Shown here: in pieces, positions 1 through 64,000 of the stretch
How the letters are laid out: each line of letters opens with the position of its first letter
How positions within the stretch are numbered: position 1 is the stretch's first letter
Assembly: GCA_964350985.1 (NCBI GenBank)
Contig: CAYGLK010000002.1
Location: 64,382-128,381, forward strand
Reading direction: 5' to 3'
Origin: an uncultured Candidatus Saccharibacteria bacterium
GTDB lineage: Bacteria; Patescibacteriota; Minisyncoccia; Phycocordibacterales; UBA918
DNA length: 64,000 nt
Notes under the pieces: model-generated
Told to the model about the DNA's origin: nothing
Seen by the model: only the letters and a program-made list of their open reading frames with translations
The model's database searches: none
Translations under genes and position numbers: made by a program

Positions 1-17
1 TACCTGAATACCGAAAG

Positions 18-49
18 AAAACTATCTACGTTGTAAGGTAGATAGTTTT
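18..49. terminator. Perfect 12-bp inverted repeat (aaaactatctac / gtagatagtttt) with 8-nt loop, followed on the minus strand by a T-run; terminator downstream of pilC
   Basis: Seen in sequence: palindrome at 18-49; minus-strand reading gives hairpin then ttttctttc. Confidence 0.5.
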
Positions 50-95
50 ATTATACCGCTTGCTAGAAACCTGTTTGGAGAGAATGTGGACAACC

Positions 96-1313
96 CTACA
101 AAGAACTGGTGAGACTGTAGATCGGCATCAAAACAGAAGCAAGTAAGACACCGACTCCAAGACCGAGAAGCACAATCATAATTGGCTCGATAAGTCCGAT
201 AAGGGTATCGACAGCATTGTTTACTTCACGACGGTAGAAGTTCGCTAAAGTTTCCAAAATCTCAGAGAGACTTCCTGTCTCTTCCCCCACCTTAACCATC
301 TGGGTCAACACACCAGGAATCTCAGGGTACTCAGAAATAGAATCTGCAAATGATCTACCTCCTTTAACCTCGGTTAAAGCAATCTGGATAATTTCACGGT
401 AAACAGTGTTATCTACCACATCGGCCGTCACTTCCAGAGCCTGAACCATCGAGACACCGCTACTAAGCATTGTAGCTAGGTTGTCACAGATACGTGTCAG
501 CAATAGCTTACGCTTTAGGTCTCCCAAGTATGGTATAGAAATCATTAACTCATCGTAAGTTCGTTGACCAACTTCTGTTTGTTTAAATTTCCACAAAGCC
601 ACTAACCCTCCAGCAATCAGAATGAAAATAATTCCGATATAGTCGACTAAGAAATCAGATAGTCCGATAACAATCTTGGTGTAGATAGGAAGTTCTTGTC
701 CTGAACCGGTAAGAATTTCAGCAATTTTAGGAATCACTAGCGTAAGCATCAGTCCCATCACTGCAATAAAGATAGCGACCACAAAAGCTGGATACACCAG
801 AGCATTACGAGCCTTACTAACAATCTCGTAAGATCGATCCAAGTAATCAGCTAAATAAGAAAAAGACTTCTCGAGAGAACCTGACTCTTCTCCGGAACGA
901 ACTAGACTGACGTAAAAAGAAGAAAATACTTCTGGGTGAAAAGCTAAGGCTCGTGAGATCGAACTTCCCCCTTGTAGATCTTCCACAATTTTATTCATAA
1001 TTGATTGGAGTTGTGGACTACTGACTTCAGCAGACAGTAGTCTGAAGATACGAAGTGGTGAAACGTGAGCCTGGAACAATGTTGAAATCTGGCGCGACAA
1101 AATCACAATCTCTTTGTTGGAGACTGTGTTCATAAATGAAAACTCAAAGTTCAGCAATGATCTCCAACCTTGATTTTCGTCAGCTGGATCAATAGAAACT
1201 ACTGTATAACCACGCTTTTGGACCGCTGAAATAGCCGCATCGATAGTAGCGGCTTCAACCGTACCTTCGCGCTGGACATTGGTATTATCGATCGCAACGT
1301 AATTAAAGAGCAT
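96..1313 (-). CDS. pilC: Type IV pilus assembly platform protein PilC (GspF family inner-membrane protein)
   Basis: 405-aa ORF with two GspF-type repeats and three hydrophobic segments; last gene of the pilus operon. Confidence 0.85.
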   Translation of the reverse strand: MLFNYVAIDNTNVQREGTVEAATIDAAISAVQKRGYTVVSIDPADENQGWRSLLNFEFSFMNTVSNKEIVILSRQISTLFQAHVSPLRIFRLLSAEVSSPQLQSIMNKIVEDLQGGSSISRALAFHPEVFSSFYVSLVRSGEESGSLEKSFSYLADYLDRSYEIVSKARNALVYPAFVVAIFIAVMGLMLTLVIPKIAEILTGSGQELPIYTKIVIGLSDFLVDYIGIIFILIAGGLVALWKFKQTEVGQRTYDELMISIPYLGDLKRKLLLTRICDNLATMLSSGVSMVQALEVTADVVDNTVYREIIQIALTEVKGGRSFADSISEYPEIPGVLTQMVKVGEETGSLSEILETLANFYRREVNNAVDTLIGLIEPIMIVLLGLGVGVLLASVLMPIYSLTSSL

Positions 1314-1320
1314 AAAAAAT

Positions 1321-2388
1321 TTAGATTAACCTCTCCAAAGCTTTTGGATTAGTTGAATAAGTGAAAGCATTTTCAACAGTAATGTCTCCATTTTGGACCA
1401 AGCGAGCTAATGAACGATTCATATCGATCATTCCTTGATCTAGCCCAATTTCAATAATAGACGGAATCTCGTGAACACGGTTTTCTCGAATCAAGTTTGA
1501 AACCGCTGTGTTGTTGATGAGCAGCTCAAAGACAGGAACCATTCCCCCACTAATACGCGGAATCAATCTTTGAGAGAAGATAGCAATCAAAGAACTAGAA
1601 ATCTGAACTCGAATCTGATCTTGCTGGTCTCCTGGGAAAGAGTCAATGATACGGTTGATGGTTTGGGCAGCGTTGTTAGTGTGAAGTGTCGAATAGACTA
1701 AGTGTCCTGTTTCAGCCGCAGTCACTGCAGTAGCGATAGTTTCATGGTTACGCATTTCTCCTACTAAGATCACGTCAACGTCCTGTCTAAAGGCTGAGTT
1801 TAGCGCTGACTGAAAGCTATCAGTATCAATACCTACTTCTCGTTGATCAATAAGAGATTTTTCTTCAGTATAAACATACTCAATTGGGTCTTCAATGGTC
1901 ACAATATGCTCTGAACGAGTGCGGTTGATGTGGTTCACCATGGCCGCTAGCGTTGTTGACTTACCTTGTCCGACTGGACCTACACAAAGGAAAAAACCTT
2001 GTGGTCTTTGAGTAAAGCTCTCAAGAATTGGTGGTAGGTTTAACTCCTCAAAAGTCCGAATGACGTTGGGAATAAGCCGAAGCGCAATTGAAAGTCGTCC
2101 TCTTTGAAAGAATCCATTACCACGAAAACGAACAGAGTCAGTGTTTTCGTATGAAAAGTCTACTTCTTGGTGGGCGTTTAATCTTTCGAGCTGATCTGGG
2201 CGCAACATTGTTTTAGCAAAACCAACAACATCAGCGTCTGTTAGGATCGGTTTTTTAACCAGCGGTATCAATGTACCAGATACACGAATGAGCGGATGTG
2301 AACCAACAGAAAAGTGAATATCTGAAGATTTTTCAGTAATCAAAAGTTCGATCAGGGATTGAAGTTCTCGCTTGTAGTCTACAGACAT
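1321..2388 (-). CDS. pilT: Twitching-motility retraction ATPase PilT
   Basis: 355 aa; Walker A GPVGQGKST; PilT/GspE ATPase core; 7-bp gap to pilC. Confidence 0.85.
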   Translation of the reverse strand: MSVDYKRELQSLIELLITEKSSDIHFSVGSHPLIRVSGTLIPLVKKPILTDADVVGFAKTMLRPDQLERLNAHQEVDFSYENTDSVRFRGNGFFQRGRLSIALRLIPNVIRTFEELNLPPILESFTQRPQGFFLCVGPVGQGKSTTLAAMVNHINRTRSEHIVTIEDPIEYVYTEEKSLIDQREVGIDTDSFQSALNSAFRQDVDVILVGEMRNHETIATAVTAAETGHLVYSTLHTNNAAQTINRIIDSFPGDQQDQIRVQISSSLIAIFSQRLIPRISGGMVPVFELLINNTAVSNLIRENRVHEIPSIIEIGLDQGMIDMNRSLARLVQNGDITVENAFTYSTNPKALERLI

Positions 2389-2391
2389 AGA

Positions 2392-2772
2392 TTACTTAGT
2401 CTTAAGGTTTTTCATAATGTCGTCCACTTTCTTCACTACTTCACTTGGGATAGATTCAGCTTTAATGATATAACCAGCTGCTCCAGCGTCTACTGCTTCT
2501 TGGATATCTTCTTGTTGACCTTGATTTGAAAGGAAAATACAAACTTTTGTTTGTTCCGGAAATTGTTCACGGATAATCTTAAGTAACTCAACTCCAGAAG
2601 TGCCTGGCATAATCATGTCGAGCAAAATCAGGTCAAAAGAATCACCTTTTTCTAAAATACTTATAGTTGACGCTCCTCCATCCGCCACAGAAACCTCATG
2701 ACCATGTTGAATAAACTTGATCGTATACATGTCACGCAAGAATGCATCATCATCAACTAGCAATATCTTCAT
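2392..2772 (-). CDS. CheY-like response-regulator receiver (stand-alone REC) embedded between pilB and pilT
   Basis: 126 aa; MKILLVDDD, LILLDMIMPG and K-containing receiver signatures; overlaps the pilB 3' end by 20 bp. Confidence 0.75.
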   Translation of the reverse strand: MKILLVDDDAFLRDMYTIKFIQHGHEVSVADGGASTISILEKGDSFDLILLDMIMPGTSGVELLKIIREQFPEQTKVCIFLSNQGQQEDIQEAVDAGAAGYIIKAESIPSEVVKKVDDIMKNLKTK

Positions 2773-4588
2773 TAAGATCTATTATAGCGGGAATATTACT
2801 TTCTGCGACCGGGTTATCGACAGTTGGTTCTATTTCATCAAGTGATGTATCTATTCCAACCTTAGTTCCAAAGGCATTCATCTCTTCGTAAGGAATAATA
2901 TGGTCTAGCGCTTTGATGATAGCGTCTTCTTTCATAGTCATAAAACCATTCTTTCTAGCAGCTAAGAACATCTGTTCTTCTGAAGAGTTACGCAAAATCA
3001 GCTCTTGGATTTCTTCATTAATCTCCAAAGCTTCTATAACCGCTACCCGTCCACGCATACCTGTAGCACATCCTGGAGCCGGCTCTGGACGCATCATAGT
3101 TCGATTGGCTGGAATCCTTTTATGATAGCGCTCTGGCAATGTCTTGAAACTTTGCTCCATCATCATCTTTGTACTAGTAGTAACTGGTTCTTCCTTACCA
3201 GAATTATCACAAAGACGTCGCGCTAGACGTTGTGCAATCGCTAACTTCAGGGTTGGTGCAATCAAGTATGGATCAACACCCATATCAATCAATCGAGGAA
3301 TAACTCCAATAGAGTTGTTGGTGTGAATAGTAGAGAGTACCAAGTGACCAGTGAGAGCTGCTTGAATAGCCAGCTGAGCTGTCTCTTTGTCACGGATTTC
3401 TCCCACCATAATAATGTCGGGATCTTGACGCAAGGCTGCCCTGAGTCCATTAGCAAAAGAATAACCGATCTCGGGACGTACCTGAGACTGACTTACTCCA
3501 CTGATGTTATATTCGATCGGATCTTCAAGTGAAAGTACATTTTTTTTCATTCGATCAACCTCAGATAACATAGCGTACAAAGTAGTAGACTTTCCAGATC
3601 CGGTCGGACCAGAAATCAAGATAATGCCGTACGGCTCTTTAATCATCCGGCGGATTGTTTCGAGCACATGCCCTGAGACACCAGCGTCCTCAAGTGAACG
3701 CACCCCTTTTTCATTATCCAAAATACGCATTACCACCTTCTCTCCATGGCTAGTCGGAAGTAATGAAACACGGAAGTCAATCTTTCGACCATCAAACGTC
3801 GCAGAAAAACGACCGTCTTGCGGTTTTCGTCTTTCGTCTAGTCTCATTGAAGACAAAATCTTTACTCGAGCCACTACTGCCATATGAACATTTTTTGGTA
3901 ACTCTAGAGAGGTATTTAAATCTCCATCAACTCGGAAACGGACAGTGACTTTTTCATCTGTTGGTTCGATGTGAATGTCAGAAGCACCCCCGTCTACAGC
4001 GTAGCGCAAAATAGTAGCTACAATTTTTGTCACCGGAGCATCTTCCTCAATATGCTCCATTGCCTGTTTTTTGGTTTGAGGGAAAGCTTCCTCTACCCCA
4101 GCGGCAATTTCAGCATTTAATTCACTTTCTAGACTAACGAGGGCGTCGGTCACTTCACCTTTGAGGTTTTCGTAAAATTGGTGGGCTTTCTTAATATCTT
4201 CCTCCAACATAAAAACAAACTTGTAGGCCAAATCATATTTGGTACTAACAAAGTTCAATACTTCGCGAAGCTGTAGATTTTCAGGGTCATTCACTCCTAC
4301 TACCAATAACTCATCTTCAATCTTTAACGGAATAAGCTTGTAGTGAATCGCAGATTCTTCTGGAACGTAATTGAGTATCTCCTCGGTTAAGTTAAAACCT
4401 TCAGGCATTTCAAAAGCCGGTACTTGATAGTAAGCGGCAAAAGCATTTCTGACCGCTTCTTTAGAGACTTCAAGCTTTATCAGGGCAGCCTCTAAAGAAA
4501 TCCCCTCTTCCACAACCAAAGCCTCCGCCTGTTTAGCGACTAGCTCGGTAACCTCTTTTCGTTCCAGTAATGTATCCAGTGGATTCAT
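2753..4588 (-). CDS. pilB: Type IV pilus assembly ATPase PilB (GspE family)
   Basis: 611 aa; Walker A GPTGSGKSTTLYA; GspE N-domain. The usual C-terminal tetracysteine motif is reduced to two Cys. Confidence 0.85.
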   Translation of the reverse strand: MNPLDTLLERKEVTELVAKQAEALVVEEGISLEAALIKLEVSKEAVRNAFAAYYQVPAFEMPEGFNLTEEILNYVPEESAIHYKLIPLKIEDELLVVGVNDPENLQLREVLNFVSTKYDLAYKFVFMLEEDIKKAHQFYENLKGEVTDALVSLESELNAEIAAGVEEAFPQTKKQAMEHIEEDAPVTKIVATILRYAVDGGASDIHIEPTDEKVTVRFRVDGDLNTSLELPKNVHMAVVARVKILSSMRLDERRKPQDGRFSATFDGRKIDFRVSLLPTSHGEKVVMRILDNEKGVRSLEDAGVSGHVLETIRRMIKEPYGIILISGPTGSGKSTTLYAMLSEVDRMKKNVLSLEDPIEYNISGVSQSQVRPEIGYSFANGLRAALRQDPDIIMVGEIRDKETAQLAIQAALTGHLVLSTIHTNNSIGVIPRLIDMGVDPYLIAPTLKLAIAQRLARRLCDNSGKEEPVTTSTKMMMEQSFKTLPERYHKRIPANRTMMRPEPAPGCATGMRGRVAVIEALEINEEIQELILRNSSEEQMFLAARKNGFMTMKEDAIIKALDHIIPYEEMNAFGTKVGIDTSLDEIEPTVDNPVAESNIPAIIDLNEDIAS

Positions 4589-4600
4589 ACGGAATAATAA

Positions 4601-4912
4601 TTAAAAATTAGCACTACTTGTATCAACAAAAGGATTATTTCGACCAACAGCTTCTTGGTTTAGTGGTTTAGAAAAACTACGATAAGAACTAAATAAAGGA
4701 TCGCTAAATACTCGCGTATCCAAATCAACTTGATCTAAAAGAGTACGACGCTCGATAAATATCTGAGTACTGATGAGCATGTCTTGAGTTGAAGAGACTG
4801 GATTATCAGAATTAAGTCCCGAATTCTTATTTTGCGAATACATATAATAACCAGCAAAAGCAAGGGTAATGGTTATCAGTGCGACAGTTATGTTTTTCAT
4901 TAGTGGACTCAT
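4601..4912 (-). CDS. Small single-pass membrane protein of the pilus operon (PilP-like position)
   Basis: 103 aa with an N-terminal TM helix; start overlaps the stop of the upstream gene (4909-4912). Confidence 0.4.
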   Translation of the reverse strand: MSPLMKNITVALITITLAFAGYYMYSQNKNSGLNSDNPVSSTQDMLISTQIFIERRTLLDQVDLDTRVFSDPLFSSYRSFSKPLNQEAVGRNNPFVDTSSANF

Positions 4913-5457
4913 ATAGTATTTGTATAAGAATAAGTAATGACACTAACAGCAGCTGTTATAACTCCTTCTTCATCAGCATTCAGACCCAACTTATGGACCT
5001 CAAGTGGATAATTATTCTGCTCAAGCTTACCTAACATTACTTTAACATCTTCGTAAGAACCAACTAGAGAAAGTGAGAAGGTGTGCTTGAGTAGATTTTT
5101 ATCTTTATTATTTGTCGCGCCAGCTGGTGTGCTTTTGTCGTATCTAACAGATTGAAGATAGACGTTTGATTCTTCAGCAATACTTAACAAATCTCTTGAG
5201 ACTGCCATTTGATCAACTTTTTCTGGAAGATATGTCATCAAAGCCTTAGTGTCAGAAGCTGAAATATTATTTAGTCTTTGCTTTAGACTAGCGAGTTGAG
5301 CGTTTACTTCATTTACTTTCCCCTTCTCAGTCTGATACTGCATTATTGAGTCTTGAATCACTCCTATATTTGTAAAAGTTGGATTTACGTAGAAGAAAAG
5401 GATACCTACAGCTAGGATAGTCATTACTACTTGCGTGAAAAATGAATTAGCTATCAT
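4909..5457 (-). CDS. pilO: PilO-like pilus assembly protein
   Basis: 182 aa; N-terminal TM helix then a coiled-coil; operon position between pilN and pilB. Confidence 0.5.
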   Translation of the reverse strand: MIANSFFTQVVMTILAVGILFFYVNPTFTNIGVIQDSIMQYQTEKGKVNEVNAQLASLKQRLNNISASDTKALMTYLPEKVDQMAVSRDLLSIAEESNVYLQSVRYDKSTPAGATNNKDKNLLKHTFSLSLVGSYEDVKVMLGKLEQNNYPLEVHKLGLNADEEGVITAAVSVITYSYTNTI

Positions 5458-6200
5458 AGTACTTCTTGATTAGGTTCTTCTGACAAGATCTCATCGATTA
5501 CTGTCTCGCCAGGCGGATTATTATCAATCAGATCTGCTGGTGCTGGAGACGGTGCAATAACTGGTGATAACTGGACTGTACTTGCAGACAGTAGTTTATC
5601 TATATCAATACCCAAGTCAGCTTTAAAAGTTACTCTCACCTTTTGATCTTTAAGATCTGTCTCGCCAACAAAAGCTCCAGGAGGAGGAACGTTTTGTAGA
5701 GTTAACTCACTAATATTTGAAATTGAAAGCGTGTTGTCGTCTTCCAGTACTTGTCTTTGGAATAGAGCTGAATCAAAAGAGTTAGTAACAATACTTGAAT
5801 CAATTGAGAAAGACGTATCGTCGACTCGTTCGAGGTTGAAAGATTCTAGTTGAACAGATCCTACAGTTGATGACTCAATAGCTTCAAGTAACTTAACAAC
5901 AGAAGCTGAGTGTTCTAGTCGATAGTTCATGTGGCTCAGTCTTTTATCAAAACCTAATATTCTATCCATTTCTGCTTCATCAAAAGTAGAGATAGCGTTA
6001 TTTAGAGAAAATATTTCGTCTTTAAGCGTGGAGTCCAACTTTTTTTCATAAGCATATACACCCGCTGCTCCAACTAGAGCAGCAAAAAACAATATACGTA
6101 CAATAAAAGTACCAATATAAACCTTACGGCGACCAATACGCTTTTCTTTTTGCGCTGGATTTCTTTTTGGAATGAACGAAGTACTTGTTGAGTCCGGCAT
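5454..6200 (-). CDS. pilN: PilN-like pilus assembly protein
   Basis: 248 aa; short basic cytoplasmic N-terminus, one TM helix, periplasmic domain; directly downstream of pilM. Confidence 0.5.
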   Translation of the reverse strand: MPDSTSTSFIPKRNPAQKEKRIGRRKVYIGTFIVRILFFAALVGAAGVYAYEKKLDSTLKDEIFSLNNAISTFDEAEMDRILGFDKRLSHMNYRLEHSASVVKLLEAIESSTVGSVQLESFNLERVDDTSFSIDSSIVTNSFDSALFQRQVLEDDNTLSISNISELTLQNVPPPGAFVGETDLKDQKVRVTFKADLGIDIDKLLSASTVQLSPVIAPSPAPADLIDNNPPGETVIDEILSEEPNQEVL

Positions 6201-6255
6201 ATCAATAATTATACTTGCTTTCTAGTTGCAAAACGAACTTAGACTGTTAAGAAGT

Positions 6256-7332
6256 CTATTCAAATAATCTTAGAGCTCCGCCTAAGGCTACGTTGAAAGA
6301 TGGTCCGATGTCAGTAATCAAATCTTCCATAAAGGCAGGGTAAGCCACTTTATTAAAAGGATTAGCATAGACAACTTCTTTTCCTAAAGCTTCAGCTATG
6401 AGAGTTTTTGTACCTGGGAAGAGTGATCCTCCGCCAGAAAGATAAACTGCCTCTATCTTTGTATCTAGATTTTTTTCGTATTCATTAATTACTTGTCTGA
6501 ATTCTTGGAAGGCTCGATCATAGCAAGTATGATGCGCTCTTTTAACATCGTGGAAATTTTTATCTTTACTATCAATATTTCGCTTCAGTAATTCAGCTGC
6601 TTCAAAATCAAGATCTAACGTACTGGCTATTCTCTTGGTGGCCACGGCTCCTCCAGCTCTCACTCGGTGCATTCTTTGCAGTAGTCCGTCTTTAGCAATA
6701 TACAGCTTTGTAGAAACCGCCCCAATATCTATCAATACAACATCAGTATCTTCTTTACTATAGACTCCTCGTAACGCACTAAAGCACTCAATCTCAGTTG
6801 GCGGTTCACTTAGGTTTGCAAACTGCATCAAAACTCTGAAGCGATTTAGTGCTTCGTTTTGAATAGCGGCTACTAGAATATTTCTCTGATTCTCTTTACT
6901 ACTAGAATCGGCTTCTATCTCAGCCCAGTCCAAAGCAACTTCAGCGATCGGTACTGGAATGTATTTTCTCGCCTCGACTCTCACTCGAGTTGAGATATCT
7001 TCTTCCTCTGGAGCTATTAGGTTGATGGTAGTAACGAAGCTTGAAGACAGAGGCATAGCAAAGACTGCGTTTTTTGCTTTAACGGCTGACTCCCGAATCA
7101 CATCCACTAAAGCCTGTTGTTCTTTTTTGGCTTCAAGATCAACTGACTGGCCAATTTCTTTTGCCGCATAAGGACCAAGCTGAATCTCACCATAAGTAGT
7201 AAGTGTCAAAACATCACTTCTCTCTTGAAGCTCAACTACCTTAATAGAAGATGAACCAATATCAACTCCGACCACTCTTTGAGAGTCGCTTGATTTTTCA
7301 CTACTAAAGAATAATTTGGAAAGTGATTTCAT
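6256..7332 (-). CDS. pilM: Type IV pilus assembly protein PilM (actin-like ATPase fold)
   Basis: 358 aa; VVGVDIGSSSIKVVEL phosphate-1 motif; FtsA/PilM family. Confidence 0.8.
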   Translation of the reverse strand: MKSLSKLFFSSEKSSDSQRVVGVDIGSSSIKVVELQERSDVLTLTTYGEIQLGPYAAKEIGQSVDLEAKKEQQALVDVIRESAVKAKNAVFAMPLSSSFVTTINLIAPEEEDISTRVRVEARKYIPVPIAEVALDWAEIEADSSSKENQRNILVAAIQNEALNRFRVLMQFANLSEPPTEIECFSALRGVYSKEDTDVVLIDIGAVSTKLYIAKDGLLQRMHRVRAGGAVATKRIASTLDLDFEAAELLKRNIDSKDKNFHDVKRAHHTCYDRAFQEFRQVINEYEKNLDTKIEAVYLSGGGSLFPGTKTLIAEALGKEVVYANPFNKVAYPAFMEDLITDIGPSFNVALGGALRLFE

Positions 7333-7991
7333 TTTGGTTTATTCTAAATATTCTATCATGCCGATATCGTATACTAGTAGTAGTGTTGAATATTTTTCTT
7401 AAAATCTACGATACTATCTTCCCTCCCCATCAGTGTCTTTTGCAGATTCAGGGCGAGACAAAAGATAGCTTTGTTCGTTTTTTAAGACCACAAAAGATAC
7501 CGGGGGTAATTTACCTAAGTGATTTTCAAATTAAATCTATAAACTCAGCTATTACAGCCAACAAATTTTATAACTCAACTCACGCTAGCCAGATACTTGG
7601 TTCAATACTTGCAACCTGGCTGAAAGATCTACCTTCCGGCAAAACTGCCTTGGTACCTATACCTTTGTCTTACGCTAGACAAAAAGAACGTGGCTATAAT
7701 CAAGTAACAAGGATTCTGGAAAATATAGATATTGATAACTTTGTGGTGTTGGAGGTATTAGAAAAAACTAGACATACCGTACCTCAGACTTCTCTATCTA
7801 GAAAGGAAAGATTGAAAAATATTAACGGAGCCTTTTCAATCAAAAATAAGAGTGAGTTAGCTGACTTTAACAGAATCATTATTATAGACGACGTGGTTAC
7901 AACCGGTACAACCTTAAAAGTAGCCAAAGTGACTCTACTTCCCTATGTTAAAGATGATCAAGAGTTAATCTGTCTAGCAATAGCTCACTAA
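7323..7991 (+). CDS. comFC: ComF-family phosphoribosyltransferase-fold competence protein; the true start is probably downstream of 7323
   Basis: PRTase motif IIIDDVVTTGTTL near the C-terminus. The reported start overlaps the divergent pilM start by 10 bp, so an internal start is likely. No N-terminal Zn-finger Cys pairs. Confidence 0.65.
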   Translation: MISFWFILNILSCRYRILVVVLNIFLKIYDTIFPPHQCLLQIQGETKDSFVRFLRPQKIPGVIYLSDFQIKSINSAITANKFYNSTHASQILGSILATWLKDLPSGKTALVPIPLSYARQKERGYNQVTRILENIDIDNFVVLEVLEKTRHTVPQTSLSRKERLKNINGAFSIKNKSELADFNRIIIIDDVVTTGTTLKVAKVTLLPYVKDDQELICLAIAH

Positions 7992-8061
7992 AAGTTTTTT
8001 CGCAGAATAATGAAAATATGGTATCTTACTTTCAAGCTACTTAAGGATCAAATCAGTAGTA

Positions 8062-8147
8062 TGGAGAAGTGTCAGAGTGGTCTATCGTGCTTCCTTGCTA
8101 AGGAAGTGGGGTTCACGCCCCCGGAGGTTCGAATCCTCTCTTCTCCG
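8062..8147 (+). tRNA. tRNA-Ser, anticodon GCU (type II tRNA with long variable arm). Non-canonical 18-nt anticodon arm; no encoded CCA
   Basis: Acceptor GGAGAAG/CTTCTCC, T-arm GGAGG-TTCGAAT-CCTCT, variable arm GGGG-TTCACG-CCCC. Anticodon arm cttcc-ttgctaaa-ggaag has one extra nucleotide (8-nt loop, or 6-bp stem plus 6-nt loop). Confidence 0.75.
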
Positions 8148-8157
8148 CTTTTTGAAA

Positions 8158-8184
8158 ATACCGCCTCTGGGCGGTTATTTTCTT
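8158..8184 (+). terminator. Rho-independent terminator after tRNA-Ser (ccgcc-tctg-ggcgg plus T-run)
   Basis: Hairpin 8161-8174 followed by ttattttctt. Confidence 0.6.
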
Positions 8185-8445
8185 AAGCGGAGAAGAAGAA
8201 AAGTGCTAAGGCACTTTTCGTGAGGATTCGAAGACCTTGCCTACTATTTTGTGACGCAAGGAAACAAAATAGTGACAAGGTGTACTGCCTATGTAATGGG
8301 AGAAATTCCTCTCTTCTCGTAACAGTCTGGGAGACTGTTACGTAGGATTCGAAAAGCTTTTGAGGTAGATTCGACCAGAGGGAGAATATATCCAAAAGGT
8401 ATACTGGTTGTGTAACAACCGAAATTCCTCTCTTCTCCGCGAATA
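8185..8445. repeat. tRNA-linked repeat array A: inverted copy of the tRNA-Ser 3' tail, then two degenerate tRNA-3'-half-like units
   Basis: aagcggagaagaag at 8185-8198 is the reverse complement of ctcttctccgctt (8137-8150). Two units each contain a hairpin, a T-loop-like GGATTCGAA and an acceptor-like end gaaattcctctcttctc(cg). Confidence 0.5.
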
Positions 8446-8474
8446 CAAAAAACGCCCGAAAGGGCGATTTTTTG
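8446..8474. terminator. Bidirectional terminator (caaaaaa-cgccc-gaaa-gggcg-attttttg)
   Basis: GC stem flanked by an A-run and a T-run; serves the repeat array on the plus strand and the 739-aa gene on the minus strand. Confidence 0.6.
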
Positions 8475-8494
8475 TACGTCTCTAACATATCATT

Positions 8495-10714
8495 TTACTC
8501 TAATCTATCTTCATTTGTTTTTAACAAATCTTTTGAGCGCACCATATATGAGAACAAAAGCATAGCGCCTCCGACCATCATGAGAACAATAATTTTGTTT
8601 TGCATTCCCATAGTCGAAATATCATACAAGATAACCTTTACTAAAGTTATTCCCAGTAAGAATAAGCCAAGTAATTTTTCTGAGTGATATTTCTTTCCTA
8701 ATTTGATTCCTTTATACAGCATAAAGATCGCTATCGCTGCCCACCATAAGGTAGTTGCAATTGCTCTTGGACCCCCGTCAACATGAGCGATGTTTAAGTC
8801 ATTTGCGATAGCTGAAATGATGTAATTACCGGTAAGAAGTAAGGTGGTAAAACCAAATATTACAAGAATAAACGAAGGTCTTTTTATCACTTGTTCTAAT
8901 TGTAATTTTCGACTAATCCATAAGCCGATAAACAGAATTGCTGTCGCAAATATTCCATTAATCATCACCCAATCTGTCGGAGCGTCTGTGTGAGTAAAAA
9001 TGTAAGTATCTGTTGGTGCTGGATAAATACTAGATACTAAGTAGAAGAATGTCGTAATGAAGCCTAGAGCAAACCAACCTAATATAATTCTCAGTATAAA
9101 TGATTTTGTACCATGAGACATATTATTTGGTTTTGAAACTTGAACATAAGCTAGGTAGCTAAGTAGCACTACTGGCGCTAAATAAAAGAACAAGAAACCA
9201 ATGTCAAGATAATCAACAAATTCAGCCAAAACAAACATTGCAGCAATGATAGTCCAGACAAATGAATAAATTGTAGCTACCCCAAGAACACTTTGATCTT
9301 CTCCATTTTTAGCTACTAGGTAAGCGCTCATCGCTGGCAAAAGCGCTACTACAACGACCAATGCCTGCCACTCTAAATCTGCTGTCAGAATGTGGTGCAA
9401 AGAAAGGAGTGAACCGACCAGAGAAACTACAATATAGCTAGTAAACCTTTCTATCTTTCCAGAATCCAGAATATATAAGATTGCGAAGACTAAACTTGAA
9501 TAAGCAATAAGAATACTTGTGTAAACGTCAAATTCTTTGAAGAAAGTAACGATAGCCAAGAACGCAGATAATAGACCGGCTGCATACAAAGCCAGGTGTT
9601 GAATCCTGGACTTTGTTCCCTTCAAGAAGTGCCAGCCTGAGAAACAAGAGACTGATATAAGGGCGAACAAAATACCGACAGTTGCATCTGAAACAGAATC
9701 AAGATTATCAATATTGTAAGCAAACCAGATAACCGGAGCAATATAACCAAGAGAGAGAAAGCCTTCATCTTTTTCATCGAACTTTTTTGTAGAGAGTAAG
9801 ATACTCCACATAGAGAACACTACTAGTGCCAAAAACAAAATGGACGTAAATATCTCCCCTGTAAAAAAGTTTTCTGGACGAACTGCATTTATTGAGTCAG
9901 TAGTCGATAAGCGCCAAAGAGTTGAGACGCCGAGGAATAATCCAATTATATTTAACGGAATAACATCGCGAACTGATATCTCCCTTCCCATCAAAAATAC
10001 CGCTATGTTAACTGCAAAGAAATATATGAGGTAGGCATTAAACGAGATGTTATCGACCCACACATCATTTTGACCAATAACAAATGGAGTAATATAGGCT
10101 CCAATCATTCCCAGAATCAATATAACTTTAGAATTCCTTTTTGAAGCAAAGTAAGAAACAGCAATAGTAAATAATACAGCTGTAATAAGAGTAACGACCT
10201 CAGGAATCATTGCTGTCGCCAGTTCTGTTGTTCTAGAACCATAGATCAAAGTACCGTAGAGGAGTAAAACACCAGAACCAATACCAATGTCTGTAAAATA
10301 CCGCATCTTTTCAGGAAGAGAGAAGGAACCACCAATTATAGCCACACTGAAGAAAAAGCCGAGACTGATACGGATTTCCATTGGAAGATTTACCCAAGCA
10401 TTTGCATAAATTAAATATCCAAAACCAATGATAAGTAAGATAGCTCCAGCGATAGGTATGAATTTTTCAATAATCATATCCATCGTTATATTTTCACGAG
10501 CGAATGATTTATCTTCTGTTGCAGGCTTTGGTTCGGTCACTGACTCTGAAACAAGCTGATCTACTGTATTTATACCCAACTCAGCAAAAGCAGCGTTGAT
10601 AGTAGTTATTGAATAATCATTGTCTAACAATATCTTGATGATATCTTTTGCTTTAGCACCTGCTTGTGTATTTTGCTTGATGTAATCAAGCAACTGTTGA
10701 CTAACGTTATTCAT
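8495..10714 (-). CDS. Large polytopic membrane protein (about 20 TM segments) with a soluble N-terminal domain; function unknown
   Basis: 739-aa ORF; the hydrophobicity pattern is visible in the translation. No catalytic motif recognised. Confidence 0.55.
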   Translation of the reverse strand: MNNVSQQLLDYIKQNTQAGAKAKDIIKILLDNDYSITTINAAFAELGINTVDQLVSESVTEPKPATEDKSFARENITMDMIIEKFIPIAGAILLIIGFGYLIYANAWVNLPMEIRISLGFFFSVAIIGGSFSLPEKMRYFTDIGIGSGVLLLYGTLIYGSRTTELATAMIPEVVTLITAVLFTIAVSYFASKRNSKVILILGMIGAYITPFVIGQNDVWVDNISFNAYLIYFFAVNIAVFLMGREISVRDVIPLNIIGLFLGVSTLWRLSTTDSINAVRPENFFTGEIFTSILFLALVVFSMWSILLSTKKFDEKDEGFLSLGYIAPVIWFAYNIDNLDSVSDATVGILFALISVSCFSGWHFLKGTKSRIQHLALYAAGLLSAFLAIVTFFKEFDVYTSILIAYSSLVFAILYILDSGKIERFTSYIVVSLVGSLLSLHHILTADLEWQALVVVVALLPAMSAYLVAKNGEDQSVLGVATIYSFVWTIIAAMFVLAEFVDYLDIGFLFFYLAPVVLLSYLAYVQVSKPNNMSHGTKSFILRIILGWFALGFITTFFYLVSSIYPAPTDTYIFTHTDAPTDWVMINGIFATAILFIGLWISRKLQLEQVIKRPSFILVIFGFTTLLLTGNYIISAIANDLNIAHVDGGPRAIATTLWWAAIAIFMLYKGIKLGKKYHSEKLLGLFLLGITLVKVILYDISTMGMQNKIIVLMMVGGAMLLFSYMVRSKDLLKTNEDRLE

Positions 10715-10876
10715 AAGCTGAAAAGTTATTATATTATTTTGCTCCGATACCTTAATTGTATAACAATATTGAATTTTAAAAACAGTCTAGGCCTGTATAT
10801 TCTCTTGACACAAGGATGCCTTTATTATGAAGAACTCTCAAAATTGACCACTTGCTAATGTACAATATCAGTATAT

Positions 10877-11716
10877 ATGTTACATAAATCTAAGTTTTTT
10901 AAGTGGTTACTTATAATAGTTGTTATTTTAGGATGCTTATATTTAGCTTTGTTAGTTACATTTCAGCCATCGCACGATAGAGACTGGGAGTTAGGACATG
11001 AAAAATTACCAAGCATTACTTATTCAGCGACCAGCAGTAATATTACTGTTGATAATTTTCGTAACTTTAATTGGAATGAAGTAAAGTCAGCTGACATTAG
11101 TTATGAGACACGGGAGTATGATCTAGAAAAAATTACAGGTGTCGATGTTTTCATTTCTCACTTTGATGACTTTGAGGGCTTAGCGCACATTTTTCTCAGT
11201 TTTGGGTTTAGTGACGGTGAACAACTAGTTGTTTCAATTGAAACCAGGCGTGAGTCTGACGAGACATTCTCTCCATTACTGGGTATTCTGCGCCAATTTG
11301 AAATTATCTATGTGGTCGGCTCAGAAGAAGACCTAGTTGGTGTCAGAACCGGTCACCGTAACGAGAGAGTTTATCTCTACCCTACTAAGGCCACTCCAGA
11401 ACAAGCTCGAGAACTATTCGATTTATTGGCAATTGAAATTAATGAAGTCTATGATTCACCCCGAATGTACAACACCCTAACTCGTAACTGCACCAATGAA
11501 TTGACTCGTCCGGTAGAAAAAATGTCAGAAGTAAACTTTCCTTTAACCTGGAAGACTGTTTTACCAGGATATTTTGATGAGGTCTTATACGAGCTTGGTT
11601 TGATTGATACTCAAAAACCTTTTACAGAGATTAAGTCCGACCAACTAATTGATAATGATGACGTTGACGTAAATAGCGATACTTATAGTGCTGACTTACG
11701 AAACTCTCTGCAATAG
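10877..11716 (+). CDS. DUF4105-like (Lnb N-terminal periplasmic domain) protein with N-terminal TM anchor
   Basis: 279 aa; N-terminal TM helix; RNCTNEL motif typical of DUF4105. Confidence 0.5.
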   Translation: MLHKSKFFKWLLIIVVILGCLYLALLVTFQPSHDRDWELGHEKLPSITYSATSSNITVDNFRNFNWNEVKSADISYETREYDLEKITGVDVFISHFDDFEGLAHIFLSFGFSDGEQLVVSIETRRESDETFSPLLGILRQFEIIYVVGSEEDLVGVRTGHRNERVYLYPTKATPEQARELFDLLAIEINEVYDSPRMYNTLTRNCTNELTRPVEKMSEVNFPLTWKTVLPGYFDEVLYELGLIDTQKPFTEIKSDQLIDNDDVDVNSDTYSADLRNSLQ

Positions 11717-11814
11717 TTAATCTACAGTTGTGATAGTTGTAAGTGTTATTTTCTATCAATTGGTAGCTTACTGGGTTAAAACTTTAATTTTAATAATTTT
11801 GTTATAATTAAAAT

Positions 11815-12507
11815 ATGAAAGACATTAAATTAGACTTTAGTGACCTTAAGGCTTTATTTATTAATTGTTCCATCAAGCAGAAAAAGGAACTCTCACACAC
11901 TCAAAAATTGATAGATAGAGCGGCTGGCATAATGTCAAAAGAAGGTGTTGCCGTTGAACACATCTATCCACTTGAGCACAGTATTGCTTTTGGAATGATT
12001 AAAGACGGCGCAGAAGAAGGTTTGAGTGATGAGTGGCCAATGATTCAGAAAAAAATCATGGACGCAGATATTTTGGTAATCGGAACTCCTATCTGGCTAG
12101 GAGTAAAATCAAGTGTAGCTACTTTAGTGATAGAACGTATGTACGCTTATAGTGGCGAGAAAAACCAGAAAGGACAATATGCGTATTACGGAAAAACTGG
12201 TGGCTGCGTAATTACCGGCAACGAAGACGGTGTAAAACATTGTGCTATGGATATTCTCTACGCCCTGCAACATATTGGTTATACTATCCCACCACAAGCA
12301 GACTGTGGTTGGATTGGCGAAGTCGGTCCTGGTCCTAGTTATGGAGATACAGAATGGAAAGGAGAAAAAATTGATCCACCAACAGGCTACGATAGTGAAT
12401 TTACCAACAAAAATACTACTTTCATGGCTTGGAATCTAATGCACGCAGCACGCCTACTGAAGGACAACGGTGGAATTAATGCTGTTGGCAATGTTGCTGA
12501 AGACTAG
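11815..12507 (+). CDS. Flavodoxin-fold NAD(P)H-dependent FMN reductase-like oxidoreductase
   Basis: 230 aa; ILVIGTPIWLG and CVITGNEDG flavodoxin-like motifs. Confidence 0.55.
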   Translation: MKDIKLDFSDLKALFINCSIKQKKELSHTQKLIDRAAGIMSKEGVAVEHIYPLEHSIAFGMIKDGAEEGLSDEWPMIQKKIMDADILVIGTPIWLGVKSSVATLVIERMYAYSGEKNQKGQYAYYGKTGGCVITGNEDGVKHCAMDILYALQHIGYTIPPQADCGWIGEVGPGPSYGDTEWKGEKIDPPTGYDSEFTNKNTTFMAWNLMHAARLLKDNGGINAVGNVAED

Positions 12508-12582
12508 AAAGATGTTACTAACGCAACAAATATAAATCCGGAGTATCAATAGTTTTCACCACTTTCAAATAAATAACGCTTA

Positions 12583-12834
12583 ATGATATATTATTGCTAT
12601 ATGAATGATAATGATAAAGGCCTAGAAAACGCCGTTGAAAACTTAGAGGACAGAATTGAAAGAACGAATGATCCTAAACGGGTGTTTTTCTTTGGAATAC
12701 TTTCTGGCTTTGGCGGAGCGATCGGCGCCACAATCTTGTTTGGCTTGGTAATCACAGCAATATCAACTCTCCTCTACAAAACTGGTCTCTTTCCATCTTT
12801 CAATGAATTCCTAAATTCATTGATGCAAAATTAA
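12583..12834 (+). CDS. Small hypothetical protein with C-terminal TM helix
   Basis: 83-aa ORF; the start may be at the internal MNDNDK. Confidence 0.3.
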   Translation: MIYYCYMNDNDKGLENAVENLEDRIERTNDPKRVFFFGILSGFGGAIGATILFGLVITAISTLLYKTGLFPSFNEFLNSLMQN

Positions 12835-12854
12835 TAAAGCTCTGAGGTCTAGAA

Positions 12855-13073
12855 CTAAAGTTTTTCTATTTCTTTTAGATCTCTGTCTGGAATATAAAGT
12901 AGAAGAATTCCAAGGACAATTCCAACCAATCCTGTCCAGTGACTATACTCACCGAAAATGACAACATCTATTGCATCGAGAACATACCACACTCCCCGCC
13001 ACACCATGACAAGGCCGATGATAATAGATAATGTTCTAATAAAATATTTTATATCTTTATGTTTTTTCTTCAT
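12855..13073 (-). CDS. Small two-TM membrane protein, unknown function
   Basis: 72-aa ORF ending 2 bp before the cyclase gene start. Confidence 0.4.
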   Translation of the reverse strand: MKKKHKDIKYFIRTLSIIIGLVMVWRGVWYVLDAIDVVIFGEYSHWTGLVGIVLGILLLYIPDRDLKEIEKL

Positions 13074-13075
13074 AA

Positions 13076-14989
13076 TTATTTTGTTTTAAACTCAAAAACT
13101 CCATTCCAGTTTTTCGGCGGATTTTTAAGTAAGTCTTCTGAACGTTCCAAAAATACTTTACTTGGACCATCACTTGGGTCAGCAACTAAAGCAATTTTAA
13201 ATTCAGTCACAGCTTCAGTAAAATCACCAGACTTATAGTGTTCTCGGCCTAGTGCAAAGTGTTCCAAGACTACTTTTTTTGCTTCGGTGAGAGGCTCTGT
13301 AATTAGTTCATAAATCCGTCTTGGCTCAATCTTCCCTTTCACCATTACGTCATCTAACTCACGAGTTGGTAAATGAGATAGTCCTTTAATAGCTTCATAA
13401 GTAGTCTGTCCGATTAAACAATAAACGCCGTACTGTTTTGTTAAGCCTTCAATTCTGGCAGAAAAGTTTACCTCGTCACCAATAATTGAGTAATTGAATC
13501 GGCGCCTTGAACCCATATTACCAACCACCACTTCTCCGGTACTGATTCCAATACCAATCTTGAAAGGTGGCTTATTTTCTTCTTTCCAGCGTTCATTTAG
13601 CATGTCTAAAGCCCTCATCATACCCACGGCACTCTCGCAGGCATTCTGTGCATGTAGTTCATCAGATAAAGGAGCGCCCCAAAAAGCCATGACAGCATCT
13701 CCAATATACTTATCCACTAAACCTTTTCTCTCCATAACCGCCTCTGACATCTCTTCCAGGTATTCATTCAATTGATTCATTAATTGAGATGGGGTTAGTT
13801 GTTCAGAAATAGTGGTGAAGCCACGAATGTCTGAAAATAAAATAGACAACTTTCTCTCCTCTCCACCCAAGACCAACATTTCTGGATGATCAGTAATTTG
13901 TGCTACAACCGAGGGTGCGACATATTGCTCAAACCCACGACGGATAAATCGTTTTTCATTGGACTCAAAGACATACTGTAAAAGCAGTAAGGTTCCAGTA
14001 GTTAAGATAAAAAGAATTATCTGATATAAGTGAGGCACAATCCATTCATAGGCAAATATTGTGTAGGCTCCAAGAACAATACTTCCACCAACTAGAAGTA
14101 GTAGTAGGTAAATCAGTGGCCAGGAACGACCAAATGAAATAATTAAAAATAGCGACAAGGCAATGACTACAAAAGTACTGATACTTATATATGTAGGCAA
14201 CACCTCCATACGGATCCCTTCTCTTAGGGTATTGATAGTATTGGCACGAATCTCAACTCCGGGCATTGCGCCAAATGGCGTCTGAAAAACATCGCCAAGG
14301 CCAGCTGCACTAGCGCCCACTAAAATAATTTTGTCAGCAAAGATACTTTCGTTTATTAATCCCGCATGCACGTCTGCATAAGAAAGAGTAGTGTATGTTT
14401 TTGCTGGTCCCGAATAATAAATAAACAACTCTTCTTCAGTTTTTATGTCTCTTGTTACTTCTGAAACTCTAATATCAAAACTAGGAACTTCGTTACGATA
14501 CAAAATAGCATTACGAACTACTCCGTCTCGATCTGGCTTTGTATTTACAAAACCAGTAATAGCATTTTCAGATAGTTCTTTAAGGGGCTCTCTTACTAGT
14601 CCGCTTTGTTCATCGATAACTTGAGGAATAACCACCTTTCCAGAAAAATTTGAGATGGCCGCACCAAATCTTTGATCGTCAGCTTCGCCACTAGCTGATT
14701 TTTCTGAAAAAATAACGTCAAAACCAACGACTTTAGCTGAATTAATTTGATCAAGTAACTCAGCATGGACCGCACGATCCCAAGGCCATTGACCGATAGT
14801 TGCCAAGCTGGATTCGTCGATATCAACAATAATAATATCCTTAGGTGCTGATGTAGGTGCTAGAAAACGATCTGTTAGTTGGGCTTGAAGATTATCAAAC
14901 CAACCAAAATGATGTGTCACCACTACAAAAGCAACACATAAGACTGTAGATAAGAACAACCAACCTGTTCGCTTGCGTTGTCCAAACAT
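13076..14989 (-). CDS. CHASE2 sensor-domain class III adenylate/guanylate cyclase with C-terminal TPR-like region
   Basis: 637 aa; N-terminal TM plus CHASE2 (IIVDIDESSL..GQWPWDR), TM bundle, then cyclase core LSILFSDIRGFTTISE and YIGDAVMAFWGAP. Confidence 0.8.
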   Translation of the reverse strand: MFGQRKRTGWLFLSTVLCVAFVVVTHHFGWFDNLQAQLTDRFLAPTSAPKDIIIVDIDESSLATIGQWPWDRAVHAELLDQINSAKVVGFDVIFSEKSASGEADDQRFGAAISNFSGKVVIPQVIDEQSGLVREPLKELSENAITGFVNTKPDRDGVVRNAILYRNEVPSFDIRVSEVTRDIKTEEELFIYYSGPAKTYTTLSYADVHAGLINESIFADKIILVGASAAGLGDVFQTPFGAMPGVEIRANTINTLREGIRMEVLPTYISISTFVVIALSLFLIISFGRSWPLIYLLLLLVGGSIVLGAYTIFAYEWIVPHLYQIILFILTTGTLLLLQYVFESNEKRFIRRGFEQYVAPSVVAQITDHPEMLVLGGEERKLSILFSDIRGFTTISEQLTPSQLMNQLNEYLEEMSEAVMERKGLVDKYIGDAVMAFWGAPLSDELHAQNACESAVGMMRALDMLNERWKEENKPPFKIGIGISTGEVVVGNMGSRRRFNYSIIGDEVNFSARIEGLTKQYGVYCLIGQTTYEAIKGLSHLPTRELDDVMVKGKIEPRRIYELITEPLTEAKKVVLEHFALGREHYKSGDFTEAVTEFKIALVADPSDGPSKVFLERSEDLLKNPPKNWNGVFEFKTK

Positions 14990-14992
14990 ATT

Positions 14993-16309
14993 TTATCTTG
15001 TATAAGTAACGGCTCCTTCTGGACTAACTAGCTCAATTTTTTTAATTTGACTGAAGGTTTGATCAAATACATGCATTAAGCCATTGTTGATGCTCACAAA
15101 TTCATTTGTCTGACCATCAACCAAAACTGTTTTAACAGCTAAGAACCCTGAGCCTTTCAGTTCAATAAAATCTTCCGGCGAGTCAGTTACCCCGGCCATG
15201 ACACTGTCAATTTTTAAGCTGACAGTATTATTTATTACTGAGAAGGCTTCAGCTAAAAACAACTTTTCTCCATCGTAGTACAGAGTAATATCATAAGAGT
15301 CAGTATCAGTCGGAAGCTCAGCTCCTTCAATGGTCATCGCACCAGTACTTGTTACCAAAAACTCTACTTCCCTTTTATCAATCACTACTTTTTCAATCAC
15401 TGATAGAAAATCTCCCCTTAGAGTCAAACGAGTACCTGTTTGCCCCTGATCCAATACTTTAGGTGAAACTGAAGTCACGGTTACCTTTTGAGCTACTGGT
15501 TCTTCTGGCTTAATAGTATTAGTTGAATTATTTTCAATTGGCACAACCGGAGGATTTTCATTTTGAGTTCCCGATTGATTTGGGATTGGATCGACTAGGT
15601 TCACTTCAGCTTCAACTGAATCTTCAGTATTATCACCAGTTTCTGGATTGTGCTCGTAATACCAATCACCTTTATCTTTATCAGTAATATCCCGCACTTC
15701 TATTTTTCCATTCACATAAAGTGCAATCTTTCCTGCCGGAACAGCGATAGTAGAAGACTCATCAATTTCTCCAGTCTCTGGATCAATCAAACTTACCCAA
15801 ACAGTCCCTTCCGTAACTATTATCTGTGAAGCTGGTTCTGTGAGAACACCAAAAGAAGTTCCTCGCACTGCCGCTACCAGAGTTGGGGTGTGCACTTCAT
15901 AAACTTCATCTTGTTCTAAGGCTCGATTTATTTTAGTCCAGGTCTGCCCGGCTGCTAGTTTCAAAATAGTAGTGTTGTTATCTTGCCCCAATTCAACGAC
16001 CAGTTCTGAATTACTATTTAGTGAAGTTAAAATATCAGCATCCTGAGTCAAAATAGCTCGACCAACAGCTGAGGTTTTAACCTTGTTTCCGTTTACAACC
16101 TCTTGCGGAGTTTCAATAACTTGCCAATCAGATTCTTCAGCTGAGACAGAGACATCTGCAGACAGCGGTTGCAGCATTACAGCTGAGCCTGACTCCGTAC
16201 TAATAGCATTATCATCTAAAGTATCGTTTTTTGGTGTCGGTTCAATAAAAATTAGACCTAGTGTTAAAAGAATAATAATTACCGCCCCACCAATCACTAC
16301 TTTTTTCAT
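14993..16309 (-). CDS. Secreted FecR-domain protein with Ig-like C-terminal repeats
   Basis: 438 aa; signal/TM; FecR-like core YEVHTPTLVAAVRGTSFGV; 3-bp gap to the cyclase gene. Confidence 0.55.
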   Translation of the reverse strand: MKKVVIGGAVIIILLTLGLIFIEPTPKNDTLDDNAISTESGSAVMLQPLSADVSVSAEESDWQVIETPQEVVNGNKVKTSAVGRAILTQDADILTSLNSNSELVVELGQDNNTTILKLAAGQTWTKINRALEQDEVYEVHTPTLVAAVRGTSFGVLTEPASQIIVTEGTVWVSLIDPETGEIDESSTIAVPAGKIALYVNGKIEVRDITDKDKGDWYYEHNPETGDNTEDSVEAEVNLVDPIPNQSGTQNENPPVVPIENNSTNTIKPEEPVAQKVTVTSVSPKVLDQGQTGTRLTLRGDFLSVIEKVVIDKREVEFLVTSTGAMTIEGAELPTDTDSYDITLYYDGEKLFLAEAFSVINNTVSLKIDSVMAGVTDSPEDFIELKGSGFLAVKTVLVDGQTNEFVSINNGLMHVFDQTFSQIKKIELVSPEGAVTYTR

Positions 16310-16482
16310 AAAAAATACTTTAGCTGCTTTATTAATGGTTTGATTATATCATTTCTATAAATATTTGACTCAAATCTCTTAAAAAGTAGGGATGCCAAAC
16401 CTAAAACCAGGGCTTGGAATAAATGTCTTTTCCCTCTATAATAGGCGCTAACCACAAAAGTGGTGACAATTTGAACGAAGTG

Positions 16483-16634
16483 AATATATTGGAGGATTGG
16501 CTATGAAATCTAATTTGTTTTAGATTTCATCCGATCGTTCCCCAGAACGAATAATCGATGCTTTAGCGAGATTATAGGGAGGGTAACGAAGCCAATCCTA
16601 TCTAAGATCAGAGTGAATATATTGGAGGATTGGC
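16483..16634. repeat. 23-nt direct duplication (gtgaatatattggaggattggct) of the tRNA 5' end plus leader, with an inverted 10-nt copy (agccaatcct) in between
   Basis: Copies at 16483-16505 and 16612-16634; the inverted fragment sits around 16580. Confidence 0.55.
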
Positions 16635-16710
16635 TGAGTGGTTGAAAGCAGCAGTTTACTAAACTGCCGAACCTTAACAGGTTCCGAGAGTTCGAATCTC
16701 TCATCCTCCG
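16624..16710 (+). tRNA. Type II tRNA (Ser-class architecture) with apparent anticodon ACU (loop TTACTAA); unusual A34; no encoded CCA
   Basis: Acceptor GGAGGAT/ATCCTCC, D-loop AGTGGTTGAA, anticodon stem GCAGT/ACTGC, variable arm GAACCT-TAAC-AGGTTC, T-arm GAGAG-TTCGAAT-CTCTC. Confidence 0.65.
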
Positions 16711-16717
16711 CGAGTAC

Positions 16718-16748
16718 AAAAATAAGCACCTTTAGGTGCTTATTTTTG
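16718..16748 (+). terminator. Rho-independent terminator after the tRNA (aataagcacc-ttta-ggtgcttatt plus T-run)
   Basis: Perfect 10-bp stem with flanking A- and T-runs. Confidence 0.6.
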
Positions 16749-16750
16749 TT

Positions 16751-17150
16751 CGCGGAGGATGAAGAAAGCAAATAGTTTTGCTTTCTGTAGAGATTCGAAA
16801 GCCGCAGGCATGTCTGCAAGACAGCCGAGGCGGGGTCGAGAGTCCTTACTAGAATTAGAGCAAAGCGAATAATTATAGTTAGTAACTCGTGACCGAATTT
16901 CTATCTCTATACAACCCATTTAGGGTTGTTTTTATTTGTGCGAGCGAGAGGATGAGTAAGACGCCTGCGCGTCTTACGTAGAGATTCGAAAAGCGCAGCG
17001 ATGCCGGAGGCGAGCGAGTTGGGGTCGAGAACATTTAGTAGATTTGGAGTCGTAGACGAACAAATATACTTAATGATTCGTGACCGAATCTCCAACTCCA
17101 TACAACCCATTTAGGGTTGTTTTTATTTGTGCGAGCGGAGGATGAGAAAT
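16751..17150. repeat. tRNA-linked repeat array B: inverted copy of the tRNA 3' tail, then two tandem units of about 195 bp, each ending in the terminator-like module atacaacccatttagggttgtttttatttgtgcgagcg
   Basis: cgcggaggatga is the reverse complement of tcatcctccgcg (16701-16712). Units span about 16751-16946 and 16947-17137. Each has a hairpin, T-loop-like gtagagattcgaaagc, a GC-rich core and ccgaat + acceptor-like tail. Confidence 0.6.
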
Positions 17151-17163
17151 TTAAAAAAACAAT

Positions 17164-18177
17164 CTAACTATTCAGCTCTTTAGTTAAATCTTGCAACTCT
17201 TTATCAAGAGCACTTACCTCATCTTCCAGTCTATCCATCTGGTGCTGTGCACGTCTAATGATAGATAAGTTATTTCTTTTGGTGTTTTGAGCCGCAATAG
17301 CTAAGCTACCTGACTCCTTAAACTTTTGTTCCGTATCTTTTTCTTCTGTTTTTGCTGTTTCAATTTTAGCCTCCAACTCTTTTGCTTGCTGTTCTAATAA
17401 CTCAATTTGCTGACGTAACTCCTCCTCTTTTGATTTTCCGAAACTATCTACTTTTTTAGTTTCATTTTCAAGAAACTTCTCCCTAGAACTTTCATCACGT
17501 ATTTTTCGACGAATTTCTTCTTCTTGCCTAATCTTAGCTTCATTTATTCTCTCTCTAGCAGCAAGGGCATTTTTAAGACTCATCACATGCAGCTTCATTT
17601 TTTCAATTTTGTCTTCCTCTTGAACTACCTCTTGCCTCAGATCATTTATCTTGTCCGTCTCAATTGCTGTAGCTGACTCTTCAGTTGATAGATTATCTTG
17701 CAGTGATTTTATTTTTTTCTTTTGTTCCTTTACTAAATTCTCATCTTTCACTAACTCCGCCTGGTTTTGAGCAACTTTTGTCTCTTCTTGAAGCAAGGTC
17801 CTACTTAGTTCTTTTATTTTTGTGGTTATGCTCCGGTGTGAATTTTCTAAAGCCGAAATGTCTCTTTTTAAAGTTGGTAAGCTGTTTTTTGCAGTTGTCT
17901 TTTCTCTGTCAGCCTGTTCAGCTTTTGTCTCTTCTCGTTTATTATTTTCTACAAACTTATCAAACCTGGCTTTTAGTGAAAGAAGGTTAGCTTTTTTTGT
18001 ATTTAAGGAAGCTTTAACTTTAGTTATCTTCAGCTCGACATTCCGCTTGTGAAGTTTTTTCTTTTGCTCTTCTTGCAAACGAGCTTTTTCTAGTGCCGCT
18101 TTAGTTTCTGCTTCAGCTTCACGGCGTAATTTAGCACGACCTTCAGGTGTATTATGTGAGGGACTAGGAGCAAACAT
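17164..18177 (-). CDS. Lys/Glu-rich coiled-coil protein, function unknown
   Basis: 337 aa, almost entirely heptad-like charged sequence. Confidence 0.5.
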   Translation of the reverse strand: MFAPSPSHNTPEGRAKLRREAEAETKAALEKARLQEEQKKKLHKRNVELKITKVKASLNTKKANLLSLKARFDKFVENNKREETKAEQADREKTTAKNSLPTLKRDISALENSHRSITTKIKELSRTLLQEETKVAQNQAELVKDENLVKEQKKKIKSLQDNLSTEESATAIETDKINDLRQEVVQEEDKIEKMKLHVMSLKNALAARERINEAKIRQEEEIRRKIRDESSREKFLENETKKVDSFGKSKEEELRQQIELLEQQAKELEAKIETAKTEEKDTEQKFKESGSLAIAAQNTKRNNLSIIRRAQHQMDRLEDEVSALDKELQDLTKELNS

Positions 18178-18301
18178 GTGAAAATTGTACCACAGTGTTT
18201 TTTATAATTTAAAATTATAAGGCAAAGCGAATTGGAATATAATTAATCAGAGCTGAATAAACTTTACTACTAAATAATAATGATATAGTTAACCTATACT
18301 T

Positions 18302-19354
18302 ATGAAATTTAGCAACATACAACAAATATTTTTCTTCTCATTATTAATGTCTACTAGCATCTTGTTTTTTTGGATGTTAGGTAAATACCTTTTTCCTGTT
18401 TTTTGGGCAGCAGTAATAGCAGTAGTTTTTTATCCACTTTATCTATACTTCTCACGCAAGTTAAAAGAGCGTAATTCTATCGCCTCTATATTTACTATTA
18501 CAGCTATTGTCATAACTGTAGTTTTACCACTGACTGTTATTGGGGGCATGGTTGTCCAAGAGTCTGTCTCTCTTTATCAAAAAGTCTCGCAAAACGGTGG
18601 TGAATTACAAGGATTCAGTATTCTTAATCAAATAGAAAAGGTCACTATTTATCTTGAGCCGTTTGGTGTCTCTCCAGACATAACAGGCGAAAGACTGAAA
18701 GAGTGGACCGCAAGCGCCTCGAAAAATATCGCCTCTTCTTTAATATCTATTAGTCAGCTTACTCTGTCTTTTGTTATTAGTGGAGCCATCATGCTGTACT
18801 TACTTTTCTTTTTCTTTCGTGATGGAACCAAGATCAAAGAAACTTTGCTGCACTACATTCCTTTAGGTGATGTCTACGAGAAAAGATTATTCGCTCGTTT
18901 CGCTGAAACTTCTCGAGCAGTTATGAAAGGTACGATGACCATTGCTTTGATTCAAGGTTTTGTCGGTGGAATAACTTTCTTTTTTGTTGGTATTTCAAAC
19001 CCTGTACTTTGGGGTACTGCTATGGGCTTTTCTTCTATCATCCCTACCGTTGGTACCGGACTAGTTTGGGTTCCAGCTAGTATTATTCTCATTGCAACCG
19101 GATCTGTCTGGGAAGGAGTTACTATTATTGTCGTTGGAGTGGCGATCATTGGGATGATTGATGAATTCTTACGCCCAATCTTAGTTGGACGCGGATCTAA
19201 AATGCCAGATGCCATTGTTTTCCTAGCAACCATCGGAGGACTAACAACTTTTGGTATCTCTGGTTTTATCACTGGACCAATCATTGCCGCTTTCTTTCTT
19301 TCTCTATGGAAGATGTTTGAAGAAAAGTATCACAAAGAACTTTCCAGCAACTAA
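18302..19354 (+). CDS. AI-2E family transporter (UPF0118/PerM-like permease)
   Basis: 350 aa, 7-8 TM segments, family-typical length and topology. Confidence 0.7.
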   Translation: MKFSNIQQIFFFSLLMSTSILFFWMLGKYLFPVFWAAVIAVVFYPLYLYFSRKLKERNSIASIFTITAIVITVVLPLTVIGGMVVQESVSLYQKVSQNGGELQGFSILNQIEKVTIYLEPFGVSPDITGERLKEWTASASKNIASSLISISQLTLSFVISGAIMLYLLFFFFRDGTKIKETLLHYIPLGDVYEKRLFARFAETSRAVMKGTMTIALIQGFVGGITFFFVGISNPVLWGTAMGFSSIIPTVGTGLVWVPASIILIATGSVWEGVTIIVVGVAIIGMIDEFLRPILVGRGSKMPDAIVFLATIGGLTTFGISGFITGPIIAAFFLSLWKMFEEKYHKELSSN

Positions 19355-19361
19355 GGTCAAT

Positions 19362-20288
19362 TTACCAAAGCAAGTTTTCTCGTACCTCAGCTTCAGAGCC
19401 AACAAAAATCTCATTAGCACTTACTCTCTCACCATTGCTTAGATAAATATAAGCCGTACTATCCTCTCGTACATTAATTAATTCAGACACTGGCACTTTA
19501 ACAACCTTGTCAGACACTGGTACAAAAGCGATAGGTTGATCATCAATCTCTAATCTAACCGCTTGATTAAATCCTGTTCCTTCTACCGTAAGTAATCCGG
19601 CACTACTCCACCAAAAACCTTCTCTAGTAGCAGTAACTAAAGTCAGGTCTGGAGAACCACCCCACTCCCATTCAGGATTCGTGTGTTCATTTTCCCATTC
19701 TCCATAGTCATTATCTCTAAGAGGAGTGACTGCAAGTCGTCCGTCCTTTAAAGAAACCATGTTTCCAGCAGCAACCATCTCTACAGCATCTCCATTACGA
19801 TCTCTAACTTCGACAACCCCTTCAGTTACTACAATACGATCAATACCTTCACCAACTTCGGCACCAAATGCAGTTCCGCGTACCGCCGCTGCTAGAGTCG
19901 GAGTATAAACTTGGTAAATTTCATCTTGTTCTAAAGCTCGCTCGAGGCGTGACCAGAGCTTGCCTACAAGTAGATCAAAACTAGTTTCTTTTAAGTCACT
20001 TTCACTATTAAAGACAACTTCACTACTCTCCCCAATAGAAGTTAGAAGCTGCGGCCCAGACTTTATTAAAGCTCTTCCAGTAGTATCCGTTTTAATTGTT
20101 TCAGTTTTATTAAGCTCAGTTTCGTTACTTACCTCGTTATCTTCAATAAACACCATGCTATTTAAAGGTAAAAGAGTTGCAGTTTCATAACGTACTGATC
20201 TTTCAGTTATCGCCTCTGCTTGGCTTGAAAAATAATAAAAACCAGCGACAACCAACAAGATCGAAGCGACACTAAATATGTATTTCAT
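19362..20288 (-). CDS. Secreted FecR-domain protein, paralogue of 14993-16309
   Basis: 308 aa; YQVYTPTLAAAVRGTAFGA aligns with the FecR core of the paralogue. Confidence 0.55.
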   Translation of the reverse strand: MKYIFSVASILLVVAGFYYFSSQAEAITERSVRYETATLLPLNSMVFIEDNEVSNETELNKTETIKTDTTGRALIKSGPQLLTSIGESSEVVFNSESDLKETSFDLLVGKLWSRLERALEQDEIYQVYTPTLAAAVRGTAFGAEVGEGIDRIVVTEGVVEVRDRNGDAVEMVAAGNMVSLKDGRLAVTPLRDNDYGEWENEHTNPEWEWGGSPDLTLVTATREGFWWSSAGLLTVEGTGFNQAVRLEIDDQPIAFVPVSDKVVKVPVSELINVREDSTAYIYLSNGERVSANEIFVGSEAEVRENLLW

Positions 20289-20327
20289 TGCTTTATGATG
20301 CCTCTAAACAAAATACGAAGCAAGTCT

Positions 20328-21704
20328 TTAAATCACAGGACGACCATCAATGGTTTGTTGCGCAGCTGGTTCGGGTTCTTGTATTGGTGGCACAAAGTGA
20401 GTTGCGATGTCTTCATCTTTTAATCTTACCTTCAGCCAATCAATCACCTTTTGGGCTGCTTCATTATTTAAGGCCTCTGCTTGAGTATTAGTATAGATCA
20501 ACACTACCGGTTTATTAGAATCAAAGTCCTGCTCAAGTTGGCTAGATACTAGAGAACCAATGGCTAAGTCTTTTATTCTTTCTTCAATAACCCTTGCCTC
20601 AGCCAATATCTGAGCCGGATTTTCAATTAGATGACTTTTTTCCAAACGAGCTTCTAAAGCAGCAATTTTTGCATCATCTCCTGCAACACCCTCTAGCACC
20701 TTTTGCCACTCAGCTTCGGAAAGCGAGAAATTATTTTGCCTAACCCGTAAAACGGTATCCGTGAGCTTGAAGTCAATTAATAATTTCTGAAACTCTTCAA
20801 TTTGGTCTGGGTTAAATCGATCTGACAAAAAAGCCAATTCAATTACCTTAGGGGAAGTCTTATAAGATAAGTTTGTATAAACAACGATGTAACCTTGTTC
20901 TTTAAAAGTAGTATTTATAAAACGTTCGGCATTTTGATTAAAATTATTTTGACCAACAAATGTGTAAGCAAAATAAATCGCTGGAGTAATGATCACCAAT
21001 ATCACTGCTGTAATAATACGTCGAACCTTTAGTTGATGTTCCTGGTCAGGATATTGCACTTTTGGCAACTTCAGATATTTTGCCACCAATAAAGCAGACA
21101 GACAGATAAAGATTGAATTAATCAAAAATAAATACAAAGCCCCAAAGACAAACTTTGCCTGGAAAGTGGCAAGTCCGTATCCAATTGTACAAAGTGGTGG
21201 CATCAAAGCGGTGGCAATAGCGACGCCAGGAATAATATTATTGTGGCGTGCTCGACTAATACCAATAAACCCAGCCATCCCTCCAAAAATAGCTACAAGG
21301 ACGTCAAAGATGGTCGGCTGTATACGCGATAGTAATTCTGATTGAGCGTTAGTAATGGGACTTAAGGCAAAGTAAATTGTTGAAATAACAATACTAATAA
21401 AAGTAAGCATTCCCAGATTCCGTAAAGATCGGCGCATTAGGCCGCCATCATTAATAGCTAAAGCCATACCCATACTAACGATCGGACCCATGAGCGGTGA
21501 GATAAGCATGGCTCCGATAACAATTGGTATTGAATTAATATTTAAACCGACTGAAGCAGCTCCAATAGCAAAAACCAGAGTCCAAAGACGCGCACTACTA
21601 AAGTCCGAGTCATCTTTAATATTTTCAATCATCACTTTTTTGTCTTCTGCTCCCTCACGAAGATCAAGTAGCCGACGTAGAAATTTACTAAAATCTTTTG
21701 TCAT
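20328..21704 (-). CDS. DUF389-like polytopic membrane protein with soluble C-terminal domain
   Basis: 458 aa; N-terminal TM bundle GAMLISPLMGPIV. Confidence 0.5.
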   Translation of the reverse strand: MTKDFSKFLRRLLDLREGAEDKKVMIENIKDDSDFSSARLWTLVFAIGAASVGLNINSIPIVIGAMLISPLMGPIVSMGMALAINDGGLMRRSLRNLGMLTFISIVISTIYFALSPITNAQSELLSRIQPTIFDVLVAIFGGMAGFIGISRARHNNIIPGVAIATALMPPLCTIGYGLATFQAKFVFGALYLFLINSIFICLSALLVAKYLKLPKVQYPDQEHQLKVRRIITAVILVIITPAIYFAYTFVGQNNFNQNAERFINTTFKEQGYIVVYTNLSYKTSPKVIELAFLSDRFNPDQIEEFQKLLIDFKLTDTVLRVRQNNFSLSEAEWQKVLEGVAGDDAKIAALEARLEKSHLIENPAQILAEARVIEERIKDLAIGSLVSSQLEQDFDSNKPVVLIYTNTQAEALNNEAAQKVIDWLKVRLKDEDIATHFVPPIQEPEPAAQQTIDGRPVI

Positions 21705-21880
21705 GGAAATTAATTTACTCTGAAGATATCAGAGTAATATTATTATCATTATACTTCACTAAGAAACTAAGATATTGAATTATTAAGTTTTGAATTTGAA
21801 AATAAAAAAGCTCCCAAGAGTGGGAGTAGAGAGATCAAAATCCGGGGTGCATGTTCGCACTCCCGGACTTGCCGTCAAGA

Positions 21881-22093
21881 CTAATCATCTTGGCAGCGAA
21901 ACTTGTGGCGTAAAGCGTTTTGCATCGCTCCCGCCACTTTGAATGTTTTTTTTCTTGGCTTTCTAGCCCGAGGCTTCACAGGCGGCAAGTCTAGCTCCTT
22001 GATTCTAGACGCACGCTCCCAACCTTTCTCGCAAGCTACCTGAACATTACTTGGAAGCTTGTCAAACCCTGGCATTTCATAGATTTGAGACAT
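21881..22093 (-). CDS. Small basic hypothetical protein (about 70 aa), start at the second Met
   Basis: GGAG 9 nt upstream of the internal ATG; followed on the minus strand by hairpin ctcccactcttgggag plus T-run (21805-21832). Confidence 0.3.
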   Translation of the reverse strand: MSQIYEMPGFDKLPSNVQVACEKGWERASRIKELDLPPVKPRARKPRKKTFKVAGAMQNALRHKFRCQDD

Positions 22094-22177
22094 GGCTTTG
22101 CTCCAAAGAACCAAACTTAACTATAGCATACTTTTACCAATTTGTACATAGCTGAGTAGTGTTTATAACTGAAAAAG

Positions 22178-22212
22178 ACTGAAAAGCTTCGCTTTTCAGT
22201 CTTTTTACTTCC
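22178..22212. terminator. Bidirectional terminator (aaaagactgaaaagc-ttcg-cttttcagtcttttt)
   Basis: Perfect 13-bp stem flanked by A- and T-runs; downstream of the malic enzyme on the minus strand. Confidence 0.6.
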
Positions 22213-22226
22213 CTGTCTATGTCACC

Positions 22227-23444
22227 TTATTTAACCGCCGCAGCCACGATCTTCACCAAGCCTGGAGTCATAACTGCTGGTATCACTAGATCCGCAGTTG
22301 GTTTTTTGATCATTCCGGCTATCTTTTGCGCTGCAGCCAATTTCATATCATCGGTAATATTTTTTACTCCCTTATCTAAAGCTCCACGGAATATTCCTGG
22401 GAAAACTAAGGCGTTGTTAATCTGATTAGGAAAATCTGAACGACCAGTTGCTACAACTACTGCCCCAGCTCTAAGTGCGTCTTCTGGCAGTATCTCTGGA
22501 ACAGGGTTAGCGAGCGCAAACACAATTGGACTAGCAGCCATCGCTTCGATATGTACTTGAGCAATTGTCCCCGGACCAGAAACTCCCACGATAGCGTCCG
22601 CTCCACTAATAGCGTTCATTACATCACCTTGAACTTTTTCTGGGTTGGTAATATCACCTAAGTTTTTCTTGTAGCCAGCCAAGTCGCGTCTGCCTTTATA
22701 GATTATTCCTTTACTGTCTGTCACGATGACGTTTGTAATACCAGCTTTTAGTAAAAGTAAGGTAACTGCTCTTCCAGCAGCACCAGCACCAACTACTACC
22801 ACCTTAAGCGAAGCCAAGTTTTTCTTTACTACCTTTGCAGCATTAATCATCCCGGCCAAAACCACTACCGCTGTACCATGCTGATCGTCATGCATCACCG
22901 GAATATCAAGTTCAGCCTTCAGTCTGTCTTCGATTTCAAAACACTGTGGAGCCGCAATATCCTCTAGGTTAATAGCACCAAAAGTTGGAGCAATTGCTTT
23001 TACCGCTTTAATTATTCCTTCAACATCATGAACATCAAGCACAATTGGAATACCATCAATATCAGCCATTTCTTTTAAGATGGCGCACTTACCTTCCATC
23101 ACTGGCAGCGCGGCTATTGGGCCGATGTTACCAAGACCTAAAACTGCTGAACCGTCACTAATGACCGCCACTGTATTTCGCTTAATAGTATAAAGACGAG
23201 CGTCTTTAGGAAATTTAGCTAAGTGACTAGAGACAGCCCCTACTCCAGGTGTATACATCGTACTCCATTCATCTCGAGTAGAGAGTCTGCCTTTTGAGAC
23301 GACTTCTAACTTACCTTTTAGTTTTTTGTGTAGTGCCAGTGACAATTTACCGTAGTCTTTTTTCACTATTCTTAAAGCAGCTTTCTTTTTTGAGACTACT
23401 TTTGCTTTTTTCTTTTTTGCTGGAGCTGATTTTTTGACAGACAT
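22227..23444 (-). CDS. NAD(P)-dependent malic enzyme with Lys-rich N-terminal tail
   Basis: 405 aa; YTPGVGAV, LGLGNIGP, AALPVMEGK and the GAGAAG NAD-binding loop. About 35 N-terminal residues are K/A-rich. Confidence 0.85.
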   Translation of the reverse strand: MSVKKSAPAKKKKAKVVSKKKAALRIVKKDYGKLSLALHKKLKGKLEVVSKGRLSTRDEWSTMYTPGVGAVSSHLAKFPKDARLYTIKRNTVAVISDGSAVLGLGNIGPIAALPVMEGKCAILKEMADIDGIPIVLDVHDVEGIIKAVKAIAPTFGAINLEDIAAPQCFEIEDRLKAELDIPVMHDDQHGTAVVVLAGMINAAKVVKKNLASLKVVVVGAGAAGRAVTLLLLKAGITNVIVTDSKGIIYKGRRDLAGYKKNLGDITNPEKVQGDVMNAISGADAIVGVSGPGTIAQVHIEAMAASPIVFALANPVPEILPEDALRAGAVVVATGRSDFPNQINNALVFPGIFRGALDKGVKNITDDMKLAAAQKIAGMIKKPTADLVIPAVMTPGLVKIVAAAVK

Positions 23445-23496
23445 AAAAATTATTTAATGTCATATAGTATACTCCACTTTCTTTAAATTTAAATAT

Positions 23497-23800
23497 AAAA
23501 AAGCCGGAGCCAGTAGTGTAACTACCGACTCTGGCCTGTGCGGCGCAAGTGTTAACAACGAAACTTGCGCGCCATCCTACCTCGACACGATCCAGCCCGG
23601 ATCGTGTCGGTAGGCACCTGTGTCCGGCGCAACGGAGGCAGCTCCGTGCAACGGCAGACACCAATCGGTGTGGGCGTGTCACGGATTCGGTAGGCATCCG
23701 CCGACCGACATCCCCGTACCGTAACAAGGACCTTTCCGACCAAGACTCTTGGCATAACACCTCTCCCCGAGGCAAGTCACCACTTTAGTGACTCTATTAC
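23497..23800. ncRNA. GC-rich, hairpin-dense non-coding island; candidate structured RNA (SRP-RNA-like GUCCGG...GGAGGCAGC motif), strand undetermined
   Basis: About 60% GC versus AT-rich flanks. Multiple perfect hairpins (gcgcaagt..acttgcgc; cgacacgatcc..ggatcgtgtcg; cggaggcagctccg). Short ORFs on both strands. Confidence 0.3.
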
Positions 23801-23884
23801 TATACCATGTTTACGGCATAAAGTCAATATATAAATCGTCTTTTAAATAAGGCTTTACTAGCACTTCTCTGTTACTATTTAAGG

Positions 23885-26191
23885 ATGAATACGAGCGACT
23901 TACTCACAGACCACTTCCGGATTGATACCATTCACAAAAAGGCTTTGGCTCGCCTTGGAATTAATACTATTGAAAACCTACTGCTTCACTTACCGCAACG
24001 CTATGAAGACATCTCTTCTATCCAATCTGTTGGTTCACTACAAAAAAGCCAAGACGCGGTAGTCTTTGGACAACTAGGCGGACTTAACACTCGCAAGTCT
24101 TGGAAGAGTAAGGTACCTATTTCTGAAGGCTGGGTTGAGGACGGAACTGCTCGGATTAAGATCATGTGGTTCAACCAACCATACATCGCCAAGATGTTAA
24201 CTGACGGTATGTACGTTAAGGCGGCTGGTAAAGTAGCTGGCACTGAAGGAAAACTTTATCTAACCAATCCCGAAGTTGAAAAACTAGATAGCTTACCAAT
24301 TGATCGTCACGACTCAATCTTTAACCAAACCGAAAATTTGGACGAGACTATCTACCCGGTATATAGAGAAACAAAAGGAGTAACTTCAAAGTGGTTTTTC
24401 CATACTGTCCAAAAATGTTTTTCTGCCGGTATTTTAGATCAGATTACTGACCCAATACCAGAAGAAATTTTAAATCGATATAACCTCCCTACTTTAAAGA
24501 CAGCTCTCCAATGGATTCATACTCCAAAGAAAGCAGAGCATGCCGCAAGTGCGCGTAAGCGTTTTGCTTTTGAAGAAGTTTTTTATATTCAAACTGCTAA
24601 AGCGCGAGAACGCGCTCAAGTGAGTGTATCTTCTAGTTACCAAATAGTGACTGAGGAGGAACATATTAAAAAATTTACTGAACGCTTCCCGTTTGAACTT
24701 ACTCCAGCCCAGAATAAAACTATCAAAGAAATCCTAAAAGACTTTGGTGGTAAACATCCGATGTCACGACTACTTGAAGGCGACGTTGGTAGTGGAAAGA
24801 CGGCTGTGGCTGCTACCGCTGCCTATGCAGTCGCAACTTCGCGTCCGCCAGAGGGCTTGAAAAATAATAGCGCCGCAAATTTTTCGGATAGTTCGAGGCG
24901 TGGAGAAAGCGCTGAGGGAGGCGTACATAAGTACGACGACCGAGACGCTGAGGCTCCACAACGAAGAAATATCCAAAAATTAGCGGCGCTGGAGTATGGG
25001 AATCTTCAAGTAGCCTATATGGCCCCAACAGAAATCCTGGCCAAGCAACACTTTGAATCTTTCATTGAATACTTCAAGCACCTCCCGATTCAAATTGGTC
25101 TTATTACCGGTAGTGGTTGTTTTAAATTTCCATCTAAATCAAATCCTGAAAAACCAACTCCGATATCTAAAGCTCAGCTCTTGAAATGGGTTAAAAATGG
25201 TGAGATCCCAATTGTTATCGGAACTCATTCTTTAATATACAAATCAGTAGAATTTAAACACTTGGCTCACGTCATTATTGACGAGCAACATCGTTTTGGT
25301 ACCAACCAAAGACGAGCTCTGGCTAAAAAAGACTCTCGCATGCCGCACTTGCTTTCCATGACCGCTACTCCAATTCCTCGTACTTTAGCCCTCACTGTTT
25401 ATGGCGACTTAGATATTTCACTTTTGGACCAAATGCCTAAAGGTCGCAAGCCAATTATTACCAAGGTCTATGCTCCGAGTCAGATGGAAAAAGTTTATGA
25501 ACATGTTAAAAGTGAATTAGCTGATGGTCGGCAAGCTTATGTTATTTGTCCCCGCATAGATGAACCTGATCCAAGTAAAGAAAATGCCCTACAACTGAAG
25601 TCAGTGAAACAAGAAGCTGAGCGATTGAAGAAAAATGTCTTCAAAGACGCTCGGATTGATATCCTACATAGCAAAATGACACCAAAAGAAAAAGACAACG
25701 TCATGTTACGTTTTCTAAACCATGAGATTGATATTTTAGTTGCCACTTCAGTAGTAGAGGTTGGGGTCAGTGTCCAAAATGCCACTAATATTATTATTGA
25801 AGGAGCTGAACGTTTTGGCCTTGCTCAACTTCATCAACTTCGCGGTCGCGTAGTCCGTGGTACACACCAAGCTTATTGTTTTGTCGTGACCTCAAAAGAC
25901 ACTACTGGCAAAAGCGGCAAGACACTCGAAAGACTTAAAGCACTGACCCAAGCTAAAAATGGTTTTGAACTTGCTGAGTACGACTTAAATATCCGTGGCA
26001 GTGGTGAACTTTACGGAATGAAACAATGGGGACTGACAGACCTAGGGATGGAAGCTCTTAAAAATTTGAAAATGGTTGAAGCAGCTCGGGCAGAAGCGCA
26101 AAAGATAATTGCAGAAGATTCTACTTTAAAAAACTATCCAAAGATTGCCGGAAAAATAGCTGCCTTAAGCAAGAACCTCCACATGGAATAA
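23885..26191 (+). CDS. recG: ATP-dependent DNA helicase RecG, with a roughly 55-aa low-complexity insertion after Walker A
   Basis: 768 aa; GDVGSGKT Walker A, DEQHRFG Walker B/DEAH, helicase C motifs QLRGRVVRG. Confidence 0.85.
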   Translation: MNTSDLLTDHFRIDTIHKKALARLGINTIENLLLHLPQRYEDISSIQSVGSLQKSQDAVVFGQLGGLNTRKSWKSKVPISEGWVEDGTARIKIMWFNQPYIAKMLTDGMYVKAAGKVAGTEGKLYLTNPEVEKLDSLPIDRHDSIFNQTENLDETIYPVYRETKGVTSKWFFHTVQKCFSAGILDQITDPIPEEILNRYNLPTLKTALQWIHTPKKAEHAASARKRFAFEEVFYIQTAKARERAQVSVSSSYQIVTEEEHIKKFTERFPFELTPAQNKTIKEILKDFGGKHPMSRLLEGDVGSGKTAVAATAAYAVATSRPPEGLKNNSAANFSDSSRRGESAEGGVHKYDDRDAEAPQRRNIQKLAALEYGNLQVAYMAPTEILAKQHFESFIEYFKHLPIQIGLITGSGCFKFPSKSNPEKPTPISKAQLLKWVKNGEIPIVIGTHSLIYKSVEFKHLAHVIIDEQHRFGTNQRRALAKKDSRMPHLLSMTATPIPRTLALTVYGDLDISLLDQMPKGRKPIITKVYAPSQMEKVYEHVKSELADGRQAYVICPRIDEPDPSKENALQLKSVKQEAERLKKNVFKDARIDILHSKMTPKEKDNVMLRFLNHEIDILVATSVVEVGVSVQNATNIIIEGAERFGLAQLHQLRGRVVRGTHQAYCFVVTSKDTTGKSGKTLERLKALTQAKNGFELAEYDLNIRGSGELYGMKQWGLTDLGMEALKNLKMVEAARAEAQKIIAEDSTLKNYPKIAGKIAALSKNLHME

Positions 26192-26199
26192 GCTGATAT

Positions 26200-28314
26200 G
26201 TGTTCCTTCACTTTTTTGAGAAGTACCATAAGTATCGTATAGTACCAATCATGAGAAAACATCGATTGTTTTACTATTTAGCTTTGGCGTTTGGATTGCT
26301 TATATTAGCTTTGTTGTATGCAAACAGCTTAAACAAGACATACCAGTCTCTAGCATCAAAATCAATTACTGACCGTCATGGAGTCCCGATTCTTTTGGAA
26401 AGAAATATCCATAAAAATTACGCACTCTACTCTGACAATTTCCCAAATAGATTAAAAGAACTGGTAGTTAAAAAAGAAGATCAGTATTTTTGGTATCACC
26501 CAGGAATCAATCCGGTAAGTATTTTAAGGGCGCTCTTTTCCAGTGTGAAAGACGGCACGGTAGACGGATCAAGTACTATTTCACAACAAGTTGCAAAAAT
26601 TCTACTCTTAAATACTAACGACCGTAACATACTAAACAAGCTACATGAATCCCTAGTGGCTTTGCTACTAAATTTGAGATACTCAAAAGATACCCTGCTT
26701 ACAATGTATTTAAACCTGGCATATCTTGGGAATGAAGCCCAAGGATTTGCCACTGCTAGCTATGTCTACTACGGAATAAATATTACTGAACTTTCAGATC
26801 CACAACTTGTATCATTATTGGCTACCTTAAGTAGTCCAACAGCTTCTCATCCTTGGACCGAAGCAAATAATGAACGAACGACTTATTGGTTAGAAAGACT
26901 AGATGTTTCTGGTGATGTTCCAAAAACAGAAAAACAAGAATTTTACTTTAATAAACCTTCGGTCTTTGAGTTAACTTCTCTTTTACCAACACCTTGCAAT
27001 AATCCTTGTCAGACCACCGTCGACGCATCTCTAACTGAGTCTATTCGTAGTCTTGTAAGTGAACACACCGACCAAACAAGATCTAAAGGAGGAACCAGTG
27101 CGGCGGTTGTTATTATTGACGCCAAGACTGGCCAACTACTATCTATCGTTGGCTCACCTGACCCTACTGGTAATTTTGAGGGAGCTCAAATAAATATGGC
27201 TATCTCTCCTCGTCCTACAGGATCAACAATTAAACCTTTTATCTATGCACTCGCCTTTGAATCAGGAGCTAGACCATATTCTTTAATTAACGATCGAGAA
27301 TATAAGTACCCTATCGGAACTGGCTATCCTCTCTATCCAAAAAACTTTGACGGAAAATACTCTGGTGAAGTTACGTTACATGAAGCACTGGCCAATAGTC
27401 TAAACACTCCGAGTGTTAGATTACTTGAATTTACAACTCTTGATTCTTTTTATAGTGTACTAGAAGATAAACTTGGTCTAACGCCAATAAATCCACTCTC
27501 ATCTTATGCATACGGTATTGCTTTAGGGGGGTTGGAAATAGACTTACTCACTCTAACTCATTTTTTTACCGTTTTTACTAACCATGGTGATCTTTTACCA
27601 TTATCCATACAACCTAAAAAAATAATTCCTGCTCCTTTGGCAAAAGAAATAAGTGACGAAAATGTGTTTACACCAGCTAGTATTGAACTTGTCACAAGTA
27701 TTTTGACTGACAGACAGGCTGGTGTCGAACAGTTTGGCATTAAAAGTACCTTAGACGTTTTTAATAAAACCGTCGCCGTTAAAACTGGTACCTCTCGAGA
27801 TTTTCACGATAGTTGGACTATTGGGTACACCCCTGATTATATCGTTGGAGTTTGGCTGGGTAATCCAGAAAACAAACCTCTGGACAAGATTTCTGGTGCT
27901 GCTGGAGCAGGTGCACTATGGCGTAAAGTAATAGAACGTTTGAACACAACTAAATACAACACTAATACACAATTTATTTATGAAGAGACTGAGTTAATTA
28001 ATATTGAAGGTAATTCTTATAGATCGATACCAGACGAAATTCCCCAGGAACATCGTTCTCTATTGCTAGATAAACAAATTATTCTATTACCTCACCATGG
28101 AGATAGTTTTTTATTTAGAGAAGGTGATGTAATTACATTTACTAGCGATCAAATCTCTACCTGGAAAGTGGACGGATATATTGTAGGTCAAGGTAAGACG
28201 GCCAACTGGCAACCAGCAATGCCGGGAGTATATGGAGTCAGTGCTACTACAGAGGATAATAAAGAGGAGGAGATCACTATTGAAGTAGTCGCTGATGCTA
28301 CTTTACTACCGTAA
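26200..28314 (+). CDS. Class A penicillin-binding protein (glycosyltransferase GT51 plus transpeptidase); start may be 26251
   Basis: GT51 motif GSSTISQQVAKIL; transpeptidase STIKPF (SxxK), SLN, KTGTS. The 3' end overlaps the convergent alpha-2-macroglobulin gene by 17 bp. Confidence 0.8.
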   Translation: MFLHFFEKYHKYRIVPIMRKHRLFYYLALAFGLLILALLYANSLNKTYQSLASKSITDRHGVPILLERNIHKNYALYSDNFPNRLKELVVKKEDQYFWYHPGINPVSILRALFSSVKDGTVDGSSTISQQVAKILLLNTNDRNILNKLHESLVALLLNLRYSKDTLLTMYLNLAYLGNEAQGFATASYVYYGINITELSDPQLVSLLATLSSPTASHPWTEANNERTTYWLERLDVSGDVPKTEKQEFYFNKPSVFELTSLLPTPCNNPCQTTVDASLTESIRSLVSEHTDQTRSKGGTSAAVVIIDAKTGQLLSIVGSPDPTGNFEGAQINMAISPRPTGSTIKPFIYALAFESGARPYSLINDREYKYPIGTGYPLYPKNFDGKYSGEVTLHEALANSLNTPSVRLLEFTTLDSFYSVLEDKLGLTPINPLSSYAYGIALGGLEIDLLTLTHFFTVFTNHGDLLPLSIQPKKIIPAPLAKEISDENVFTPASIELVTSILTDRQAGVEQFGIKSTLDVFNKTVAVKTGTSRDFHDSWTIGYTPDYIVGVWLGNPENKPLDKISGAAGAGALWRKVIERLNTTKYNTNTQFIYEETELINIEGNSYRSIPDEIPQEHRSLLLDKQIILLPHHGDSFLFREGDVITFTSDQISTWKVDGYIVGQGKTANWQPAMPGVYGVSATTEDNKEEEITIEVVADATLLP

Positions 28315-31300
28315 ACTCACCACTTGCAGTTCGACCGAAAAATTCTGGGTTATACAACTCTCCTACCCAAACCGGTAGGTGTTGATACTGTCCTGGAACC
28401 AAAGTGCGCAAGTAATACTCGTAGACATAAGTACCTGGATCTAAACTTTCCTGGAAGACAAAAATACGGTCATCATGTAACTCTTCAGTACCACCTCTAA
28501 AAGCTCGTGTATATTGTCGACGGTTTGGTTTCAAAGCTTCTTTCTCATCTTTATAAACATCAACAGTTTCTAATGCAGCAAATTCACCAGTTGACATAAA
28601 GGCAGCGACATCAAACTTATTTTCTGCCTGTACCTTCGCAGCTGACTTGATCGCAGCATCAAGCACGATTTTATTCTCAGTAGAATAATCGAAGTTAATA
28701 ATTTCAAAACCAGCTGGAATCTTATCTTCAATAGCCATCATACGCATCGGAGAACCAATAGAGAAAGTTATGCGGCCCAAAACAGTATCACCTACTGTTG
28801 CTTCTGTGAGTGGGTTTTGTTTATCTATGTCATCCAAGGCAAAGAATTCACGAGTAACCTGCACACCTTCATCTCGACCAGGTAATACTTCACGATCAAG
28901 ATAGTACTTCATCTCAATATCGTAATAAATTGTATTATTTTGTCGTGCATCCGCTTCTACTTGAGTAAATGTAAAGAGATGTTCTTCACCTAAACCTAAC
29001 TCATCAAAGGTCAAAAGTTTAGATAGTCCTTCAAGTTTTGGTTGTAGTTCAGTGTTATGAGTTGCGATTATTTCACCATCTAAAAGAGCAGTTATCACTG
29101 TGCGTGCTCCTGATTCACCTTTCCACTCAATATAATCTGTAAGTGTCTGCACTACAACATGAGTAGTATTAGTTGTACCCCAAGCACCATCAAACTGTCG
29201 CTCTGACAAAAGCCAATCTACAATCTTTGGCGCCAAATCTGTCTCACGTTCTTGAGTAGTAATTGCTCTTAGAAGAATCGCTGTGTTTGCCATGTCAGTT
29301 TCGTAAAAACTTTTAGCAAAACTTACTGAGCTACGACTAATATATATACCGTCATTATTTTCGCGCAAACGGCGTTCTATTTCATTCCAGACTGTATAAC
29401 GATCCCAGAACCATAGCTCGTCTGACAAAAGTGCAGCATAAACAAGTGAATGAGTACTGAAATTTCGGATCGCTTTACGTGTAATACTTTTTCGTAGTTC
29501 TGAAACTCCTACATCAACTGCCCGTGGTCGCGGATCAATCTCTTTTAAGGTTACTAACCGTGTAGTCAAATAATCCATCTTCCAAGAACTATCTACTATA
29601 CTGTCTTCATTAAACCTTCTACTCGCAACTGTACCGGCAAATTTCTTTGCTTGGTTTAAGACATCCTCGTCTATTTCAATGCCATATTTTTCGAGTGACA
29701 ATAAAACAGACAATACATGTAGCGACAATGACACATCAGAACGCAATCCTCGATAATATCCAAAACCACCATCTCTTGCTTGTGATTCATAAATTTGTTT
29801 AAGACCTTGCTGAAGTGCTTCGTTTACTGAATAGGTATTATTATTGAATTCAACTGTTTCTAGTCGATATTCAGACCCCAATCCTTCAAGAGAAGTTAAG
29901 TGACTGATTGTTGCTAAGGTAGCTAGTTTACTAGCTAGTTGCTCGCTACATCCATAAGGATATGCTGCCATATAATTTAGTGAGTCTTCAAGGTAGGCTC
30001 CGACTGTGCCAAAAGCCTTAACTGTGACACCACCTAATTCTTGATGAATTTCAGTCGGGGTAAAAATCTTTTCTTCAATCAACTCACCGCTGGTTTGAGC
30101 TCCACGGAAGACTGTTTCATACAAAGTGTTTTCCACCACCGGAATCTGCTTACGGACAGAGTCTTCAAACAAACTGTTGCCGGCCACAAATAATACTTCA
30201 TGAGATCCGCCTAATATACTTCTTGGTGCTTCAACATCAAAGAACAAACGTTTAGATCCTTCAGCTGGAATAGTTACAGTTTGTGGCTTTCCTACCAGAA
30301 CCAATGAATCACTCTCTATGGTAAAGGTAATAGTTTGCGAGACTTTAGTACGATTAAGAACTTCCGCTCCAAGCGATAATTTATCACCTGGAACTAAGAA
30401 TCGAGGATAAAGCGGCGTCATTATTAAATCTTTTTTCTCTTCAAATTCCATATAATTGACACCTACTTTAGTATCCTTTGTGATACCAATAGTTTCTACT
30501 TGCCACCGTGTTAGGTTATCTGGCAATGTAAACTTAACAGTTGCTCGTCCGTTTGAGTCAGTTACAACATCGGCTGCCCAGAAAGCTGTATCTTTGAAGA
30601 CACCACGTTCACGCTTTGCCAAATCAACTCCTCCATCTCCTCCTTTAGTACCTGTTGGAATTTCAATTTCTTCATGGACAAATTTTAAATTAGAACTTGT
30701 TATCACATCGTGACTGAATCGGTTGTAGAAAAAAGCCAGTGGATCTCTTTTTGGATTACCTTTAAGAGCTAAGACACTCAAGTCGACTGCTGCAATAGAT
30801 ACTTCTGCCGGAACTGGAAGACCATCGTTATTTTTTGTTTCCACCTGCAAAGTAACCTCTTCCCCAGGCAGGTATGCTTTTTTGTTACTGATTACATTTA
30901 TATCGAGGTTGTATACATCATGGTCAATTTGATAATATACTTCTCCATACTTAACAGATGGCTCAGAAGAAATCAGGGTCACTGTCACAACCACGTTTGG
31001 AGAGTGATCCTTTTTAGCCACAAAGTCATAGTCGAAGAAATTTGCATCCACATCAATGACTTCATACTCCATCACACTTCCTCGCTCAACAGTAACTAGT
31101 GCCTTTGCTTTTTGGTACGGAGACTTAATAATTAACTTACTAGTTTGACCAACAGCTAAGTCAACTTCATCTACAGCGATGTCTAATGTTCTATCGTTAT
31201 TTCTTCTAACTGGCACTGCACCTTTACCGTAAACATACTGAGACGCGCTTGCTAAATACGGATTACCACGCTCATCTACACCAGATAACCGCAAAATATA

Positions 31301-34300
31301 TCTCCCAGCTTTATCAAAGGTAAATGGCAGCTCTAACAGACCATTTTGATTGGTTGTCACCTCTGCGTCAAAAACAGGTACTTCAATCTCTTCTGAGTGC
31401 ACATAGAAACTACCGTCAACTTCACGTCGTTCAAACTGTTTCCAATCTTCCCGTACAATCTCCATATTTACTTTTCCTGGACGACCGACTCCTTCAGTAT
31501 CAACAGTTCGAATTTCAATTATGTTGCTCTCACCAACAGCGCTAAAGTGATCTAATGTTCGTACCGCGCCGTAAAGCATAGCTCGGTGAACAATGAAAGA
31601 AGCCTGGGTAGAAACACTCCGACCACTCGCATCTTTAACAGTGGCGTTGATAACGAAAATTTTACTTGTATTAGAATTTTCCTCGTCTTCAAATAATTTA
31701 TTAAAATCAAGTTCAGTTAAAATGTTAGCCACTCCATTTTCTAGAGGTACTTCCCCTCTAGCAACAAACTGATCGTAATACCCACACTGGCTACAGTATT
31801 CATCAAAAGAACCATATCGAAAACGCCTATCATTTCCTTTATCAAAATAGTAATTTTGTGTTGTGATAGCGTAGGAAACAGTACCTTCAGCTACCGGAGC
31901 ACCAAAGAAATAATCTGCTGATACAATAACATCAAGTGTTTCTCCGGCGACATATTCATCGCGTTGCGATGTTGCCTTCACTTCAAACGGAGATGGGGTA
32001 TATTCTTCAACTGAAAAATAAGAGTACCCCACGTTGTAACCGGACCAAGTCTGAGCATGAATACTGTAACTACCTAAGGGTGCATTTTCTGGTAAAACTA
32101 ACTCTGCTGCAACAGTTCCGTATTCAGACAAACTGGTTGAAGTTGAAAAGATTTGACCACCTGGCCCACTAACCGTAACCGTAACTATCCGGTCAGCAAA
32201 GATTTCGTACTTGGCGTCATATCCAATTCGGTGCAATCCTTTAATGAAAACTTCATGTCCAGGCCGATAGATTGGCCGGTCAGTATAAAGATACATTTGT
32301 TCAATTTCATGCACTGCCCCAGAAGAACTGATTGTGTCAGCCCAACTACTAACCATAGCTGAGTCATCACCACTTATTACATAAGCTCCAACAGCATCAG
32401 CAACTGTTTTAACCAAACCTACTCCATCTTCATTTGTTACCACTGTTGCAGCTCGCTCAATAAGCACTTTATTTCCTGGTGCTGTATCACGATAAACTGA
32501 AATCTGAGCTCCTTCGACAGGATCTAAAGTTGAAAGATTACTTACCCAATATAGACCTGAGCCAGCACCGTCTCTAACAATACCGGTTTTACGATCAGTA
32601 ACTTCTTCACTATTAAGATCAAATTGATTAGTTCTTTTTTCTACCAAAGACAAATTAGTCACACTTGTATACATGTGATCAAAATACTGTCGTTCAGTAT
32701 TTTTCTTAAACTGATAATCAGAATATTTCAGCTCTGGATGAGTCACTGTGATAACGTAGTGCCCTTTCACATTATTAAAGTATTGTTGCAAATCAAGTTG
32801 CACATAACTAGTCCCAGATGGGTTTGAGAGATCTATACGTCGATCTTGTCTTTCAAGACAATTGCTCGGCGCCTCTTGTCCACGACCCAACTCACCACCA
32901 ATGCGAAGCATTTCTTCTGGAGATAATTTACAAATAGTTAAATCAATATAATCAATGTTTCCAAAACTATAGGTAAAAGCGGTACGGTCTGGAGTTGTCA
33001 CCTCGTAACGTTGATGTAGATTTTTCATCCAAGCAACCTTTTTTATTTCAGTTACCACTGGCTTTACTCTTTCTGGAGTACGGAAAGATGTTTCAGTGCT
33101 TAACTGATTTCCAAAAACATCTTCCGGGGTTAGCTTAATTACATAATCCGTTTCCGGCAACAAGCTAAACTGAACCGTTGTCTTAAAAGAACCGGCACAG
33201 AGTGGTTGTGATTGAAGCGGTAAAAGTGTTTCGTAAGGGGTTACAAAAGATGAAATTTCAGATCTACTAAAAGAGTATATTGGTTGTTCGGTTTGAAATA
33301 GATCTTTGTAATTTAAAGAACGATATTCAATAATTGGATTTGACGAGCAAACTGTAAGACTTCTATCTTCACTACCTGCAGTTGGTATAACTTCTGTAAT
33401 TACTAATGGTCCAACTGTTTTAAACTTAACCTCTTCCTTAACATCAGCGATTCGAACACCATCGAGATCAAAGAAATCACTGATTGTAAGCGTGTAGTCT
33501 TTAGCAAGCTCTAACTGTTCACCCACAAAAGAAACTTCAACGACCGAATCATTGTACCTATTACAAACTGGATCATAGGCTTCGCATAGACTTTGATACT
33601 TTACTGTTGCTACAGATCGACCAACGCCACTTATAGTTAACTTATCTTTATCAACCGGTTGTGAGAAGTACAAACGTATGACACCTTGAGGATCAAAGTA
33701 ATCACTTCTTACTTCACGACTCCGTTGCGAATATACATCGCTTCTCATCAAAAGATTCGCCACTGTACTTGTTGCTCTGATATCTGGGGATGTCAAAGTC
33801 CCTTCTGTCGGACGAATATTTGTGACTGTGTAGCTTATTGATTCACCAAAAAACCATCGGGCTTCATTTTCTACTGGTCTAACTATAACGGTACTACGAT
33901 CTATTACGTTCTCTTTTTGTTTTAGGTCAGGGTTATAGGTTAAGCTGCTGTCATACTCCAAGGTAACTGGTATAGAATTATTATCCTTATTCACCACTGC
34001 AATCTCCATATCTTCTATTGATACAGGCTGATTAAATGAAAAACGAAGTGGATCTTGAGCCCGTAAGTTACCACGAGAGTACTCAGTCGTTCTCAATCTA
34101 TTCACGGTAAAATTATATTCTTCTTTAGGTACTTGTAGACCATCAACTGAATAAAATCCTTCTCCAACTGTTACTGTATAATCTGACGACCTAGTTAATC
34201 TTTTGGCAGGAATAAATTCTAGCTGTCTTTCACTAGCCCACACAAAAGAACCTTCTGTAGGTGGTGTAATAGTGATCGGGACATCTATTTCATAGTCTCG

Positions 34301-35386
34301 ATCTAGAGCCTGTAGCGGTACCATTGGCCTATTAAAGGTAAAGGTCAAAATAGTTTCCTCGCTGACATTTCCAACATTTAGATTTGGTTCAAACAAATCA
34401 ATCTTGGGACGCTGCACAGCCCGGAAGCGCTTTTCACTAATTGAACCGTCAGAATTTTCGTAAGATAAAGTATAAAAATTATTCTCTTCTAGCGGTTCAC
34501 TTAATTTAAAAACAATATAATCAGGTGATGTTGTCCTTCCCCACCAAGTACTAATACTTGGATCAAAATCAACATTAAATCGAGACAAGAATTTGCCTTC
34601 ACCTTCAGGTAAACGAACAACAATTGGACCATCAAGAGGAACTGTATCGCGGATTAATTGATAATCGTTACGTAACTCGTCAGGAGTTAGTGTGACTGGC
34701 CGAGTGATAATCCAAGTAAAGTAAGCTAGTGCGCCAAGTAGTAGTATGAATAACGCTATATAATGATTTTGTCTAAACTTTTTACTTAGACTGAAATTCC
34801 TCCACCACCATCTGATAGGTAGCAGGAGAAAATGCAGTACAATCTTTCCCTTCGCAAACAGAACATTAAGAAAGACTAAGTTTATCTTTGGAACTGAGAC
34901 CTCTTCGGTAGATCCTTTTGTTAGTTCATTAAACTGGATATTACGACTATATAAACCGTGTACTATTAAATAATAGATTCCTATACTCAAGAAAAATGGT
35001 AATAAGTAGAGTACGTACGAGAAGATAAGGGTTAAGGAAAAGCCTTTCGCTATACTTTTAGAAACAACATCATAGATAAACAATAAACTTCCAGCCAAGG
35101 CCAGAAGACAAACAAGCGCCTGAGCGATATAGAGACCTAGTCGAATACGACGATATTTACCTATTTTTACTGATCCTTTAATGACAAACAATTGATATAA
35201 CGGAGTCAATGAATATTTACTAGACAGAATAATAATAGCAATCCAATAGATGGCTGGTATAAGGGAGCTACCAGTGTAGCTAAAAACTCTTTCAATGGTT
35301 AATGAACTATTAACCAAGGTCATCAACACCAAAGCTGAACCGACAAGTACTGCCGGATGAGACCAAGTAAAGAGGAGGCGAAACAT
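28298..35386 (-). CDS. Giant (2362 aa) membrane-anchored alpha-2-macroglobulin-family protein (bacterial A2M/YfhM-like)
   Basis: N-terminal TM segments; thioester-type motif YPYGCSEQ; size and beta-rich repeat organisation consistent with the A2M family. Confidence 0.7.
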   Translation of the reverse strand: MFRLLFTWSHPAVLVGSALVLMTLVNSSLTIERVFSYTGSSLIPAIYWIAIIILSSKYSLTPLYQLFVIKGSVKIGKYRRIRLGLYIAQALVCLLALAGSLLFIYDVVSKSIAKGFSLTLIFSYVLYLLPFFLSIGIYYLIVHGLYSRNIQFNELTKGSTEEVSVPKINLVFLNVLFAKGKIVLHFLLLPIRWWWRNFSLSKKFRQNHYIALFILLLGALAYFTWIITRPVTLTPDELRNDYQLIRDTVPLDGPIVVRLPEGEGKFLSRFNVDFDPSISTWWGRTTSPDYIVFKLSEPLEENNFYTLSYENSDGSISEKRFRAVQRPKIDLFEPNLNVGNVSEETILTFTFNRPMVPLQALDRDYEIDVPITITPPTEGSFVWASERQLEFIPAKRLTRSSDYTVTVGEGFYSVDGLQVPKEEYNFTVNRLRTTEYSRGNLRAQDPLRFSFNQPVSIEDMEIAVVNKDNNSIPVTLEYDSSLTYNPDLKQKENVIDRSTVIVRPVENEARWFFGESISYTVTNIRPTEGTLTSPDIRATSTVANLLMRSDVYSQRSREVRSDYFDPQGVIRLYFSQPVDKDKLTISGVGRSVATVKYQSLCEAYDPVCNRYNDSVVEVSFVGEQLELAKDYTLTISDFFDLDGVRIADVKEEVKFKTVGPLVITEVIPTAGSEDRSLTVCSSNPIIEYRSLNYKDLFQTEQPIYSFSRSEISSFVTPYETLLPLQSQPLCAGSFKTTVQFSLLPETDYVIKLTPEDVFGNQLSTETSFRTPERVKPVVTEIKKVAWMKNLHQRYEVTTPDRTAFTYSFGNIDYIDLTICKLSPEEMLRIGGELGRGQEAPSNCLERQDRRIDLSNPSGTSYVQLDLQQYFNNVKGHYVITVTHPELKYSDYQFKKNTERQYFDHMYTSVTNLSLVEKRTNQFDLNSEEVTDRKTGIVRDGAGSGLYWVSNLSTLDPVEGAQISVYRDTAPGNKVLIERAATVVTNEDGVGLVKTVADAVGAYVISGDDSAMVSSWADTISSSGAVHEIEQMYLYTDRPIYRPGHEVFIKGLHRIGYDAKYEIFADRIVTVTVSGPGGQIFSTSTSLSEYGTVAAELVLPENAPLGSYSIHAQTWSGYNVGYSYFSVEEYTPSPFEVKATSQRDEYVAGETLDVIVSADYFFGAPVAEGTVSYAITTQNYYFDKGNDRRFRYGSFDEYCSQCGYYDQFVARGEVPLENGVANILTELDFNKLFEDEENSNTSKIFVINATVKDASGRSVSTQASFIVHRAMLYGAVRTLDHFSAVGESNIIEIRTVDTEGVGRPGKVNMEIVREDWKQFERREVDGSFYVHSEEIEVPVFDAEVTTNQNGLLELPFTFDKAGRYILRLSGVDERGNPYLASASQYVYGKGAVPVRRNNDRTLDIAVDEVDLAVGQTSKLIIKSPYQKAKALVTVERGSVMEYEVIDVDANFFDYDFVAKKDHSPNVVVTVTLISSEPSVKYGEVYYQIDHDVYNLDINVISNKKAYLPGEEVTLQVETKNNDGLPVPAEVSIAAVDLSVLALKGNPKRDPLAFFYNRFSHDVITSSNLKFVHEEIEIPTGTKGGDGGVDLAKRERGVFKDTAFWAADVVTDSNGRATVKFTLPDNLTRWQVETIGITKDTKVGVNYMEFEEKKDLIMTPLYPRFLVPGDKLSLGAEVLNRTKVSQTITFTIESDSLVLVGKPQTVTIPAEGSKRLFFDVEAPRSILGGSHEVLFVAGNSLFEDSVRKQIPVVENTLYETVFRGAQTSGELIEEKIFTPTEIHQELGGVTVKAFGTVGAYLEDSLNYMAAYPYGCSEQLASKLATLATISHLTSLEGLGSEYRLETVEFNNNTYSVNEALQQGLKQIYESQARDGGFGYYRGLRSDVSLSLHVLSVLLSLEKYGIEIDEDVLNQAKKFAGTVASRRFNEDSIVDSSWKMDYLTTRLVTLKEIDPRPRAVDVGVSELRKSITRKAIRNFSTHSLVYAALLSDELWFWDRYTVWNEIERRLRENNDGIYISRSSVSFAKSFYETDMANTAILLRAITTQERETDLAPKIVDWLLSERQFDGAWGTTNTTHVVVQTLTDYIEWKGESGARTVITALLDGEIIATHNTELQPKLEGLSKLLTFDELGLGEEHLFTFTQVEADARQNNTIYYDIEMKYYLDREVLPGRDEGVQVTREFFALDDIDKQNPLTEATVGDTVLGRITFSIGSPMRMMAIEDKIPAGFEIINFDYSTENKIVLDAAIKSAAKVQAENKFDVAAFMSTGEFAALETVDVYKDEKEALKPNRRQYTRAFRGGTEELHDDRIFVFQESLDPGTYVYEYYLRTLVPGQYQHLPVWVGELYNPEFFGRTASGEFTVVK

Positions 35387-35636
35387 AACAAAACAATAGC
35401 ATGATGTATGGCTAAATCAAACAAAATAGTGGTTAATTTTTTATTAAAGTGACTCGAAGCGGAGTAAAGAAATTATCACAATGATTTTACTCTAGATGGT
35501 TACGGGAAATATTCCCTCTTTGAGTAAAGGACCTTCATATAAAACAGCTCTAAGAACGCCAGGAAATGAGCGAGGCTCATTTCCTGACTTTCTTCATATC
35601 CCAAAATACCCTTATTTTACAAGCACTTTCTAGTGC

Positions 35637-35664
35637 TTGACATTATTTTTATATATGCTATATT
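35637..35664 (+). promoter_or_regulatory. Near-consensus sigma70 promoter TTGACA-16 nt-TATATT
   Basis: Read directly from the sequence at 35637-35642 and 35659-35664. Confidence 0.4.
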
Positions 35665-35733
35665 AGATGGGTCACGACTTTTCGTGGCCATGCCTATAGC
35701 AGGCATGTTTCGCTCTTCTAAAAGGATCTCACC

Positions 35734-35862
35734 ATGAGCTACCCCCATGTGCATGACCGGATTGACGAGGATACGAATCCCAGCGAAGATCAGAATGCGA
35801 ATCCCGGCGCCGGCGGCGATCTGCCCGACACCCCCTCACCCGCGGTGACCAGCGACAGCTGA
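35734..35862 (+). CDS. GC-rich 42-aa acidic/Pro-rich small ORF (MSYPHVHDRIDEDTNPSEDQNANPGAGGDLPDTPSPAVTSDS), speculative
   Basis: AAGGA 8 nt upstream of the ATG; lies inside a GC-rich island downstream of a strong promoter. Confidence 0.25.
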   Translation: MSYPHVHDRIDEDTNPSEDQNANPGAGGDLPDTPSPAVTSDS

Positions 35863-36383
35863 GCAACCTGCGCGGCGGGCCCTGCGACGCACGCGAAACG
35901 TCGCTAGGGCCTGCGAGTAATACGCTGCGGACATGTCGAGAGGGGTTTAGGTAGAATCAATTACATCCCCGAACGTCCGCGTCGCAGCCGGAAGCCGAGT
36001 ATGATGGGGCCTTTTTGCCCCGCTTCAGTGCTCCGGCGAAACTGGGCTGTCTCTCTGAGATCGGTCCAAAAGCCCCGATACAGTTAAACGTATTCGGGTT
36101 TGCGCACCATGCGCACAACTGTCGGTCGCGGTACGATACCGCGACCGACTCAACCAAAGGAACGAGCATGCCCTACCATGCCCGAGGTCCCCCGACAAAA
36201 TAGACGAAATAGTGGGGCGCATTGCGCGCCCCACCGATGCTTCCTTCACTGGGGGCATTTTTGTATATTAAATTTAAATTTTCTACCCAAATAAATATCT
36301 ATAAAAGAACCTTCCGGCCCAAGCTCCGGCTTGTGATGTTTTTCATATTTAAATTTTCAACTACTTTTTAAATTTTCTGCGTA

Positions 36384-36412
36384 TTGACTTTGTTTCAGCA
36401 ACCACATAATAT
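36384..36412 (+). promoter_or_regulatory. Sigma70-like promoter TTGACT-17 nt-TAATAT
   Basis: 36384-36389 and 36407-36412; precedes GAGGG-7nt-ATG of a 26-codon GC-rich ORF (36454-36534, MKTQISQFHSPPFASTALRVDQHPKG). Confidence 0.35.
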
Positions 36413-36723
36413 TAAAAGTGCTTGCAAACCGCAGACATTCGCGAGGGTGCGTCATGAAGACCCAGATCTCCCAGTTCCATTCCCCGCCGTTCGCTTCCAC
36501 CGCGCTCCGCGTCGATCAGCACCCGAAAGGCTGACCGACACCCCGTACACTGGGTCACGACTGGCCCCCAGACAGGTCATCGCGGGTGAACCTCTCACCC
36601 GCGATGAACCAAGCCTCGAGCCCCAAAGCTCGCGGTTTTTCTTTTGTCTAAATTTTCACCTTCTTTTTAAAATAATTTTTCTGTGCTAGATTATTAGTCG
36701 ACCAGTACATAAGGATCATGCCT

Positions 36724-36861
36724 ATGAAAAATCCGTGTCTGAGCCTGAATCTCGGACACAAGCATTTACCGCGCAGGCCAGGGGATAGTCGTGAGACTTC
36801 CCCCTGGCCATTTGTATTTAATAACCAGCTTTATTGTCCCCTTTCTCCAAATACGGTATAG
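36724..36861 (+). CDS. 45-aa small ORF (MKNPCLSLNLGHKHLPRRPGDSRETSPWPFVFNNQLYCPLSPNTV), speculative
   Basis: AAGGAT 7 nt upstream; contains a GC hairpin ggccagggg..ccccctggcc; stop lies 16 nt before the tRNA. Confidence 0.2.
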   Translation: MKNPCLSLNLGHKHLPRRPGDSRETSPWPFVFNNQLYCPLSPNTV

Positions 36862-36876
36862 TTTCCAAGCCGACAT

Positions 36877-36949
36877 CCGCCTGTAGCTCAGTTGGTAGAG
36901 CGCAGAGCTTATACCTCTGTGGTCCTTGGTTCGAGTCCAAGCGGGCGGA
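36877..36949 (+). tRNA. tRNA with anticodon UAU (loop CTTATAC), putatively tRNA-Ile(UAU); no encoded CCA
   Basis: Acceptor CCGCCTG/CGGGCGG (one G-U), TAGCTCAGTTGGTAGAGC D-arm, anticodon stem CAGAG/CTCTG, T-arm CTTGG-TTCGAGT-CCAAG, discriminator A. Confidence 0.7.
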
Positions 36950-36955
36950 CTGGCG

Positions 36956-37021
36956 TAAAATAAAACTGACAATTGTTAACAATTGTCAGTTTTATTTTAG
37001 TTAGCAAACTTTTTTGCTAAC
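36956..37021 (+). terminator. Double terminator: 44-nt perfect palindrome taaaataaaactgacaattgttaacaattgtcagttttatttta, then hairpin gttagcaaa-ctttt-ttgctaac
   Basis: Perfect palindromes read directly. Confidence 0.6.
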
Positions 37022-37165
37022 GGCGCCAGTCCGAGCCGCAGCGCTGCGAACTAGTGAGCCGCGAGGCGGGATCGCGAACACTTAGTATATTTGGAGTGGT
37101 CGAACAAATATACTTAGTGATTCGTGATGACTGAATGTTTTAAATTTATATTCCTACTGGTCCTT
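37022..37165. repeat. tRNA-linked repeat C: inverted copy of the tRNA 3' trailer (cgccagtccg), then one unit homologous to array B; contains a perfect 15-bp AT-rich hairpin
   Basis: Hairpin is cacttagtatatttg / caaatatacttagtg. About 70 nt align with 17040-17110 of array B. Followed by the terminator aaaaagaacaacg-tcta-acgttgttcttttt (37170-37200). Confidence 0.55.
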
Positions 37166-37251
37166 GGCTAAAAAGAACAACGTCTAACGTTGTTCTTTTT
37201 ATTTTGGAAAAACTCAAATCCCCTTATCTCCTTAAGCTATAATAAATAAAC

Positions 37252-38754
37252 ATGTCCAAAAGCATTTTCTCTTGGTTTACTCTTATTGCCCTCGTTCTTA
37301 TCATTGGGGTTGTTGCTCTTACTAAACAAGTCTTTTTTCCAAGTCAGACTGAATATGTTACAGCGACAGTTGAGCTTGGTTCAGTCCGAGAAATTGTTTC
37401 TGTTTCTGGTGAAGTTGAAGCACAAAAAATTGCTGATTTAGCCTTTCCTAGTAGCGGTGTTGTGACTGATGTTTTTGTCGATGAAGGTTCAGAAATTAAA
37501 GCCGGCGACTTACTCGCTACCTTGGCCGCTAATCAACTTGTGGCTGAAAGAGCTGAAGCGGTTAGCGGCCTGCTCGCAGCTGAAGCCACTTACCGAAAAA
37601 CTCTGGCCGGGCCAAGGGATGAAACTCTCAGTGTAGCCAATACTTCAATTACCAATGCCGAAGCAAACCTAATTAGAGTTACAGCCGAAGAAGAAGTAAA
37701 GGTAAACAACGCTAGAGTTGCCTTACTTTCTACTGGACTAATAGCTACTACAGAAGATGTAGACGAGAGAGGTACGGCGCCGACAGTGAGCGGTAGCTAT
37801 ATGTGTGAAGAAGAAGGTAATTATGAAATATTAGTCTATAGCTCCAGCGCTCAGTCCGGTTATTCTTATAGTTACTCAGGCTTAGAAAAAGGAGTAGCTA
37901 CTGCTGGTACAGATCAGCCAGCTGCACTAGGTAACTGTGGTCTCTTTTTACAATTTTCTCCAGGTAATAATTACAGTTCTTCAAAATGGAACATTAAGAT
38001 TCCTAACACACGATCAAGTAATTACCCTACCCTAAACAACAATTACGAACTTACAAAAACGCAATCCAAAAACGCTATCGAGAATGCCAAAAATAACCTG
38101 GAGCTAGCTAAAAAGGAGGCTGGTTTATCTACTGCACCTGCCAGAACTGAGGAAGTCACTGAGGCCAATGCAGTTGTTGCTCAAGCTAGAGCTAGGGTAG
38201 CGGCGATTGACGCCAAGATAGCTGACCGTTCTATTGTTTCTCCCTTTGACGGCATAGTCACCAGAGTAGACATCACTAAAGGGGAAAGTTCTCCTGTTAG
38301 TTCTGTGATGACTGTACTAGCAGACGACACCTTTAGACTTAAAGCTCGGATACCAGAGATTGATATAACTAAAATAAAAGTTGGTCAAAAAACGACAGCT
38401 ATCTTTGATGCTTCTAGTGACGAAAGTATTGCAGGGACTATTACCTATATCTCCCCTATCGCCACCAAGATCGATGGCGTCGCTTACTTTGAAGTCGATA
38501 TTATTTTAGATGAAGCGCCCGAATGGCTTCGTGATGGACTAAATGCAGATATTGATATTTTGATTCAAAACAAAGATGAGGTCTTACGTTTACCAAAAAG
38601 ATTTGTTCAAAAAAATGATGCAGGAATAAATGAAGTCTTGTTACTGACAAAAAACAAAGTGACTAGCACTACTGTTGAAGTGATTTTTGTCGGTAACGAC
38701 AGCTTCGTTGAAATCACAGGTTTATCAGCTGGACAGATTGTAGTTGCTCCTTAG
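37252..38754 (+). CDS. HlyD-family periplasmic adaptor (membrane fusion protein, MacA-like) with an approximately 95-aa Ser/Tyr/Asn-rich insertion
   Basis: 500 aa; N-terminal TM; biotinyl/lipoyl-like hairpin VSGEVEAQKIADLAFPSSGVV..GDLLATL; C-terminal beta-barrel; first gene of the efflux trio. Confidence 0.7.
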   Translation: MSKSIFSWFTLIALVLIIGVVALTKQVFFPSQTEYVTATVELGSVREIVSVSGEVEAQKIADLAFPSSGVVTDVFVDEGSEIKAGDLLATLAANQLVAERAEAVSGLLAAEATYRKTLAGPRDETLSVANTSITNAEANLIRVTAEEEVKVNNARVALLSTGLIATTEDVDERGTAPTVSGSYMCEEEGNYEILVYSSSAQSGYSYSYSGLEKGVATAGTDQPAALGNCGLFLQFSPGNNYSSSKWNIKIPNTRSSNYPTLNNNYELTKTQSKNAIENAKNNLELAKKEAGLSTAPARTEEVTEANAVVAQARARVAAIDAKIADRSIVSPFDGIVTRVDITKGESSPVSSVMTVLADDTFRLKARIPEIDITKIKVGQKTTAIFDASSDESIAGTITYISPIATKIDGVAYFEVDIILDEAPEWLRDGLNADIDILIQNKDEVLRLPKRFVQKNDAGINEVLLLTKNKVTSTTVEVIFVGNDSFVEITGLSAGQIVVAP

Positions 38755-38756
38755 GT

Positions 38757-40004
38757 ATGCGTGGATTTAAAATTGGTCTTCTACTTGGATTGCGCCAAAT
38801 ACAACGAGCTAGTGTTTGGACTACAGCTCTGATTATCTTTGTGATGATGCTGACTTTCCTGAACCTGATTGCCGTCTCTGGTATTTTAGTCGGGTTAATT
38901 GAAGGAGCAGAGCAAGCAGTGCGGAAAAGTGCTTTAGGTGACATTGTTATTACTGAACTAGACGAGGAAGATCATATTCTTGAGACTGAGACCTTTGTAC
39001 GTGAGATATCTGCCTATCCTGAGATTCAAACATACTCTGTCCGTTTTAAAGCTGGAGCCACTCTGGAAGCAAATTATAAAGAGAGGCGGAACCTACAAAA
39101 CGAACGAGACGTTGCAGCTGTTAATGTTACTGGTATCGACCCAGTCCAAGAAAACACCATGACTAACCTAGCTGACCTTGTAGTTGAAGGTGAATACCTT
39201 GATCCAAATGAAGAAGGGTATATCTTAATTGGTGTCTTTTTTATTGAAGAGTACGCACAACAGTTTGGAGACGTGTTTCAAAGTGTCAAAGGAGTTAAAC
39301 CTGGAGACAGTGTCAGACTAACTAGCGGTGACATCTCAAAAGAATTTATTGTAAAAGGCCTCGTTGAATCCAAGGTTGATGAAATTAATCTCACTACGTT
39401 TATAAACGAACGAGAATTTCGAAGATTATTCAACATACTTGATCGAAACGCTGACCAAATAGTGATCCGAACTAAAGACCCTAGTGCTAACGCCGCCATT
39501 GTCTCCTCAATGCAAGCTAGTGGACTAGATGCTTACGCTAAAATTCTCACCTTTGAAGAAAACTTACCGAAGTTTTTGATTGATATCAAAAATACTTTCA
39601 ATGTCCTTGGTACATTTATCGGCTCTATCGGTATAGTAGTAGCCTCCATCACTATTTTTATTATCATCTTTATTAACGCCCTCTCACGCCGACGTCATAT
39701 AGGTATTTTAAAAGGTATTGGTATTGAACGAAGAGTAATTGAAACAGCCTACGTCGCCCAAGCCGCTTTCTATGCTTTCTCAGGATCATTACTTGGAGCC
39801 CTACTCACCTACGGCTTCTTAGTTCCCTACTTCAACCAAAACCCAATCCAATTTCCTTTTAGTGATGGAATATTATCAGCTGATGTTGAAAGCACTTTCT
39901 ATAAATTTATTGTTTTGTTTGTCATCACCCTCATTGCTGGCTTCATTCCAGCCTGGTTAATCGCTAGAGAAAATACTCTTAACTCAATTTTGGGTAGAAA
40001 GTAA
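38757..40004 (+). CDS. ABC transporter permease, FtsX/MacB-type
   Basis: 415 aa; N-terminal TM, large periplasmic domain, C-terminal 3-TM FtsX-like bundle. Confidence 0.7.
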   Translation: MRGFKIGLLLGLRQIQRASVWTTALIIFVMMLTFLNLIAVSGILVGLIEGAEQAVRKSALGDIVITELDEEDHILETETFVREISAYPEIQTYSVRFKAGATLEANYKERRNLQNERDVAAVNVTGIDPVQENTMTNLADLVVEGEYLDPNEEGYILIGVFFIEEYAQQFGDVFQSVKGVKPGDSVRLTSGDISKEFIVKGLVESKVDEINLTTFINEREFRRLFNILDRNADQIVIRTKDPSANAAIVSSMQASGLDAYAKILTFEENLPKFLIDIKNTFNVLGTFIGSIGIVVASITIFIIIFINALSRRRHIGILKGIGIERRVIETAYVAQAAFYAFSGSLLGALLTYGFLVPYFNQNPIQFPFSDGILSADVESTFYKFIVLFVITLIAGFIPAWLIARENTLNSILGRK

Positions 40005-40007
40005 TAT

Positions 40008-40700
40008 ATGGAAATTATTCAAGCAAAAAACATTGTTCGTACATTTGGTAAAGAGCCTTTACTGACTCACGTACTTAAAGGCGTCGATGTCTCAGTCCAA
40101 GAAGGAGAGTTTGTCGCCATCATGGGAAAGTCTGGTGCTGGTAAGTCTACCCTGATGTATCAACTTTCAGTATTGGATAAACCAACTTCAGGTGACTTAG
40201 TAGTGGATGGAACTAATGTCATGAGTCTAGGTGAAAAAGAAAGGACTGCTTTTCGTCTAAATACCCTAGGATATGTTTTTCAAGACTATGCCCTGGTACC
40301 TGACTTAGCTGCTAGAGAAAATATCATGATGCCGCTTTTGATGCGGGGCCAGGATTGGAGTGCAGCTAGCAAAAAAGCTGACGCCGCTTTAGATAGTGTT
40401 GGTCTTCAAGGTAAATATAAAAACCTCCCAGCAGAATTATCTGGAGGTGAACAACAAAGAGTAGCTATCGCCAGAGCTATAGCTAGTGAGCCAAAGATTA
40501 TTTTTGCTGACGAGCCAACCGCCAACCTCGACAGTGTCTCGAGTCGCCAGGTGATAGATCTCATCAGTGACCTAAACCACAACACTGGACAGACAGTTGT
40601 TATGGTTACCCACGAAAGAGAGTATGCTCTTGGTGCCAACCGTATTTTACATATGGAAGATGGAGTGATAGTTCTGGAGGAGAAGTTACGTGATTTGTAA
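40008..40700 (+). CDS. ABC transporter ATP-binding protein (MacB/LolD-like)
   Basis: Walker A GKSGAGKST, signature LSGGEQQRVAIARA, Walker B IIFADEPT, H-loop. Confidence 0.85.
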   Translation: MEIIQAKNIVRTFGKEPLLTHVLKGVDVSVQEGEFVAIMGKSGAGKSTLMYQLSVLDKPTSGDLVVDGTNVMSLGEKERTAFRLNTLGYVFQDYALVPDLAARENIMMPLLMRGQDWSAASKKADAALDSVGLQGKYKNLPAELSGGEQQRVAIARAIASEPKIIFADEPTANLDSVSSRQVIDLISDLNHNTGQTVVMVTHEREYALGANRILHMEDGVIVLEEKLRDL

Positions 40701-40720
40701 TATAAATAATAAAAAACCGT

Positions 40721-40753
40721 TGCCTAGGGGCAACGGTTTTTTATTTCTCTTAG
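40721..40753. terminator. Bidirectional terminator (aaaaaa-ccgttgcc-tagg-ggcaacgg-tttttt)
   Basis: Perfect 8-bp GC stem with A- and T-runs; lies between the convergent ABC operon and the 474-aa gene. Confidence 0.65.
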
Positions 40754-40768
40754 TAGCTACTTTGACTC

Positions 40769-42193
40769 TTAGTAACTATCTGATTTATAGACCTGATCCA
40801 AGACCGGTTGAGGTGGCATTGGGATCGGGTCTGGGTCCGGAATAAAGCTACTTTGGTAAACATTAATTACAAAGTGACTATCGCTTGAATCATAGATTCT
40901 TTTTGATGTGGCAGATATAAGACTGTCTTCTCCAGCTACAATGGTGAATTTATATTTTGAGTTGTTTGGTAAATCTCTTAATAATTTATAACAACTTGAT
41001 TCAGACGTAATTCTAAACACATTACTTTCATCTTCTAAGTAAACTTTACCTAGCGCACATCTTTTTCCTGTTGACGGCTCTAGATATGTTTGAGCCACTC
41101 CACTCAAATTCGTCGATTCCCACTTGGTGGTAATCTTCATATTGCTTTCATCGAGACTCAACGTCTCACCTCCATTTGGGCTTAGTACTTTTACTGTTGG
41201 AGTCGTGGGAGATATTGATCCTGAAACACTAAATACAACCGAGTTTCCAGGAACACCAGTAATTTTTTGTTCTATAGAAAGCTTATGCTTACCTGCACTT
41301 AAATTTTCAGGCACTACAAAACTAAATGATTTACCTGACGTATCCGGATATTGAATACCATACGTATCAAAAACGCCGTCAATAGCAATTGGATTACCAT
41401 AAAGATTTGTTCCATAGACATCTACCCTACTACCAGGAGTAACATACTCTGGCTTTATTTTAGTTATATAAGGGACTGAAGAAGTTGCAACGAGTTCACC
41501 GACAATCTTAAAATAATTACTTTCACCACAAGTTACTCCTCCGGTTGGTTTTAGAACATTAGGAGCACATACAGCAAACTTATATTCACCTGTACCGTAC
41601 TTTAATTTCACTTGTGCTAGGTCAATTCGAACTAAGTTTCCAGCGTTAAATGGACTAGTATTTACCAACTGACGAGCTACTGCAACATCACCTTGCTTGA
41701 TTAAATAGATACTCCGCTTCTCATCAACAGCAATATTAGTGTCGTATTGAATCGCAATTACATGTCTACCAGCAACAAAACTTTCACCGCCAGCAGGGTA
41801 GGTAATATCAATAGTGTAGTAAGGGCGAACATCATCTAACTCCTTACTATCAGTATCTTCAGAAGCGGCATCCATCGCAACTGTTGGAACCACAACACCT
41901 CTTTCCTTTAAGAGTGATTGATAAAGCGCCATCAACTGATTTAACGCCGCCATCAACTCAGCAATCTTTTGCTCTGAGGCGATAGTAGCGTTTACAAGCG
42001 CTCCAGGCTTATTTCTTTCCACTACTGCTGATAGAGCCAACTCAGCTCCGGAAACCAAAAGCGGAAATGTATCTTCGGTAACGCTAGCTGCTTCTGCTCG
42101 ACTGGTGGTAATAAAACTCCCGAGTCCTACGATACTTAGTATGAAAAACGCGACAGCGGTTTGTGTAAATCTTCTACTTAAATGATTGGTCAT
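40769..42193 (-). CDS. Secreted/anchored hypothetical protein with beta-rich (Ig/TIG-like) repeats and Pro-rich C-terminus
   Basis: 474-aa ORF with N-terminal TM/signal. Confidence 0.45.
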   Translation of the reverse strand: MTNHLSRRFTQTAVAFFILSIVGLGSFITTSRAEAASVTEDTFPLLVSGAELALSAVVERNKPGALVNATIASEQKIAELMAALNQLMALYQSLLKERGVVVPTVAMDAASEDTDSKELDDVRPYYTIDITYPAGGESFVAGRHVIAIQYDTNIAVDEKRSIYLIKQGDVAVARQLVNTSPFNAGNLVRIDLAQVKLKYGTGEYKFAVCAPNVLKPTGGVTCGESNYFKIVGELVATSSVPYITKIKPEYVTPGSRVDVYGTNLYGNPIAIDGVFDTYGIQYPDTSGKSFSFVVPENLSAGKHKLSIEQKITGVPGNSVVFSVSGSISPTTPTVKVLSPNGGETLSLDESNMKITTKWESTNLSGVAQTYLEPSTGKRCALGKVYLEDESNVFRITSESSCYKLLRDLPNNSKYKFTIVAGEDSLISATSKRIYDSSDSHFVINVYQSSFIPDPDPIPMPPQPVLDQVYKSDSY

Positions 42194-42317
42194 GATGATA
42201 TTGCTAATGTTATTAATGAACTAAAACACGAAAAAAGGTCGCCCTTGCGGGCGACCTCCAGTAATTTGAAATATAACACCTATTTGAACAGCTGTGTTAA
42301 GCCATTGGGGATAACAA

Positions 42318-42350
42318 AAACCCGCGTCCTAAAGGTCGCGGGTTTTTGTT
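42318..42350. terminator. Bidirectional terminator (aaaaa-cccgcg-tcctaaaggt-cgcggg-ttttt) downstream of ftsH
   Basis: Perfect 6-bp GC stem with flanking runs. Confidence 0.55.
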
Positions 42351-42360
42351 TAAAATTTAT

Positions 42361-44424
42361 TTATTTATTTTCTGACTGATTTTCTTTTCTTAAAACTTTA
42401 GTTGGATCCGCTAGAGCTTCGTCAGCTTCTCGTTGCTTTTTGAAGGCATCTTGGATAGCTACTCCTTCACTCTTAAGTAGTGCTTCGTACTCTTCACGTT
42501 CTAGAGTTTCGACTTCAGCCAAACGCTTTGAAATCACATCCAAAGCTGGTCGATACTTGGTCAAAATCTCTTTTGCTTTTTCTTTTCCTTCTTGAATGAT
42601 TCGAGATACTTCGTCATCGATAGCTTTAGCTACTTGTGGTGAGTAACCACGATCTTCGCTAGCTGCTCCGCCAATAGTTCGTCCACCCATTCCTTCAAGT
42701 GCAATTGGACCAAGAGAACTCATTCCGTACTTAGTCACCATATCACGAGCTAAGTTTGCTACCACTTGAAGATCATTACTCGGACCAGTAGACAGGTCGT
42801 CAAAAACCATTTCTTCAGTTACATACCCTCCAAGTGTCATTGCGATATCATCTAAGAATTCTTTTCGAGTATGCATTCTTCGATCTTCATCAGGAAGCTT
42901 AAGAGTGTATCCAGCTGCTCGTCCTCTAGAGATCACAGAGATCTTTTGTACCGGATCGGCATAAGGCAATACTGAAGCTACAAGTGCGTGACCAACTTCA
43001 TGGTAAGCGGTGATCAGTCTCTCACGAGAAGACAACACATGACTCTTTCGTTCAGGACCTAACATTACTTTTTCAATCGAACGGATCACATCAAATTGTC
43101 CAACCTTCTGTCGCTTTTCTCGAGCAGCCAAAATAGCGGCTTCGTTCATTAGTGAAGCTAGGTCTGCTCCAGAGAAACCAGGAGTTCGTTGCGCTACTAT
43201 TTCCAAGTTCACATCATCTTGAAGTGGCTTCTTGCGTGCGTGCACTTTAAGAATTTCTTCTCGATCTTTTCGGTCAGGTAAATCAATAGTTACTCTTCGA
43301 TCAAATCGCCCTGGTCGAAGTAGTGCCGGGTCAAGCACATCAGGACGGTTAGTGGCTGCCATGACAATCACTTTAGCGTTTGGTTCAAAACCATCCATTT
43401 CAACTAAGATCTGGTTTAGTGTTTGTTCACGTTCATCATTTCCTCCACCAACACCAGTACCACGCACTCGTCCAACCGCATCAATCTCATCGACGAAGAT
43501 GATAGCCGGAGCTGCTTTTTTTGCCATTGAGAATAAATCACGTACTCGTGACGCACCTACTCCAACAAACATTTCGACGAACTCTGAACCAGAGATAGAA
43601 AAGAATGGTACTCCGGCCTCCCCCGCTACTGCTCGAGCCAGCAAAGTCTTACCTGTACCTGGTGCACCCATCATCATCACTCCCTTAGGAATCTCAGCAC
43701 CGATATCCAAAAACTTTTTTGGATTCTTTAGAAAATCTACAATCTCTTCTAGTTCTTGCTTGGCTTCTTTAGCACCAGCAACATCTTTAAAGGTAACTTT
43801 TTGACTACTGTCGTTTGGGTCAATTACCCGCGCCTTACTATTACCAAAGTTCAGTGCCTGCATTCCAGCCCCTTTAACTGAACGAGTGAAGAACCAAATA
43901 ATCAAAATCAAGAATAGTAGCGGGAATAGGAATGGCGCAAATTGTCCAAACCAGTATCCGAAACCAGTCTCTCGCTGTACATCAATTTGAATTTCAGCTA
44001 GTTGTTCTGCACTAACACCAAAGTTAGTTAGAGATTCTGAAACCGAAGCGTCGGTTTCTCTTTTTGTTATAGCCGCATTACGAGTCTCATCGTTGTATGC
44101 AATCTCAAGCGCACTACCACGAACAATGATCTCTTTTACTTCCCCTGCCTTAACCTGATTTACCACTTCAGAAATAGAAAGTTCTTCAGGTTCTGTCTTT
44201 GTGTCTGTTAGGTAACTAAAGAGAGCTGTCACTAAGACCAACAACAAAACTGTTGAAAGCATATTGTTCCAGAAATTCCCTGGACCAAGTGGCATTTTCT
44301 TTCCTCCTTTGGGTGCTGGAACCTTTTTTTCCTCCACTGGTTTTGAAGAAGCATCATTTTCCGGCTTTACATCTGCTTTCTGGTCAACTTCTGGTGTGTT
44401 TTTTTCATTTTCTAATTTAGACAT
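42361..44424 (-). CDS. ftsH: ATP-dependent zinc metalloprotease FtsH with Lys/Glu-rich N-terminal extension
   Basis: 687 aa; AAA+ Walker [23 protein letters not shown], Walker [15 protein letters not shown], protease HEVGHAL. Confidence 0.9.
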
Positions 44425-44540
44425 AGTATGGGCATTATACAGAAAAAATACAGATTTACGAGCTTATTTTGATCAACTCAAACTACATTTAAATGATTGC
44501 TCTTCAGCCAAATAAACACTATAGTTAAGCTTATAACCAC

Positions 44541-44987
44541 ATGACTGATTACGTAAAAAACCGAAAAGCGAGCTTTGACTTTGAATTCCTCGAACAATAT
44601 GAAGCCGGGGTGATTCTCTCTGGTTTTGAAGTCAAAGCCATTAGAGCCAACAAAGCCAACCTAAATGGAGCTTATGTTATTATTCGTGGCGGTGAAGCTT
44701 TCCTGGTTAATGCCTCTATTAGTCCCTATCAGCCAATAAACACTCCAAAAAACTACGATCCAGAACGAGCTCGTAAATTGCTTTTAAGCAAGAAACAGCT
44801 GGCTGAATTGGAGCAAGGGAGTGAAAAGAATGGCTTGACAATAGTGGCTATTAAGTGGTATAATAAGGGAAGTAAGATCAAGTTACATATTGCCTTAGCT
44901 CGTGGAAAGCGTAGTGTAGACAAGCGCGAAAAGCTAAAGGAAAAAAGTAGCAAACGCGACATCGATCGTCTTTTGAAAAATCAATAA
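44541..44987 (+). CDS. smpB: SsrA-binding protein SmpB
   Basis: 148 aa; family-typical N-terminus and conserved K/R-rich C-terminal tail; immediately upstream of the tmRNA. Confidence 0.85.
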   Translation: MTDYVKNRKASFDFEFLEQYEAGVILSGFEVKAIRANKANLNGAYVIIRGGEAFLVNASISPYQPINTPKNYDPERARKLLLSKKQLAELEQGSEKNGLTIVAIKWYNKGSKIKLHIALARGKRSVDKREKLKEKSSKRDIDRLLKNQ

Positions 44988-45071
44988 CCTTTGAAAGAGT
45001 CTAGACTTTGATCCGTCATCAAATTACACATAGTTCCCGCCTTCCCTTTTATCTAGAATAGAAGTGAGTGC

Positions 45072-45464
45072 GGGGATGCTAGGCATCGACGGTTAGCCTA
45101 CCCATTATGTGCAGTGTCGAAATTGGAATCAATTCGTTAAAAGGTTCCATCTGTATTTGCAAACAAGCCAATACCAAGTCCTTACGCTAACGCGTTTGGA
45201 TTCGCTCCCGCTCTAGCGTAACCATTCGCCTAGACCCGGATCGATGCGATCGTACTAAACGCCTCATACAGTACGATTCGTAGAATAGCCACGAGGCTGT
45301 GGACTTAAGTGTCGTTGTCGCTTAAGTTCAAGATTGTCACAACTCGAGTAATTGTTGTTTTGTCTCTTCTATAGACAGTTACTTTAAATCAAAGGAGAAA
45401 CTACACACTGTAGATTCATGATGAGTACCTGATTCGGACGGGGTTTCGATTACCCCCATCTCCA
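45072..45464 (+). ncRNA. ssrA: tmRNA (ssrA), one-piece; tag ORF 45159-45221 encodes ANKPIPSPYANAFGFAPALA
   Basis: 5' end GGGGATGCTAGGCATCGACGG (tmRNA-like start); 3' tRNA-like domain GGGGT-TTCGATT-ACCCC plus acceptor CATCTCC pairing with GGGGATG. GCA resume codon in ...tttGCAAAC..., tag ends ALA-TAA. Adjacent to smpB. Confidence 0.7.
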
Positions 45465-45469
45465 CTCGC

Positions 45470-45500
45470 TGAAAATATCCCTATTTTATAGGGATATTTT
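45470..45500 (+). terminator. Terminator after tmRNA (aaaatatccctat-ttt-atagggatatttt)
   Basis: Perfect 13-bp stem plus T-run. Confidence 0.6.
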
Positions 45501-45534
45501 CTATTTATATATAATGATAAATTGAACCAAAACA

Positions 45535-45563
45535 TTGACATTTTGTGTATTTAGTTTATTATT
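45535..45563 (+). promoter_or_regulatory. Sigma70-like promoter TTGACA-17 nt-ATTATT upstream of the GC-rich ORF
   Basis: TTGACA at 45535-45540; AT-rich -10 region; RBS GGAGGTGA 4 nt before the ATG at 45603. Confidence 0.35.
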
Positions 45564-45602
45564 TTTATAAATAAATTGTCCTTTTCACTCGGAGGTGATG
45601 CT

Positions 45603-45983
45603 ATGGGATCTAACGCACGTGCTGACATTTGGGTCGGCATCAAGTTTGATGGCTTCTTCGATAGGAGCGAGTTCGTTGATTTTCTCGACACCACGCAGAT
45701 GTCGGAGGATGAACGTTATGAAATCCTGAACGGGCGCCCTGGCGCTCAAGGAGCAGGAACAATGGTGGGAGAGGATGTCTACGACACCTTCACCTGCTGT
45801 GACGACATGAAGGGCTTCGGCGTCAAGTTGCTCTGGCACGACTGGGACTTCGAGCCGAAAGTGCTCGACTTCAGCCAGCTAGCAAAACAAACGGAAGCGC
45901 TCAAAAAGCGAGTTTCTCAGGTCTTCCAGAAATGGGGTATCCAGGAAGAACCGCATGCGTATCTCCACACCGACTATCGCTGA
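45603..45983 (+). CDS. GC-rich hypothetical protein (126 aa from the RBS-supported start), unknown function, likely foreign origin
   Basis: Strong SD GGAGGTGA; codon usage markedly GC-rich versus neighbours; followed by two-tier hairpin plus cttttctttttt (45993-46043). Confidence 0.5.
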   Translation: MGSNARADIWVGIKFDGFFDRSEFVDFLDTTQMSEDERYEILNGRPGAQGAGTMVGEDVYDTFTCCDDMKGFGVKLLWHDWDFEPKVLDFSQLAKQTEALKKRVSQVFQKWGIQEEPHAYLHTDYR

Positions 45984-46301
45984 CAGTTCCAGCCCTACGA
46001 GGAAGTCCCTGCGACTTCACAACTCGTGGGGCTTTTCTTTTTTATACTATTTTCAATACCATACTTGTGACCTTTTCTCTTTTATAAATTACGTATTTCC
46101 AAGGGCATTTTGTAGGTTCGGACAGGATTTATAAAACAGCCAGAACTTTTCTAGGTAGGTTTTTAGGCGGTTCATTGTTTTACCAGACATGTACACTTTT
46201 ATAATACTAGCGCCTTCGGGCGCTTTTATTATTTAGAACCTGCAAAGACGGTTTCTATGACTAATGGCTGTATTTTTTTGTAGATATGGTATCGTTTCTT
46301 A

Positions 46302-48167
46302 ATGAAATTCGAATCGTCTTCTTTTGAAGCAGAACCTTCTTTTGTTGTAACACCTCCACCAATTGACGCCTTACTAAAAATAAGTAGAGAAGGTTCATAC
46401 CTACCACATGAGGTTATGGAGAACGACGAAAGAATCAAACAGGCTGAACTTAGACTAAAAATTCTCGATCTCCTGCAGTCAGTACTCATCACTAATGACG
46501 AGACTAAAACAGACACGTTACCTGATGAACTATACGCTTCACTTACAGAACTACTTCATTCGGACAACCAAAATAATCGGATAATTCTTTACCTCCCGTT
46601 TGAGTGGGTTCCTAAAATTAACCAATCAGACAACGTCTCTGAAAATATCAACCAACAAGCAGAAGCCTTTTTGTCAGCTTATAAAACTGCATGGCTTTCC
46701 CTACTCACCTCATCTGAATTTAGAGCTGATTATGCCGATGGTGATATTCTTGAACCAGCATTTAGAAACGAAAAATTACCTAAGGTGGTAAAAGCGGCAC
46801 ACCTTATACCAGACCTTCTTGAAAGAGGTGTTTTGACTATGGATGAAATTATCACTCTATTTGAAGAGGCTGAGAATACCACCTTGCAAAACAGCATTGC
46901 AGACGGACTTTACGTCGCTCGCGAAAGAAATCTCGTCACAGACGAGCAGCTTGCCAAAATGAAGTTTTCTCAAAACACTTTTGTTTCCAATACCGCCAGA
47001 CTCATTGAGATTGAAATAAAACAACTTACTGAAACAAATAATGAAACAACAGAGCTAGTTCAAATTATTTCAGCGTACGAAGGTGAAATCACAGAAACAC
47101 AAAAAATAGCAGAAAATACGCCGATGACAGAATCACGTCGGGCGTGGCTACAAGCAGCTGACGCCGAAAAAATTATAGAAAAATACGCCTCAAAAATCAC
47201 CAACCGGACTGATCTTGATGCCCTGCTTGTTAGTAAGGAATTAACTCATATCACCCTTGGAATTCGTTCAATCGAATATCTATTGCGCCAAGAAAGCGAC
47301 AGCAAGACACAAGAATCTTTGACTGTAGAGTATCAATCCGTACTTCAAAATTATCTTGACCATGACGTCGAATCAGTCCGCGAGGCAGCCAAAAAGACCC
47401 TCTACCATTTACGCTCACTAGGACTTATCAATGATGCTTCACTAAACTCACAGGGACTTGAGCTGCCACAACTAAATGCCTCATCAGAAACCATTCTAAA
47501 TAAATTGAGTTCGGAAATTCAGCAATTTACCGAAGCTTCAAATCGTATAAAAAATAACGAGATACTTTCTAAGCATGTATACCCAGTTACAGTCTTTCTT
47601 GGTTCACGAATGAAAGGATATGCGTCAGAAGCAGCAGACTTTGATGTCGCCGTGTTTGTGAAGCCAGGTGCCTCTGAAAGCGATCGTCAGATAATCCAAA
47701 AAGAACTTACCACAGTATTTGCTGGCACACCGGCAAAAGGGAGCGCTATGGAATTTTGGCTTGAAGAAAAAAGTGACGGTAACTATACAGTTAAAAACTA
47801 TGAGGTGCTCGATGAGAAGCGTGGAGACAACACCCTAGTTCATCCAATTCTCGGCGCCTGGTGTGGTGAAGAAAAAGCAATTGCTGAACTTCAATCAAGA
47901 CTCATGCCACAATACCTTTTCTCCAAAGACACCGCTATTATGAATGTCGACGCCCGGTCAATTTGGCTAAACGAAATTGAACATACAACATTGAAATACA
48001 GACTAATGCATAAGGGTTATTCACGATTTTCGGCATCACAACTAGGAACACCCACACCTCACAATGATCTCATAGATAGTTCAAGTGCCTTCTATGATCC
48101 TGGCTACCGCCGACTAGCAACCGAACTATTTCTCAAGAAAGTTTTTCTGCCTCAACTATCTAAGTAG
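46302..48167 (+). CDS. Large protein with C-terminal minimal nucleotidyltransferase (pol-beta-like) domain; unknown alpha-helical N-terminal region
   Basis: 621 aa; NTase signature GSRMKGYASEAADFDVAVFV (hG[GS]..D.D) around residues 435-455. Confidence 0.55.
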   Translation: MKFESSSFEAEPSFVVTPPPIDALLKISREGSYLPHEVMENDERIKQAELRLKILDLLQSVLITNDETKTDTLPDELYASLTELLHSDNQNNRIILYLPFEWVPKINQSDNVSENINQQAEAFLSAYKTAWLSLLTSSEFRADYADGDILEPAFRNEKLPKVVKAAHLIPDLLERGVLTMDEIITLFEEAENTTLQNSIADGLYVARERNLVTDEQLAKMKFSQNTFVSNTARLIEIEIKQLTETNNETTELVQIISAYEGEITETQKIAENTPMTESRRAWLQAADAEKIIEKYASKITNRTDLDALLVSKELTHITLGIRSIEYLLRQESDSKTQESLTVEYQSVLQNYLDHDVESVREAAKKTLYHLRSLGLINDASLNSQGLELPQLNASSETILNKLSSEIQQFTEASNRIKNNEILSKHVYPVTVFLGSRMKGYASEAADFDVAVFVKPGASESDRQIIQKELTTVFAGTPAKGSAMEFWLEEKSDGNYTVKNYEVLDEKRGDNTLVHPILGAWCGEEKAIAELQSRLMPQYLFSKDTAIMNVDARSIWLNEIEHTTLKYRLMHKGYSRFSASQLGTPTPHNDLIDSSSAFYDPGYRRLATELFLKKVFLPQLSK

Positions 48168-48171
48168 CATA

Positions 48172-48207
48172 TAAAAAAACAAGCGGCCCCGGGGGACCGC
48201 TTGTTGA
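48172..48207. terminator. Bidirectional terminator (aaaaaaa-caagcggcccc-ggg-ggaccgcttg-tt) between convergent genes
   Basis: GC-rich hairpin with an A-run on the left, which is a T-run for the minus-strand operon. Confidence 0.55.
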
Positions 48208-48226
48208 ACAAGAGCAAAAAGAACGT

Positions 48227-49432
48227 TTACAGCTGACCTTTGTCGCGGGAACCGATACCGCCGCCCCGTCCAGACACACCCGCGGTATCGAGTCGATCCC
48301 ACGGAATCATCGCACCGAGCTGATAGAGAGCCACGATGTACTGCAACTCAGCCTGCCCGGCGGTGACGTTCTGGAACTCGATGATGCCGAGCGCAAATTG
48401 CTTCAGGTTCCGCTCGAGTCGCGGATAGTCAGAAGACACCGCCACTCCCAGCGTGCGCAACATCTGCTCGCGATTGGCCGCGCCCACCTGAGCGGGGAGC
48501 GACGGGTTCTCGAGCACCTTGCGGATCTGCTGGGCGTCATACGCCAGCGCCATAGCGACCGGCATTCCGGTACCAGCGAACACGTAGTTGATGTCATTCA
48601 CAACACCATCAGCCGCATCACGCAGTACCTCAGCGGGAGGCGGTTGCATCATCCCCGGAGGAACGATCCCGCCAGCCCCGCCAGCCAAAGCACTCAGCAT
48701 GCCGACCATGGCGGCCGGATTGCTCATCCCCTGTTGCCAGGCGTCGACCCACTGCTTCAGCTGCTGCTGATACGAGTTCAGCGAGCCCCAGAGACGATTG
48801 TTGATTCGGCCCAAGAGCGCGGCCTTGCGCGCCTGGGTGGCGAAGCGACCGTCGACGCCGGGCATGGCCGCAAAAATCTCGGCGTAGCTCCGGCGGGTCA
48901 GAAGGGCCTGCAACTGGTAGTAGTCGTCACCGACAGGTTCTTGGAGCGATTCCGCCTGACGCTCCATCGCCAGACCGATCTTTTCGGGAAGGTCGAAGAG
49001 GCCAAGACGAGCCGCCAGAGCAGCGCTCACGGTACCGGTGACAGTCTCCTTGTTGAACCTGAGAACGCCACCAACCTTGAGAGCATTGAGCCAGGCTTCG
49101 TCCGAAGGGACGGCCGGCAAGACATCGAAGGTCGCCGCACTCATCGCCGGTACCGCGGTTTCGCTAGCGGCAGGTGCCGGAGCGATTTCACGGAGGCCAG
49201 CAATGGCCTTGGCCAACTTCGCCTTGGGAGCGCCGTCGCCCACCGCCGCACCGATATCGGTGTCGGGAGTGAACTCGCGATCCTTGAGGAGACTGATTGC
49301 TTCATCGCCCGGTTCACCGACCAAGCCCTTCAGCGCAGCGGTGATTTCCTCGACGCTCTTTCCGAGCGCAGTGGCAAACGGGGTGATGTAAGCGACCCAA
49401 CCTTCAGGAAGGGTGATGGTTGTATCATTCAT
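48227..49432 (-). CDS. GC-rich hypothetical protein (401 aa), last gene of the GC-rich operon; no recognisable motif
   Basis: Long ORF with high-GC codon bias; Ala/Gly/Gln-rich low-complexity stretches. Confidence 0.55.
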   Translation of the reverse strand: MNDTTITLPEGWVAYITPFATALGKSVEEITAALKGLVGEPGDEAISLLKDREFTPDTDIGAAVGDGAPKAKLAKAIAGLREIAPAPAASETAVPAMSAATFDVLPAVPSDEAWLNALKVGGVLRFNKETVTGTVSAALAARLGLFDLPEKIGLAMERQAESLQEPVGDDYYQLQALLTRRSYAEIFAAMPGVDGRFATQARKAALLGRINNRLWGSLNSYQQQLKQWVDAWQQGMSNPAAMVGMLSALAGGAGGIVPPGMMQPPPAEVLRDAADGVVNDINYVFAGTGMPVAMALAYDAQQIRKVLENPSLPAQVGAANREQMLRTLGVAVSSDYPRLERNLKQFALGIIEFQNVTAGQAELQYIVALYQLGAMIPWDRLDTAGVSGRGGGIGSRDKGQL

Positions 49433-49476
49433 GACTTCTCTCCACGTAGATGCGGGTTTTGCCCGCGGGTTGTATT

Positions 49477-50865
49477 TCAGAAAATTGCTTTGTCGAGTTC
49501 GGTGGGACCGAACGCGAGCATGCGTAGTGGAATGCCGAGGTTTTCGGCGACCAGCTCCTTGGCTAGTGCAATGGCACCATCCTTAGAGCCACCGGGAATC
49601 ATGTGGCGAGTAATGACCGGCTTTGCGCTCATGAGCGCTTTACCAAGTCCTTCCTGATACCACAGTTGTTTGTCGTCTTCTCCTCTTCTAACGATTATTT
49701 CACCTTCCTTGGTGAAATAGTTTTGATCGAGCTCACCTTCGTAACGCTGGCAAACATCCCAAGCGCCGAAACGCAAAGGGGTGTCAAACCAAGTCATTGC
49801 CACGGCGTCAAAAGTGCCGCTGCCTCCACTCACCTCCTTGGCGTAGCGGAGCGCAACAAAGTCTAGCGGGCCAACACGCACCTTACCACGATAGCGATCG
49901 GGCTTGCCGACCTCTTCGGGAAGTAGCGTTTCGGCCATCTTCGCATCGTCAACCACAAGCGGCCCGGCCCCGTGTCTGATTTGATACGAGCGTGTCACAC
50001 CGATTTTTGCGACGTCACCATCCCATCCGTTCTCGCGGAGCAGACTCCAAGAGGTTATCTCAGGGAGTGTCCGGAGGCGGGTGGTATGAGGATGAAAGCC
50101 GTTAAAGCGATCGGTGAGAATACCGTGTGAACTTTCAACCACAATCACTCCGTCGCGAGATAGAACCTCACGACGCAAATAGTCATGATCGACAATGCGC
50201 ACACTCCTCCCAAATTCTTCAAACACATCGCCGACCCAATCAAGGAATCCGTCAGTGCGAATGAGATCAATCTGCTTCTGCACCTCTTCAACGTCGCCTG
50301 CCAGATAGCCTGCTTCCAAGACAAGTGCCAGGTCGCAGAGCTTTTGTGCATGTGCTGCACGAAGCTTTTCTCTGATACCTGGTTGCTTGAGATCCCTTGC
50401 TCTAATCGCCAGTTCCGGAAAGAGTTCGGCGTCGAGGAATGCTTCCCCAACACCAACACCTACCGTCCCTTTTGGGTTTTCCTTGCGAGCAAGTTCCTTC
50501 AGTCGTGACGCTATGCCATGAAAAGGCGTCGTCACGAGGGCATTCTCATCGACAGCGATAATAGACAACGGGTCGTAAATTCCATGTTCGTAGCGGAGCT
50601 CCTTAGCCTCGTTGAGGAAGCCAAGGGGCGAAACCACAAACCGGTCAGTCACGAACGTGCGGGCACCATTGAAGGTGCCACACCCGAACTGACTGAAGGC
50701 AAACTGTTCACCACGGGAGGTTGTTACGCCGTGATGTCCTTGTGCTCCCCCAACCTTGATGACGGTATGGGGTTTTCGGAGTGAGCACAACTTGTGCACC
50801 ACACCCCCTTTCCCCCCGTCACCACCACCAAGGTCGGTGACAGTATAGGCTTTCTTTTCGACCAT
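49477..50865 (-). CDS. Divergent adenylosuccinate synthetase (PurA/PurZ family) homologue
   Basis: 462 aa; GGGDGGKGG aligns with the GDEGKGK P-loop, GGAQGHHG with GGHNAGH, VVSP with VLSP, GTVGVGVGEAF with GTTGRGIGPAY, VESSHGILTD with FEGAQGTLLD, RHGAGP with RVGAGP. Several substrate-contact positions are substituted. Confidence 0.6.
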   Translation of the reverse strand: MVEKKAYTVTDLGGGDGGKGGVVHKLCSLRKPHTVIKVGGAQGHHGVTTSRGEQFAFSQFGCGTFNGARTFVTDRFVVSPLGFLNEAKELRYEHGIYDPLSIIAVDENALVTTPFHGIASRLKELARKENPKGTVGVGVGEAFLDAELFPELAIRARDLKQPGIREKLRAAHAQKLCDLALVLEAGYLAGDVEEVQKQIDLIRTDGFLDWVGDVFEEFGRSVRIVDHDYLRREVLSRDGVIVVESSHGILTDRFNGFHPHTTRLRTLPEITSWSLLRENGWDGDVAKIGVTRSYQIRHGAGPLVVDDAKMAETLLPEEVGKPDRYRGKVRVGPLDFVALRYAKEVSGGSGTFDAVAMTWFDTPLRFGAWDVCQRYEGELDQNYFTKEGEIIVRRGEDDKQLWYQEGLGKALMSAKPVITRHMIPGGSKDGAIALAKELVAENLGIPLRMLAFGPTELDKAIF

Positions 50866-50931
50866 AAAACCTCCCAGTCATTGTGACCGCAAGTGTGCAG
50901 GACTCTCGTCCTGCACACCTTTACGGCAAGT

Positions 50932-52050
50932 TCAGAGCCACGTTCCGCCAGCGGCGGCTTCGGGCTCACTTCCTTCTTCAGCGACCGGCCACAGGTCGTG
51001 CTTGTTGGCAAACACCGCTCCCTTCCCGGGAATCTTGTCGAAATTGGGGAAGAGCGTCTGTGCGCCAAGCGGGATGTGCGCCACTGCGCGCTGAATTTCA
51101 CGCGCCACAGTTGCACTACACCCAGTTTCCGTGAGGAAACCCACGACCGACTGCAGGTCGAGTACACCTTCCGTCAGACCGATGATGGCCGCTTCGACGT
51201 AAGCGATGTGCTTGGTGGTATCAATCACCACCACGTGTTCATCCCCGTAGTACCGCCGCCAGTAGTTGACACTGTCACGGCCCACCATGATGGCAAACGC
51301 ATGAGCCCGCTTCTTGAGCACGCTCATGATCTCATCAGTTCCAGACGGAAAATCCCGCTGGTCCATCGGAAAGCCATTGTCCGAGCACCGCTCGAACACC
51401 GTCTCGCCGAACACCCGGATGAGATGCCGCTTGTCGACACGTCCATGACTCGTGGCGTCCGTCGTCATGAAGTGGTACGGCAGCAGACCGTAGCGGTTGA
51501 TGAAGGGGTCGGTGAGGAACGCTGCCCCGAAGAGACCGTATTCCGGATCTTCTGGCTCGTCGCCACCCTTGCCTTCAGCAATCATGAGCACGAGTTGCTC
51601 AGCGATACGGACATCCATCTCCGCCTGCGTTCGGGCGAGGACGAACTTGTCCTCCACGTCACCGAACATGGCATTCATGATCTGCACATCGTACCGTCCG
51701 AGGAGCGGGTTTGCACCCGCCGTCAGGAGGTCGTACTGCTTCGGCAGCGAGTCGAAGATCAGGCGAATGTTGCTGGCCATGGAACCCGTCGTATCGAACA
51801 AGTTCTCGACGAGCATCGGTACCCCGACGCCGAGCCGGAACTTGCCGTTCACGAGTTCATCATAGCGAGGCCACGACTTCCGTACCAGGTCATACCCAGC
51901 CGGATCGACGAGGGCATGAAGTGCCCCCGTCGCTTCGTAGTGTTGCCGACCTGCGTGTGAGGCATCGCCACCTGCGGCAGCGACCTTGGCGGATTCTCCG
52001 GCGTAGGCCGAACGATCAAAGTGACGAAAGCTCTTGTCTGCACGACTCAT
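50932..52050 (-). CDS. vWA-like (MIDAS-type) domain protein, tentative
   Basis: 372 aa; beta-strand MLVENLF followed by DTTGSM (compare DxSGSM); overlaps the upstream gene by 4 bp (ATGA). Confidence 0.4.
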   Translation of the reverse strand: MSRADKSFRHFDRSAYAGESAKVAAAGGDASHAGRQHYEATGALHALVDPAGYDLVRKSWPRYDELVNGKFRLGVGVPMLVENLFDTTGSMASNIRLIFDSLPKQYDLLTAGANPLLGRYDVQIMNAMFGDVEDKFVLARTQAEMDVRIAEQLVLMIAEGKGGDEPEDPEYGLFGAAFLTDPFINRYGLLPYHFMTTDATSHGRVDKRHLIRVFGETVFERCSDNGFPMDQRDFPSGTDEIMSVLKKRAHAFAIMVGRDSVNYWRRYYGDEHVVVIDTTKHIAYVEAAIIGLTEGVLDLQSVVGFLTETGCSATVAREIQRAVAHIPLGAQTLFPNFDKIPGKGAVFANKHDLWPVAEEGSEPEAAAGGTWL

Positions 52051-52889
52051 GGTCTATCTCCTGTGGAAAGTGCGAGTGTTGTAAACGGATGAAAATTCCG
52101 TCCCCAGAGTGACTCTACCGTGTGGTAGAAAGCGGAATGAGCCTCACGAGCATCGCAAAATGCTCCGCGCGTAAGACTCATCAGAACTGCCTCATAGGCA
52201 GAATCATAGTCGGGGTCATCTTTCGGAAGCGTCATTGTTGCCAAGTCGCCTCCAAGTAACCACCAAACATTTCGTGCAGCCAGAGCGACTTCTTCGCGCC
52301 GGCTTTTGGCATCGAACCCTCTTTTCGCTTGCGACCAATCAAGCAGAGTCACCAGATGGTGCTCTTTCTCAATCAGGGTCGTTTCGTGATCAGCGAGGCT
52401 GCCAAAACCGACATCGCAGCTATGGACGAAGTCAAGGAACTTGAGGGTCTTCCCCAAGATCCAAACACTGGTCTTCATATCGACCCTGGACCGATCACGT
52501 TCACGAATGAAAGAGATAGGAACAAGGTCGATCAAACGGTCAACTGCTTGGAACCCAAGAACAACGACCCGGCGGCTTCCTTGATCTGGTACAACAAACG
52601 TTTCGACCACCTGCGGAAAGCAGATGGTGTAATTCAGCCTGTTGTGTCCCGGGAATTTCCGCTGATACTCAGCTTCGAGCCCCGCCGCGGCCTCGGTCAA
52701 CTCGCCGAGAAGAAAAGCTTCGCGGTCGAGAATCCCATTTTGGGCGGTCGAGACACCAATCTTCAGCATCAATTCGGAGTCGGGAGATTCTGGATTTTGC
52801 ACCCGAAAGTAGCGAAATCTGTCATTCTCTCCGACCAGGTTTTGTACCTGGTACGTACCTTTACGGCCACAAACATGTATGGAGGACAT
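52047..52889 (-). CDS. Hypothetical protein with weak protein-kinase/APH-like fold signals, first gene of the GC-rich operon
   Basis: 280 aa; HSCDVGFGSL...LLDWSQA resembles the catalytic-loop and DFG/IDW regions of APH/CotS-type kinases. Low confidence. Confidence 0.35.
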   Translation of the reverse strand: MSSIHVCGRKGTYQVQNLVGENDRFRYFRVQNPESPDSELMLKIGVSTAQNGILDREAFLLGELTEAAAGLEAEYQRKFPGHNRLNYTICFPQVVETFVVPDQGSRRVVVLGFQAVDRLIDLVPISFIRERDRSRVDMKTSVWILGKTLKFLDFVHSCDVGFGSLADHETTLIEKEHHLVTLLDWSQAKRGFDAKSRREEVALAARNVWWLLGGDLATMTLPKDDPDYDSAYEAVLMSLTRGAFCDAREAHSAFYHTVESLWGRNFHPFTTLALSTGDRP

Positions 52890-53393
52890 TGTGTTACCTC
52901 TCTTTCTTCAGTTGGTTTCTGTTGATCAGCTGTATGTCAAATAGCTTTTCCAACCCTTGCAGGCTAGCCACAATTTGGAATACGCAATTCAAACACTAAT
53001 TTGATTATCTGTCAATAATTTATGGGTTAGATTCAATGTTGGATTACAACACTGGTTAACCCATTAAATACTGACAAATACCCTTCCAGCCCATCAACAG
53101 CCACCGTAGTAATTCGATTCCGAACTTCTTTAGTTGGTTTTTAATATCCAGAGAGTTGCTGTTATATTTATATTCTTTTGTCAAAGAACCGGACACGTAC
53201 CTAAGATGGAACTACTTCATCCGCTAACGGTTTCAAACCTTCTTAGGTACTTTGTGTGTATCTGACACTAAGATACACCTGTTATGTGTTAGTGTCAACG
53301 CTACACTAAATACGATACAATTATTAATTAGCGTCAAACCTACACACCTGACAGACAGCAAAAGAGCGGCCTTACGGCCGCTCTTCCCTCCTC

Positions 53394-54107
53394 TTAGATA
53401 ACGAGCGAAAGCTCAGTAAGTTTTTCTGACTGAAAACGATAGAGTGCTGCCGGGCGATTCTTTACTCCCTGTTGTACCTCGCCAGTTTCTACCACCATCC
53501 CTAGAGCAACGATCTTTTTTCGAAAGTTACGCTTATCAATCTCCTTGCCTAAGATTAGTTCGTAGACAGTCTGAAGTTCAGTTAGTGTAAATTCTTTCGA
53601 GAGTAAGAATTGAGCAATGTTCGTATAGGAAACCTTGCCTTTCAGACGATTGAGTGCGGCGGTAAACATCTTGGTGTGGTCATACGCCAGCTTTGGCAAC
53701 TCTCGGACCGGACACCAGCGCAGTCCTTTGTCTAACTGAAGCGCGTGGGCATCCGGCCTAACCAAGCCTAAATAGCTGACAGAAATAACGCGATTACGTT
53801 TATCGCGTTCAATTTCACTAAAAGTATAGAGCTGCTCAGTATAGGTTTTCTTAAGACTTGTCTTACTAGCGATATGACGCTCGAGAGCCATCTCCGCAGT
53901 TTCCTTGGCTTCAATCAAACCGCCGATAAAGGCTTCAACCTTCGTGTAGTGTGGCGGACGATTAACTTCACCAAGGAGCACCGAAAGCTTTCCATCCAGC
54001 ACCGCGAACATCACCACATCAACCGCCATGGCGGCAAACCTCATTTTATCTGGCGCCTTTTGTGACATATTAGTGTTAAATATACACTCACTGAGACTGC
54101 AGTTCAA
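53394..54107 (-). CDS. Nudix-hydrolase-like domain fused to a C-terminal winged-helix (NrtR-like regulator); the ATG start at 54068 is plausible
   Basis: 237 aa; degenerate Nudix box GGLIEAKETAEMALERHIASKT; C-terminal helix-turn-helix-like region; intermediate GC. Confidence 0.5.
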   Translation of the reverse strand: MNCSLSECIFNTNMSQKAPDKMRFAAMAVDVVMFAVLDGKLSVLLGEVNRPPHYTKVEAFIGGLIEAKETAEMALERHIASKTSLKKTYTEQLYTFSEIERDKRNRVISVSYLGLVRPDAHALQLDKGLRWCPVRELPKLAYDHTKMFTAALNRLKGKVSYTNIAQFLLSKEFTLTELQTVYELILGKEIDKRNFRKKIVALGMVVETGEVQQGVKNRPAALYRFQSEKLTELSLVI

Positions 54108-54402
54108 GTACCTTTATTTCATTATTTAAGTGGAAAAATTACACATTTAATTTTCAATTTTATGGCCCTGCCCCCTTTTCCTCAAAACACTTAGAGCAAT
54201 TGACCAGAAGAATATTTCTGATACATTTAAATTATGTTTAAACAACATACAACTAATAGTTGGTGGCCTACACGAAATTCTCATCGTGCGGGCTTTGTGT
54301 TGTAAAATTTTATACTCATTCTTTTGTATACAAAACCCGCTCTGTGAGCGGGTTTTGTTATGTAGCAAAACAGTTCTTTCACACCAACCCAAGGAGAGTC
54401 TC

Positions 54403-55182
54403 ATGATTACCAAACGTAACCGCACTGCCATCATGCAGTATGCGCAAAGCCACCAGGCCGAAGGCCGAGTAGAACAAGCTTTCCAGACATTGGAAAACAT
54501 TCTGCCACTGCTTGGTCCCCAGTCGCACAGTCGGGCTATGATTAATCGTCTCGGCACTGTCCTACTGCAGGAAAAGATTCGGATTATTGCCCCCTCTTGC
54601 CCTGACTACTCACATAGTCACGGCCAGTACAATTTCTGTACTGTCGGAGGTGCGATTCCGCTCTTGTCGCAGCTGCATATAAAGTTTCTCGAGACTATCG
54701 CGCCGGCAATCCCGCACATGGAGTGTGAGATTGTCGTCGCTGATCAAGAAGCTGATGATGCGGTCTTGTGCCGGAAAACTGGTCAGACCAGAGATGAATT
54801 TCTGGGAATGATTCACCAGTCTATCAAAGCAACCCGAGAACACCTCTTGGGTAAAGGCTGGATCGTCACGGCAATGACCGAACGGTTCCCCGAGCTGCGG
54901 TCTCTGGAACTGACGATGGCAGGAGAAATCACCAATAACAGTGACCTGCAAAGTCGCATTACCCATGACGCCCAGGCACGTTCTGTGATGTATCAAAAAC
55001 TTGGAGTTTCTGACTTCAGTGAGATGCGTCAAAGAACAATCCGGACAGCGTCACAGTACTGCGCCCTAGCGCACATTGCCGCTCGCGATCGATTGCTGGT
55101 CTGCAATCATGAGACGGTGAACCTTGGCTGGTACAACCAGTACGGAGCAGCGGTCCTGCACAATCCCGTATCGGTCTATTGA
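54403..55182 (+). CDS. Hypothetical protein (259 aa from the RBS-supported ATG), moderately GC-rich
   Basis: AAGGAGAG 6 nt upstream of the ATG at 54403; no recognised motif. Confidence 0.5.
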   Translation: MITKRNRTAIMQYAQSHQAEGRVEQAFQTLENILPLLGPQSHSRAMINRLGTVLLQEKIRIIAPSCPDYSHSHGQYNFCTVGGAIPLLSQLHIKFLETIAPAIPHMECEIVVADQEADDAVLCRKTGQTRDEFLGMIHQSIKATREHLLGKGWIVTAMTERFPELRSLELTMAGEITNNSDLQSRITHDAQARSVMYQKLGVSDFSEMRQRTIRTASQYCALAHIAARDRLLVCNHETVNLGWYNQYGAAVLHNPVSVY

Positions 55183-55246
55183 AGAAATTATGTGCGACTC
55201 TTCACTGGGTCGCACTTTTCTTTAAGCTATAATTAGTAAACTTTAT

Positions 55247-55801
55247 ATGACTATCCAAAAAATTCTAGACTACGATATTTATGCAGGAACCTCAGGCACT
55301 GCTCGCTACCTTCGTGTTTGTAGTCTTCTAAATCAAACAATAGATCCCGACACTCTTTACCCCGATACGCTAGATTGCTTCGGACAAAGTGTACTAACGT
55401 CACCCCGCAAACGAGCCCAAAACTGCATAAAGAAATCCTCAGCCAAATCAATCACGCCAAGCTTAGCCTTAAATGAAATTGCTTTTGAATTAAAAGAATT
55501 TTGTACCGAGGAAAATTTTCTTCAGCATGGTAGTACGGCGGTCAGAGCCGCTTTTGTTCAGGCATTTATCATGAACAGATTAGCGATACCCCACACCCAA
55601 CTACAAAGTGAATTAAAAGAAATCTTAGCTGTCACCCACCAGTCCGAAATCACTTTACGCATCTCACATACATTCCGCATTAAAATGATTGAGATCTATA
55701 GCATAATCGGCGACGAATTATTTAATAATCCCAGCCTTATCAAGGACTATCTGGACACAGAAAAACACCTCTTTGCCTTTGGAGAGAAGATTGAAGTATA
55801 G
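55247..55801 (+). CDS. Hypothetical protein (184 aa)
   Basis: ORF with an AT-rich upstream region; no motif recognised. Confidence 0.4.
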   Translation: MTIQKILDYDIYAGTSGTARYLRVCSLLNQTIDPDTLYPDTLDCFGQSVLTSPRKRAQNCIKKSSAKSITPSLALNEIAFELKEFCTEENFLQHGSTAVRAAFVQAFIMNRLAIPHTQLQSELKEILAVTHQSEITLRISHTFRIKMIEIYSIIGDELFNNPSLIKDYLDTEKHLFAFGEKIEV

Positions 55802-55877
55802 AGAGTCATACTACAGAATCTTCAGTTTTATTGTCTCTGTCTCTTTTAACTGTAGAGACGGGTTATAATTACTGAAT

Positions 55878-56354
55878 ATGAATAACATCAAATTTACCCA
55901 CGAACTGATTAAGGGAAAGATTGCAGAAATTATCTTTGAACAGATGATACACAACACTAAAGGCTATACCGTATTAGAATTCGGCTACGAAAAAGTAGTC
56001 CATCAACTGGCCAAAGCCCCTAAGAGCGAAGACGCTAAAGCAATGATAGAAATTGTCCGCAAAGCCCCTGACTACGCCATAGTAAATGAAGACACTCACA
56101 ATGTGACCTTAGTTGAAATCAAATACATGGCTAAAAGAACTAATGGTAAAGTAAACGCTATTGCCAAAGAGATAGAAAAGTCTTGGCGACACGCTGCCCT
56201 CTTCATTGCTACACCAGATGGTTTTTTCTTTGATCAAGTAGACACTATCATCACAAACAAAGGTGCTATCAAACCCTTCCATCATGGCAAAATCCAACCA
56301 AAGCTTATAGATCAGTATCTAGCGATGTTAAATGAATTTATTGTGGTGAAGTAA
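55878..56354 (+). CDS. Hypothetical protein with possible PD-(D/E)xK nuclease-fold signature
   Basis: 158 aa; ...APDYAIV...VTLVEIKYM... matches the PD..(D/E)xK arrangement. Terminator aaaaccgcc-ttag-gcggtttt at 56376-56399. Confidence 0.4.
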   Translation: MNNIKFTHELIKGKIAEIIFEQMIHNTKGYTVLEFGYEKVVHQLAKAPKSEDAKAMIEIVRKAPDYAIVNEDTHNVTLVEIKYMAKRTNGKVNAIAKEIEKSWRHAALFIATPDGFFFDQVDTIITNKGAIKPFHHGKIQPKLIDQYLAMLNEFIVVK

Positions 56355-56451
56355 CAAAACGAAAGTAAAGCAAAGTAAAACCGCCTTAGGCGGTTTTACT
56401 TGTTCTAGAATCACAACACATAATCTTCAATTTTATTGTCTCTGTCTCTTT

Positions 56452-56895
56452 TTATATTTGGGAAGGCGATAGAATTACAATTTCATTACCAACAATTTTT
56501 TCAAGTCGTTTTCTTAGTCCTTCGTCACCAGAATAGATGGTGTGTTTTTCAGCATACTCTGCGAATGGTAGTTCTAAAGACCAAAATGCGCCCTTACTTT
56601 CAATCAGTGTTTTTGCTAGCGCAAGGAGCGAAACGTCACCCATACCTCGCATAGTATAAATTGATTTACCACCAACACTGTTTAAAATAAAATGATAATT
56701 CTTTAAGTAAAGCGCTTTCTGAAATGACTCCTCTTCAAAAAGATCAATTAAATATGTTAAAGGTGCAGCTTTATTCAACGCAATTTCGAGAGTGTATATT
56801 TCCTCAAGAATATCAGGCGTAACGAAAAAGTTTTCATCAATGATAATATTATTTTTCATAACAAAATTTAGCGCTGACGTATCAAGAATTTTCAT
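56452..56895 (-). CDS. PIN-domain protein (VapC-like nuclease fold)
   Basis: 147 aa starting MKILDTSAL (PIN N-terminal Asp motif); overlaps the upstream gene by 4 bp. Confidence 0.55.
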   Translation of the reverse strand: MKILDTSALNFVMKNNIIIDENFFVTPDILEEIYTLEIALNKAAPLTYLIDLFEEESFQKALYLKNYHFILNSVGGKSIYTMRGMGDVSLLALAKTLIESKGAFWSLELPFAEYAEKHTIYSGDEGLRKRLEKIVGNEIVILSPSQI

Positions 56896-58085
56896 AGGCT
56901 GTTTGCCTTACAGTAGGATTTGAAATCTTTATGCCGAGGACGCCCAAACAAAAGATACTGTGCCGGAACATTAGTAATTCCTTTTACTCGCAAACTGCGG
57001 TTAATTGATTCAGTTGAAATGCTTCCGCAAAATTTATTTGCTGCGTTTACCGGTGTGATTCTTTTCATTGGTTTGCTCGGCATTGATTTCTTTACGTATT
57101 TTGGTGGAAGCAAAGCTTTATAAACTGACAGACTTATTATTTTCCGACGAAGCAGGGTTGTTAAGACAGCAGTTGGCGTAAGATTGTAATCGTTTGCCAA
57201 GTTGTCTCTTGTTGTTGTGGTAACTATCTTGTCTCGTAAAGCTTCAGTAACTGAGAAGGGTAATAAGAAAGCTGTGACGATGTCGTGTAAATTTTTAACC
57301 CCGCCTTTCCTTTTAAGCATACTGGCACTGTGATGGCCTTCAATATAAAAGTCATACTGATCAAGACCAATACACGCAAGAAGGTAAATGAGCGTATAAA
57401 TTCTTCTCCCAGCTACATCATCAGGATTTATTTCGTCGGGTAGAAAAATATAAGGAACTTTTTCACTTTGTAAAACGAAACCGCTGGTATTTTTATAAAC
57501 AGTAATAAGGGTGGGGCTTTCCGGTAAAACTCCACCCTTAAGTACTCCCCTCGAGATATTTATGTTCTTTTTAGTGATTTGCGAAATAAGATATTCGAGC
57601 GCGTCTTCTTTATTTTTAGATCTAAATTTTTTAATATCAATTTCAAAGTGTTTGAGAGTGAAGTTAACTTGATCTATAAGAGTTCTTCCTTTGAAAGAAG
57701 AAACAAAGGCATTGTTGGTGTAATAGGAGTCGCTTTCGACAAAAGCCTGCAGTCGAATAAGTCTATCTATGATTCGTTTTGAAGTAACATTGCCTGAACC
57801 TTTACGTTTAGAAAAGCTGGTATTTTTAAACTTGTCCTTTCTCTGCAACTCAATAGAGTCAAGTTCTTTTTTTAAGTTTCCAATATTTAAAAAGAATATT
57901 TGCCAAGGGAGACAAATTGATTCACATTCACCTAATATAACGCTGTAACTGATATGACCAGCATCACGAGCGTCCCTAAGTAGAGGTCTGTCGAAAAGAC
58001 GTTCCTCGGGATATAACCGTAGAATCAAATCAAATACGTCGTCACTGATTTCGACCGCGTTATCTCGGCCAATTTTTACCCACAT
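56892..58085 (-). CDS. Hypothetical 397-aa protein translationally coupled to the PIN gene
   Basis: ATGA-type 4-bp overlap with the PIN gene; no catalytic motif recognised (no HExxH, no YxDD). Confidence 0.5.
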   Translation of the reverse strand: MWVKIGRDNAVEISDDVFDLILRLYPEERLFDRPLLRDARDAGHISYSVILGECESICLPWQIFFLNIGNLKKELDSIELQRKDKFKNTSFSKRKGSGNVTSKRIIDRLIRLQAFVESDSYYTNNAFVSSFKGRTLIDQVNFTLKHFEIDIKKFRSKNKEDALEYLISQITKKNINISRGVLKGGVLPESPTLITVYKNTSGFVLQSEKVPYIFLPDEINPDDVAGRRIYTLIYLLACIGLDQYDFYIEGHHSASMLKRKGGVKNLHDIVTAFLLPFSVTEALRDKIVTTTTRDNLANDYNLTPTAVLTTLLRRKIISLSVYKALLPPKYVKKSMPSKPMKRITPVNAANKFCGSISTESINRSLRVKGITNVPAQYLLFGRPRHKDFKSYCKANSL

Positions 58086-58289
58086 GGACCCAATTATGCG
58101 CCTCGTTTACACAATCGCAAGAGCTGTGTAATAAAGAGAAGATAAAATCTGGCAAAACAAACCAGAGTTGTGACTTTTAGTCGTATGACAGGTCAGATTT
58201 GCTATTAAAGCTCGGGCGCGCAGAAGTCCTCTCGCAAGGGAATGGACGACATTGTAATAAATTTTGTATAATACCTTCAAAAGGCCTTT

Positions 58290-58618
58290 GAAACACTAGC
58301 GGGAGATTTAGAGTGCCCATTTCTGTAGTCTAGGGGATCAACTCACTTCCCCCCTAGTCAGCGTTCATGTTGAGCGTTGACCCAGGGCGCGGAGAGGTGT
58401 GCCCCGGATTATTAGCGTAAGCAAACCAACCTATGACGAAAGTCAAAACAGGCGGCACCGCCTCGAAGTCAGGGCAATACCGTGTTTCGGAATCGAAATA
58501 AGAGATTACTCTGTCCAAAGGTGACCGAGTTCCTCCATACGGAGGCAAAGCGGTAACCTTTGTGCTAGTCGATAAGACCAAGCATAAGAAGTAATTGTCG
58601 TTTTCCCGCTAGTGTTTC
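58290..58618. ncRNA. 329-nt GC-rich structured element closed by a perfect 15-bp terminal inverted repeat (gaaacactagcggga / tcccgctagtgtttc); candidate ncRNA, strand undetermined
   Basis: About 55% GC against AT-rich flanks; internal hairpins CUAGGGG..CCCCCUAG and ggcggcaccgcc; no plausible ORF. Confidence 0.35.
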
Positions 58619-58625
58619 AGATGAT

Positions 58626-58916
58626 TTATTTTATAAGTAGGCTGACTATTGCAACCAACACACCCACTGAGGCCGCTATACCACCAACCCATGTTGCTGT
58701 GCGAATGGACTTTGTAAGTTGATCAGATGACTTGGCGGCGCTATCAAGCATATCAGCAAGTCTGTTGATGGCTTGATGGGGTGGCGCACCCGGAATATGC
58801 TTTTCGTGATGAAACCAAACCATTTTCCATAGGAATTTATCAACCTTATCTTCATAGGTCATATTTGGCCATTCTTCTCGCAATCTGCTTATTTCATCGT
58901 TTTCTCTGTTGAACAT
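58626..58916 (-). CDS. Small protein with C-terminal TM anchor, immediately downstream of the R-M gene
   Basis: 96 aa; start overlaps or abuts the stop of the 988-aa gene. Confidence 0.4.
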   Translation of the reverse strand: MFNRENDEISRLREEWPNMTYEDKVDKFLWKMVWFHHEKHIPGAPPHQAINRLADMLDSAAKSSDQLTKSIRTATWVGGIAASVGVLVAIVSLLIK

Positions 58917-58918
58917 AA

Positions 58919-61885
58919 TTAAATTTTATAAACTGAATCTATCTCCTTCATGATGCGATCTGTTTCGATAAGGGCAACGATAATTTTTTGGTAGTGTTCA
59001 ACATCTTCATGTGTTAGCTTTCGATCTTTGCGGTCTTTAAGCCACTTTTGGGCAGGTTGGTACCCACCAATATAGAAATTCCAAGCAACTTCTGGTACGT
59101 CACCAAAACACTGCTCGCTATTGATGTAAACGTTGCTATTTTTGTAGGAAATTTTCTCCACTAAATTCTCTCCTGATACAGAGTAACTTGTCACAAAATT
59201 ATAAAGTTTTGTTGATTCCATCAGATGAATCTTTTGAAGCTCTACTCCTAGTTGTGACAATGATTGGTATGACTTAGCGTTACTAGGGAACGGTATACTA
59301 GGAAAGTTTATTTTCAAAAACTCACCGTAATTATCACGGTATGTATGAGAGTATAGAGTCGCGTATATATATCCGAAAAGCTTCTCTGCATCTGTATCAC
59401 CAACAACACTTTCAATCTTTCTGTAGATTTCTGGCTCAAAGTTGTTCATTCCTTCACCATGGTCATCGTAAACATACAAAGGGAAATGATAGGATCCAGT
59501 ACTACTCTCGGCGGTCTTCATCTCTGATAAAGTATCTGAAACAAAGTAGTGATTAGTAAAACCAGATTTTGACTGTCTACCAGAAAGTAGATTAATGTTA
59601 TTTTTGAGAGAATGTTTCATCTGTTCTTTTCTGTGTCGTTCAACAAGTTTTGTATCATAGTAAATAAATCGAACGTCAAAAGGTCTGTAAAGTATTCTCT
59701 CGACTAATTCCTCATCATAGTCAATAGGATCGACTCCATGCGCTAGAACCTGTAGTCGTAACTCTTCCTTCGAAAAACCTATAACAACAGCGTCTCTGTG
59801 TGTTTTAATCCCAGCTGCTTTTACGAGGAACAGGTCTTCAATAGAGAAGTTTTGGTTGTATTCTTCCTCAAGTTCAAAATTTTTGGGAACAAAAAAGAAG
59901 TATGGATCTTTACTATCTAATTTTTTCCACTCAGTGTTTTCGATGTTTGAATTTGTAAGTTTAGAATATTTACTTTTTTGTGTTCCATACAAGTCGGCAT
60001 GCCAAACGTTTGCTAAGTTTTTGCTTCCACCGCTTTTTTTAACTAGGATTGAGATTGCGACTCCTTGCTGAATCTCAAAAACATTTTCATCTTTACTTCC
60101 GTCTGGTGATTTCTCTTTTTTATTTGAATCTCCATGTAAATTGTATATATAAATGTCATCAAAAGTTTCTAGCAAATGTTTACGCATCTGACGGTGAACA
60201 ATGCCATCAACAAAAGAATTATTGGTGATCATGGCAATGATTCCAGACTCATTCTTTTCAATAAAATGCTCAGCCAGTCTCAGGAATTTTACATAGTCGT
60301 CAGACAAAGCGTTGTAACTTTTCTCTTCGAGACCATTTTTGTAGACCTTAACTAAATCTTGAATCCACTTACCTTTATTACTTGAGCTGGGACTATACGG
60401 TGGATTTCCAATAATAACCATAATTGGGGTATCATTCTTTATTTTGCTGGCCTCTTTAGATTCTTCGGCAATACTTTCAGCAAAACCGAATCCAGAGAAC
60501 ACAGAATCTTGTGGAGCTGTTTCTTCCAAGGAATTTGTTAGAAATATGTTTAGTCGCCGATGAAAATTCCAGAAACCTGTCTTTTTAAATGCCATACTCA
60601 ACTTTAAATGAGCGATAGTATACGGCCCCATCATCAACTCAAATGCGTGGATGCGTGGCAGTAAATCGTGGTGCACATAGGCTGGCCATGAACCTTCTTG
60701 CTTTGATTTCAAAATACGTTCGTATATTGTTCGAATTACTGCACTAATGAAAGTCCCTGTTCCGGTGGCAGGGTCAAGCACTTGTACTTTATGTATACCG
60801 TTTTCATGCTTACTTGTATCTGCTAGGCCACGAGCGAGACCAAAATCCTTCTCGAGTATTTTATCAACTGATTTCACAATAAATCGAACTACTGGAGTCG
60901 GTGTGTAGTAAGCACCCATTTTCTTTCGTAACTCAGGATCATACTCTTTGAGAAAGTCCTCATAGAAGTGAATGACCGGATCAGGTCCTTCTGTCTCATC
61001 ACCCCAAAGAGTCTTGCCGAAATATTGTGTCATCAAGTCTTTTACGTCTGCATGGCGAAAGACCTCACATAATTCATCGACAATATAACCTAGTTTTGGC
61101 TCAAAATTTACCCCTGCAATATGGTCGAAGAAGTGTGCAAGAAAAGGATTAGACGCTGGTACCAAATCGCGTGCTTCTGAACGACTGAAAGTTTCCGGTG
61201 TTTCGTCACTGTATCGAGCAACAAAAAGTCCGTATACCAGGGTCTGAGCATACATATCTGCAAAAGACTCTTTGGACATATCGTGCACAAGCAGATTTCG
61301 CATTGTTTCAAACACTTTTTGGACGTCTGTCACCTTATCTCGGTTGAGTATGCTGAGTACGTTGTCACTTAGTCTTCGCGCCTTGCCACCCATAATCTCC
61401 GCGAGATGTTTACCATCTTTAATTGGTTCAGCTTCACCATGCAAAAAGTCAGAAAGAGCATTCAAAAGTCTTTCAAATTGTTCAGTGTTTGAAACTAAAT
61501 GACCATTTTGTATATGAGCGATTCTGATTGGATCTTCGTACACGACTCCGTTTCTAAAAAAGCGAAATTCTAGATAATCAGTAAGAATTAGGTTTGAATA
61601 TCCTAAATATCTTTGCATCTGGTCGGATTTTTCCACCTTATCCAAATCAACACCAATATCTTTTGTTTCTGTGTAGCCTACGGTTACATCACCTCTGAGG
61701 AATACAAAGTCAGGATTTCCATGAGCACTTCTTGAAGGGTCATTAAGTATCTTAAGTGACGCATCAAGCTCGTGGATGAGTCTTTCGAAAACTGGTCTGT
61801 ATGCATGCTCACGTGCTTGGCCAGTCTGAAATTTGTCGTTTACTGATGCAAAGTATTCCTCAAGTAGTTTTGACGAGTATGCCAT
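58919..61885 (-). CDS. Type IIG/IIL single-chain restriction-modification enzyme (N-terminal PD-(D/E)xK nuclease, gamma-class N6-adenine methyltransferase, C-terminal target-recognition domain); MmeI-like
   Basis: 988 aa; MTase motif I VLDPATGTGTF and motif IV NPPY (VIIGNPPYSPS); GAYYTP; N-terminal D..E.K region DFVFLRGDVTVGYTETKDIG. Confidence 0.75.
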   Translation of the reverse strand: MAYSSKLLEEYFASVNDKFQTGQAREHAYRPVFERLIHELDASLKILNDPSRSAHGNPDFVFLRGDVTVGYTETKDIGVDLDKVEKSDQMQRYLGYSNLILTDYLEFRFFRNGVVYEDPIRIAHIQNGHLVSNTEQFERLLNALSDFLHGEAEPIKDGKHLAEIMGGKARRLSDNVLSILNRDKVTDVQKVFETMRNLLVHDMSKESFADMYAQTLVYGLFVARYSDETPETFSRSEARDLVPASNPFLAHFFDHIAGVNFEPKLGYIVDELCEVFRHADVKDLMTQYFGKTLWGDETEGPDPVIHFYEDFLKEYDPELRKKMGAYYTPTPVVRFIVKSVDKILEKDFGLARGLADTSKHENGIHKVQVLDPATGTGTFISAVIRTIYERILKSKQEGSWPAYVHHDLLPRIHAFELMMGPYTIAHLKLSMAFKKTGFWNFHRRLNIFLTNSLEETAPQDSVFSGFGFAESIAEESKEASKIKNDTPIMVIIGNPPYSPSSSNKGKWIQDLVKVYKNGLEEKSYNALSDDYVKFLRLAEHFIEKNESGIIAMITNNSFVDGIVHRQMRKHLLETFDDIYIYNLHGDSNKKEKSPDGSKDENVFEIQQGVAISILVKKSGGSKNLANVWHADLYGTQKSKYSKLTNSNIENTEWKKLDSKDPYFFFVPKNFELEEEYNQNFSIEDLFLVKAAGIKTHRDAVVIGFSKEELRLQVLAHGVDPIDYDEELVERILYRPFDVRFIYYDTKLVERHRKEQMKHSLKNNINLLSGRQSKSGFTNHYFVSDTLSEMKTAESSTGSYHFPLYVYDDHGEGMNNFEPEIYRKIESVVGDTDAEKLFGYIYATLYSHTYRDNYGEFLKINFPSIPFPSNAKSYQSLSQLGVELQKIHLMESTKLYNFVTSYSVSGENLVEKISYKNSNVYINSEQCFGDVPEVAWNFYIGGYQPAQKWLKDRKDRKLTHEDVEHYQKIIVALIETDRIMKEIDSVYKI

Positions 61886-62023
61886 AATTATTTCAAAAGT
61901 TCATAAACTGAAACGCTGAGTGCGTGAACTAAATTGTAAATGATGGCGAGATTTGGATTCATATCCATTAAGAGTATCACTTTCCACCTCCTCACTCAAA
62001 CAACCATTATTAAGTAACGCTTC

Positions 62024-62314
62024 TCAATTCAAAACCACCATTTCCCAAACCAAATAAAGTGTAGCTAGGTTTTGTAAAATAAGCAGTGGAATACCTAATT
62101 GGAAGTACCATTTGCGGGTTTTGTGACGGAAGGCAAGCATGCCGAGGTAGGCGCCGGCTGCACCCATGGCCGCAGCAATGAAGAAAATAAGCCCTTCGGG
62201 AATACGATCAAAATCTCCTCCCTTTCTAGAGATTCGCTTGTCATTTCCCATGACCAAAAAAGCCACAAGGTTGATGGCCGCAAAAACACCAATGAGTATG
62301 TATTCAAGAGACAT
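62024..62314 (-). CDS. DUF1294-like small membrane protein
   Basis: 96 aa, three TM helices. Confidence 0.45.
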   Translation of the reverse strand: MSLEYILIGVFAAINLVAFLVMGNDKRISRKGGDFDRIPEGLIFFIAAAMGAAGAYLGMLAFRHKTRKWYFQLGIPLLILQNLATLYLVWEMVVLN

Positions 62315-62322
62315 ATAAGTGG

Positions 62323-63498
62323 TTACTCCAGAATAACATTCCGACGATCTTCGTAGATATAGTATCCGCCTTCATCGCTTCCATAGATAGCTCCGTTCTC
62401 CCACTTCACCTTAAAACTAGAGTCATTAAAGTGTCCTTCCATGTTGCCAAGAGGCATCACCTGCTCAACTTGTAGTGCCCCGAGAGTACCGGCTAGTGCC
62501 ACAGCTACTATCCAGACCACGCCAAGGGTGACGGTCTTTTGGACGGTAAAGTAATTACACTTAGCTAAGAGACAAGCTCCGGCCACTATCAAAACTATTA
62601 GTGGTATCGTCACCACAATAAATGAAGATACTAGAGCAATAATTCCCAAGGCACTACTTAGTAGTGTTTCAAGTACGAGCTCAACTTCTGGCGGGAACAA
62701 AACCTTTTCTGAGAAAAGCAGAACGCTATAAGCCGACACCACTCCGGCAATACCGAGTGCCCCGGCAACAATAGCAACAATACCCACTACATACCGCAGT
62801 ACCAAAACGACGAACATCAAAACCGTTCCGATAATTCGAAATAATTTATCAAGGAAACTGCGGGCCCCCGACCAAGCGCCTTTAGTTTTTTCGTAATCGT
62901 ACTGATCGATATCAGTTAAGTTTTTTTTTACGCGTTCGGTGATATCTTGGAGTGTGACTCGCTCGCCGCGCATGGCGTACTTGTCTGCTGTGGTCTTAGC
63001 TATCGGTACCACTAGCCAGAGAATAATATAGACCAAGAGTCCAAGACCATTAAAGAAGATAGAAATGACAAAGATGAGACGAACTACCACTGGATCAATA
63101 CCAAAGTAATTGGCGAGACCTGAAGAAACACCAGCGATGACAGCATTGTCTTTATCACGGTATAGTCTCTTTTTTGGTTCAGGCTCTGTTTCTTTAGGTA
63201 CAGCTGTTTGGTTTGTGTTTGCAGCCTCTTCTTCACCAGTACCAAACTCAACCGGACTACCCATCTCACTAATCACGACCTCAACATCAGTAGATGTTAC
63301 AGCCATTTTTTCACTTCGTTTGCGAGCCATAAACTTCTCAGCAATAGCAATCTCGACGTCATCAATGATTTCCTTGATATCATCACTGTTCTTAAGGTTG
63401 TTTTTTATTTGCTCAAGATACGTGGCTAAAACGCTATAAGCGTCTTCATCAATTGCAAAGACGATACTGCCGAGGGTGATATTAATTACTTTTTTCAT
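62323..63498 (-). CDS. PspC-domain membrane protein (phage-shock-protein-C-like stress sensor)
   Basis: 391 aa; PspC domain RLYRDKDNAVIAGVSSGLANYFGIDPVVVRLIFV followed by TM segments. Confidence 0.7.
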   Translation of the reverse strand: MKKVINITLGSIVFAIDEDAYSVLATYLEQIKNNLKNSDDIKEIIDDVEIAIAEKFMARKRSEKMAVTSTDVEVVISEMGSPVEFGTGEEEAANTNQTAVPKETEPEPKKRLYRDKDNAVIAGVSSGLANYFGIDPVVVRLIFVISIFFNGLGLLVYIILWLVVPIAKTTADKYAMRGERVTLQDITERVKKNLTDIDQYDYEKTKGAWSGARSFLDKLFRIIGTVLMFVVLVLRYVVGIVAIVAGALGIAGVVSAYSVLLFSEKVLFPPEVELVLETLLSSALGIIALVSSFIVVTIPLIVLIVAGACLLAKCNYFTVQKTVTLGVVWIVAVALAGTLGALQVEQVMPLGNMEGHFNDSSFKVKWENGAIYGSDEGGYYIYEDRRNVILE

Positions 63499-63843
63499 AA
63501 TGATTGATTAGTGTGTTTACTGAAGTATCAAGTGATCTCCATGATGTTTCTAGTTGTTGTAAGACTTCTTTCCCTTGAATCGTGATGGTGTACATTTTTC
63601 TTGGTGGACCGCTTTTGCTCTCTTGCCACTCATACTCCACCAGACCGGAACGCTTTAGGCGAGAGAGTAGTGGGTAGAGGGTACCTTCCACTACTAGCAA
63701 GTTGGCATTCTTAAGTTGCTTTAAGATATCCGGCGCATAGGTGGGTTTGGCACCAATTATTAAAAGGATCGGGAATTCCAGAAAGCCTTTTCGCATCTGC
63801 GATTTGGCATTCTCGACGTTATATTCTTGTTTTTCATCACTCA
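63482..63843 (-). CDS. PadR-family transcriptional regulator; start at the internal ATG
   Basis: GTLYPLLSRLKRSGLVEYEW winged-helix motif of PadR; overlaps the PspC gene, a common PadR-PspC pairing. Confidence 0.7.
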
Positions 63844-64000
63844 TGCTAGTACCGTAACATGTAGTACTGTGTAATGCAAGGTACCTTACTGCTATAATTG
63901 TTAATAGCCCCTTCTCCTTCACTCTAGTGATCTTGTATAGGACACTCCATTTCAATCAAAAATACTTAAAATTAGTTCAGAGATTTCTACAAATATAAAA

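Follow-up and report, generated by a model that had tools for sequence, protein, structure and literature searches.

The three tRNA loci of the window (the whole stretch of DNA that was analysed, 64,000 nucleotides), referred to here as loci A, B and C, carry members of a superfamily of structured, cis-encoded RNA modules that extends across Patescibacteria and sits at the ends of genes for tRNAs, tmRNA and a few further products; this conclusion is well supported. A module on the 3' side of a gene runs in the order H0 (a terminator-type hairpin), an antisense strand X', a core, and a sense decoy X2. X' is the antisense of the last 10–25 nt of the host gene and is often split by a further hairpin, P0. 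The core is conserved, comprises two or three helices, and is closed by helix P1, which X2 and X' form by pairing. Modules on the 5' side, found on 17 of 181 tRNAs, are mirror images (decoy, core, antisense, tRNA), and their order of transcription is that of a classical riboswitch. At the gathering score, Rfam 15 recognised only tRNAs and tmRNA in the whole window, and searches of loci A and B at E≤10 returned weak noise far below gathering scores. No description of the module family was found in the literature on tRNA-linked repeats of Patescibacteria, CPR and Parcubacteria, and the family is apparently undescribed.

Three tRNA loci with a shared layout

ARAGORN and Rfam identified tRNA-Ser(GCU) at 8063–8148 (locus A), tRNA-Ser(ACU) at 16624–16711 (locus B) and tRNA-Ile(UAU) at 36877–36950 (locus C). 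All features described in this section lie on the + strand. None of the three tRNAs has an encoded CCA. Behind each, on the same strand, come a terminator hairpin, the tRNA's own 3' end in inverted copy, and one or two structured units of 110–190 nt; a direct copy of that 3' end and a further terminator usually complete the series. The common pattern described in the earlier note is thus real, with CCA-less tRNA, terminator, inverted tail and unit(s) present at each locus. The units form two related families, A-type (two copies, locus A) and B-type (three copies, loci B and C). Self-alignment, which had been proposed as a check, gave significant similarity between units and between loci B and C: the locus A units, about 120 nt apart, share 67% identity over 103 nt (E=1e-6), the locus B units 75% over 236 nt (E=2e-35), and the B and C cores 78% over 93 nt (E=3e-14). 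GC-rich hairpins with a sense-strand T run, as expected of intrinsic terminators, are found at 8160–8175, 8453–8466, 16911–16929 and 17102–17120; this assignment covers H0 and the closing hairpins and excludes the cores. The full-length locus A transcript folds with a z-score of -11 relative to shuffles.

At locus A, the segment copied downstream (X1, 8128–8148) is the last ~21 nt of the tRNA, from T loop to discriminator. H0 (8154–8182) has a GC stem at 8160–8175 with an A tract before it and a T tract after it, and the inverted repeat of the tRNA tail has its arms at 8139–8165 and 8170–8196. X'a (8187–8198) is the inverted acceptor 3' strand plus discriminator (GCGGAGAAGAAG). The P0 of unit A1 (8199–8219) splits the antisense copy at the acceptor/T-stem boundary, and the unit's X't follows at 8222–8233, where GAGGATTCGAA (8222–8232) is the exact reverse complement of the tRNA's TTCGAATCCTC. 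The core (8234–8301) consists of a long hairpin (8234–8282) and a short one and is a diverged A-type copy (nhmmer 8202–8296, E=9e-11); X2 (8302–8319) is a direct copy of the tRNA 3' end (GAAATTCCTCTCTTCTCG). In unit A2, the P0 hairpin (8320–8341, TAACAGTCTGGGAGACTGTTAC) has the GGG-type loop that A-type modules typically show, and X't (8344–8353, AGGATTCGAA) is again an exact reverse complement of TTCGAATCCTC. Its core (8357–8420; nhmmer 8323–8431, E=6e-29) contains the covarying long hairpin at 8357–8399 and a TACTGGTTGTGTAACAACC hairpin from 8402. The X2 of this unit (8421–8441) is a direct tRNA 3' end copy that ends with the discriminator and is exact over 15 nt (8426–8440). Direct copies of TCCTCTCTTCTC(CGC) occur at 8306–8318 and 8426–8440. 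The closing terminator (8442–8476, stem 8453–8466) resembles the plain TACAAAAA...TTTTTGTA terminator that follows the same tRNA in a relative without the array.

Locus B has modules on both sides of its tRNA. The 5'-side module (16479–16635) is bounded by perfect 24-bp direct repeats at 16479–16502 and 16612–16635, corresponding to tRNA positions -12 to +12, with a 109-nt structured insert between them that includes an inverted copy of tRNA positions 3–12 (16590–16599). On the 3' side, the front of unit B1 (16712–16786) comprises H0 (16712–16750), X'a (CGCGGAGGATGA, 16751–16762) and P0 (16763–16786). The rest of the unit (16787–16908) holds X't and a junction (16787–16801), the B-type core with helices P2 and P3 (nhmmer 16793–16900, E=8e-28), and a degenerate X2 (16894–16908) whose pairing with X't is kept via G-U pairs. 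Counting G-U, this X't forms 11 bp with the decoy versus 9 bp with the tRNA. A terminator (16911–16929) and unit B2 occupy 16909–17099, with X'a at 16940–16956, P0 at 16957–16978, a core matched by nhmmer at 16984–17091 (E=3e-24) and X2 at 17085–17099. The locus closes (17100–17146) with a terminator (17102–17120) and a third, core-less antisense copy of the acceptor 3' strand (17131–17146). All three X'a copies keep 9–12 nt of complementarity to the tRNA, and the decoys have drifted.

The single module of locus C (36956–37199) has H0 at 36956–36999, P0 at 37000–37021 and an X' (GGCGCCAGTCCG, 37022–37033) that is complementary to the final 4 nt of the tRNA and to 6 nt of trailer. Its B-type core (nhmmer 37031–37130, E=3e-22) is followed by the closing strand ACTGGTCC (about 37156–37166) and a terminator (about 37171–37199).

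Two details of the earlier description did not hold. The motif GGATTCGAA, read there as T-loop-like, is actually an antisense copy of the T arm and no T loop itself. The units had also been described as resembling tRNA 3' halves; however, the Rfam tRNA model finds no pseudo-tRNA or tRNA half in the arrays (8149–8480 and 16712–17150 score nothing, even at E≤10), and only the three true tRNAs score.

Conserved fold and ends copied from the neighbouring gene

The B-type cores show strong evidence of selection for pairing. Across 108 cores, 93% of cells are paired, compared to 30–40% in slid controls, and the covariation score is 0.38, compared to 0.04–0.08. Double changes occur at eighteen pairs. 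A G-U pair is kept in 106 of the 108 sequences, which identifies the folded strand as the tRNA strand. For the A-type long hairpin, compensatory changes are seen at 14 of 14 pairs, and both copies in the window conform. P0 was found in 200 of 233 modules as 182 different stems with conserved loops. The long helix P3 keeps its sequence as well as its pairing, a pattern that a protein partner or a DNA-level site would fit as well as a switch. Loops and internal loops look RNA-like, with GAA and GNRA-type loops and tandem G-A.

Two properties expected of a riboswitch-type element were found: a conserved, covarying, aptamer-like core closed by P1, and a strand, X', with two mutually exclusive partners (the tRNA end or X2). 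When full transcripts were folded in silico, pairing of X' with the tRNA end was favoured over cloverleaf-plus-P1 by 26, 23 and 10 kcal/mol for loci A, B and C, respectively. A search for internal promoters gave nothing consistent at loci A and B. Other structural identities were considered by eye and rejected: a kissing interaction between the P0 loop (CUGC) and P2 (GCAG) is without covariation, a K-turn in the P2 internal loop mismatches the consensus order, and the junction sequences required for a hammerhead or other small ribozyme core are absent.

The closing helix differs at each locus and matches the adjacent gene. An antisense or sense 10-mer with at most 2 mismatches was found in 38–51 of 113 first modules, compared to 0–3 in controls; the acceptor end copy is unrecognisable in about half of first modules. 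Direct copies of the tRNA 3' 14-mer (at most 2 mismatches) lie downstream of 47 of the 172 tRNAs of related genomes, and the best match in the upstream control has 4 mismatches. Decoys with 0, 1, 2, 3 and 4 mismatches number 34, 6, 7, 9 and 12. A requirement for X2 to remain identical to the tRNA end would be expected to produce such a bimodal distribution. Direct repeats range from 13 to 48 bp; 45 perfect ones start in the T loop, and 34 of these end 0–3 nt past the discriminator. The repeat ends are the mature RNA termini, with no fixed core site, and CCA is left out of the copied ends. X' runs on into the genomic trailer and lacks the CCA complement unless CCA is encoded, so the template is the gene or the precursor rather than the mature tRNA. 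In short-class modules and modules behind rplB, P1 is built from trailer or coding sequence, without tRNA shape.

The duplicated pieces have the spans of tRF-3 (T loop to end) and tRF-5 (position 1 to D loop). The antisense copy also resembles the 18-nt primer-binding site of LTR retroelements, which likewise spans the tRNA 3' end as far as the T loop. Unlike that site, however, it enters the genomic trailer, has the CCA complement only if CCA is encoded, and was not seen with a reverse transcriptase. Since X' follows the genomic trailer and not CCA, a primer-binding site for mature tRNA is unlikely.

Distribution, gain and inheritance

Patescibacteria genomes and metagenome contigs with these two families number in the hundreds. 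A 28-nt degenerate pattern of the B core, searched in GTDB genomes, matched at least 117 stretches. Record titles named Patescibacteria lineages or an unclassified bacterium in all cases but one, a short contig binned as Parachlamydiaceae. Viral contigs gave no matches to this pattern. A 21-mer of the A core matched 34 metagenome contigs, a count that covers the A-type motif only. Both families are almost always situated 80–190 nt downstream of a tRNA or tmRNA. The core starts 79–185 nt 3' of such a gene on the same strand, and every isotype is represented; 156 of 205 modules have such a gene within 450 nt upstream. Conversely, 134 of 191 sampled tRNA and tmRNA genes bear a module, and ~30% of sampled tRNAs lack a module of either type, in a sample that was chosen for having modules. 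In all cases seen, the modules point the same way as the tRNA is transcribed. Modules also follow rplB and other non-tRNA genes, and at L121 a tRNA-like end is present at a non-tRNA site. In relatives, contigs stop directly after the tRNA.

The earlier note had suggested comparing the same tRNA loci in related genomes, and arrays are present in some and absent in others. In the closest relative, the orthologue of tRNA-Ser(GCU) is followed by a plain terminator alone, and the array of the window has no counterpart at L002/L003. Of the orthologous pair L083 and L087, L083 bears one 150-nt module that L087 lacks, and this module shows a perfect antisense match of 17 nt; in both, the site of the 5' insert of tRNA-Ser(ACU) is empty. 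The module is dispensable at any single tRNA.

Core identity is 72% within a genome and 71% between genomes, and the nearest neighbour of a core lies in a different genome in 61 of 68 cases. Cores behind tRNAs of the same anticodon are 75.1% alike versus 72.2% otherwise, a difference matched by none of 500 shuffles. Core sequence therefore tracks tRNA identity, weakly but significantly, and this correlation implies vertical inheritance. Together, these identities mark the modules as old and host-linked. The effect is significant for the whole core and not for the 28-mer alone (p-value about 0.09). Among ~240 modules there was no autonomous or ORF-bearing copy, and the spacing of the core halves never admits an ORF. 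No integrase, transposase or reverse transcriptase was seen among neighbouring ORFs, and the ORFs checked bear out the earlier remark that an integrase is missing nearby. It should also be noted that no recombinase domain was found at the tmRNA, where we looked for an integrase or island.

A possible RNA switch and competing explanations

We tentatively favour the reading that the modules are leader or trailer RNAs whose 'anti-end' strand can bind either the tRNA terminus or a decoy copy, the conserved core closing the decoy helix. Such a module could control tRNA maturation or exploit it. It would be transcribed within the leader or trailer of the tRNA, for 3' modules by read-through of H0, and X' would then choose between two mutually exclusive partners. 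If X' paired with the real tRNA terminus, H0 would grow to a hairpin of 30–45 bp and the acceptor and T arms would unfold. This pairing would prevent cleavage by RNase P and RNase Z as well as CCA maturation, or would give access to a double-strand-specific RNase; pairing of X' with the decoy X2 would leave the tRNA free. The core inside P1, resembling a riboswitch aptamer, would set the balance of X', either through its own stability or by binding a candidate protein or ligand. Modules may come and go through insertions or duplications in which the gene end is copied, which would account for the arrays and for the differences between relatives. A narrower version, in which the modules are aptamer-like sensors of a metabolite or protein and control whether most tRNAs, and tmRNA, mature by switching an anti-acceptor strand between the tRNA terminus and a decoy, is unlikely.

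Like riboswitches and T-box leaders, the modules have a multi-helix core and a closing helix whose 5' strand has an alternative partner, and they occur in many copies per genome, each fitted to its own gene (a T-box to its tRNA). The 5' modules share with riboswitches the order aptamer, switching strand, target. In contrast to both systems, the target would be the tRNA itself and not an mRNA terminator or ribosome-binding site, most modules lie 3' of the target, the ligand is putative, no Rfam family matches, and the switching helix reproduces the adjacent gene end literally. The earlier note had offered, as one of two readings, a lineage-specific tRNA-processing or transcription-insulation module. 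Of the two, this comes closer to our data in that the modules are lineage-restricted, on the same strand, attached to the tRNA terminus and selected as RNA; the function itself remains putative.

Several observations speak against such a switch. It assumes read-through of H0, yet H0 looks terminator-competent. By the time a 3' module is transcribed, the tRNA has already folded, and kinetics may slow its invasion by X'. The dispensability of the module at single tRNAs, the acceptor end copy that is unrecognisable in about half of first modules and the sequence conservation of P3 also count against it. Each of several core families would need a sensor role. Finally, the tandem arrays, the long, perfect, target-like duplications and the recent gain at L083 resemble mobile elements.

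The main competitor, which we consider somewhat unlikely, is a non-autonomous MITE- or SINE-like mobile insertion that targets the boundary where the mature end of a gene meets its terminator or leader, and that generates target duplications of 13–25 bp. Under this explanation the RNA or single-strand fold would be conserved for a trans-acting mobilisation machinery; the antisense copy would either guide homing or arise incidentally from fold-back copying at the hairpin. It is consistent with the additional module of L083, the array that is missing at L002/L003, the 24-bp repeats around the 5' insert with its empty sites, the 13–48 bp direct repeats, the tandem arrays with several core families, the modules behind rplB and other genes together with the tRNA-like end at L121, and the breaks in relatives' contigs right behind the tRNA. 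The target-site duplication and empty sites also match MITEs, with a variable length unlike that of a DDE transposase. However, neither shared, constant terminal inverted repeats nor near-identical copies within a genome are seen, and divergence within genomes equals that between them, the reverse of a burst. The lack of an autonomous copy, of nearby mobilisation genes and of viral matches argues against mobility, as does the vertical inheritance implied by the core-tRNA correlation. Furthermore, the antisense strand has been kept, although one point mutation would neutralise a harmful by-product. REP/BIME, Correia, RUP and Rickettsia palindromic elements and MITEs are likewise short, ORF-less, multi-copy hairpins at gene 3' ends near terminators. 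The modules differ from them in their locus-specific, neighbour-derived closing helix in place of constant terminal inverted repeats, in their strictly gene-wise orientation and in their lack of homogeneity within a genome. Group IIC introns, too, lie directly 3' of terminator hairpins in sense orientation, and group I and II introns carry segments complementary to the upstream flank (EBS/IBS, internal guide sequence). The module cores are far too small, domain V/VI or P3–P8 are absent, no Rfam intron matches, and the upstream tRNA or other host gene is intact and uninterrupted. A CRISPR or TIGR-type guide array was rejected as well, as the structured units are 110–190 nt, their 'variable' part is the end of the neighbouring gene, and no effector gene is nearby.

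It is very unlikely that the module is instead a tRNA-end mimic, with P1 copying the acceptor/T helix and P0 replacing the tRNA body, that RNase P and RNase Z (perhaps with the CCA-adding enzyme) free as a stable small RNA with its own function. The 3' strand of P1 does equal tRNA positions 56–73 and ends with the discriminator, P0 sits exactly at the acceptor/T-stem boundary, and the core is conserved like a trans-acting RNA. Turning the T loop into helix, however, leaves no tRNA elbow, and the failure of the tRNA covariance model, the uncopied CCA and the short-class and post-rplB modules without tRNA shape all speak against mimicry. Still more improbable is a DNA recombination site, modelled on integron attC, CTX phage attP or REP/RAYT, in which the X1-H0-X' palindrome or the hairpins fold as single-stranded DNA for a tyrosine recombinase or HUH enzyme and units accumulate at tRNA ends. 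The T arm is a classic crossover site of tRNA-targeting integrases, the tRNA end lies within long perfect palindromes, unit boundaries carry direct repeats, and DNA hairpins tolerate G-T pairs too. Against this, orientation tracks tRNA transcription in all cases seen, the loops look RNA-like, no nearby recombinase was found among the ORFs checked, and the repeats end at mature RNA termini, with variable length and no fixed core site. We give almost no credence to decayed attL/attR scars, the other reading of the earlier note, or to functionless tandem duplication of the tRNA 3' half. What stands of the scar reading is that direct copies of the tRNA 3' end flank the units and that units are gained and lost between relatives. 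Integrative element accretion (attL/attR, CIME-type arrays) similarly yields tandem units that vary between relatives and are bounded by repeats from T loop to end. However, the units of such arrays span kilobases rather than 110–190 nt, and the modules have no integrase among the neighbouring ORFs checked, include an inverted target copy in each unit, and also occur at tRNA 5' ends and behind protein genes. The DNA between the repeats is not unrelated or decaying cargo; it is a multi-helix fold conserved across Patescibacteria orders, with compensatory covariation, and the same conserved cores lie behind all tRNA isotypes.

If the modules are RNA switches, tRNAs in a vast, uncultured bacterial branch would be under a form of regulation not known before, and cis-RNAs would have a new mode of action, the unfolding of a neighbouring RNA. 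The narrower sensor version, if true, would mean RNA-only, genome-wide control of translation capacity in ultra-small, regulator-poor bacteria, and the first riboswitch-type control on tRNAs themselves, exerted from the 3' side. If they are mobile, they would represent a new ORF-less element that rebuilds its ends from the target and homes to mature RNA termini, pointing to a novel mobilisation mechanism. Under either reading, a structured RNA family beside most sampled tRNA genes is missing from Rfam. The modules provide a simple clade marker, and the family explains why Patescibacteria assemblies break at tRNA genes.

Architecture and setting of the arrays

The pattern described in an earlier note on this DNA, in which a tRNA gene is followed by a terminator, an inverted copy of its tail, tandem units and a closing terminator, is borne out by the parts read in order at locus A. 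There, tRNA-Ser(GCU) and a terminator-type hairpin (H0) are followed by GCGGAGAAGAAG, which inverts the acceptor's 3′ strand. Next come a small hairpin (P0), GAGGATTCGAA, inverting the T arm exactly, and a structured stretch; GAAATTCCTCTCTTCTCG then repeats the tRNA end in direct orientation. The second unit consists of P0, AGGATTCGAA, structure and a direct copy exact across 15 nt, and a terminator closes the array. As the note also claimed, all three tRNAs lack an encoded CCA. Self-alignment, in E-values that ignore kinship among sequences, gave significant similarity between the two units of locus A (A1 and A2, E=1e-6), between the two units of locus B, behind tRNA-Ser(ACU) (B1 and B2, E=2e-35), and between the cores of loci B and C (E=3e-14), locus C being the array behind tRNA-Ile(UAU). 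The locus A transcript folds into a far more structured state than shuffled sequence (z=-11). A 101-aa ORF (8183-8488, minus strand) covers the entire locus A array antisense to the tRNA, and is almost certainly spurious because the array shows RNA-type covariation.

The window genome (GC ~39%) belongs to Candidatus Paceibacterota (Patescibacteria/CPR). Homologues of the ComF-like gene adjoining locus A are, where named, from Paceibacterota, and its nearest other relative is 56% identical. The RNA genes of the window are three tRNAs and one tmRNA. The tRNA-Ser with anticodon ACU (16624-16711) also occurs in two other genomes, on contigs L083 (1264-1351) and L087 (2101-2188). A34 is unusual in bacteria except in tRNA-Arg(ACG); here it may be read as inosine, or be a sign of odd AGN decoding. 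The tRNA-Ile at 36877-36950 has anticodon UAU, as does the one at locus L015; the usual counterpart is lysidine-modified CAU. A few kb 3′ of the tmRNA lies a GC-rich island (~48000-52000; 57-58% GC vs ~39% elsewhere) encoding an adenylosuccinate-synthetase-like protein and several ORFs without a Pfam match. No integrase was detected in the island, which may have been horizontally acquired.

A conserved family folded on the sense strand

A degenerate pattern of 28 nt, taken from the hairpin (the long one) common to B1, B2 and locus C (B-type), matched at least 117 stretches in GTDB contigs, scanned with one genome per species, and no viral contigs. Among the matches listed, named records are from Paceibacterota, Kaiser-, Zambryski-, Nomura- and Wolfebacteria, Minisyncoccia and ‘Saccharibacteria’ MAGs, and a few titles read just ‘bacterium’. 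One B-type module is on a short contig binned as Parachlamydiaceae (L055, JBAWVE010000197.1, 3979 bp), probably mis-binned Patescibacteria. A 21-mer from unit A2 (A-type) matched 34 JGI metagenome contigs. Within the window, HMMs built from both sets of matches found three B-type copies, two A-type copies and no others, each of them behind one of the three tRNAs; among the fetched loci they found 169 B-type and 75 A-type copies. An apical GA/GC-GAA-GC/GAA motif is common to both types and to a third type of core, so that the three form one superfamily.

For 108 B-type cores, 93% of cells were paired, compared to 30-40% with slid partners, and the covariation score was 0.38, compared to 0.04-0.08 in the slid controls, which account for kinship. 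Double changes were seen in 18 of 32 pairs (e.g., GC 63/AU 42, GC 71/CG 28, AU 55/UA 51), and the three-base-pair foot of core helix P2 and the inner part of the closing helix P1 covary too. One G-U pair is retained in 106 of the 108 cores. Read from the opposite strand, the pair would become a C-A mismatch, which places the fold on the tRNA strand. The A-type long hairpin has compensatory changes in 14/14 pairs, and A1 and A2 both fit it. Of 233 modules, 200 have P0; its stems come in 182 different versions, but its loops recur (CTGC for B-type, a GGG loop for A-type). The modules are a folded single strand on the tRNA strand, RNA being the simplest case.

Module ends are templated on the neighbouring gene

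Sampled loci were picked by module presence and came from incomplete genomes. A tRNA or tmRNA lies on the same strand within 450 nt upstream in 156/205 modules; wherever there is such a gene, the start of the core is found 79-185 nt 3′ of it, and every isotype is represented. Conversely, 134 of 191 tRNA/tmRNA genes bear a module, at loci themselves selected for modules. Modules also follow tmRNA and other genes, including rplB in two genomes, where the antisense copy (X′) is complementary to the last codons.

In first modules, 10-mers of X′ or of the sense ‘decoy’ copy (X2), from the acceptor or T part and with two or fewer mismatches, were found in 38-51 of 113, compared to 0-3 in upstream controls. 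Perfect direct repeats begin within the T loop in 45 cases, with a modal start at C56, 19 nt before the discriminator, for B-type and at 15 nt for A-type; 34 of the 45 end 0-3 nt past the discriminator, and CCA is copied only where encoded. X′ runs on through the trailer into H0, making the tRNA 3′ segment, H0 and X′ a single long palindrome; the copying is therefore from gene or precursor and not from mature tRNA. ‘Short class’ modules use no more of the tRNA than its last few bases, together with trailer, and P0 doubles as H0.

A small conserved hairpin of the CTCGTGCTAGCACGAG type is found on contig L002 (2786-2806) and 3′ of the module on three others (L075, L018, L135), with the tRNA end or a decoy copy on one side and a TACAAAAA...TTTTTGTA terminator on the other. 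This hairpin may represent the trailer in its ancestral form. On contig L117, a tRNA 3′ half (T arm and acceptor), preceded by ~200 nt of structured sequence, lies upstream of the module at ~7576-7603 (minus strand), and may belong to a tRNA with a large intron missed by ARAGORN.

Copies of tRNA 3′ ends occur only downstream and copies of 5′ ends only upstream. Perfect 5′-end copies (13-48 bp), part of modules that mirror the 3′ ones, were found at 17 of 181 sampled tRNAs, beginning at position -1 or 0 in 11 of the 17 and ending in the D loop, with a structured insert of 65-235 nt 3′ of the copy. The core types of the 3′ modules recur in some of these inserts, together with an antisense copy adjoining the real tRNA. 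At tRNA-Ser(ACU), a 109-nt structured insert lies between perfect 24-bp direct repeats (tRNA positions -12 to +12; 16479-16635) and contains an inverted copy of positions 3-12 (16590-16599); the orthologous sites in L083 and L087 are empty. A related 5′ insert precedes tRNA-Ser(UGA) on contig L020 (4547-4700).

Turnover and predicted alternative pairing

The modules form a conserved, sense-strand structured family tied to gene termini, with a closing helix templated on the neighbouring gene and units that are gained and lost. In the nearest relative, the orthologous comF-tRNA-Ser(GCU) locus, the comparison proposed in the earlier note, has no more than a small hairpin followed by a plain terminator. 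L083 has one more module than L087, within flanks ~90% identical, and the antisense segment of this module matches the tRNA perfectly across 17 nt. Six comF contigs from relatives (L003, L004, L005, L007, L008, L009) stop 50-350 nt past comF, at or just after the tRNA-Ser gene, and the array is likewise where the Logan contig of the window genome itself (L001) ends. Probably it is the modules that break short-read assemblies.

The note described the units as tRNA-3′-half-like, and one of its two readings took them for attL/attR scars. Scars are rejected as an explanation of the units, and tRNA halves fall with the tRNA covariance model, which finds no pseudo-tRNA in the arrays. Known ribozymes or introns and guide arrays are likewise rejected; the arrays match no Rfam family. 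No burst signature was seen in core identity (72% within genomes, 71% between), and 61 of 68 cores have their nearest neighbour in another genome. Similarity is higher among cores that share an anticodon upstream (75.1% vs 72.2%, reached by 0 of 500 shuffles, which ignore kinship), which indicates a long vertical association, with some replacement.

Two mutually exclusive folds were compared. For the full A, B and C transcripts, ViennaRNA predicts that X′ pairs with the tRNA end, favoured over cloverleaf plus P1 by 26, 23 and 10 kcal/mol, respectively; this predicted pairing extends H0 and unfolds both the acceptor arm and the T arm. Direct reading of the sequence shows that all three acceptor-part X′ copies at locus B keep complementarity to the tRNA (9-12 nt) while the decoys have drifted, and in B1 the T part pairs, through G-U pairs, better with the decoy than with the tRNA. 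The decoy mismatch spectrum is bimodal (34, 6, 7, 9 and 12 for 0 to 4 mismatches), which fits a strand obliged to stay equal to the tRNA end. We suggest that the antisense strand would alternate between the tRNA terminus and the decoy, with the core governing the balance. Such a toggle would regulate how tRNAs mature, or what becomes of read-through transcripts. The main rival to this switch is a non-autonomous mobile module; the two readings are compatible, since the features of both would be expected of an element that is domesticated or long resident.

Follow-up and report, generated by a model that had tools for sequence, protein, structure and literature searches.

What are the repeated, terminator-like sequences that flank both sides of a tRNA-Ser gene with anticodon ACU, and how did they come to lie there? 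We addressed this question at locus B of the window, i.e. the whole stretch of 64,000 nucleotides that was analysed. In our assessment, the tRNA-Ser(ACU) gene has probably been colonised by three non-coding cassettes, one on its 5' side and two in tandem on its 3' side, although we hold this reading with moderate confidence. These cassettes would be non-autonomous and mobile, recombining into the ends of tRNA genes in such a way that the gene is rebuilt.

Architecture of the tRNA-Ser(ACU) locus

The locus comprises the following features, given with strand and the evidence on which each was placed.

16414-16442 (+): promoter-like site (TTGGAA, 17 nt, TATAAT); consensus scan, pattern match only
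16479-16502 (+): distal copy of a 24-nt direct repeat (D~); repeat family D3, 100% identity
16503-16611 (+): inserted 5'-side element; inverted pairs I4, I8 and I9
16612-16635 (+): proximal copy of the 24-nt direct repeat; family D3
16624-16711 (+): tRNA-Ser, anticodon ACU, CCA not encoded; ARAGORN, Rfam tRNA 56.9 bits
16693-16711 (+): segment T of the tRNA; T-loop C56 to discriminator+1
16712-16750 (+): term1, terminator-like palindrome; inverted pairs I2 and I3
16751-16762 (+): T'a1, reverse complement of acceptor 3' strand, discriminator and trailer; pair I3
16763-16786 (+): hp1, conserved hairpin at the acceptor stem/T-stem boundary; pair I10
16787-16799 (+): T'b1 (gtagagattcgaa), reverse complement of T-loop and T-stem 3' strand; pair I5
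16800-16893 (+): core of unit 1; covariance-model match 16763-16904, 136.2 bits, E 9e-30; row 1 of the family alignment
16894-16908 (+): T~1 (cgaatttctatctct), degenerate direct copy of the tRNA 3' end; sequence compared with T
16909-16939 (+): termX1, intrinsic-terminator-like hairpin and T tract; first part of the identical 38-nt module
16940-16955 (+): T'a2 (gcgagcgagaggatga), degenerate inverted tRNA tail; families D5 and D6
16956-16977 (+): hp2, positioned as hp1, with a different (compensatory) stem sequence
16978-16990 (+): T'b2 (gtagagattcgaa); pair I6
16991-17084 (+): core of unit 2, variant V1; covariance-model match 16955-17095, 137 bits, E 6e-30
17085-17099 (+): T~2 (cgaatctccaactcc), degenerate direct copy of the tRNA 3' end; sequence compared with T
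17100-17130 (+): termX2, terminator-like hairpin and T tract; 38-nt module, terminator scan
17131-17145 (+): T'a3, inverted tRNA tail with no core following; family D5

On the 3' side, a repeat search of the window returned two units of ~191 nt and the beginning of a third, in agreement with the preliminary description made from the sequence alone. Families D1 (81 nt, 88% identity, spacing 191), D2 (35 nt, 74% identity) and D4 (26 nt, 85% identity) lie in register between the two units, and D5 (GAGGATGA) is found three times at spacings of 193 and 190, its third copy being the start of the third unit. The units are therefore recoverable by an objective repeat finder, although Tandem Repeats Finder missed the array of locus B, its units being no more than about 75-88% alike. 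Pairs I1, I3, I5 and I6 represent the inverted tRNA tails. The 38-nt module is present exactly twice in the window, with 0 occurrences expected by chance, and encloses the only terminator-like sites called in 16300-17300 (16911-16929 and 17102-17120, both +). Judged by pattern match only, it resembles an intrinsic terminator consisting of a GC-containing hairpin and the T tract TTTTTATTTGT. Both 3' units fold far better than their shuffles (z -5.65 and -5.27). Moreover, term1 forms the centre of a palindrome of ~30 bp per arm that reaches into T and T', and the region spanning T, term1 and T' (16686-16800) folds with -69.7 kcal/mol (z -14.3). T'a1 matches the reverse-complemented acceptor strand with 0 mismatches. 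The core of unit 1 contains P2, a variable P3 and a long AT-rich hairpin P4 and ends in ..CTCGTGAC.

The anatomy proposed earlier, in which a duplicated tRNA 5' segment and an inverted tRNA tail are accompanied by two units and part of a third, each unit with a hairpin, a GC-rich core and a terminator-like module at its end, proved correct in the parts that it named. It overlooked the degenerate direct copy of the tRNA 3' end within each unit (16894-16908 and 17085-17099), by which the natural unit becomes tRNA-end copy, terminator, inverted copy and core. Accordingly, a 3' cassette is made up of a copied tRNA 3' end that extends from the T-loop to slightly beyond the discriminator, a palindrome resembling a terminator, the inverted end, usually split by a conserved hairpin at the acceptor/T-stem boundary, and a structured core of ~95 nt. 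The element gtagagattcgaa had been seen as well, but not its meaning: T-loop and T-stem of the tRNA are present in it as reverse complement, and the hairpin preceding it lies within 1-2 nt of the acceptor/T-stem boundary at the three loci mapped by hand. The array is not the local tandem repeat initially assumed: the cores of its two units are different variants of a motif widespread in Patescibacteria (near V2 in unit 1 and V1 in unit 2), and only the 38-nt terminator block is identical between them. The array runs to 17145, and the stop of the 337-aa ORF (17164-18177, minus strand) follows 18 nt further on. At the syntenic relative L158, the tRNA is followed by 16 nt, then by cgaggaggtgagaaa and a similar flank. 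As judged by this comparison, T~2, termX2 and T'a3 look like the unoccupied state of L158, i.e. a putative remnant of the original tRNA end and its terminator. Small ORFs on the minus strand (51-73 aa) that run across the units were dismissed as genes, because the helices of the family vary in length and its model is strongly specific for the + strand.

On the 5' side, the promoter-like site precedes the whole tRNA unit, and tctataat is found at the equal relative place in the orthologous loci L048 and L050. The direct repeat described earlier as a 23-mer is present and exact, though one base longer. Its distal copy consists of 12 nt of leader and tRNA nt 1-12, hence a displaced 5' tRNA fragment, and sits in an ancestral leader context common to L048 and L050; the final 12 nt of the proximal copy are the start of the functional tRNA. 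Between them lie an 11-bp hairpin (16503-16530, pair I4), a core of ~60 nt and an anti-fragment, AGCCAATCCT at 16590-16599 (pairs I8 and I9), which is the inverted 10-mer already noticed within this segment and pairs with the displaced 5' tRNA fragment. This pairing closes the fold of 16491-16611 (-42.9 kcal/mol, z -5.1). A 5' duplicate of like kind was observed at 17 of 129 tRNAs in the fetched loci, where the related cores align. The 24-nt duplication bounds a separate inserted element that belongs to a recurrent second, 5'-side family.

All three tRNAs of the window carry related elements, two of which had escaped the preliminary description, and the tmRNA of the window is an empty site.

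8187-8441 (+): locus A, two tandem type II units after tRNA-Ser(GCU); type II HMM matches 8225-8300 and 8346-8421
36999-37139 (+): locus C, one type I unit after tRNA-Ile(UAU); covariance-model match, 115.3 bits
45072-45467 (+): tmRNA with unoccupied 3' end; ARAGORN, Rfam

The type II units of locus A follow the plan of type I (T'a, hp, CGT, T'b, core, T~) with a different core. At locus C, T' (37022-37033) is complementary to the last tRNA nucleotides and the trailer. A block of 57% GC is located 3 kb past the tmRNA.

A covarying, strand-specific core present throughout Patescibacteria

The motif common to the type I units is a structured element of ~140 nt, formed by the hairpin hp and helices P1-P4, and was searched for by a 27-nt core pattern. 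This pattern returned 108 stretches from 66 Patescibacteria assemblies and matched, outside Patescibacteria, only one 2-kb contig binned as Gammaproteobacteria. The family comprises 72 aligned members and about 150 matches across the fetched loci. Compensatory changes were observed in 24 of 35 predicted pairs, and in all 9 pairs of hp (helix 1 of the family structure). Paired cells amounted to 94.9%, compared to 74.2% in shuffled controls and 31-36% when the partners were slid, and the covariation score was 0.56 against 0.18 (shuffled) and 0.06-0.09 (slid). The helices thus exceed both types of control, as is generally asked of a structured RNA. One G.U pair is kept in 68 of 72 sequences; without this conserved pair, the excess of G.U over A.C is modest (51 against 34). 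Strong conservation also extends to the unpaired, purine-rich junctions GAAAG, CGAG and GGGG. Scores of the covariance model were 115-137 bits in the + direction but did not exceed 27 bits in the reverse direction. A scan based simply on the closing helix P1 gave too much noise to be of use. The core is a covarying, strand-specific structure that is present throughout Patescibacteria.

The cassettes probably encode a structured RNA, whose transcription is putative since term1 looks like a terminator. The conserved unpaired junctions together with the conserved G.U pair suggest, at the level of sequence, that this RNA may have a function of its own beyond what mobility would account for. Such tRNA-end elements had no match in the RNA-family libraries and the literature searched: only tRNA and tmRNA passed the gathering thresholds of Rfam 15 in the window, nothing credible covered the units over 16300-17200 at E-values up to 10, and literature searches returned no description of them.

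The units are closely tied to tRNA genes. A same-strand tRNA lies no more than 200 nt upstream of at least 56 of 116 pattern matches, typically at a distance of 135-175 nt, and all isotypes are represented. Among the fetched loci, most of which were selected for containing an element, 89 of 130 tRNA or tmRNA genes are followed by a type I or II array in the same orientation, and 0 by one in the opposite orientation. The preliminary description had staked its claim on the units not being scattered at random with respect to tRNAs, and the association that we find is very strong.

This strict co-orientation, the strong covariation and the conserved unpaired nucleotides and G.U pair would also suit a structured non-coding RNA that benefits the host, e.g. 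a ribozyme or a ribonucleoprotein scaffold, which is co-transcribed with the tRNA and docks on its 3' end or trailer by means of the tRNA-complementary segment, changes in copy number being ordinary gene turnover. Such an RNA could act in 3'-end processing, quality control or insulation. In line with this, the complementarity of T' to the tRNA end outlasts the intactness of T~, and T~ together with the hairpin at the acceptor/T-stem boundary would yield a tRNA-like three-way junction. Furthermore, the inspected tRNA genes (the three in the window and fetched examples) encode no CCA and therefore need endonucleolytic 3' processing. We nevertheless consider this explanation rather doubtful. In carrier-genome loci, 41 of 130 tRNA or tmRNA genes have no unit, about half of the orthologous tRNA-Ser(ACU) genes lack any, and array content is highly variable. 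Units also occur behind the end of protein-coding genes (L083 and L095) and enclose ORFs. In addition, a terminator-like hairpin separates tRNA and unit, and the search at E-values up to 10 matched no known ribozyme or RNA family.

tRNA-derived ends and turnover of the cassettes

In 16 of 56 cases, what follows ..GTGAC copies the neighbouring tRNA exactly from C56 up to its 3' end (16/16, with no more than 1 mismatch), well-preserved members having an exact 16/16 copy of the tRNA end at the T~ position. The complementary run between T and T' averages 13.6 nt, compared to 8.0 nt with permuted partners. Direct copies of the tRNA tail are found downstream of the tRNA only, never upstream. A pseudo-tRNA, or a copy of the 5' acceptor strand, was ruled out by the tRNA-Ala locus L073, whose inverted copy derives from the 3' strand because G3.U70 is not reproduced. 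Cores at tRNA-Thr and tRNA-His of different genomes are 92% identical and yet carry different T' segments. Homing of tRNA-specific lineages was rejected, as sharing a tRNA does not make the cores of different genomes more alike (0.61 versus 0.64); a small effect of the same genome on core likeness was observed (0.69 versus 0.63, reached in about 2 of 1000 permutations). Our data show that the tRNA-matching segments follow the insertion site and not the lineage of the core.

Site-specific tRNA-matching parts next to cores common across sites might also arise as by-products of template switching during replication or repair, with fold-back copying at terminator palindromes and neither dedicated machinery nor function. 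Here, the terminator hairpin would prime the copying of T', and the strand would switch at TTCGAA into a distant core and back. The palindromes of T, term1 and T' are indeed near-perfect and centred on the terminator loop, and the T-loop motif TTCGAA is itself palindromic and present at both core junctions. However, this explanation, which we regard as improbable, accounts neither for purifying selection on a complex covarying core across 66 assemblies nor for hp recurring at a single structural boundary, and it leaves the 5'-side family with its donor-type flanks and the spread over deeply diverged lineages unexplained.

Occupied and empty states of the same site were found in three comparisons, namely the window tmRNA versus L107, L050 versus L048 and L050 versus L125. 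L107 and the window tmRNA have a common downstream flank (90.7% identity), which in L107 is preceded by a composite type I element and, after it, a tmRNA 3' end copy that has decayed; as the contig of L107 breaks off within the element, it does not include the tmRNA. For the 5'-side element, L125 (occupied) and L050 (empty) form a clean pair. The tRNA-proximal copy of L125 has a donor-type leader, and the element therefore arrived with its own tRNA segment. In L048 versus L050, the sole informative pair in this respect, the extra unit is on the platform-proximal side. The tRNA-Ser(ACU) of locus B was also found in 60 metagenome loci, and this sample was selected by the tRNA alone: arrays are present at 25 of 46 loci in 7 different compositions, 5' duplicates at 24 of 49, and all four 5'/3' combinations occur. 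These comparisons show that the cassettes come and go independently and singly at orthologous tRNAs and stack into mixed arrays. In rare cases, units enclose ORFs (L094, L048 and L040), encoding proteins of 198, 340 and 164 aa, of which the 340-aa protein reads as a putative serine hydrolase.

Islands that integrate into tRNA genes typically leave the tRNA 3' end as a direct repeat and accrete in tandem beside the tRNA, and both are found here. Thus, the units might be decayed att scars of integrase-bearing islands or prophages that repeatedly entered tRNA genes and were lost again, a reading for which the GC-rich block beyond the window tmRNA could also speak. We judge this very improbable. 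The units have a uniform size of ~140-190 nt and a conserved covarying core, which random remnants would not, an integrase was found near 0 of 108 loci, and inverted tRNA copies are foreign to att scars. Viral contigs, phage records and plasmid records contained no copies of the element, nor was a circular or free form seen, so that mobility is read from comparative presence and absence only.

For the mobile cassettes that we favour, we infer the route of integration and the role of the RNA as follows. Entry would occur by Campbell-like recombination between the tRNA-end copy of the cassette and a chromosomal tRNA gene, with the crossover falling between the T-loop (the D-loop on the 5' side) and the end of the gene. 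The tRNA gene would be rebuilt from the cassette copy, and the old end would be displaced outwards and decay there. No recombinase, transposase or reverse transcriptase gene was linked to the elements among the ORFs of the 108 loci and the scanned window ORFs; the enzyme would therefore act in trans, or homologous recombination would take place after DNA uptake. Forward and inverted tRNA-end copies may pair into a long hairpin, which, as a folded duplex image of the target, would in our view be the form needed for mobility. Where transcription reads through, pairing of the inverted copy with the displaced fragment would close the cassette into a self-contained domain that does not compete with folding of the real tRNA and has its own terminator at the end.

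The mobile-cassette account leaves unexplained how both the forward and the inverted copies are retargeted while the core stays nearly unchanged. A bolder version, which we put forward tentatively as possible, is that the units are self-targeting mobile RNA/DNA modules specific to Patescibacteria. Their core would be a scaffold that recruits a trans-encoded enzyme, and the inverted tRNA-end copy a programmable guide, either RNA or a single-stranded hairpin, that is re-templated with each move. Insertion would then be directed to whichever conserved RNA-gene end the inverted copy matches.

Relation to known systems and significance

Several known systems share part of this organisation. Like integron cassettes, the units are small promoter-less modules in co-oriented arrays beside a fixed platform, many without an ORF and few with a single accessory ORF; array content varies between close relatives, and co-oriented modules are gained independently. 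As in attC sites, each module forms an imperfect long hairpin in which structure rather than sequence is conserved. In contrast to integrons, the platform is a tRNA or tmRNA gene end instead of attI, there is no intI nearby, no recombinase family recurs among the ORFs of the 108 loci or the scanned window ORFs, the flanking repeat of each module is 12-27 bp of tRNA sequence, and, in place of diverse cargo, most modules hold a single conserved structured core. In attC sites, the hairpin base carries two inverted core sites, R'' (RYYYAAC) and R' (GTTRRRY), the latter being where crossover takes place. The hairpin arms of the present units are copies of the neighbouring tRNA end; their junctions read ..GTGAC joined to CGAAT.., and no GTTRRRY was noticed at the boundaries by eye.

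The units resemble islands, prophages and ICEs that target tRNA genes, and their cis-mobilisable derivatives, in that insertion falls within the segment from T-loop to 3' end of tRNA and tmRNA genes, the displaced end persists as a direct repeat and elements accrete in tandem. The gene stays intact because the element carries a replacement tRNA end, as in tRNA-targeting integrative elements. However, the latter measure many kilobases and the former 0.1-0.25 kb, inserts (140-250 nt, no ORF) lack a tyrosine or serine integrase and have an extra inverted copy of the target, one common core is found at every tRNA isotype, and a second family mirrors this arrangement at the tRNA 5' end and D-loop.

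MITEs and REPINs are hairpin repeats that do not move autonomously but depend on enzymes acting in trans, such as RAYT transposases. They share with the units that they are short, non-coding, multi-copy, intergenic after genes and free of a linked enzyme gene, and that they form long imperfect hairpins with compensatory changes between discrete variants (here V1 and V2). The units differ in their strict specificity for target and orientation at tRNA ends, in terminal inverted repeats (T' and T~) that derive from the site, vary by locus and match the adjacent tRNA, in duplications of 12-27 bp instead of a short fixed target-site duplication, and in a core of several helices with conserved junctions. 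Neither a RAYT nor another transposase partner was identified in the 8-kb windows around the elements.

With the bridge RNA of IS110, the omega RNA of IS200/IS605 and the EBS/IBS pairing of group II introns, the units have in common a conserved structured RNA scaffold joined to a short stretch that is complementary to the insertion site, the two parts evolving separately. Here, however, tRNA and host genes flank every copy directly, with no recombinase, TnpB or intron-encoded protein beside it, the matching segment is duplicated target accompanied by a forward copy, sizes and structures differ, and there is no Rfam match. TIGR arrays (TIGR-Tas) alternate 8-12-nt repeats with 9-nt dual spacers in 36-nt units next to a Nop-domain Tas gene (PMC12045711). 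They were rejected by definition, as the present units are ~190 nt long with one conserved core.

Patescibacteria have genomes among the smallest and most streamlined in bacteria, yet many of their tRNA genes have folded modules of ~0.1-0.25 kb on one side or on both. If the cassettes are mobile, they would show that essential conserved genes can be entered unbroken by bringing a spare gene end and pairing off the displaced piece, and tRNA gene ends would be a natural gene-sparing landing platform able to move cargo genes from one species to another. If the core functions as an RNA, it would represent a large, well-supported new RNA family. Should the inverted copy indeed serve as a guide, Patescibacteria would have a cassette system of their own, anchored on tRNA genes, with a targeting code at the level of RNA or hairpin. 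Either way, the elements explain the frequent assembly breaks beside tRNAs in metagenome-assembled genomes of Patescibacteria, and annotation of tRNAs and non-coding RNAs in these genomes should model them.

The tRNA-Ser(ACU) array and related loci

Four RNA genes of the window serve as reference points:

tRNA-Ser(GCU), 8063-8148 (locus A)
tRNA-Ser(ACU), 16624-16711 (locus B)
tRNA-Ile(UAU), 36877-36950 (locus C)
tmRNA, 45072-45467

At locus B, the preliminary description had noted a duplicated tRNA 5' segment and two downstream repeat units with the beginning of a third. An objective repeat finder recovered this array, while Tandem Repeats Finder missed it. The 5' segment is repeated exactly over 24 nt (16479-16502 and 16612-16635), and the inverted 10-mer claimed upstream of the tRNA was found at 16590-16599. 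Both downstream units are in register (81 nt at 88% identity with a spacing of 191, plus three shorter blocks), and a third copy of GAGGATGA marks the start of the third. The 38-nt module ascribed to each unit occurs twice, with zero occurrences expected by chance, and contains the region's only two terminator-like sites. Moreover, both 3' units fold far more strongly than shuffled sequence (z about -5.5). Their parts follow each other in this order:

T, 16693-16711, + strand: tRNA 3' end, from T-loop C56 to discriminator+1
term1, + strand: terminator-like palindrome directly after T
T'a, + strand, after term1: exact reverse complement of the acceptor 3' strand and trailer
hp, + strand: hairpin between T'a and T'b
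T'b, + strand, after hp: reverse complement of T-loop and T-stem
core, + strand, after T'b: ~95 nt, ending in ..CTCGTGAC
T~, + strand, after the core and followed by a terminator: degenerate direct copy of the tRNA 3' end

This series occurs twice and closes with a final T~, a terminator and T'a. The stretch T-term1-T'a-hp-T'b is predicted to fold into one long hairpin, from which hp branches off (-69.7 kcal/mol, z -14.3). In the three hp-containing loci mapped by hand (the window and the fetched loci L014 and L016), hp splits the inverted copy T' within 1-2 nt of the acceptor/T-stem boundary, and the split T' is modelled to form a tRNA-like three-way junction with T or T~. The 38-nt terminator blocks (16909-16946 and 17100-17137) are 100% identical, whereas about 5 mismatches separate the 15-nt tRNA-end copies beside them, and the cores are different variants. 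Such identity amid diverged neighbours would point to a local gene conversion or duplication step.

Locus A follows the same plan twice after tRNA-Ser(GCU) (8187-8441) but with a different core, termed type II. Locus C carries a single unit with the type I core of locus B (36999-37139), and the tmRNA has none. The type I model detects only the three noted copies in the window, which score 115-137 bits for the + strand and no more than 27 bits for the reverse one. The type II core, within 8149-8480, reads GACCTTGCC..hairpin..GACAAGGTGTACTG-stem-TGTAA-stem and represents another widespread motif, matched 43 times by its HMM among the fetched loci; it also occurs 5' of tRNAs and as a fused part of composite type I units (L013, L093, L104, L107).

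Many Patescibacteria (L048, L050, L097, L110-L169) keep a tRNA-Ser whose anticodon is ACU (A34), and a pattern including the ACU anticodon loop matched 60 metagenome loci; the window holds a normal tRNA-Ser(GCU) besides. An unmodified or inosine-34 serine tRNA reading AGY codons would be unusual for bacteria. The UAU anticodon of the tRNA-Ile is likewise uncommon, as bacteria mostly read AUA by a lysidine-modified CAU tRNA. Elsewhere, the window encodes a 2362-aa ORF (28298-35386, minus strand) and a 988-aa single-polypeptide restriction-modification enzyme with Type ISP C-terminal and N6-adenine methylase domains (58919-61885). About 3 kb past the tmRNA begins a block of 57-58% GC (48000-52000; genome about 39%), which was probably acquired horizontally; ORFs lacking Pfam matches lie in it, as does a divergent adenylosuccinate-synthetase-like ORF, and no integrase was detected there by Pfam.

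Extent of the family and structure of the core

Searching a species-representative genome collection with a 27-nt degenerate core pattern yielded 108 stretches from 66 assemblies. All are labelled, as deposited, Patescibacteria or CPR lineages, except for a single contig of 2 kb from a Gammaproteobacteria bin. The label 'Saccharibacteria' may be generic in several cases, since L050 shares synteny with a contig of Kaiserbacteria. The proposed association with tRNA genes extends well beyond the window: at least 56 of 116 pattern matches have a same-strand tRNA within 200 nt upstream, typically at 135-175 nt, every isotype is represented, and no unit among the fetched loci lies on the strand opposite to its tRNA. 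The array at locus B is therefore genuine, and its kind is far more general than the preliminary description could show.

Using an HMM and a covariance model, we obtained about 150 matches in the fetched loci. Among 129 evaluable type I matches, 75 lie behind a tRNA, 17 behind another unit and at least 3 behind tmRNA. Two further ones directly follow a group I intron (Rfam Intron_gpI; L069 1652-1910, L058 3498-3745), where ARAGORN calls no tRNA; these introns probably sit inside tRNA genes that ARAGORN missed. A few units follow the end of a protein-coding gene (L083, L095), to which their T' is complementary. Copies of tRNA tails occur only downstream of tRNAs. LOOT RNA (RF03000) also matches in two carrier genomes (L103 7825-7943, L064 7558-7674), not adjoining the cassettes.

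In the best-preserved copies, the 16 nt past ..GTGAC equal the adjacent tRNA from C56 to its 3' end (16 of 56 cases, at most one mismatch), and the direct repeat at times extends a few nucleotides into the trailer. A second subclass, which includes locus C, has its duplicated and complementary stretch further 3', covering the final few nucleotides of the tRNA and some 8-10 nt of trailer. Complementarity of T and T' is nearly universal (mean run 13.6 nt versus 8.0 in permuted controls), whereas that of T' and T~ is less well kept (8.9 versus 7.0). T' is a true inverted copy, as judged from tRNA-Ala, where it complements the 3' strand and does not reproduce G3.U70. A rival reading, in which the modules are products of fold-back template switching, we consider improbable.

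The consensus structure that RNAalifold derived from 72 aligned members comprises hp (9 bp), P1 (T':T~), P2, the base of a variable-length P3 and a long AT-rich hairpin, P4. Compensatory changes occur in 24 of 35 predicted pairs.

Pairing and covariation in the 72-member alignment
Cells with a standard pair: observed 94.9%; shuffled 74.2%; partners slid 31-36%
Covariation score: observed 0.56; shuffled 0.18; partners slid 0.06-0.09

P4 comes in two main, discrete variants (V1 and V2). By hand comparison, four double substitutions separate them, and both have the same U.U and G.A mismatches and the same bulged A; about a quarter of aligned members mix their features. A single G.U pair is kept in 68 of 72 sequences, G.U exceeds A.C by 119 to 34 (51 to 34 without this pair), and several unpaired purine-rich junctions are nearly invariant. 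Together, pairing, covariation, G.U excess and invariant junctions are the signature of a selected single-stranded structure of the tRNA-sense strand, more likely RNA than folded single-stranded DNA. A processing or scaffold RNA serving the host is a reading to which we give about one chance in four.

Gain, loss and probable movement of modules

The flank of the window's tmRNA is 90.7% identical to L107, a locus of another Patescibacteria MAG. There, a composite type I element leads into a decayed tmRNA 3'-end copy (mismatched at 3 of 24 positions), which borders directly on the shared flank and terminator; the L107 contig stops within the element and so shows no tmRNA. By this comparison, the window tmRNA represents an empty site. 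Elsewhere, as far as they can be compared, the two genomes share only about 70-75% identity, and the shared stretch includes a 135-aa ORF without Pfam match just past the terminator (45576-45983).

At the orthologous tRNA-Ser(ACU) loci of L048 and L050, L048 has one extra unit on the tRNA-proximal side. It belongs to another subfamily, with another terminator, no hp and another core, yet its T' still matches tRNA-Ser(ACU). Compared with locus A, L048 carries an ORF of 340 aa between tRNA and unit where the window has an extra unit; ORFs are enclosed also in L094 and L040. Among 60 metagenome loci selected by tRNA-Ser(ACU) alone, arrays are present in 25 of 46 loci, in seven different compositions, and the 5' duplicate in 24 of 49, with all four combinations of presence and absence. 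L158, a syntenic relative of the window, has the 5' element and lacks any 3' unit; behind its tRNA lie a short spacer and an inverted, degenerate tail, which resemble the window's last partial unit.

Cores 92% identical lie behind tRNA-Thr and tRNA-His of different genomes, with entirely different T'. Cores sharing a tRNA are no more alike than those of different tRNAs, and same-genome cores are slightly more alike. Thus, the tRNA-matching parts are set by the site, while the core is shared.

A first-12-nt copy (at most one mismatch) lies 91-211 nt upstream of 17 of 129 tRNAs in the fetched loci, with about 0.08 expected by chance. The enclosed inserts loosely share a long hairpin, CCGNTC, CGATGYTTA, AGGAGGRC and often an anti-fragment, and some hold type II cores; the window's element (16503-16611) is a predicted domain closed by fragment:anti-fragment pairing. 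L125 and L050 form a clean occupied/empty pair, differing by a 93-nt insert and a 27-bp duplication. Since the leader of the tRNA-proximal copy in L125 resembles the window lineage and not L050, the comparison indicates that the element brought its own tRNA segment and donor flank by recombination within the tRNA. The arrangement does not resemble a target duplication from a staggered cut.

Cassettes appear to break short-read assemblies. The sole contig with the exact 337-aa protein neighbouring locus B (Logan contig ERR3534985_98159) stops 56 nt beyond that gene, at the array edge, and 12 of 61 metagenome tRNA-Ser(ACU) matches have less than 350 nt beyond the tRNA start.

Proposed mode of insertion and relation to known systems

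We slightly favor the reading that these are recombining tRNA-end modules which rebuild the gene. A module would integrate by recombination between its own tRNA-end copy and the gene, for which the T/T' hairpin would be required; the gene would be rebuilt and its old end displaced and left to decay. In transcripts, T' would pair with the displaced fragment, making the module a structural unit of its own that does no harm to the tRNA, and the terminator-like modules would close each unit.

tRNA-integrating islands share the gene-restoring insertion with direct repeats, but that the modules are ordinary att scars seems very unlikely. Integron cassettes with attC sites share arrays, structure-defined hairpins and ORF-less modules; by eye, no attC core site (GTTRRRY) was noticed at the unit boundaries. 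MITEs, REPINs and guide-bearing mobile elements are also among the closest analogues; for each of these systems, at least one defining feature that was tested is missing in or near the modules. Near the units we found no intI, integrase, transposase or Tas gene, and within them no family-specific terminal inverted repeats; no Rfam family matches them. The literature searched, incomplete in coverage, holds no description of such elements, and an earlier one may exist.

That the modules embody a new targeting mechanism is a tentative idea, less likely than not but with a fair chance of being right. Taken together, our analysis reveals conserved and structured modules that form a family tied to tRNA ends and are gained and lost independently, akin to known tRNA-anchored insertion modules combined with a structured non-coding RNA motif.

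What the first reader, a model, noticed from the sequence alone, without database searches (positions are those of the whole stretch)
16624..16710. Type II tRNA with apparent anticodon ACU (A34), redundant with tRNA-Ser GCU
Seen in sequence:
- The anticodon stem GCAGT/ACTGC unambiguously places TTACTAA as the loop, giving anticodon ACU with U33 and A37 in place.

Established knowledge: A34 is essentially restricted to tRNA-Arg(ACG) in bacteria, where TadA deaminates it.

Inference:
- An ACU Ser-type tRNA would need A-to-I editing to read AGU/AGC/AGA.
- That would imply non-standard decoding, or the gene is a decoy or pseudo-tRNA tied to the repeat system.
Basis: partly seen in the sequence, partly recalled or inferred. 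Interest (0 to 1): 0.55.

Follow-up and report, generated by a model that had tools for sequence, protein, structure and literature searches.

The report
Conserved A34 serine tRNA in Patescibacteria
This is a real, intact serine tRNA gene with the almost-never-seen anticodon ACU; it is conserved in many Patescibacteria (CPR) genomes and some phages alongside the normal GCU serine tRNA, and most likely reads the abundant AGU codon by plain A-U pairing in a lineage that lacks wobble-inosine editing.

Summary
Positions 16624-16710 (+) encode a canonical type II tRNA-Ser with anticodon ACT (ARAGORN; Rfam tRNA 56.9 bits), and a tRNA-Ser(GCT) lies at 8063.

It is not a pseudogene or decoy. A scan of 185,579 species genomes found 92 such genes. 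About 74 are in CPR-type MAGs, and 36 of the 92 have a GCU gene within 8 kb. Across 47 distinct sequences, 99.5% of stem positions pair and 18 of 25 pairs show compensatory changes.

ACU and GCU genes are old paralogues: 68% identity within a genome against 81% among ACU genes of different genomes. Every backbone at least 84% identical to this one carries ACT.

AGA still means Arg, so there is no recoding. AGU is the top Ser codon here (310, against 102 AGC).

CPR bacteria are reported to lack tRNA-Arg(ACG). The related loci show Arg(GCG) 3 times and Arg(ACG) 0 times, so A-to-I editing is unlikely.

Best reading: a dedicated Watson-Crick AGU decoder with unmodified A34. No lineage-wide ANN tRNA in a two-codon box has been described in the literature I could search.

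Separately, all three tRNA genes in the window are flanked by structured repeats that copy the tRNA's own ends.

The parts
16624..16710 (+). tRNA-Ser(ACU) gene: type II tRNA with G73 discriminator and no encoded CCA
   Evidence: ARAGORN; Rfam RF00005 56.9 bits, full length; 99.5% of stem cells paired across 47 homologues
16658..16660 (+). Anticodon ACT (A34 C35 U36) within the loop TTACTAA (16656-16662)
   Evidence: Direct reading; CM alignment register. The loop U-UUACUAA-A is invariant in 47 CPR-type homologues, although the search pattern partly fixed it.
8063..8147 (+). tRNA-Ser(GCU), the conventional AGY reader and an old paralogue of the ACU gene
   Evidence: ARAGORN and Rfam. The alignment to the ACU gene is divergent. 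ACU versus GCU genes in the same genome average 68% identity over 36 genomes.
16463..16490 (+). Sigma-70-like promoter (GTGACA-16-TATATT) placed before a partial 5' copy of the tRNA; probable start of a transcript with a ~120-nt leader
   Evidence: Consensus scan, 10 of 12 matches. This is a pattern match only; function is inferred.
16479..16502 (+). Exact 24-nt direct repeat of 16612-16635 (12 nt upstream plus tRNA nt 1-12). Together with the 109-nt insert at 16503-16611, which contains AGCCAATCCT, the reverse complement of tRNA nt 3-12.
   Evidence: the repeat finder family D3, 100% identity. The same partial copy and insert are present in the close relative L105.
16711..16754 (+). Terminator-like hairpin right after the tRNA, T-rich on both sides. 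Its stem extends into the tRNA 3' strand (16701-16720 pairs with 16743-16762).
   Evidence: the repeat finder I2 and I3; direct reading
16751..16945 (+). Downstream element, unit 1. It holds the reverse complement of the tRNA acceptor 3' strand (16751-16762), a small hairpin (16763-16786), the reverse complement of the T arm (16789-16799), a ~110-nt structured core, a decayed sense copy of the tRNA 3' end, and a terminator (16911-16929).
   Evidence: Fold MFE is -72.3 kcal/mol, z = -5.7. Homologous cores are 74-93% identical in L039, L041, L042, L011, L049, L084 and L013.
16946..17137 (+). Downstream element, unit 2, a tandem copy with ~191-nt period and a terminator at 17102-17120. A third unit starts at 17138-17149.
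   Evidence: the repeat finder D1, D2, D4, D5; consensus structure with 17 of 36 covarying pairs

Best explanation
A functional, vertically inherited elongator tRNA-Ser. Its A34 stays unmodified, and it reads the AGU codon by Watson-Crick A-U pairing. It works beside tRNA-Ser(GCU), which covers AGC and, by wobble, AGU.

The genome is a Patescibacteria (CPR, Paceibacteria-type) genome. This radiation is reported not to use wobble inosine: it has no tRNA-Arg(ACG) and uses Arg(GCG) instead. That removes the usual penalty for A34 in a two-codon box, which is that I34 would also read the A-ending codon, here AGA = Arg.

Shown here:
- the gene is intact;
- it is conserved with covariation, syntenic, and coexists with GCU;
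- the anticodon is fixed;
- the code is standard;
- AGU is preferred.

Inferred:
- charging by SerRS (from identity elements);
- use on the ribosome;
- absence of A34 modification.
For: 1. The gene is intact. ARAGORN and Rfam agree (56.9 bits). By direct reading it has G1-C72, G2-C71, A3-U70, C11-G24, G73, a long variable arm, G18G19 and TTCGAAT.
2. It is conserved. A scan of 185,579 species genomes found 92 loci, and ARAGORN calls tRNA-Ser(act) in all of them. About 74 are CPR-type. In 47 distinct sequences, 99.5% of stem cells pair, 18 of 25 pairs show changes on both sides, and 0 of 500 shuffles reach the observed values.
3. It is not a recent G34A mutant. ACU versus GCU in the same genome averages 68% identity, against 81% for ACU genes between genomes. 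With the anticodon left open, every backbone at least 84% identical to this gene carries ACT; GCT backbones are at most 80% identical.
4. It coexists with GCU. In 36 of 92 loci a GCU gene lies within 8 kb, and in 10 loci the two genes are in tandem, 105-173 nt apart. Synteny with the malic enzyme, RecG and tRNA-Ile(UAU) genes is shared with about 10 loci.
5. Codon use fits. The window has AGT 310 against AGC 102, so AGT is the most used Ser codon. Phage contigs that carry Ser(ACU) have AGT/(AGT+AGC) = 0.80, above 0.5 in 16 of 16 loci, against 0.51 in other phage loci.
6. There is no sign of an inosine system. CPR loci hold Arg(GCG) 3 and Arg(ACG) 0, and EcTadA gives no tblastn hit in the window or in those loci. 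PMC8629427 states that tRNA-Arg(ACG) is lacking in CPR. Phage arrays with Ser(ACU) carry Arg(GCG) in 4 of 16 and Arg(ACG) in 0 of 16.
7. Unmodified ACU is specific for AGU. An orthogonal tRNA with ACU read AGU at 9.4%, AGC and AGA below detection, and AGG at 0.36% (PMC11066159).
8. Engineered Ser-tRNA(ACU) was tolerated, even beneficial, in E. coli (bioRxiv 10.64898/2026.05.15.725136).
Against: - There are no expression, aminoacylation or modification data for any of these tRNAs.
- The absence of TadA rests on one literature statement plus a small sample: 10 Arg tRNAs and about 0.65 Mb of CPR DNA.
- tRNA-Ser(GCU) can already read AGU, so the selective need is not demonstrated.
- AGU preference across the CPR-type loci is only modest (0.57).
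- The 92 hits are a small share of all species scanned, and the pattern fixed ACT. Prevalence within CPR is therefore unknown, and the invariance of the anticodon is partly built into the search.
- In E. coli, an engineered ANN tRNA of a two-codon box (Phe-AAA) did become I34, so A34 is not automatically safe from deamination.
Confidence: 0.6

Rival explanations
1. The tRNA is deaminated to I34 by TadA or another deaminase. It then reads AGU and AGC, and weakly AGA. This would give it broader reading of the AGY box, at the cost of some Ser-for-Arg misreading at AGA.
For: - A34 is deaminated in nearly all known A34 tRNAs.
- The loop shares U33-A34-C35 and A37-A38 with tRNA-Arg(ACG).
- In E. coli, the engineered two-codon-box tRNA that was measured (Phe-AAA) became I34, and the authors suggest TadA may be flexible in its substrates.
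Against: - CPR bacteria are reported to lack tRNA-Arg(ACG), the reason TadA is kept.
- Related loci hold Arg(GCG) 3 and Arg(ACG) 0, and no TadA-like ORF was found in the window or in 92 loci.
- Position 36 is U, where tRNA-Arg(ACG) has G.
- AGA is frequent (192 codons in the window) and aligns with Arg exactly as CGA does.
- A GCU tRNA is kept alongside, which would be largely redundant with an ICU tRNA.
Confidence: 0.15
2. The tRNA is charged with serine but works outside the ribosome. It might serve tRNA-dependent cell-wall or lipid aminoacylation, act as a regulatory tRNA, or be a variant kept because it resists an anticodon nuclease that cuts tRNA-Ser(GCU).
For: - Apparently redundant isoacceptors have such roles elsewhere; from my own knowledge, the Staphylococcus tRNA-Gly species used for peptidoglycan bridges.
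- A paper listed (PMC10264068; title and abstract only read) proposes that phage tRNAs evade tRNA-targeting host defences through anticodon-loop mutations.
- Ser(ACU) occurs in 16 phage contigs.
Against: - SerRS does not read the anticodon, so a role off the ribosome would not by itself hold ACU and the whole loop invariant.
- All elongator hallmarks are intact: G18G19, the T-loop and regular stems.
- Phage copies track AGU-rich codon usage (0.80 against 0.51), as expected for a decoder.
Confidence: 0.12
3. It is a pseudogene, a decoy, or a by-product of the flanking repeats (for example an att-site relic), with a chance G34A change.
For: - The gene sits among repeats that copy its 5' and 3' ends.
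- Some Polynucleobacter copies of an unrelated Ser(ACU) family do look degenerate: L006 and L007 have broken acceptor stems.
Against: - It is a full-scoring tRNA.
- About 74 CPR-type orthologues have 99.5% paired stems and compensatory changes in every helix.
- It is an old paralogue of GCU with conserved synteny.
- The anticodon is fixed in all close backbones.
Confidence: 0.03

Closest known systems
Mycoplasma capricolum tRNA-Thr(AGU), and yeast mitochondrial tRNA-Arg(ACG): natural tRNAs with unmodified A34
   Same: A34 is encoded in the gene. These occur in reduced genomes that have lost or do not use TadA, and the A is left unmodified (as summarised in PMC11066159).
   Different: Those tRNAs sit in four-codon family boxes, where A34 can read several codons without changing the amino acid. 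The gene here sits in a split box (AGY Ser / AGR Arg), is accompanied by the G34 isoacceptor, and is expected to read only AGU.
tRNA-Leu(AAG) and tRNA-Thr(AGU) of Lactobacillales (Oenococcus, Streptococcus, Lactococcus)
   Same: These are lineage-wide bacterial ANN tRNAs other than Arg(ACG), in AT-rich genomes that prefer U-ending codons (bioRxiv 10.64898/2026.05.15.725136).
   Different: They belong to four-codon boxes. They replace the GNN gene rather than coexist with it. The Leu one is deaminated by TadA, and those genomes keep TadA. The same preprint reports that ANN tRNAs of two-codon boxes are only sporadic.
Bacterial tRNA-Arg(ACG) with TadA (I34)
   Same: A34 in the gene, and a U33-A34-C35 ... 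A37-A38 loop context.
   Different: Position 36 is G in Arg and U here. The CPR lineage is reported to lack tRNA-Arg(ACG), and no TadA was found in the sampled DNA. Inosine in this box would misread AGA.
Engineered Ser-tRNA(ACU) in E. coli, and orthogonal M. jannaschii tRNA(ACU)
   Same: The same anticodon. The orthogonal tRNA read AGU with no detectable AGC or AGA reading. Overexpressed Ser-tRNA(ACU) improved growth measures in E. coli.
   Different: Those are laboratory constructs in a TadA-positive host. This is a natural, conserved gene.
Conventional bacterial tRNA-Ser(GCU)
   Same: The same amino-acid identity set and codon box. The D-arm and anticodon-stem pattern of this gene is the one that most bacteria and phages use for their GCU tRNA: with the anticodon left open, the pattern gave GCT 90 of 121 hits in metagenomes and 77 of 96 in viral contigs.
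   Different: A34 instead of G34. In CPR a second, divergent GCU gene is also present.

Membership tests
Elongator tRNA-Ser (type II tRNA, SerRS substrate) | Cloverleaf that reaches the curated tRNA model threshold | tested here: met
   RF00005 scores 56.9 bits against a gathering score of 29, matching model positions 1-71. ARAGORN calls tRNA-Ser.
Elongator tRNA-Ser (type II tRNA, SerRS substrate) | Long variable arm with a stem | tested here: met
   An 18-nt variable region with a 5-bp stem, GAACC/GGTTC. All 5 pairs covary across 47 homologues.
Elongator tRNA-Ser (type II tRNA, SerRS substrate) | Bacterial SerRS identity nucleotides: G73, G1-C72, G2-C71, A3-U70, C11-G24 (the E. coli identity set, from established knowledge) | tested here: met
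   All are present by direct reading. G1-C72, G2-C71 and C11-G24 are invariant, and A3-U70 is kept in 46 of 47 homologues.
Elongator tRNA-Ser (type II tRNA, SerRS substrate) | Tertiary-interaction hallmarks: G18G19 in the D loop and T54-Psi55-C56 in the T loop | tested here: met
   The D loop is GAGTGGTTGAA and the T loop TTCGAAT. Both are invariant or nearly so in the alignment.
Elongator tRNA-Ser (type II tRNA, SerRS substrate) | Charged with serine and used on the ribosome | not testable with these tools
   Needs biochemistry or tRNA-seq. The only indirect support is the link with AGU-rich codon usage.
TadA / I34 substrate (tRNA-Arg(ACG) type) | Anticodon loop U33-A34-C35-G36, as in the canonical substrate tRNA-Arg(ACG) | tested here: not met
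   The loop is U33-A34-C35-U36. Position 36 differs. How strictly TadA requires G36 is from my own knowledge and was not checked here.
TadA / I34 substrate (tRNA-Arg(ACG) type) | The genome encodes TadA and tRNA-Arg(ACG) | tested here: inconclusive
   No TadA hit in the 64-kb window or in 92 related loci. Arg tRNAs there are CCG 5, GCG 3, CCT 2 and ACG 0. The literature says ACG is lacking in CPR. The whole genome was not available.
tRNA pseudogene / decoy | Broken stems, a sub-threshold score, or no conservation in relatives | tested here: not met
   No mismatch in any stem; 99.5% of cells paired with compensatory changes; syntenic orthologues.
Natural unmodified-A34 tRNAs | A34 encoded, in a lineage without wobble inosine | tested here: met
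   A34 is confirmed. The lineage evidence is; it is indirect for this particular genome.
Natural unmodified-A34 tRNAs | A34 remains adenosine in the mature tRNA | not testable with these tools
   Requires tRNA sequencing or mass spectrometry.
Natural unmodified-A34 tRNAs | Sits in a four-codon family box as the main or sole reader (superwobble) | tested here: not met
   AGN is a split box. AGA and AGG align with Arg. A G34 partner is present.

The most novel reading that the evidence does not exclude
Patescibacteria, and some phages, naturally and stably use an unmodified-A34 tRNA in a two-codon box. This would be the first lineage-wide exception to the rule that ANN anticodons are excluded from split boxes. 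It would imply that the rule is enforced mainly by the presence of the TadA/inosine system rather than by any intrinsic defect of A34.

A bolder version holds that A34 carries a new, CPR-specific modification. Another bolder version holds that the tRNA-end-mimicking structured elements flanking these tRNA genes are a new class of tRNA-targeted mobile element, or of tRNA-like RNA processed by the tRNA-processing enzymes.
Probability: 0.5. Interest if true: 0.72.

Novelty: new variant of a known kind. Interest (0 to 1): 0.62.

Why it matters
Why nearly all life avoids A at the wobble position, and above all in two-codon boxes, is an old open question. Recent work still treats such tRNAs as absent or only sporadic in bacteria.

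A conserved natural Ser(ACU) gene, sitting beside Ser(GCU) in a radiation that appears to lack wobble inosine, offers a natural test. If A34 is unmodified and the tRNA is used, avoidance elsewhere is a consequence of TadA (I34 would misread NNA codons), not of poor A34 decoding.

There are practical consequences too:
- CPR and phage genome annotation should not discard Ser(ACT) calls as errors.
- Codon-adaptation models need to account for it.
- It is a ready-made AGU-specific decoder for codon-reassignment engineering.

Tried and rejected
1. Different anticodon register or pseudogene: rejected. Two independent tRNA finders agree.
2. Recent G34A mutant of the neighbouring GCU gene: rejected. 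The alignment is divergent, and ACU versus GCU identity within a genome (68%) is lower than ACU-ACU identity between genomes (81%).
3. Codon reassignment (AGA or AGG to Ser): rejected. Window AGA codons align with Arg, mostly with CGN codons, in homologues at the same rate as CGA (55% against 56%). Ser is not among the top five residues.
It hit only unrelated metagenome contigs, next to tRNA-Arg(ACG).
5. Known RNA family for the downstream repeats: nothing in Rfam at gathering thresholds, and only spurious sub-threshold miRNA or sRNA hits at E up to 1.
6. The Rfam 'Plastid-psbl-rps4' antisense hit (38 bits against a gathering score of 68) first suggested a cyanobacterial or plastid origin. I dropped this. 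The gene content (type IV pilus genes, DUF2339, CHASE2 cyclase) and the DNA matches point to Paceibacteria-type CPR MAGs.
7. An integrase between the tRNA and a displaced repeat array in L011: the only substantial ORFs there are two small ones with no obvious integrase. This neither supports nor excludes the integrative-element idea.
8. Literature searches for a prior description of Ser(ACU) in CPR found none. The library is incomplete, and Rafels-Ybern 2019 was not available.
9. Finding the source contig through a flanking protein gave only a 7.5-kb Logan contig that ends inside the repeats.

Full report
OBSERVATION. The window at 16624-16710 (+) reads as a textbook type II tRNA. It has a 7-bp acceptor stem (GGAGGAT/ATCCTCC) and a 3-bp D stem with a GAGTGGTTGAA loop. 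The anticodon stem is GCAGT/ACTGC and the loop TTACTAA. The variable arm is 18 nt with a 5-bp stem, the T arm is GAGAG-TTCGAAT-CTCTC, and the discriminator is G73. No CCA is encoded. ARAGORN calls tRNA-Ser(act) at 16624-16711. The Rfam tRNA model gives 56.9 bits (gathering 29; E = 1.3e-09 over the whole window) in the same register. The anticodon ACT is at 16658-16660. The window also holds tRNA-Ser(gct) at 8063-8148, tRNA-Ile(tat) at 36877-36950 and a tmRNA at 45072-45465.

WHAT GENOME THIS IS. The window has about 40% G+C. It encodes type IV pilus proteins, a DUF2339 membrane protein, a CHASE2 cyclase, FecR-domain proteins, malic enzyme, RecG, FtsH, SmpB and a class A penicillin-binding protein. 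At the DNA level its genes match, at 66-76% identity, contigs of MAGs labelled Paceibacteria, Kaiserbacteria, Parcubacteria and Paceibacterota. It is a Patescibacteria (CPR) genome of the Paceibacteria type. The exact source was not identified. An independent Logan assembly holds 7 kb of the same sequence and breaks off inside the repeats next to the tRNA.

THE GENE IS CONSERVED, NOT A ONE-OFF. I scanned one genome for each of 185,579 species. The pattern required a Ser-type D loop, the loop YTACTRA and a T loop. It found 92 loci, and ARAGORN calls a tRNA-Ser(act) in every one.
- By deposited label, 47 loci are explicitly CPR: Paceibacteria, Parcubacteria, Kaiser-, Yanofsky-, Nomura-, Magasanik-, Roizman-, Levy- and Saccharibacteria, and 'Patescibacteria group'.
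- About 27 more carry the same tRNA type under generic or doubtful labels.
- Ten belong to a separate Polynucleobacter/Burkholderiales family.
- Eight are scattered in other phyla.

In an alignment of 47 distinct CPR-type sequences, 99.5% of stem cells are standard pairs. Eighteen of 25 pairs show changes on both sides, all five helices covary, and no shuffle or slid register comes close. The nine bases U-UUACUAA-A are invariant. The pattern fixed five of them, so that part is only partly informative.

To remove that bias I searched metagenome and viral collections with the D-arm and anticodon-stem pattern and a free anticodon. Most hits carry GCT: 90 of 121 in metagenomes and 77 of 96 in viral contigs. 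However, every hit at least 84% identical to the window gene carries ACT (L105 at 97%, then L235, L210, L176 and L139). The GCT backbones are at most 80% identical. No close G34 version of this gene was found.

IT IS AN OLD PARALOGUE THAT LIVES BESIDE GCU. In 36 of the 92 loci a tRNA-Ser(gct) lies within the same 8 kb. In ten loci the two genes are in tandem, 105-173 nt start to start. ACU and GCU genes of the same genome are 68% identical on average. ACU genes of different genomes are 81% identical. The neighbourhood of Ser-GCU, Ser-ACU, malic enzyme, RecG and tRNA-Ile(UAU) recurs in about ten loci. A pseudogene, a decoy or a chance G34A mutant is excluded.

DECODING. The genetic code is standard. 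In tblastn alignments of window proteins to homologues in the fetched loci, AGA codons face Arg in 55% of cases, mostly CGN-encoded, just like CGA (56%). AGU faces Ser at 35%, against 41% for UCU. AGA is common: 192 codons in about 15,400. AGU is the most used Ser codon (310), three times AGC (102).

Three lines argue against it.
1. Shulgina and Eddy state that tRNA-Arg(ACG) appears to be lacking in the CPR, which uses Arg(GCG), UCG and CCG instead (PMC8629427).
2. In my CPR-type loci the Arg tRNAs are CCG 5, GCG 3, CCT 2 and ACG 0. E. coli TadA finds no homologue in the window or in those loci, whereas it readily finds tadA next to Arg(ACG) in unrelated metagenome contigs.
3. The loop has U36 where tRNA-Arg(ACG) has G36.

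Experiments with an orthogonal tRNA bearing unmodified ACU show reading of AGU (9.4%), with AGC and AGA below detection and AGG at 0.36% (PMC11066159). The most economical mechanism is therefore a Watson-Crick AGU reader with plain A34. Such a tRNA can persist in a lineage where nothing converts A34 to the promiscuous inosine.

Support from phages: 16 IMG/VR contigs carry Ser(ACU) inside tRNA arrays. Their ORFs use AGU for 80% of AGY codons (above 0.5 in 16 of 16 loci) and 39% of all Ser codons, against 51% and 22% in the other viral loci. These arrays contain Arg(GCG) in 4 of 16 and never Arg(ACG), while the other viral loci have Arg(ACG) 7 times.

Weak points:
- There are no expression or modification data.
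- AGU preference over all CPR-type loci is modest (0.57).
- GCU can already read AGU.
- An engineered two-codon-box ANN tRNA in E. coli (Phe-AAA) did acquire inosine.

COMPARISON WITH WHAT IS KNOWN. Natural unmodified A34 is documented for Mycoplasma tRNA-Thr(AGU) and yeast mitochondrial tRNA-Arg(ACG), both in four-codon boxes. Lineage-wide bacterial ANN genes other than Arg(ACG) are reported for Leu(AAG) and Thr(AGU) in Lactobacillales. These too are in four-codon boxes, and they replace the GNN gene. A May 2026 survey of GtRNAdb (4,047 bacteria) reports ANN tRNAs of two-codon boxes as sporadic only. That database holds few CPR MAGs. Six literature searches found no description of Ser(ACU) in CPR. 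The library is incomplete, so prior mention elsewhere cannot be ruled out. I rate the finding as a new variant of a known kind: an ordinary tRNA family using an anticodon class thought to be excluded.

THE REPEATS. What is there is as follows.
- Immediately after the tRNA comes a terminator-like hairpin (16711-16754).
- Next comes the reverse complement of the tRNA's own acceptor 3' strand (16751-16762), a small hairpin (16763-16786), and the reverse complement of the T arm (16789-16799).
- Then follow a ~110-nt core, a decayed sense copy of the tRNA 3' end, and an intrinsic terminator (16911-16929).
- The whole unit is repeated in tandem with a ~191-nt period: 16946-17137, with a third start at 17138.

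The same architecture, with arms matching the local tRNA, follows Ser(GCU) (8187-8233 and beyond) and Ile(UAU) (37000-37130). Cleaner copies occur in L041, L049, L039, L023 and L011. Cores are 74-93% identical between genera whose protein genes are about 70% identical at the DNA level. Unit 1 folds with z = -5.7. Nine copies share a three-way structure with compensatory changes in 17 of 36 pairs.

An inverted copy of the tRNA's own 3' end, 36-48 nt downstream, occurs at 17 of 143 tRNA genes in CPR-type loci: 10 Ser-ACU, 6 Ser-GCU and 1 Arg-GCG. It occurs at 0 of 50 in the non-CPR loci and at control level elsewhere.

On the 5' side, an exact 24-nt duplication (16479-16502 = 16612-16635) brackets a 109-nt insert that contains the reverse complement of tRNA nt 3-12. 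The relative L105 has the same arrangement. The only good sigma-70-like promoter sits before the partial copy.

These elements are attached to tRNA genes in general, not to the ACU gene in particular. My sample of related loci was chosen for containing Ser-ACU, so the apparent association is biased. They could be miniature integrative or transposable elements that target tRNA ends and rebuild them. They could also be tRNA-like structured RNAs whose closing helix reproduces the acceptor and T stems. I could not decide between these readings.

VERDICT. That the gene is functional and conserved I hold at about 0.95. That it decodes AGU on the ribosome I hold at about 0.8. That A34 is unmodified I hold at about 0.65.

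Noticed in passing
window 16711-17150; 8148-8440; 36951-37130; also L041:1750-2100, L049:3655-4060, L039:800-1260, L023:6300-6560, L011:2150-2750: Structured ~190-nt elements lie immediately downstream of tRNA genes. Their order is: terminator hairpin; reverse complement of the tRNA's own acceptor 3' strand; small hairpin; reverse complement of the T arm; conserved ~110-nt core; sense copy of the tRNA 3' end. They are often in tandem. The arms match the local tRNA. Cores are 74-93% identical across genera, with compensatory changes in 17 of 36 pairs. They are not in Rfam. They may be a mobile element or a tRNA-like RNA; this is unresolved.
   Followed up: partly
window 16479-16635: An exact 24-nt direct repeat (12 nt upstream plus tRNA nt 1-12) brackets a 109-nt insert. 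The insert contains a hairpin and the reverse complement of tRNA nt 3-12. The only sigma-70-like promoter (16463-16490) precedes the partial copy, so the tRNA probably has a ~120-nt leader. The same arrangement is in L105 and a similar one in L021.
   Followed up: partly
window 36877-36950; also L021, L044, L069, L073: tRNA-Ile with anticodon UAU, rare in bacteria, which normally use a lysidine-modified CAU tRNA for AUA. It is conserved at 89-97% identity in related CPR loci. AUA makes up 19% of Ile codons in the window.
   Followed up: no
L234, L239, L240, L249, L259, L262, L269, L278, L279, L283, L295, L299, L302, L303, L304 (IMG/VR contigs): Phage tRNA arrays carry tRNA-Ser(ACU) with encoded CCA, usually without a Ser(GCU), and in 4 cases with Arg(GCG). 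Their ORFs use AGU for 80% of AGY codons. The hosts are unknown.
   Followed up: partly
L006, L007, L008, L050, L072, L074, L083, L088, L090 (Polynucleobacter and relatives): A second, unrelated tRNA-Ser(ACU) family with C32 lies next to tRNA-Gly(CCC) and tRNA-Thr(CGU). One strain has four copies. Some copies have broken acceptor stems (L006, L007), which suggests a mobile island or att-site duplicates in a presumably TadA-positive host.
   Followed up: no
window 48000-52900: A G+C jump from about 0.40 to 0.57-0.58. The island holds a divergent adenylosuccinate-synthetase-like ORF (49477-50865, minus strand; Pfam PF00709, E = 1e-29) and two ORFs with no Pfam match. It is probably horizontally acquired.
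   Followed up: no
window 45072-45465: A one-piece tmRNA with the unusual tag peptide ANKPIPSPYANAFGFAPALA, placed directly after smpB (44541-44987).
   Followed up: no
L001 (Logan ERR3534985 contig) = window 17108-24177: An independent assembly of the same sequence (100% identity) stops inside unit 2 of the tRNA-flanking repeats. This fits the repeats being multi-copy in the genome and breaking short-read assemblies.
   Followed up: no
L069 (labelled Patiriisocius), L089 (Acidimicrobiales), L058 (Bdellovibrionales), and 19 loci labelled 'uncultured Gammaproteobacteria': These contigs carry CPR-type tRNA-Ser(ACU). L069 and L089 also have tRNA-Ser(GCU) and the malic-enzyme synteny of the window; L069 additionally has RecG and tRNA-Ile(UAU). 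Their taxonomic labels are probably binning or labelling errors.
   Followed up: no
viral loci L214-L309 and metagenome loci L094-L213: ARAGORN also calls other A34 tRNAs there: tRNA-Thr(agt) four times in viral loci and tRNA-Tyr(ata) once in a metagenome locus. I did not examine them.
   Followed up: no
window 58919-61885 (-): A Type ISP restriction-modification enzyme (N6_Mtase plus the Type_ISP_C domain) sits in a region of small ORFs with no family match.
   Followed up: no
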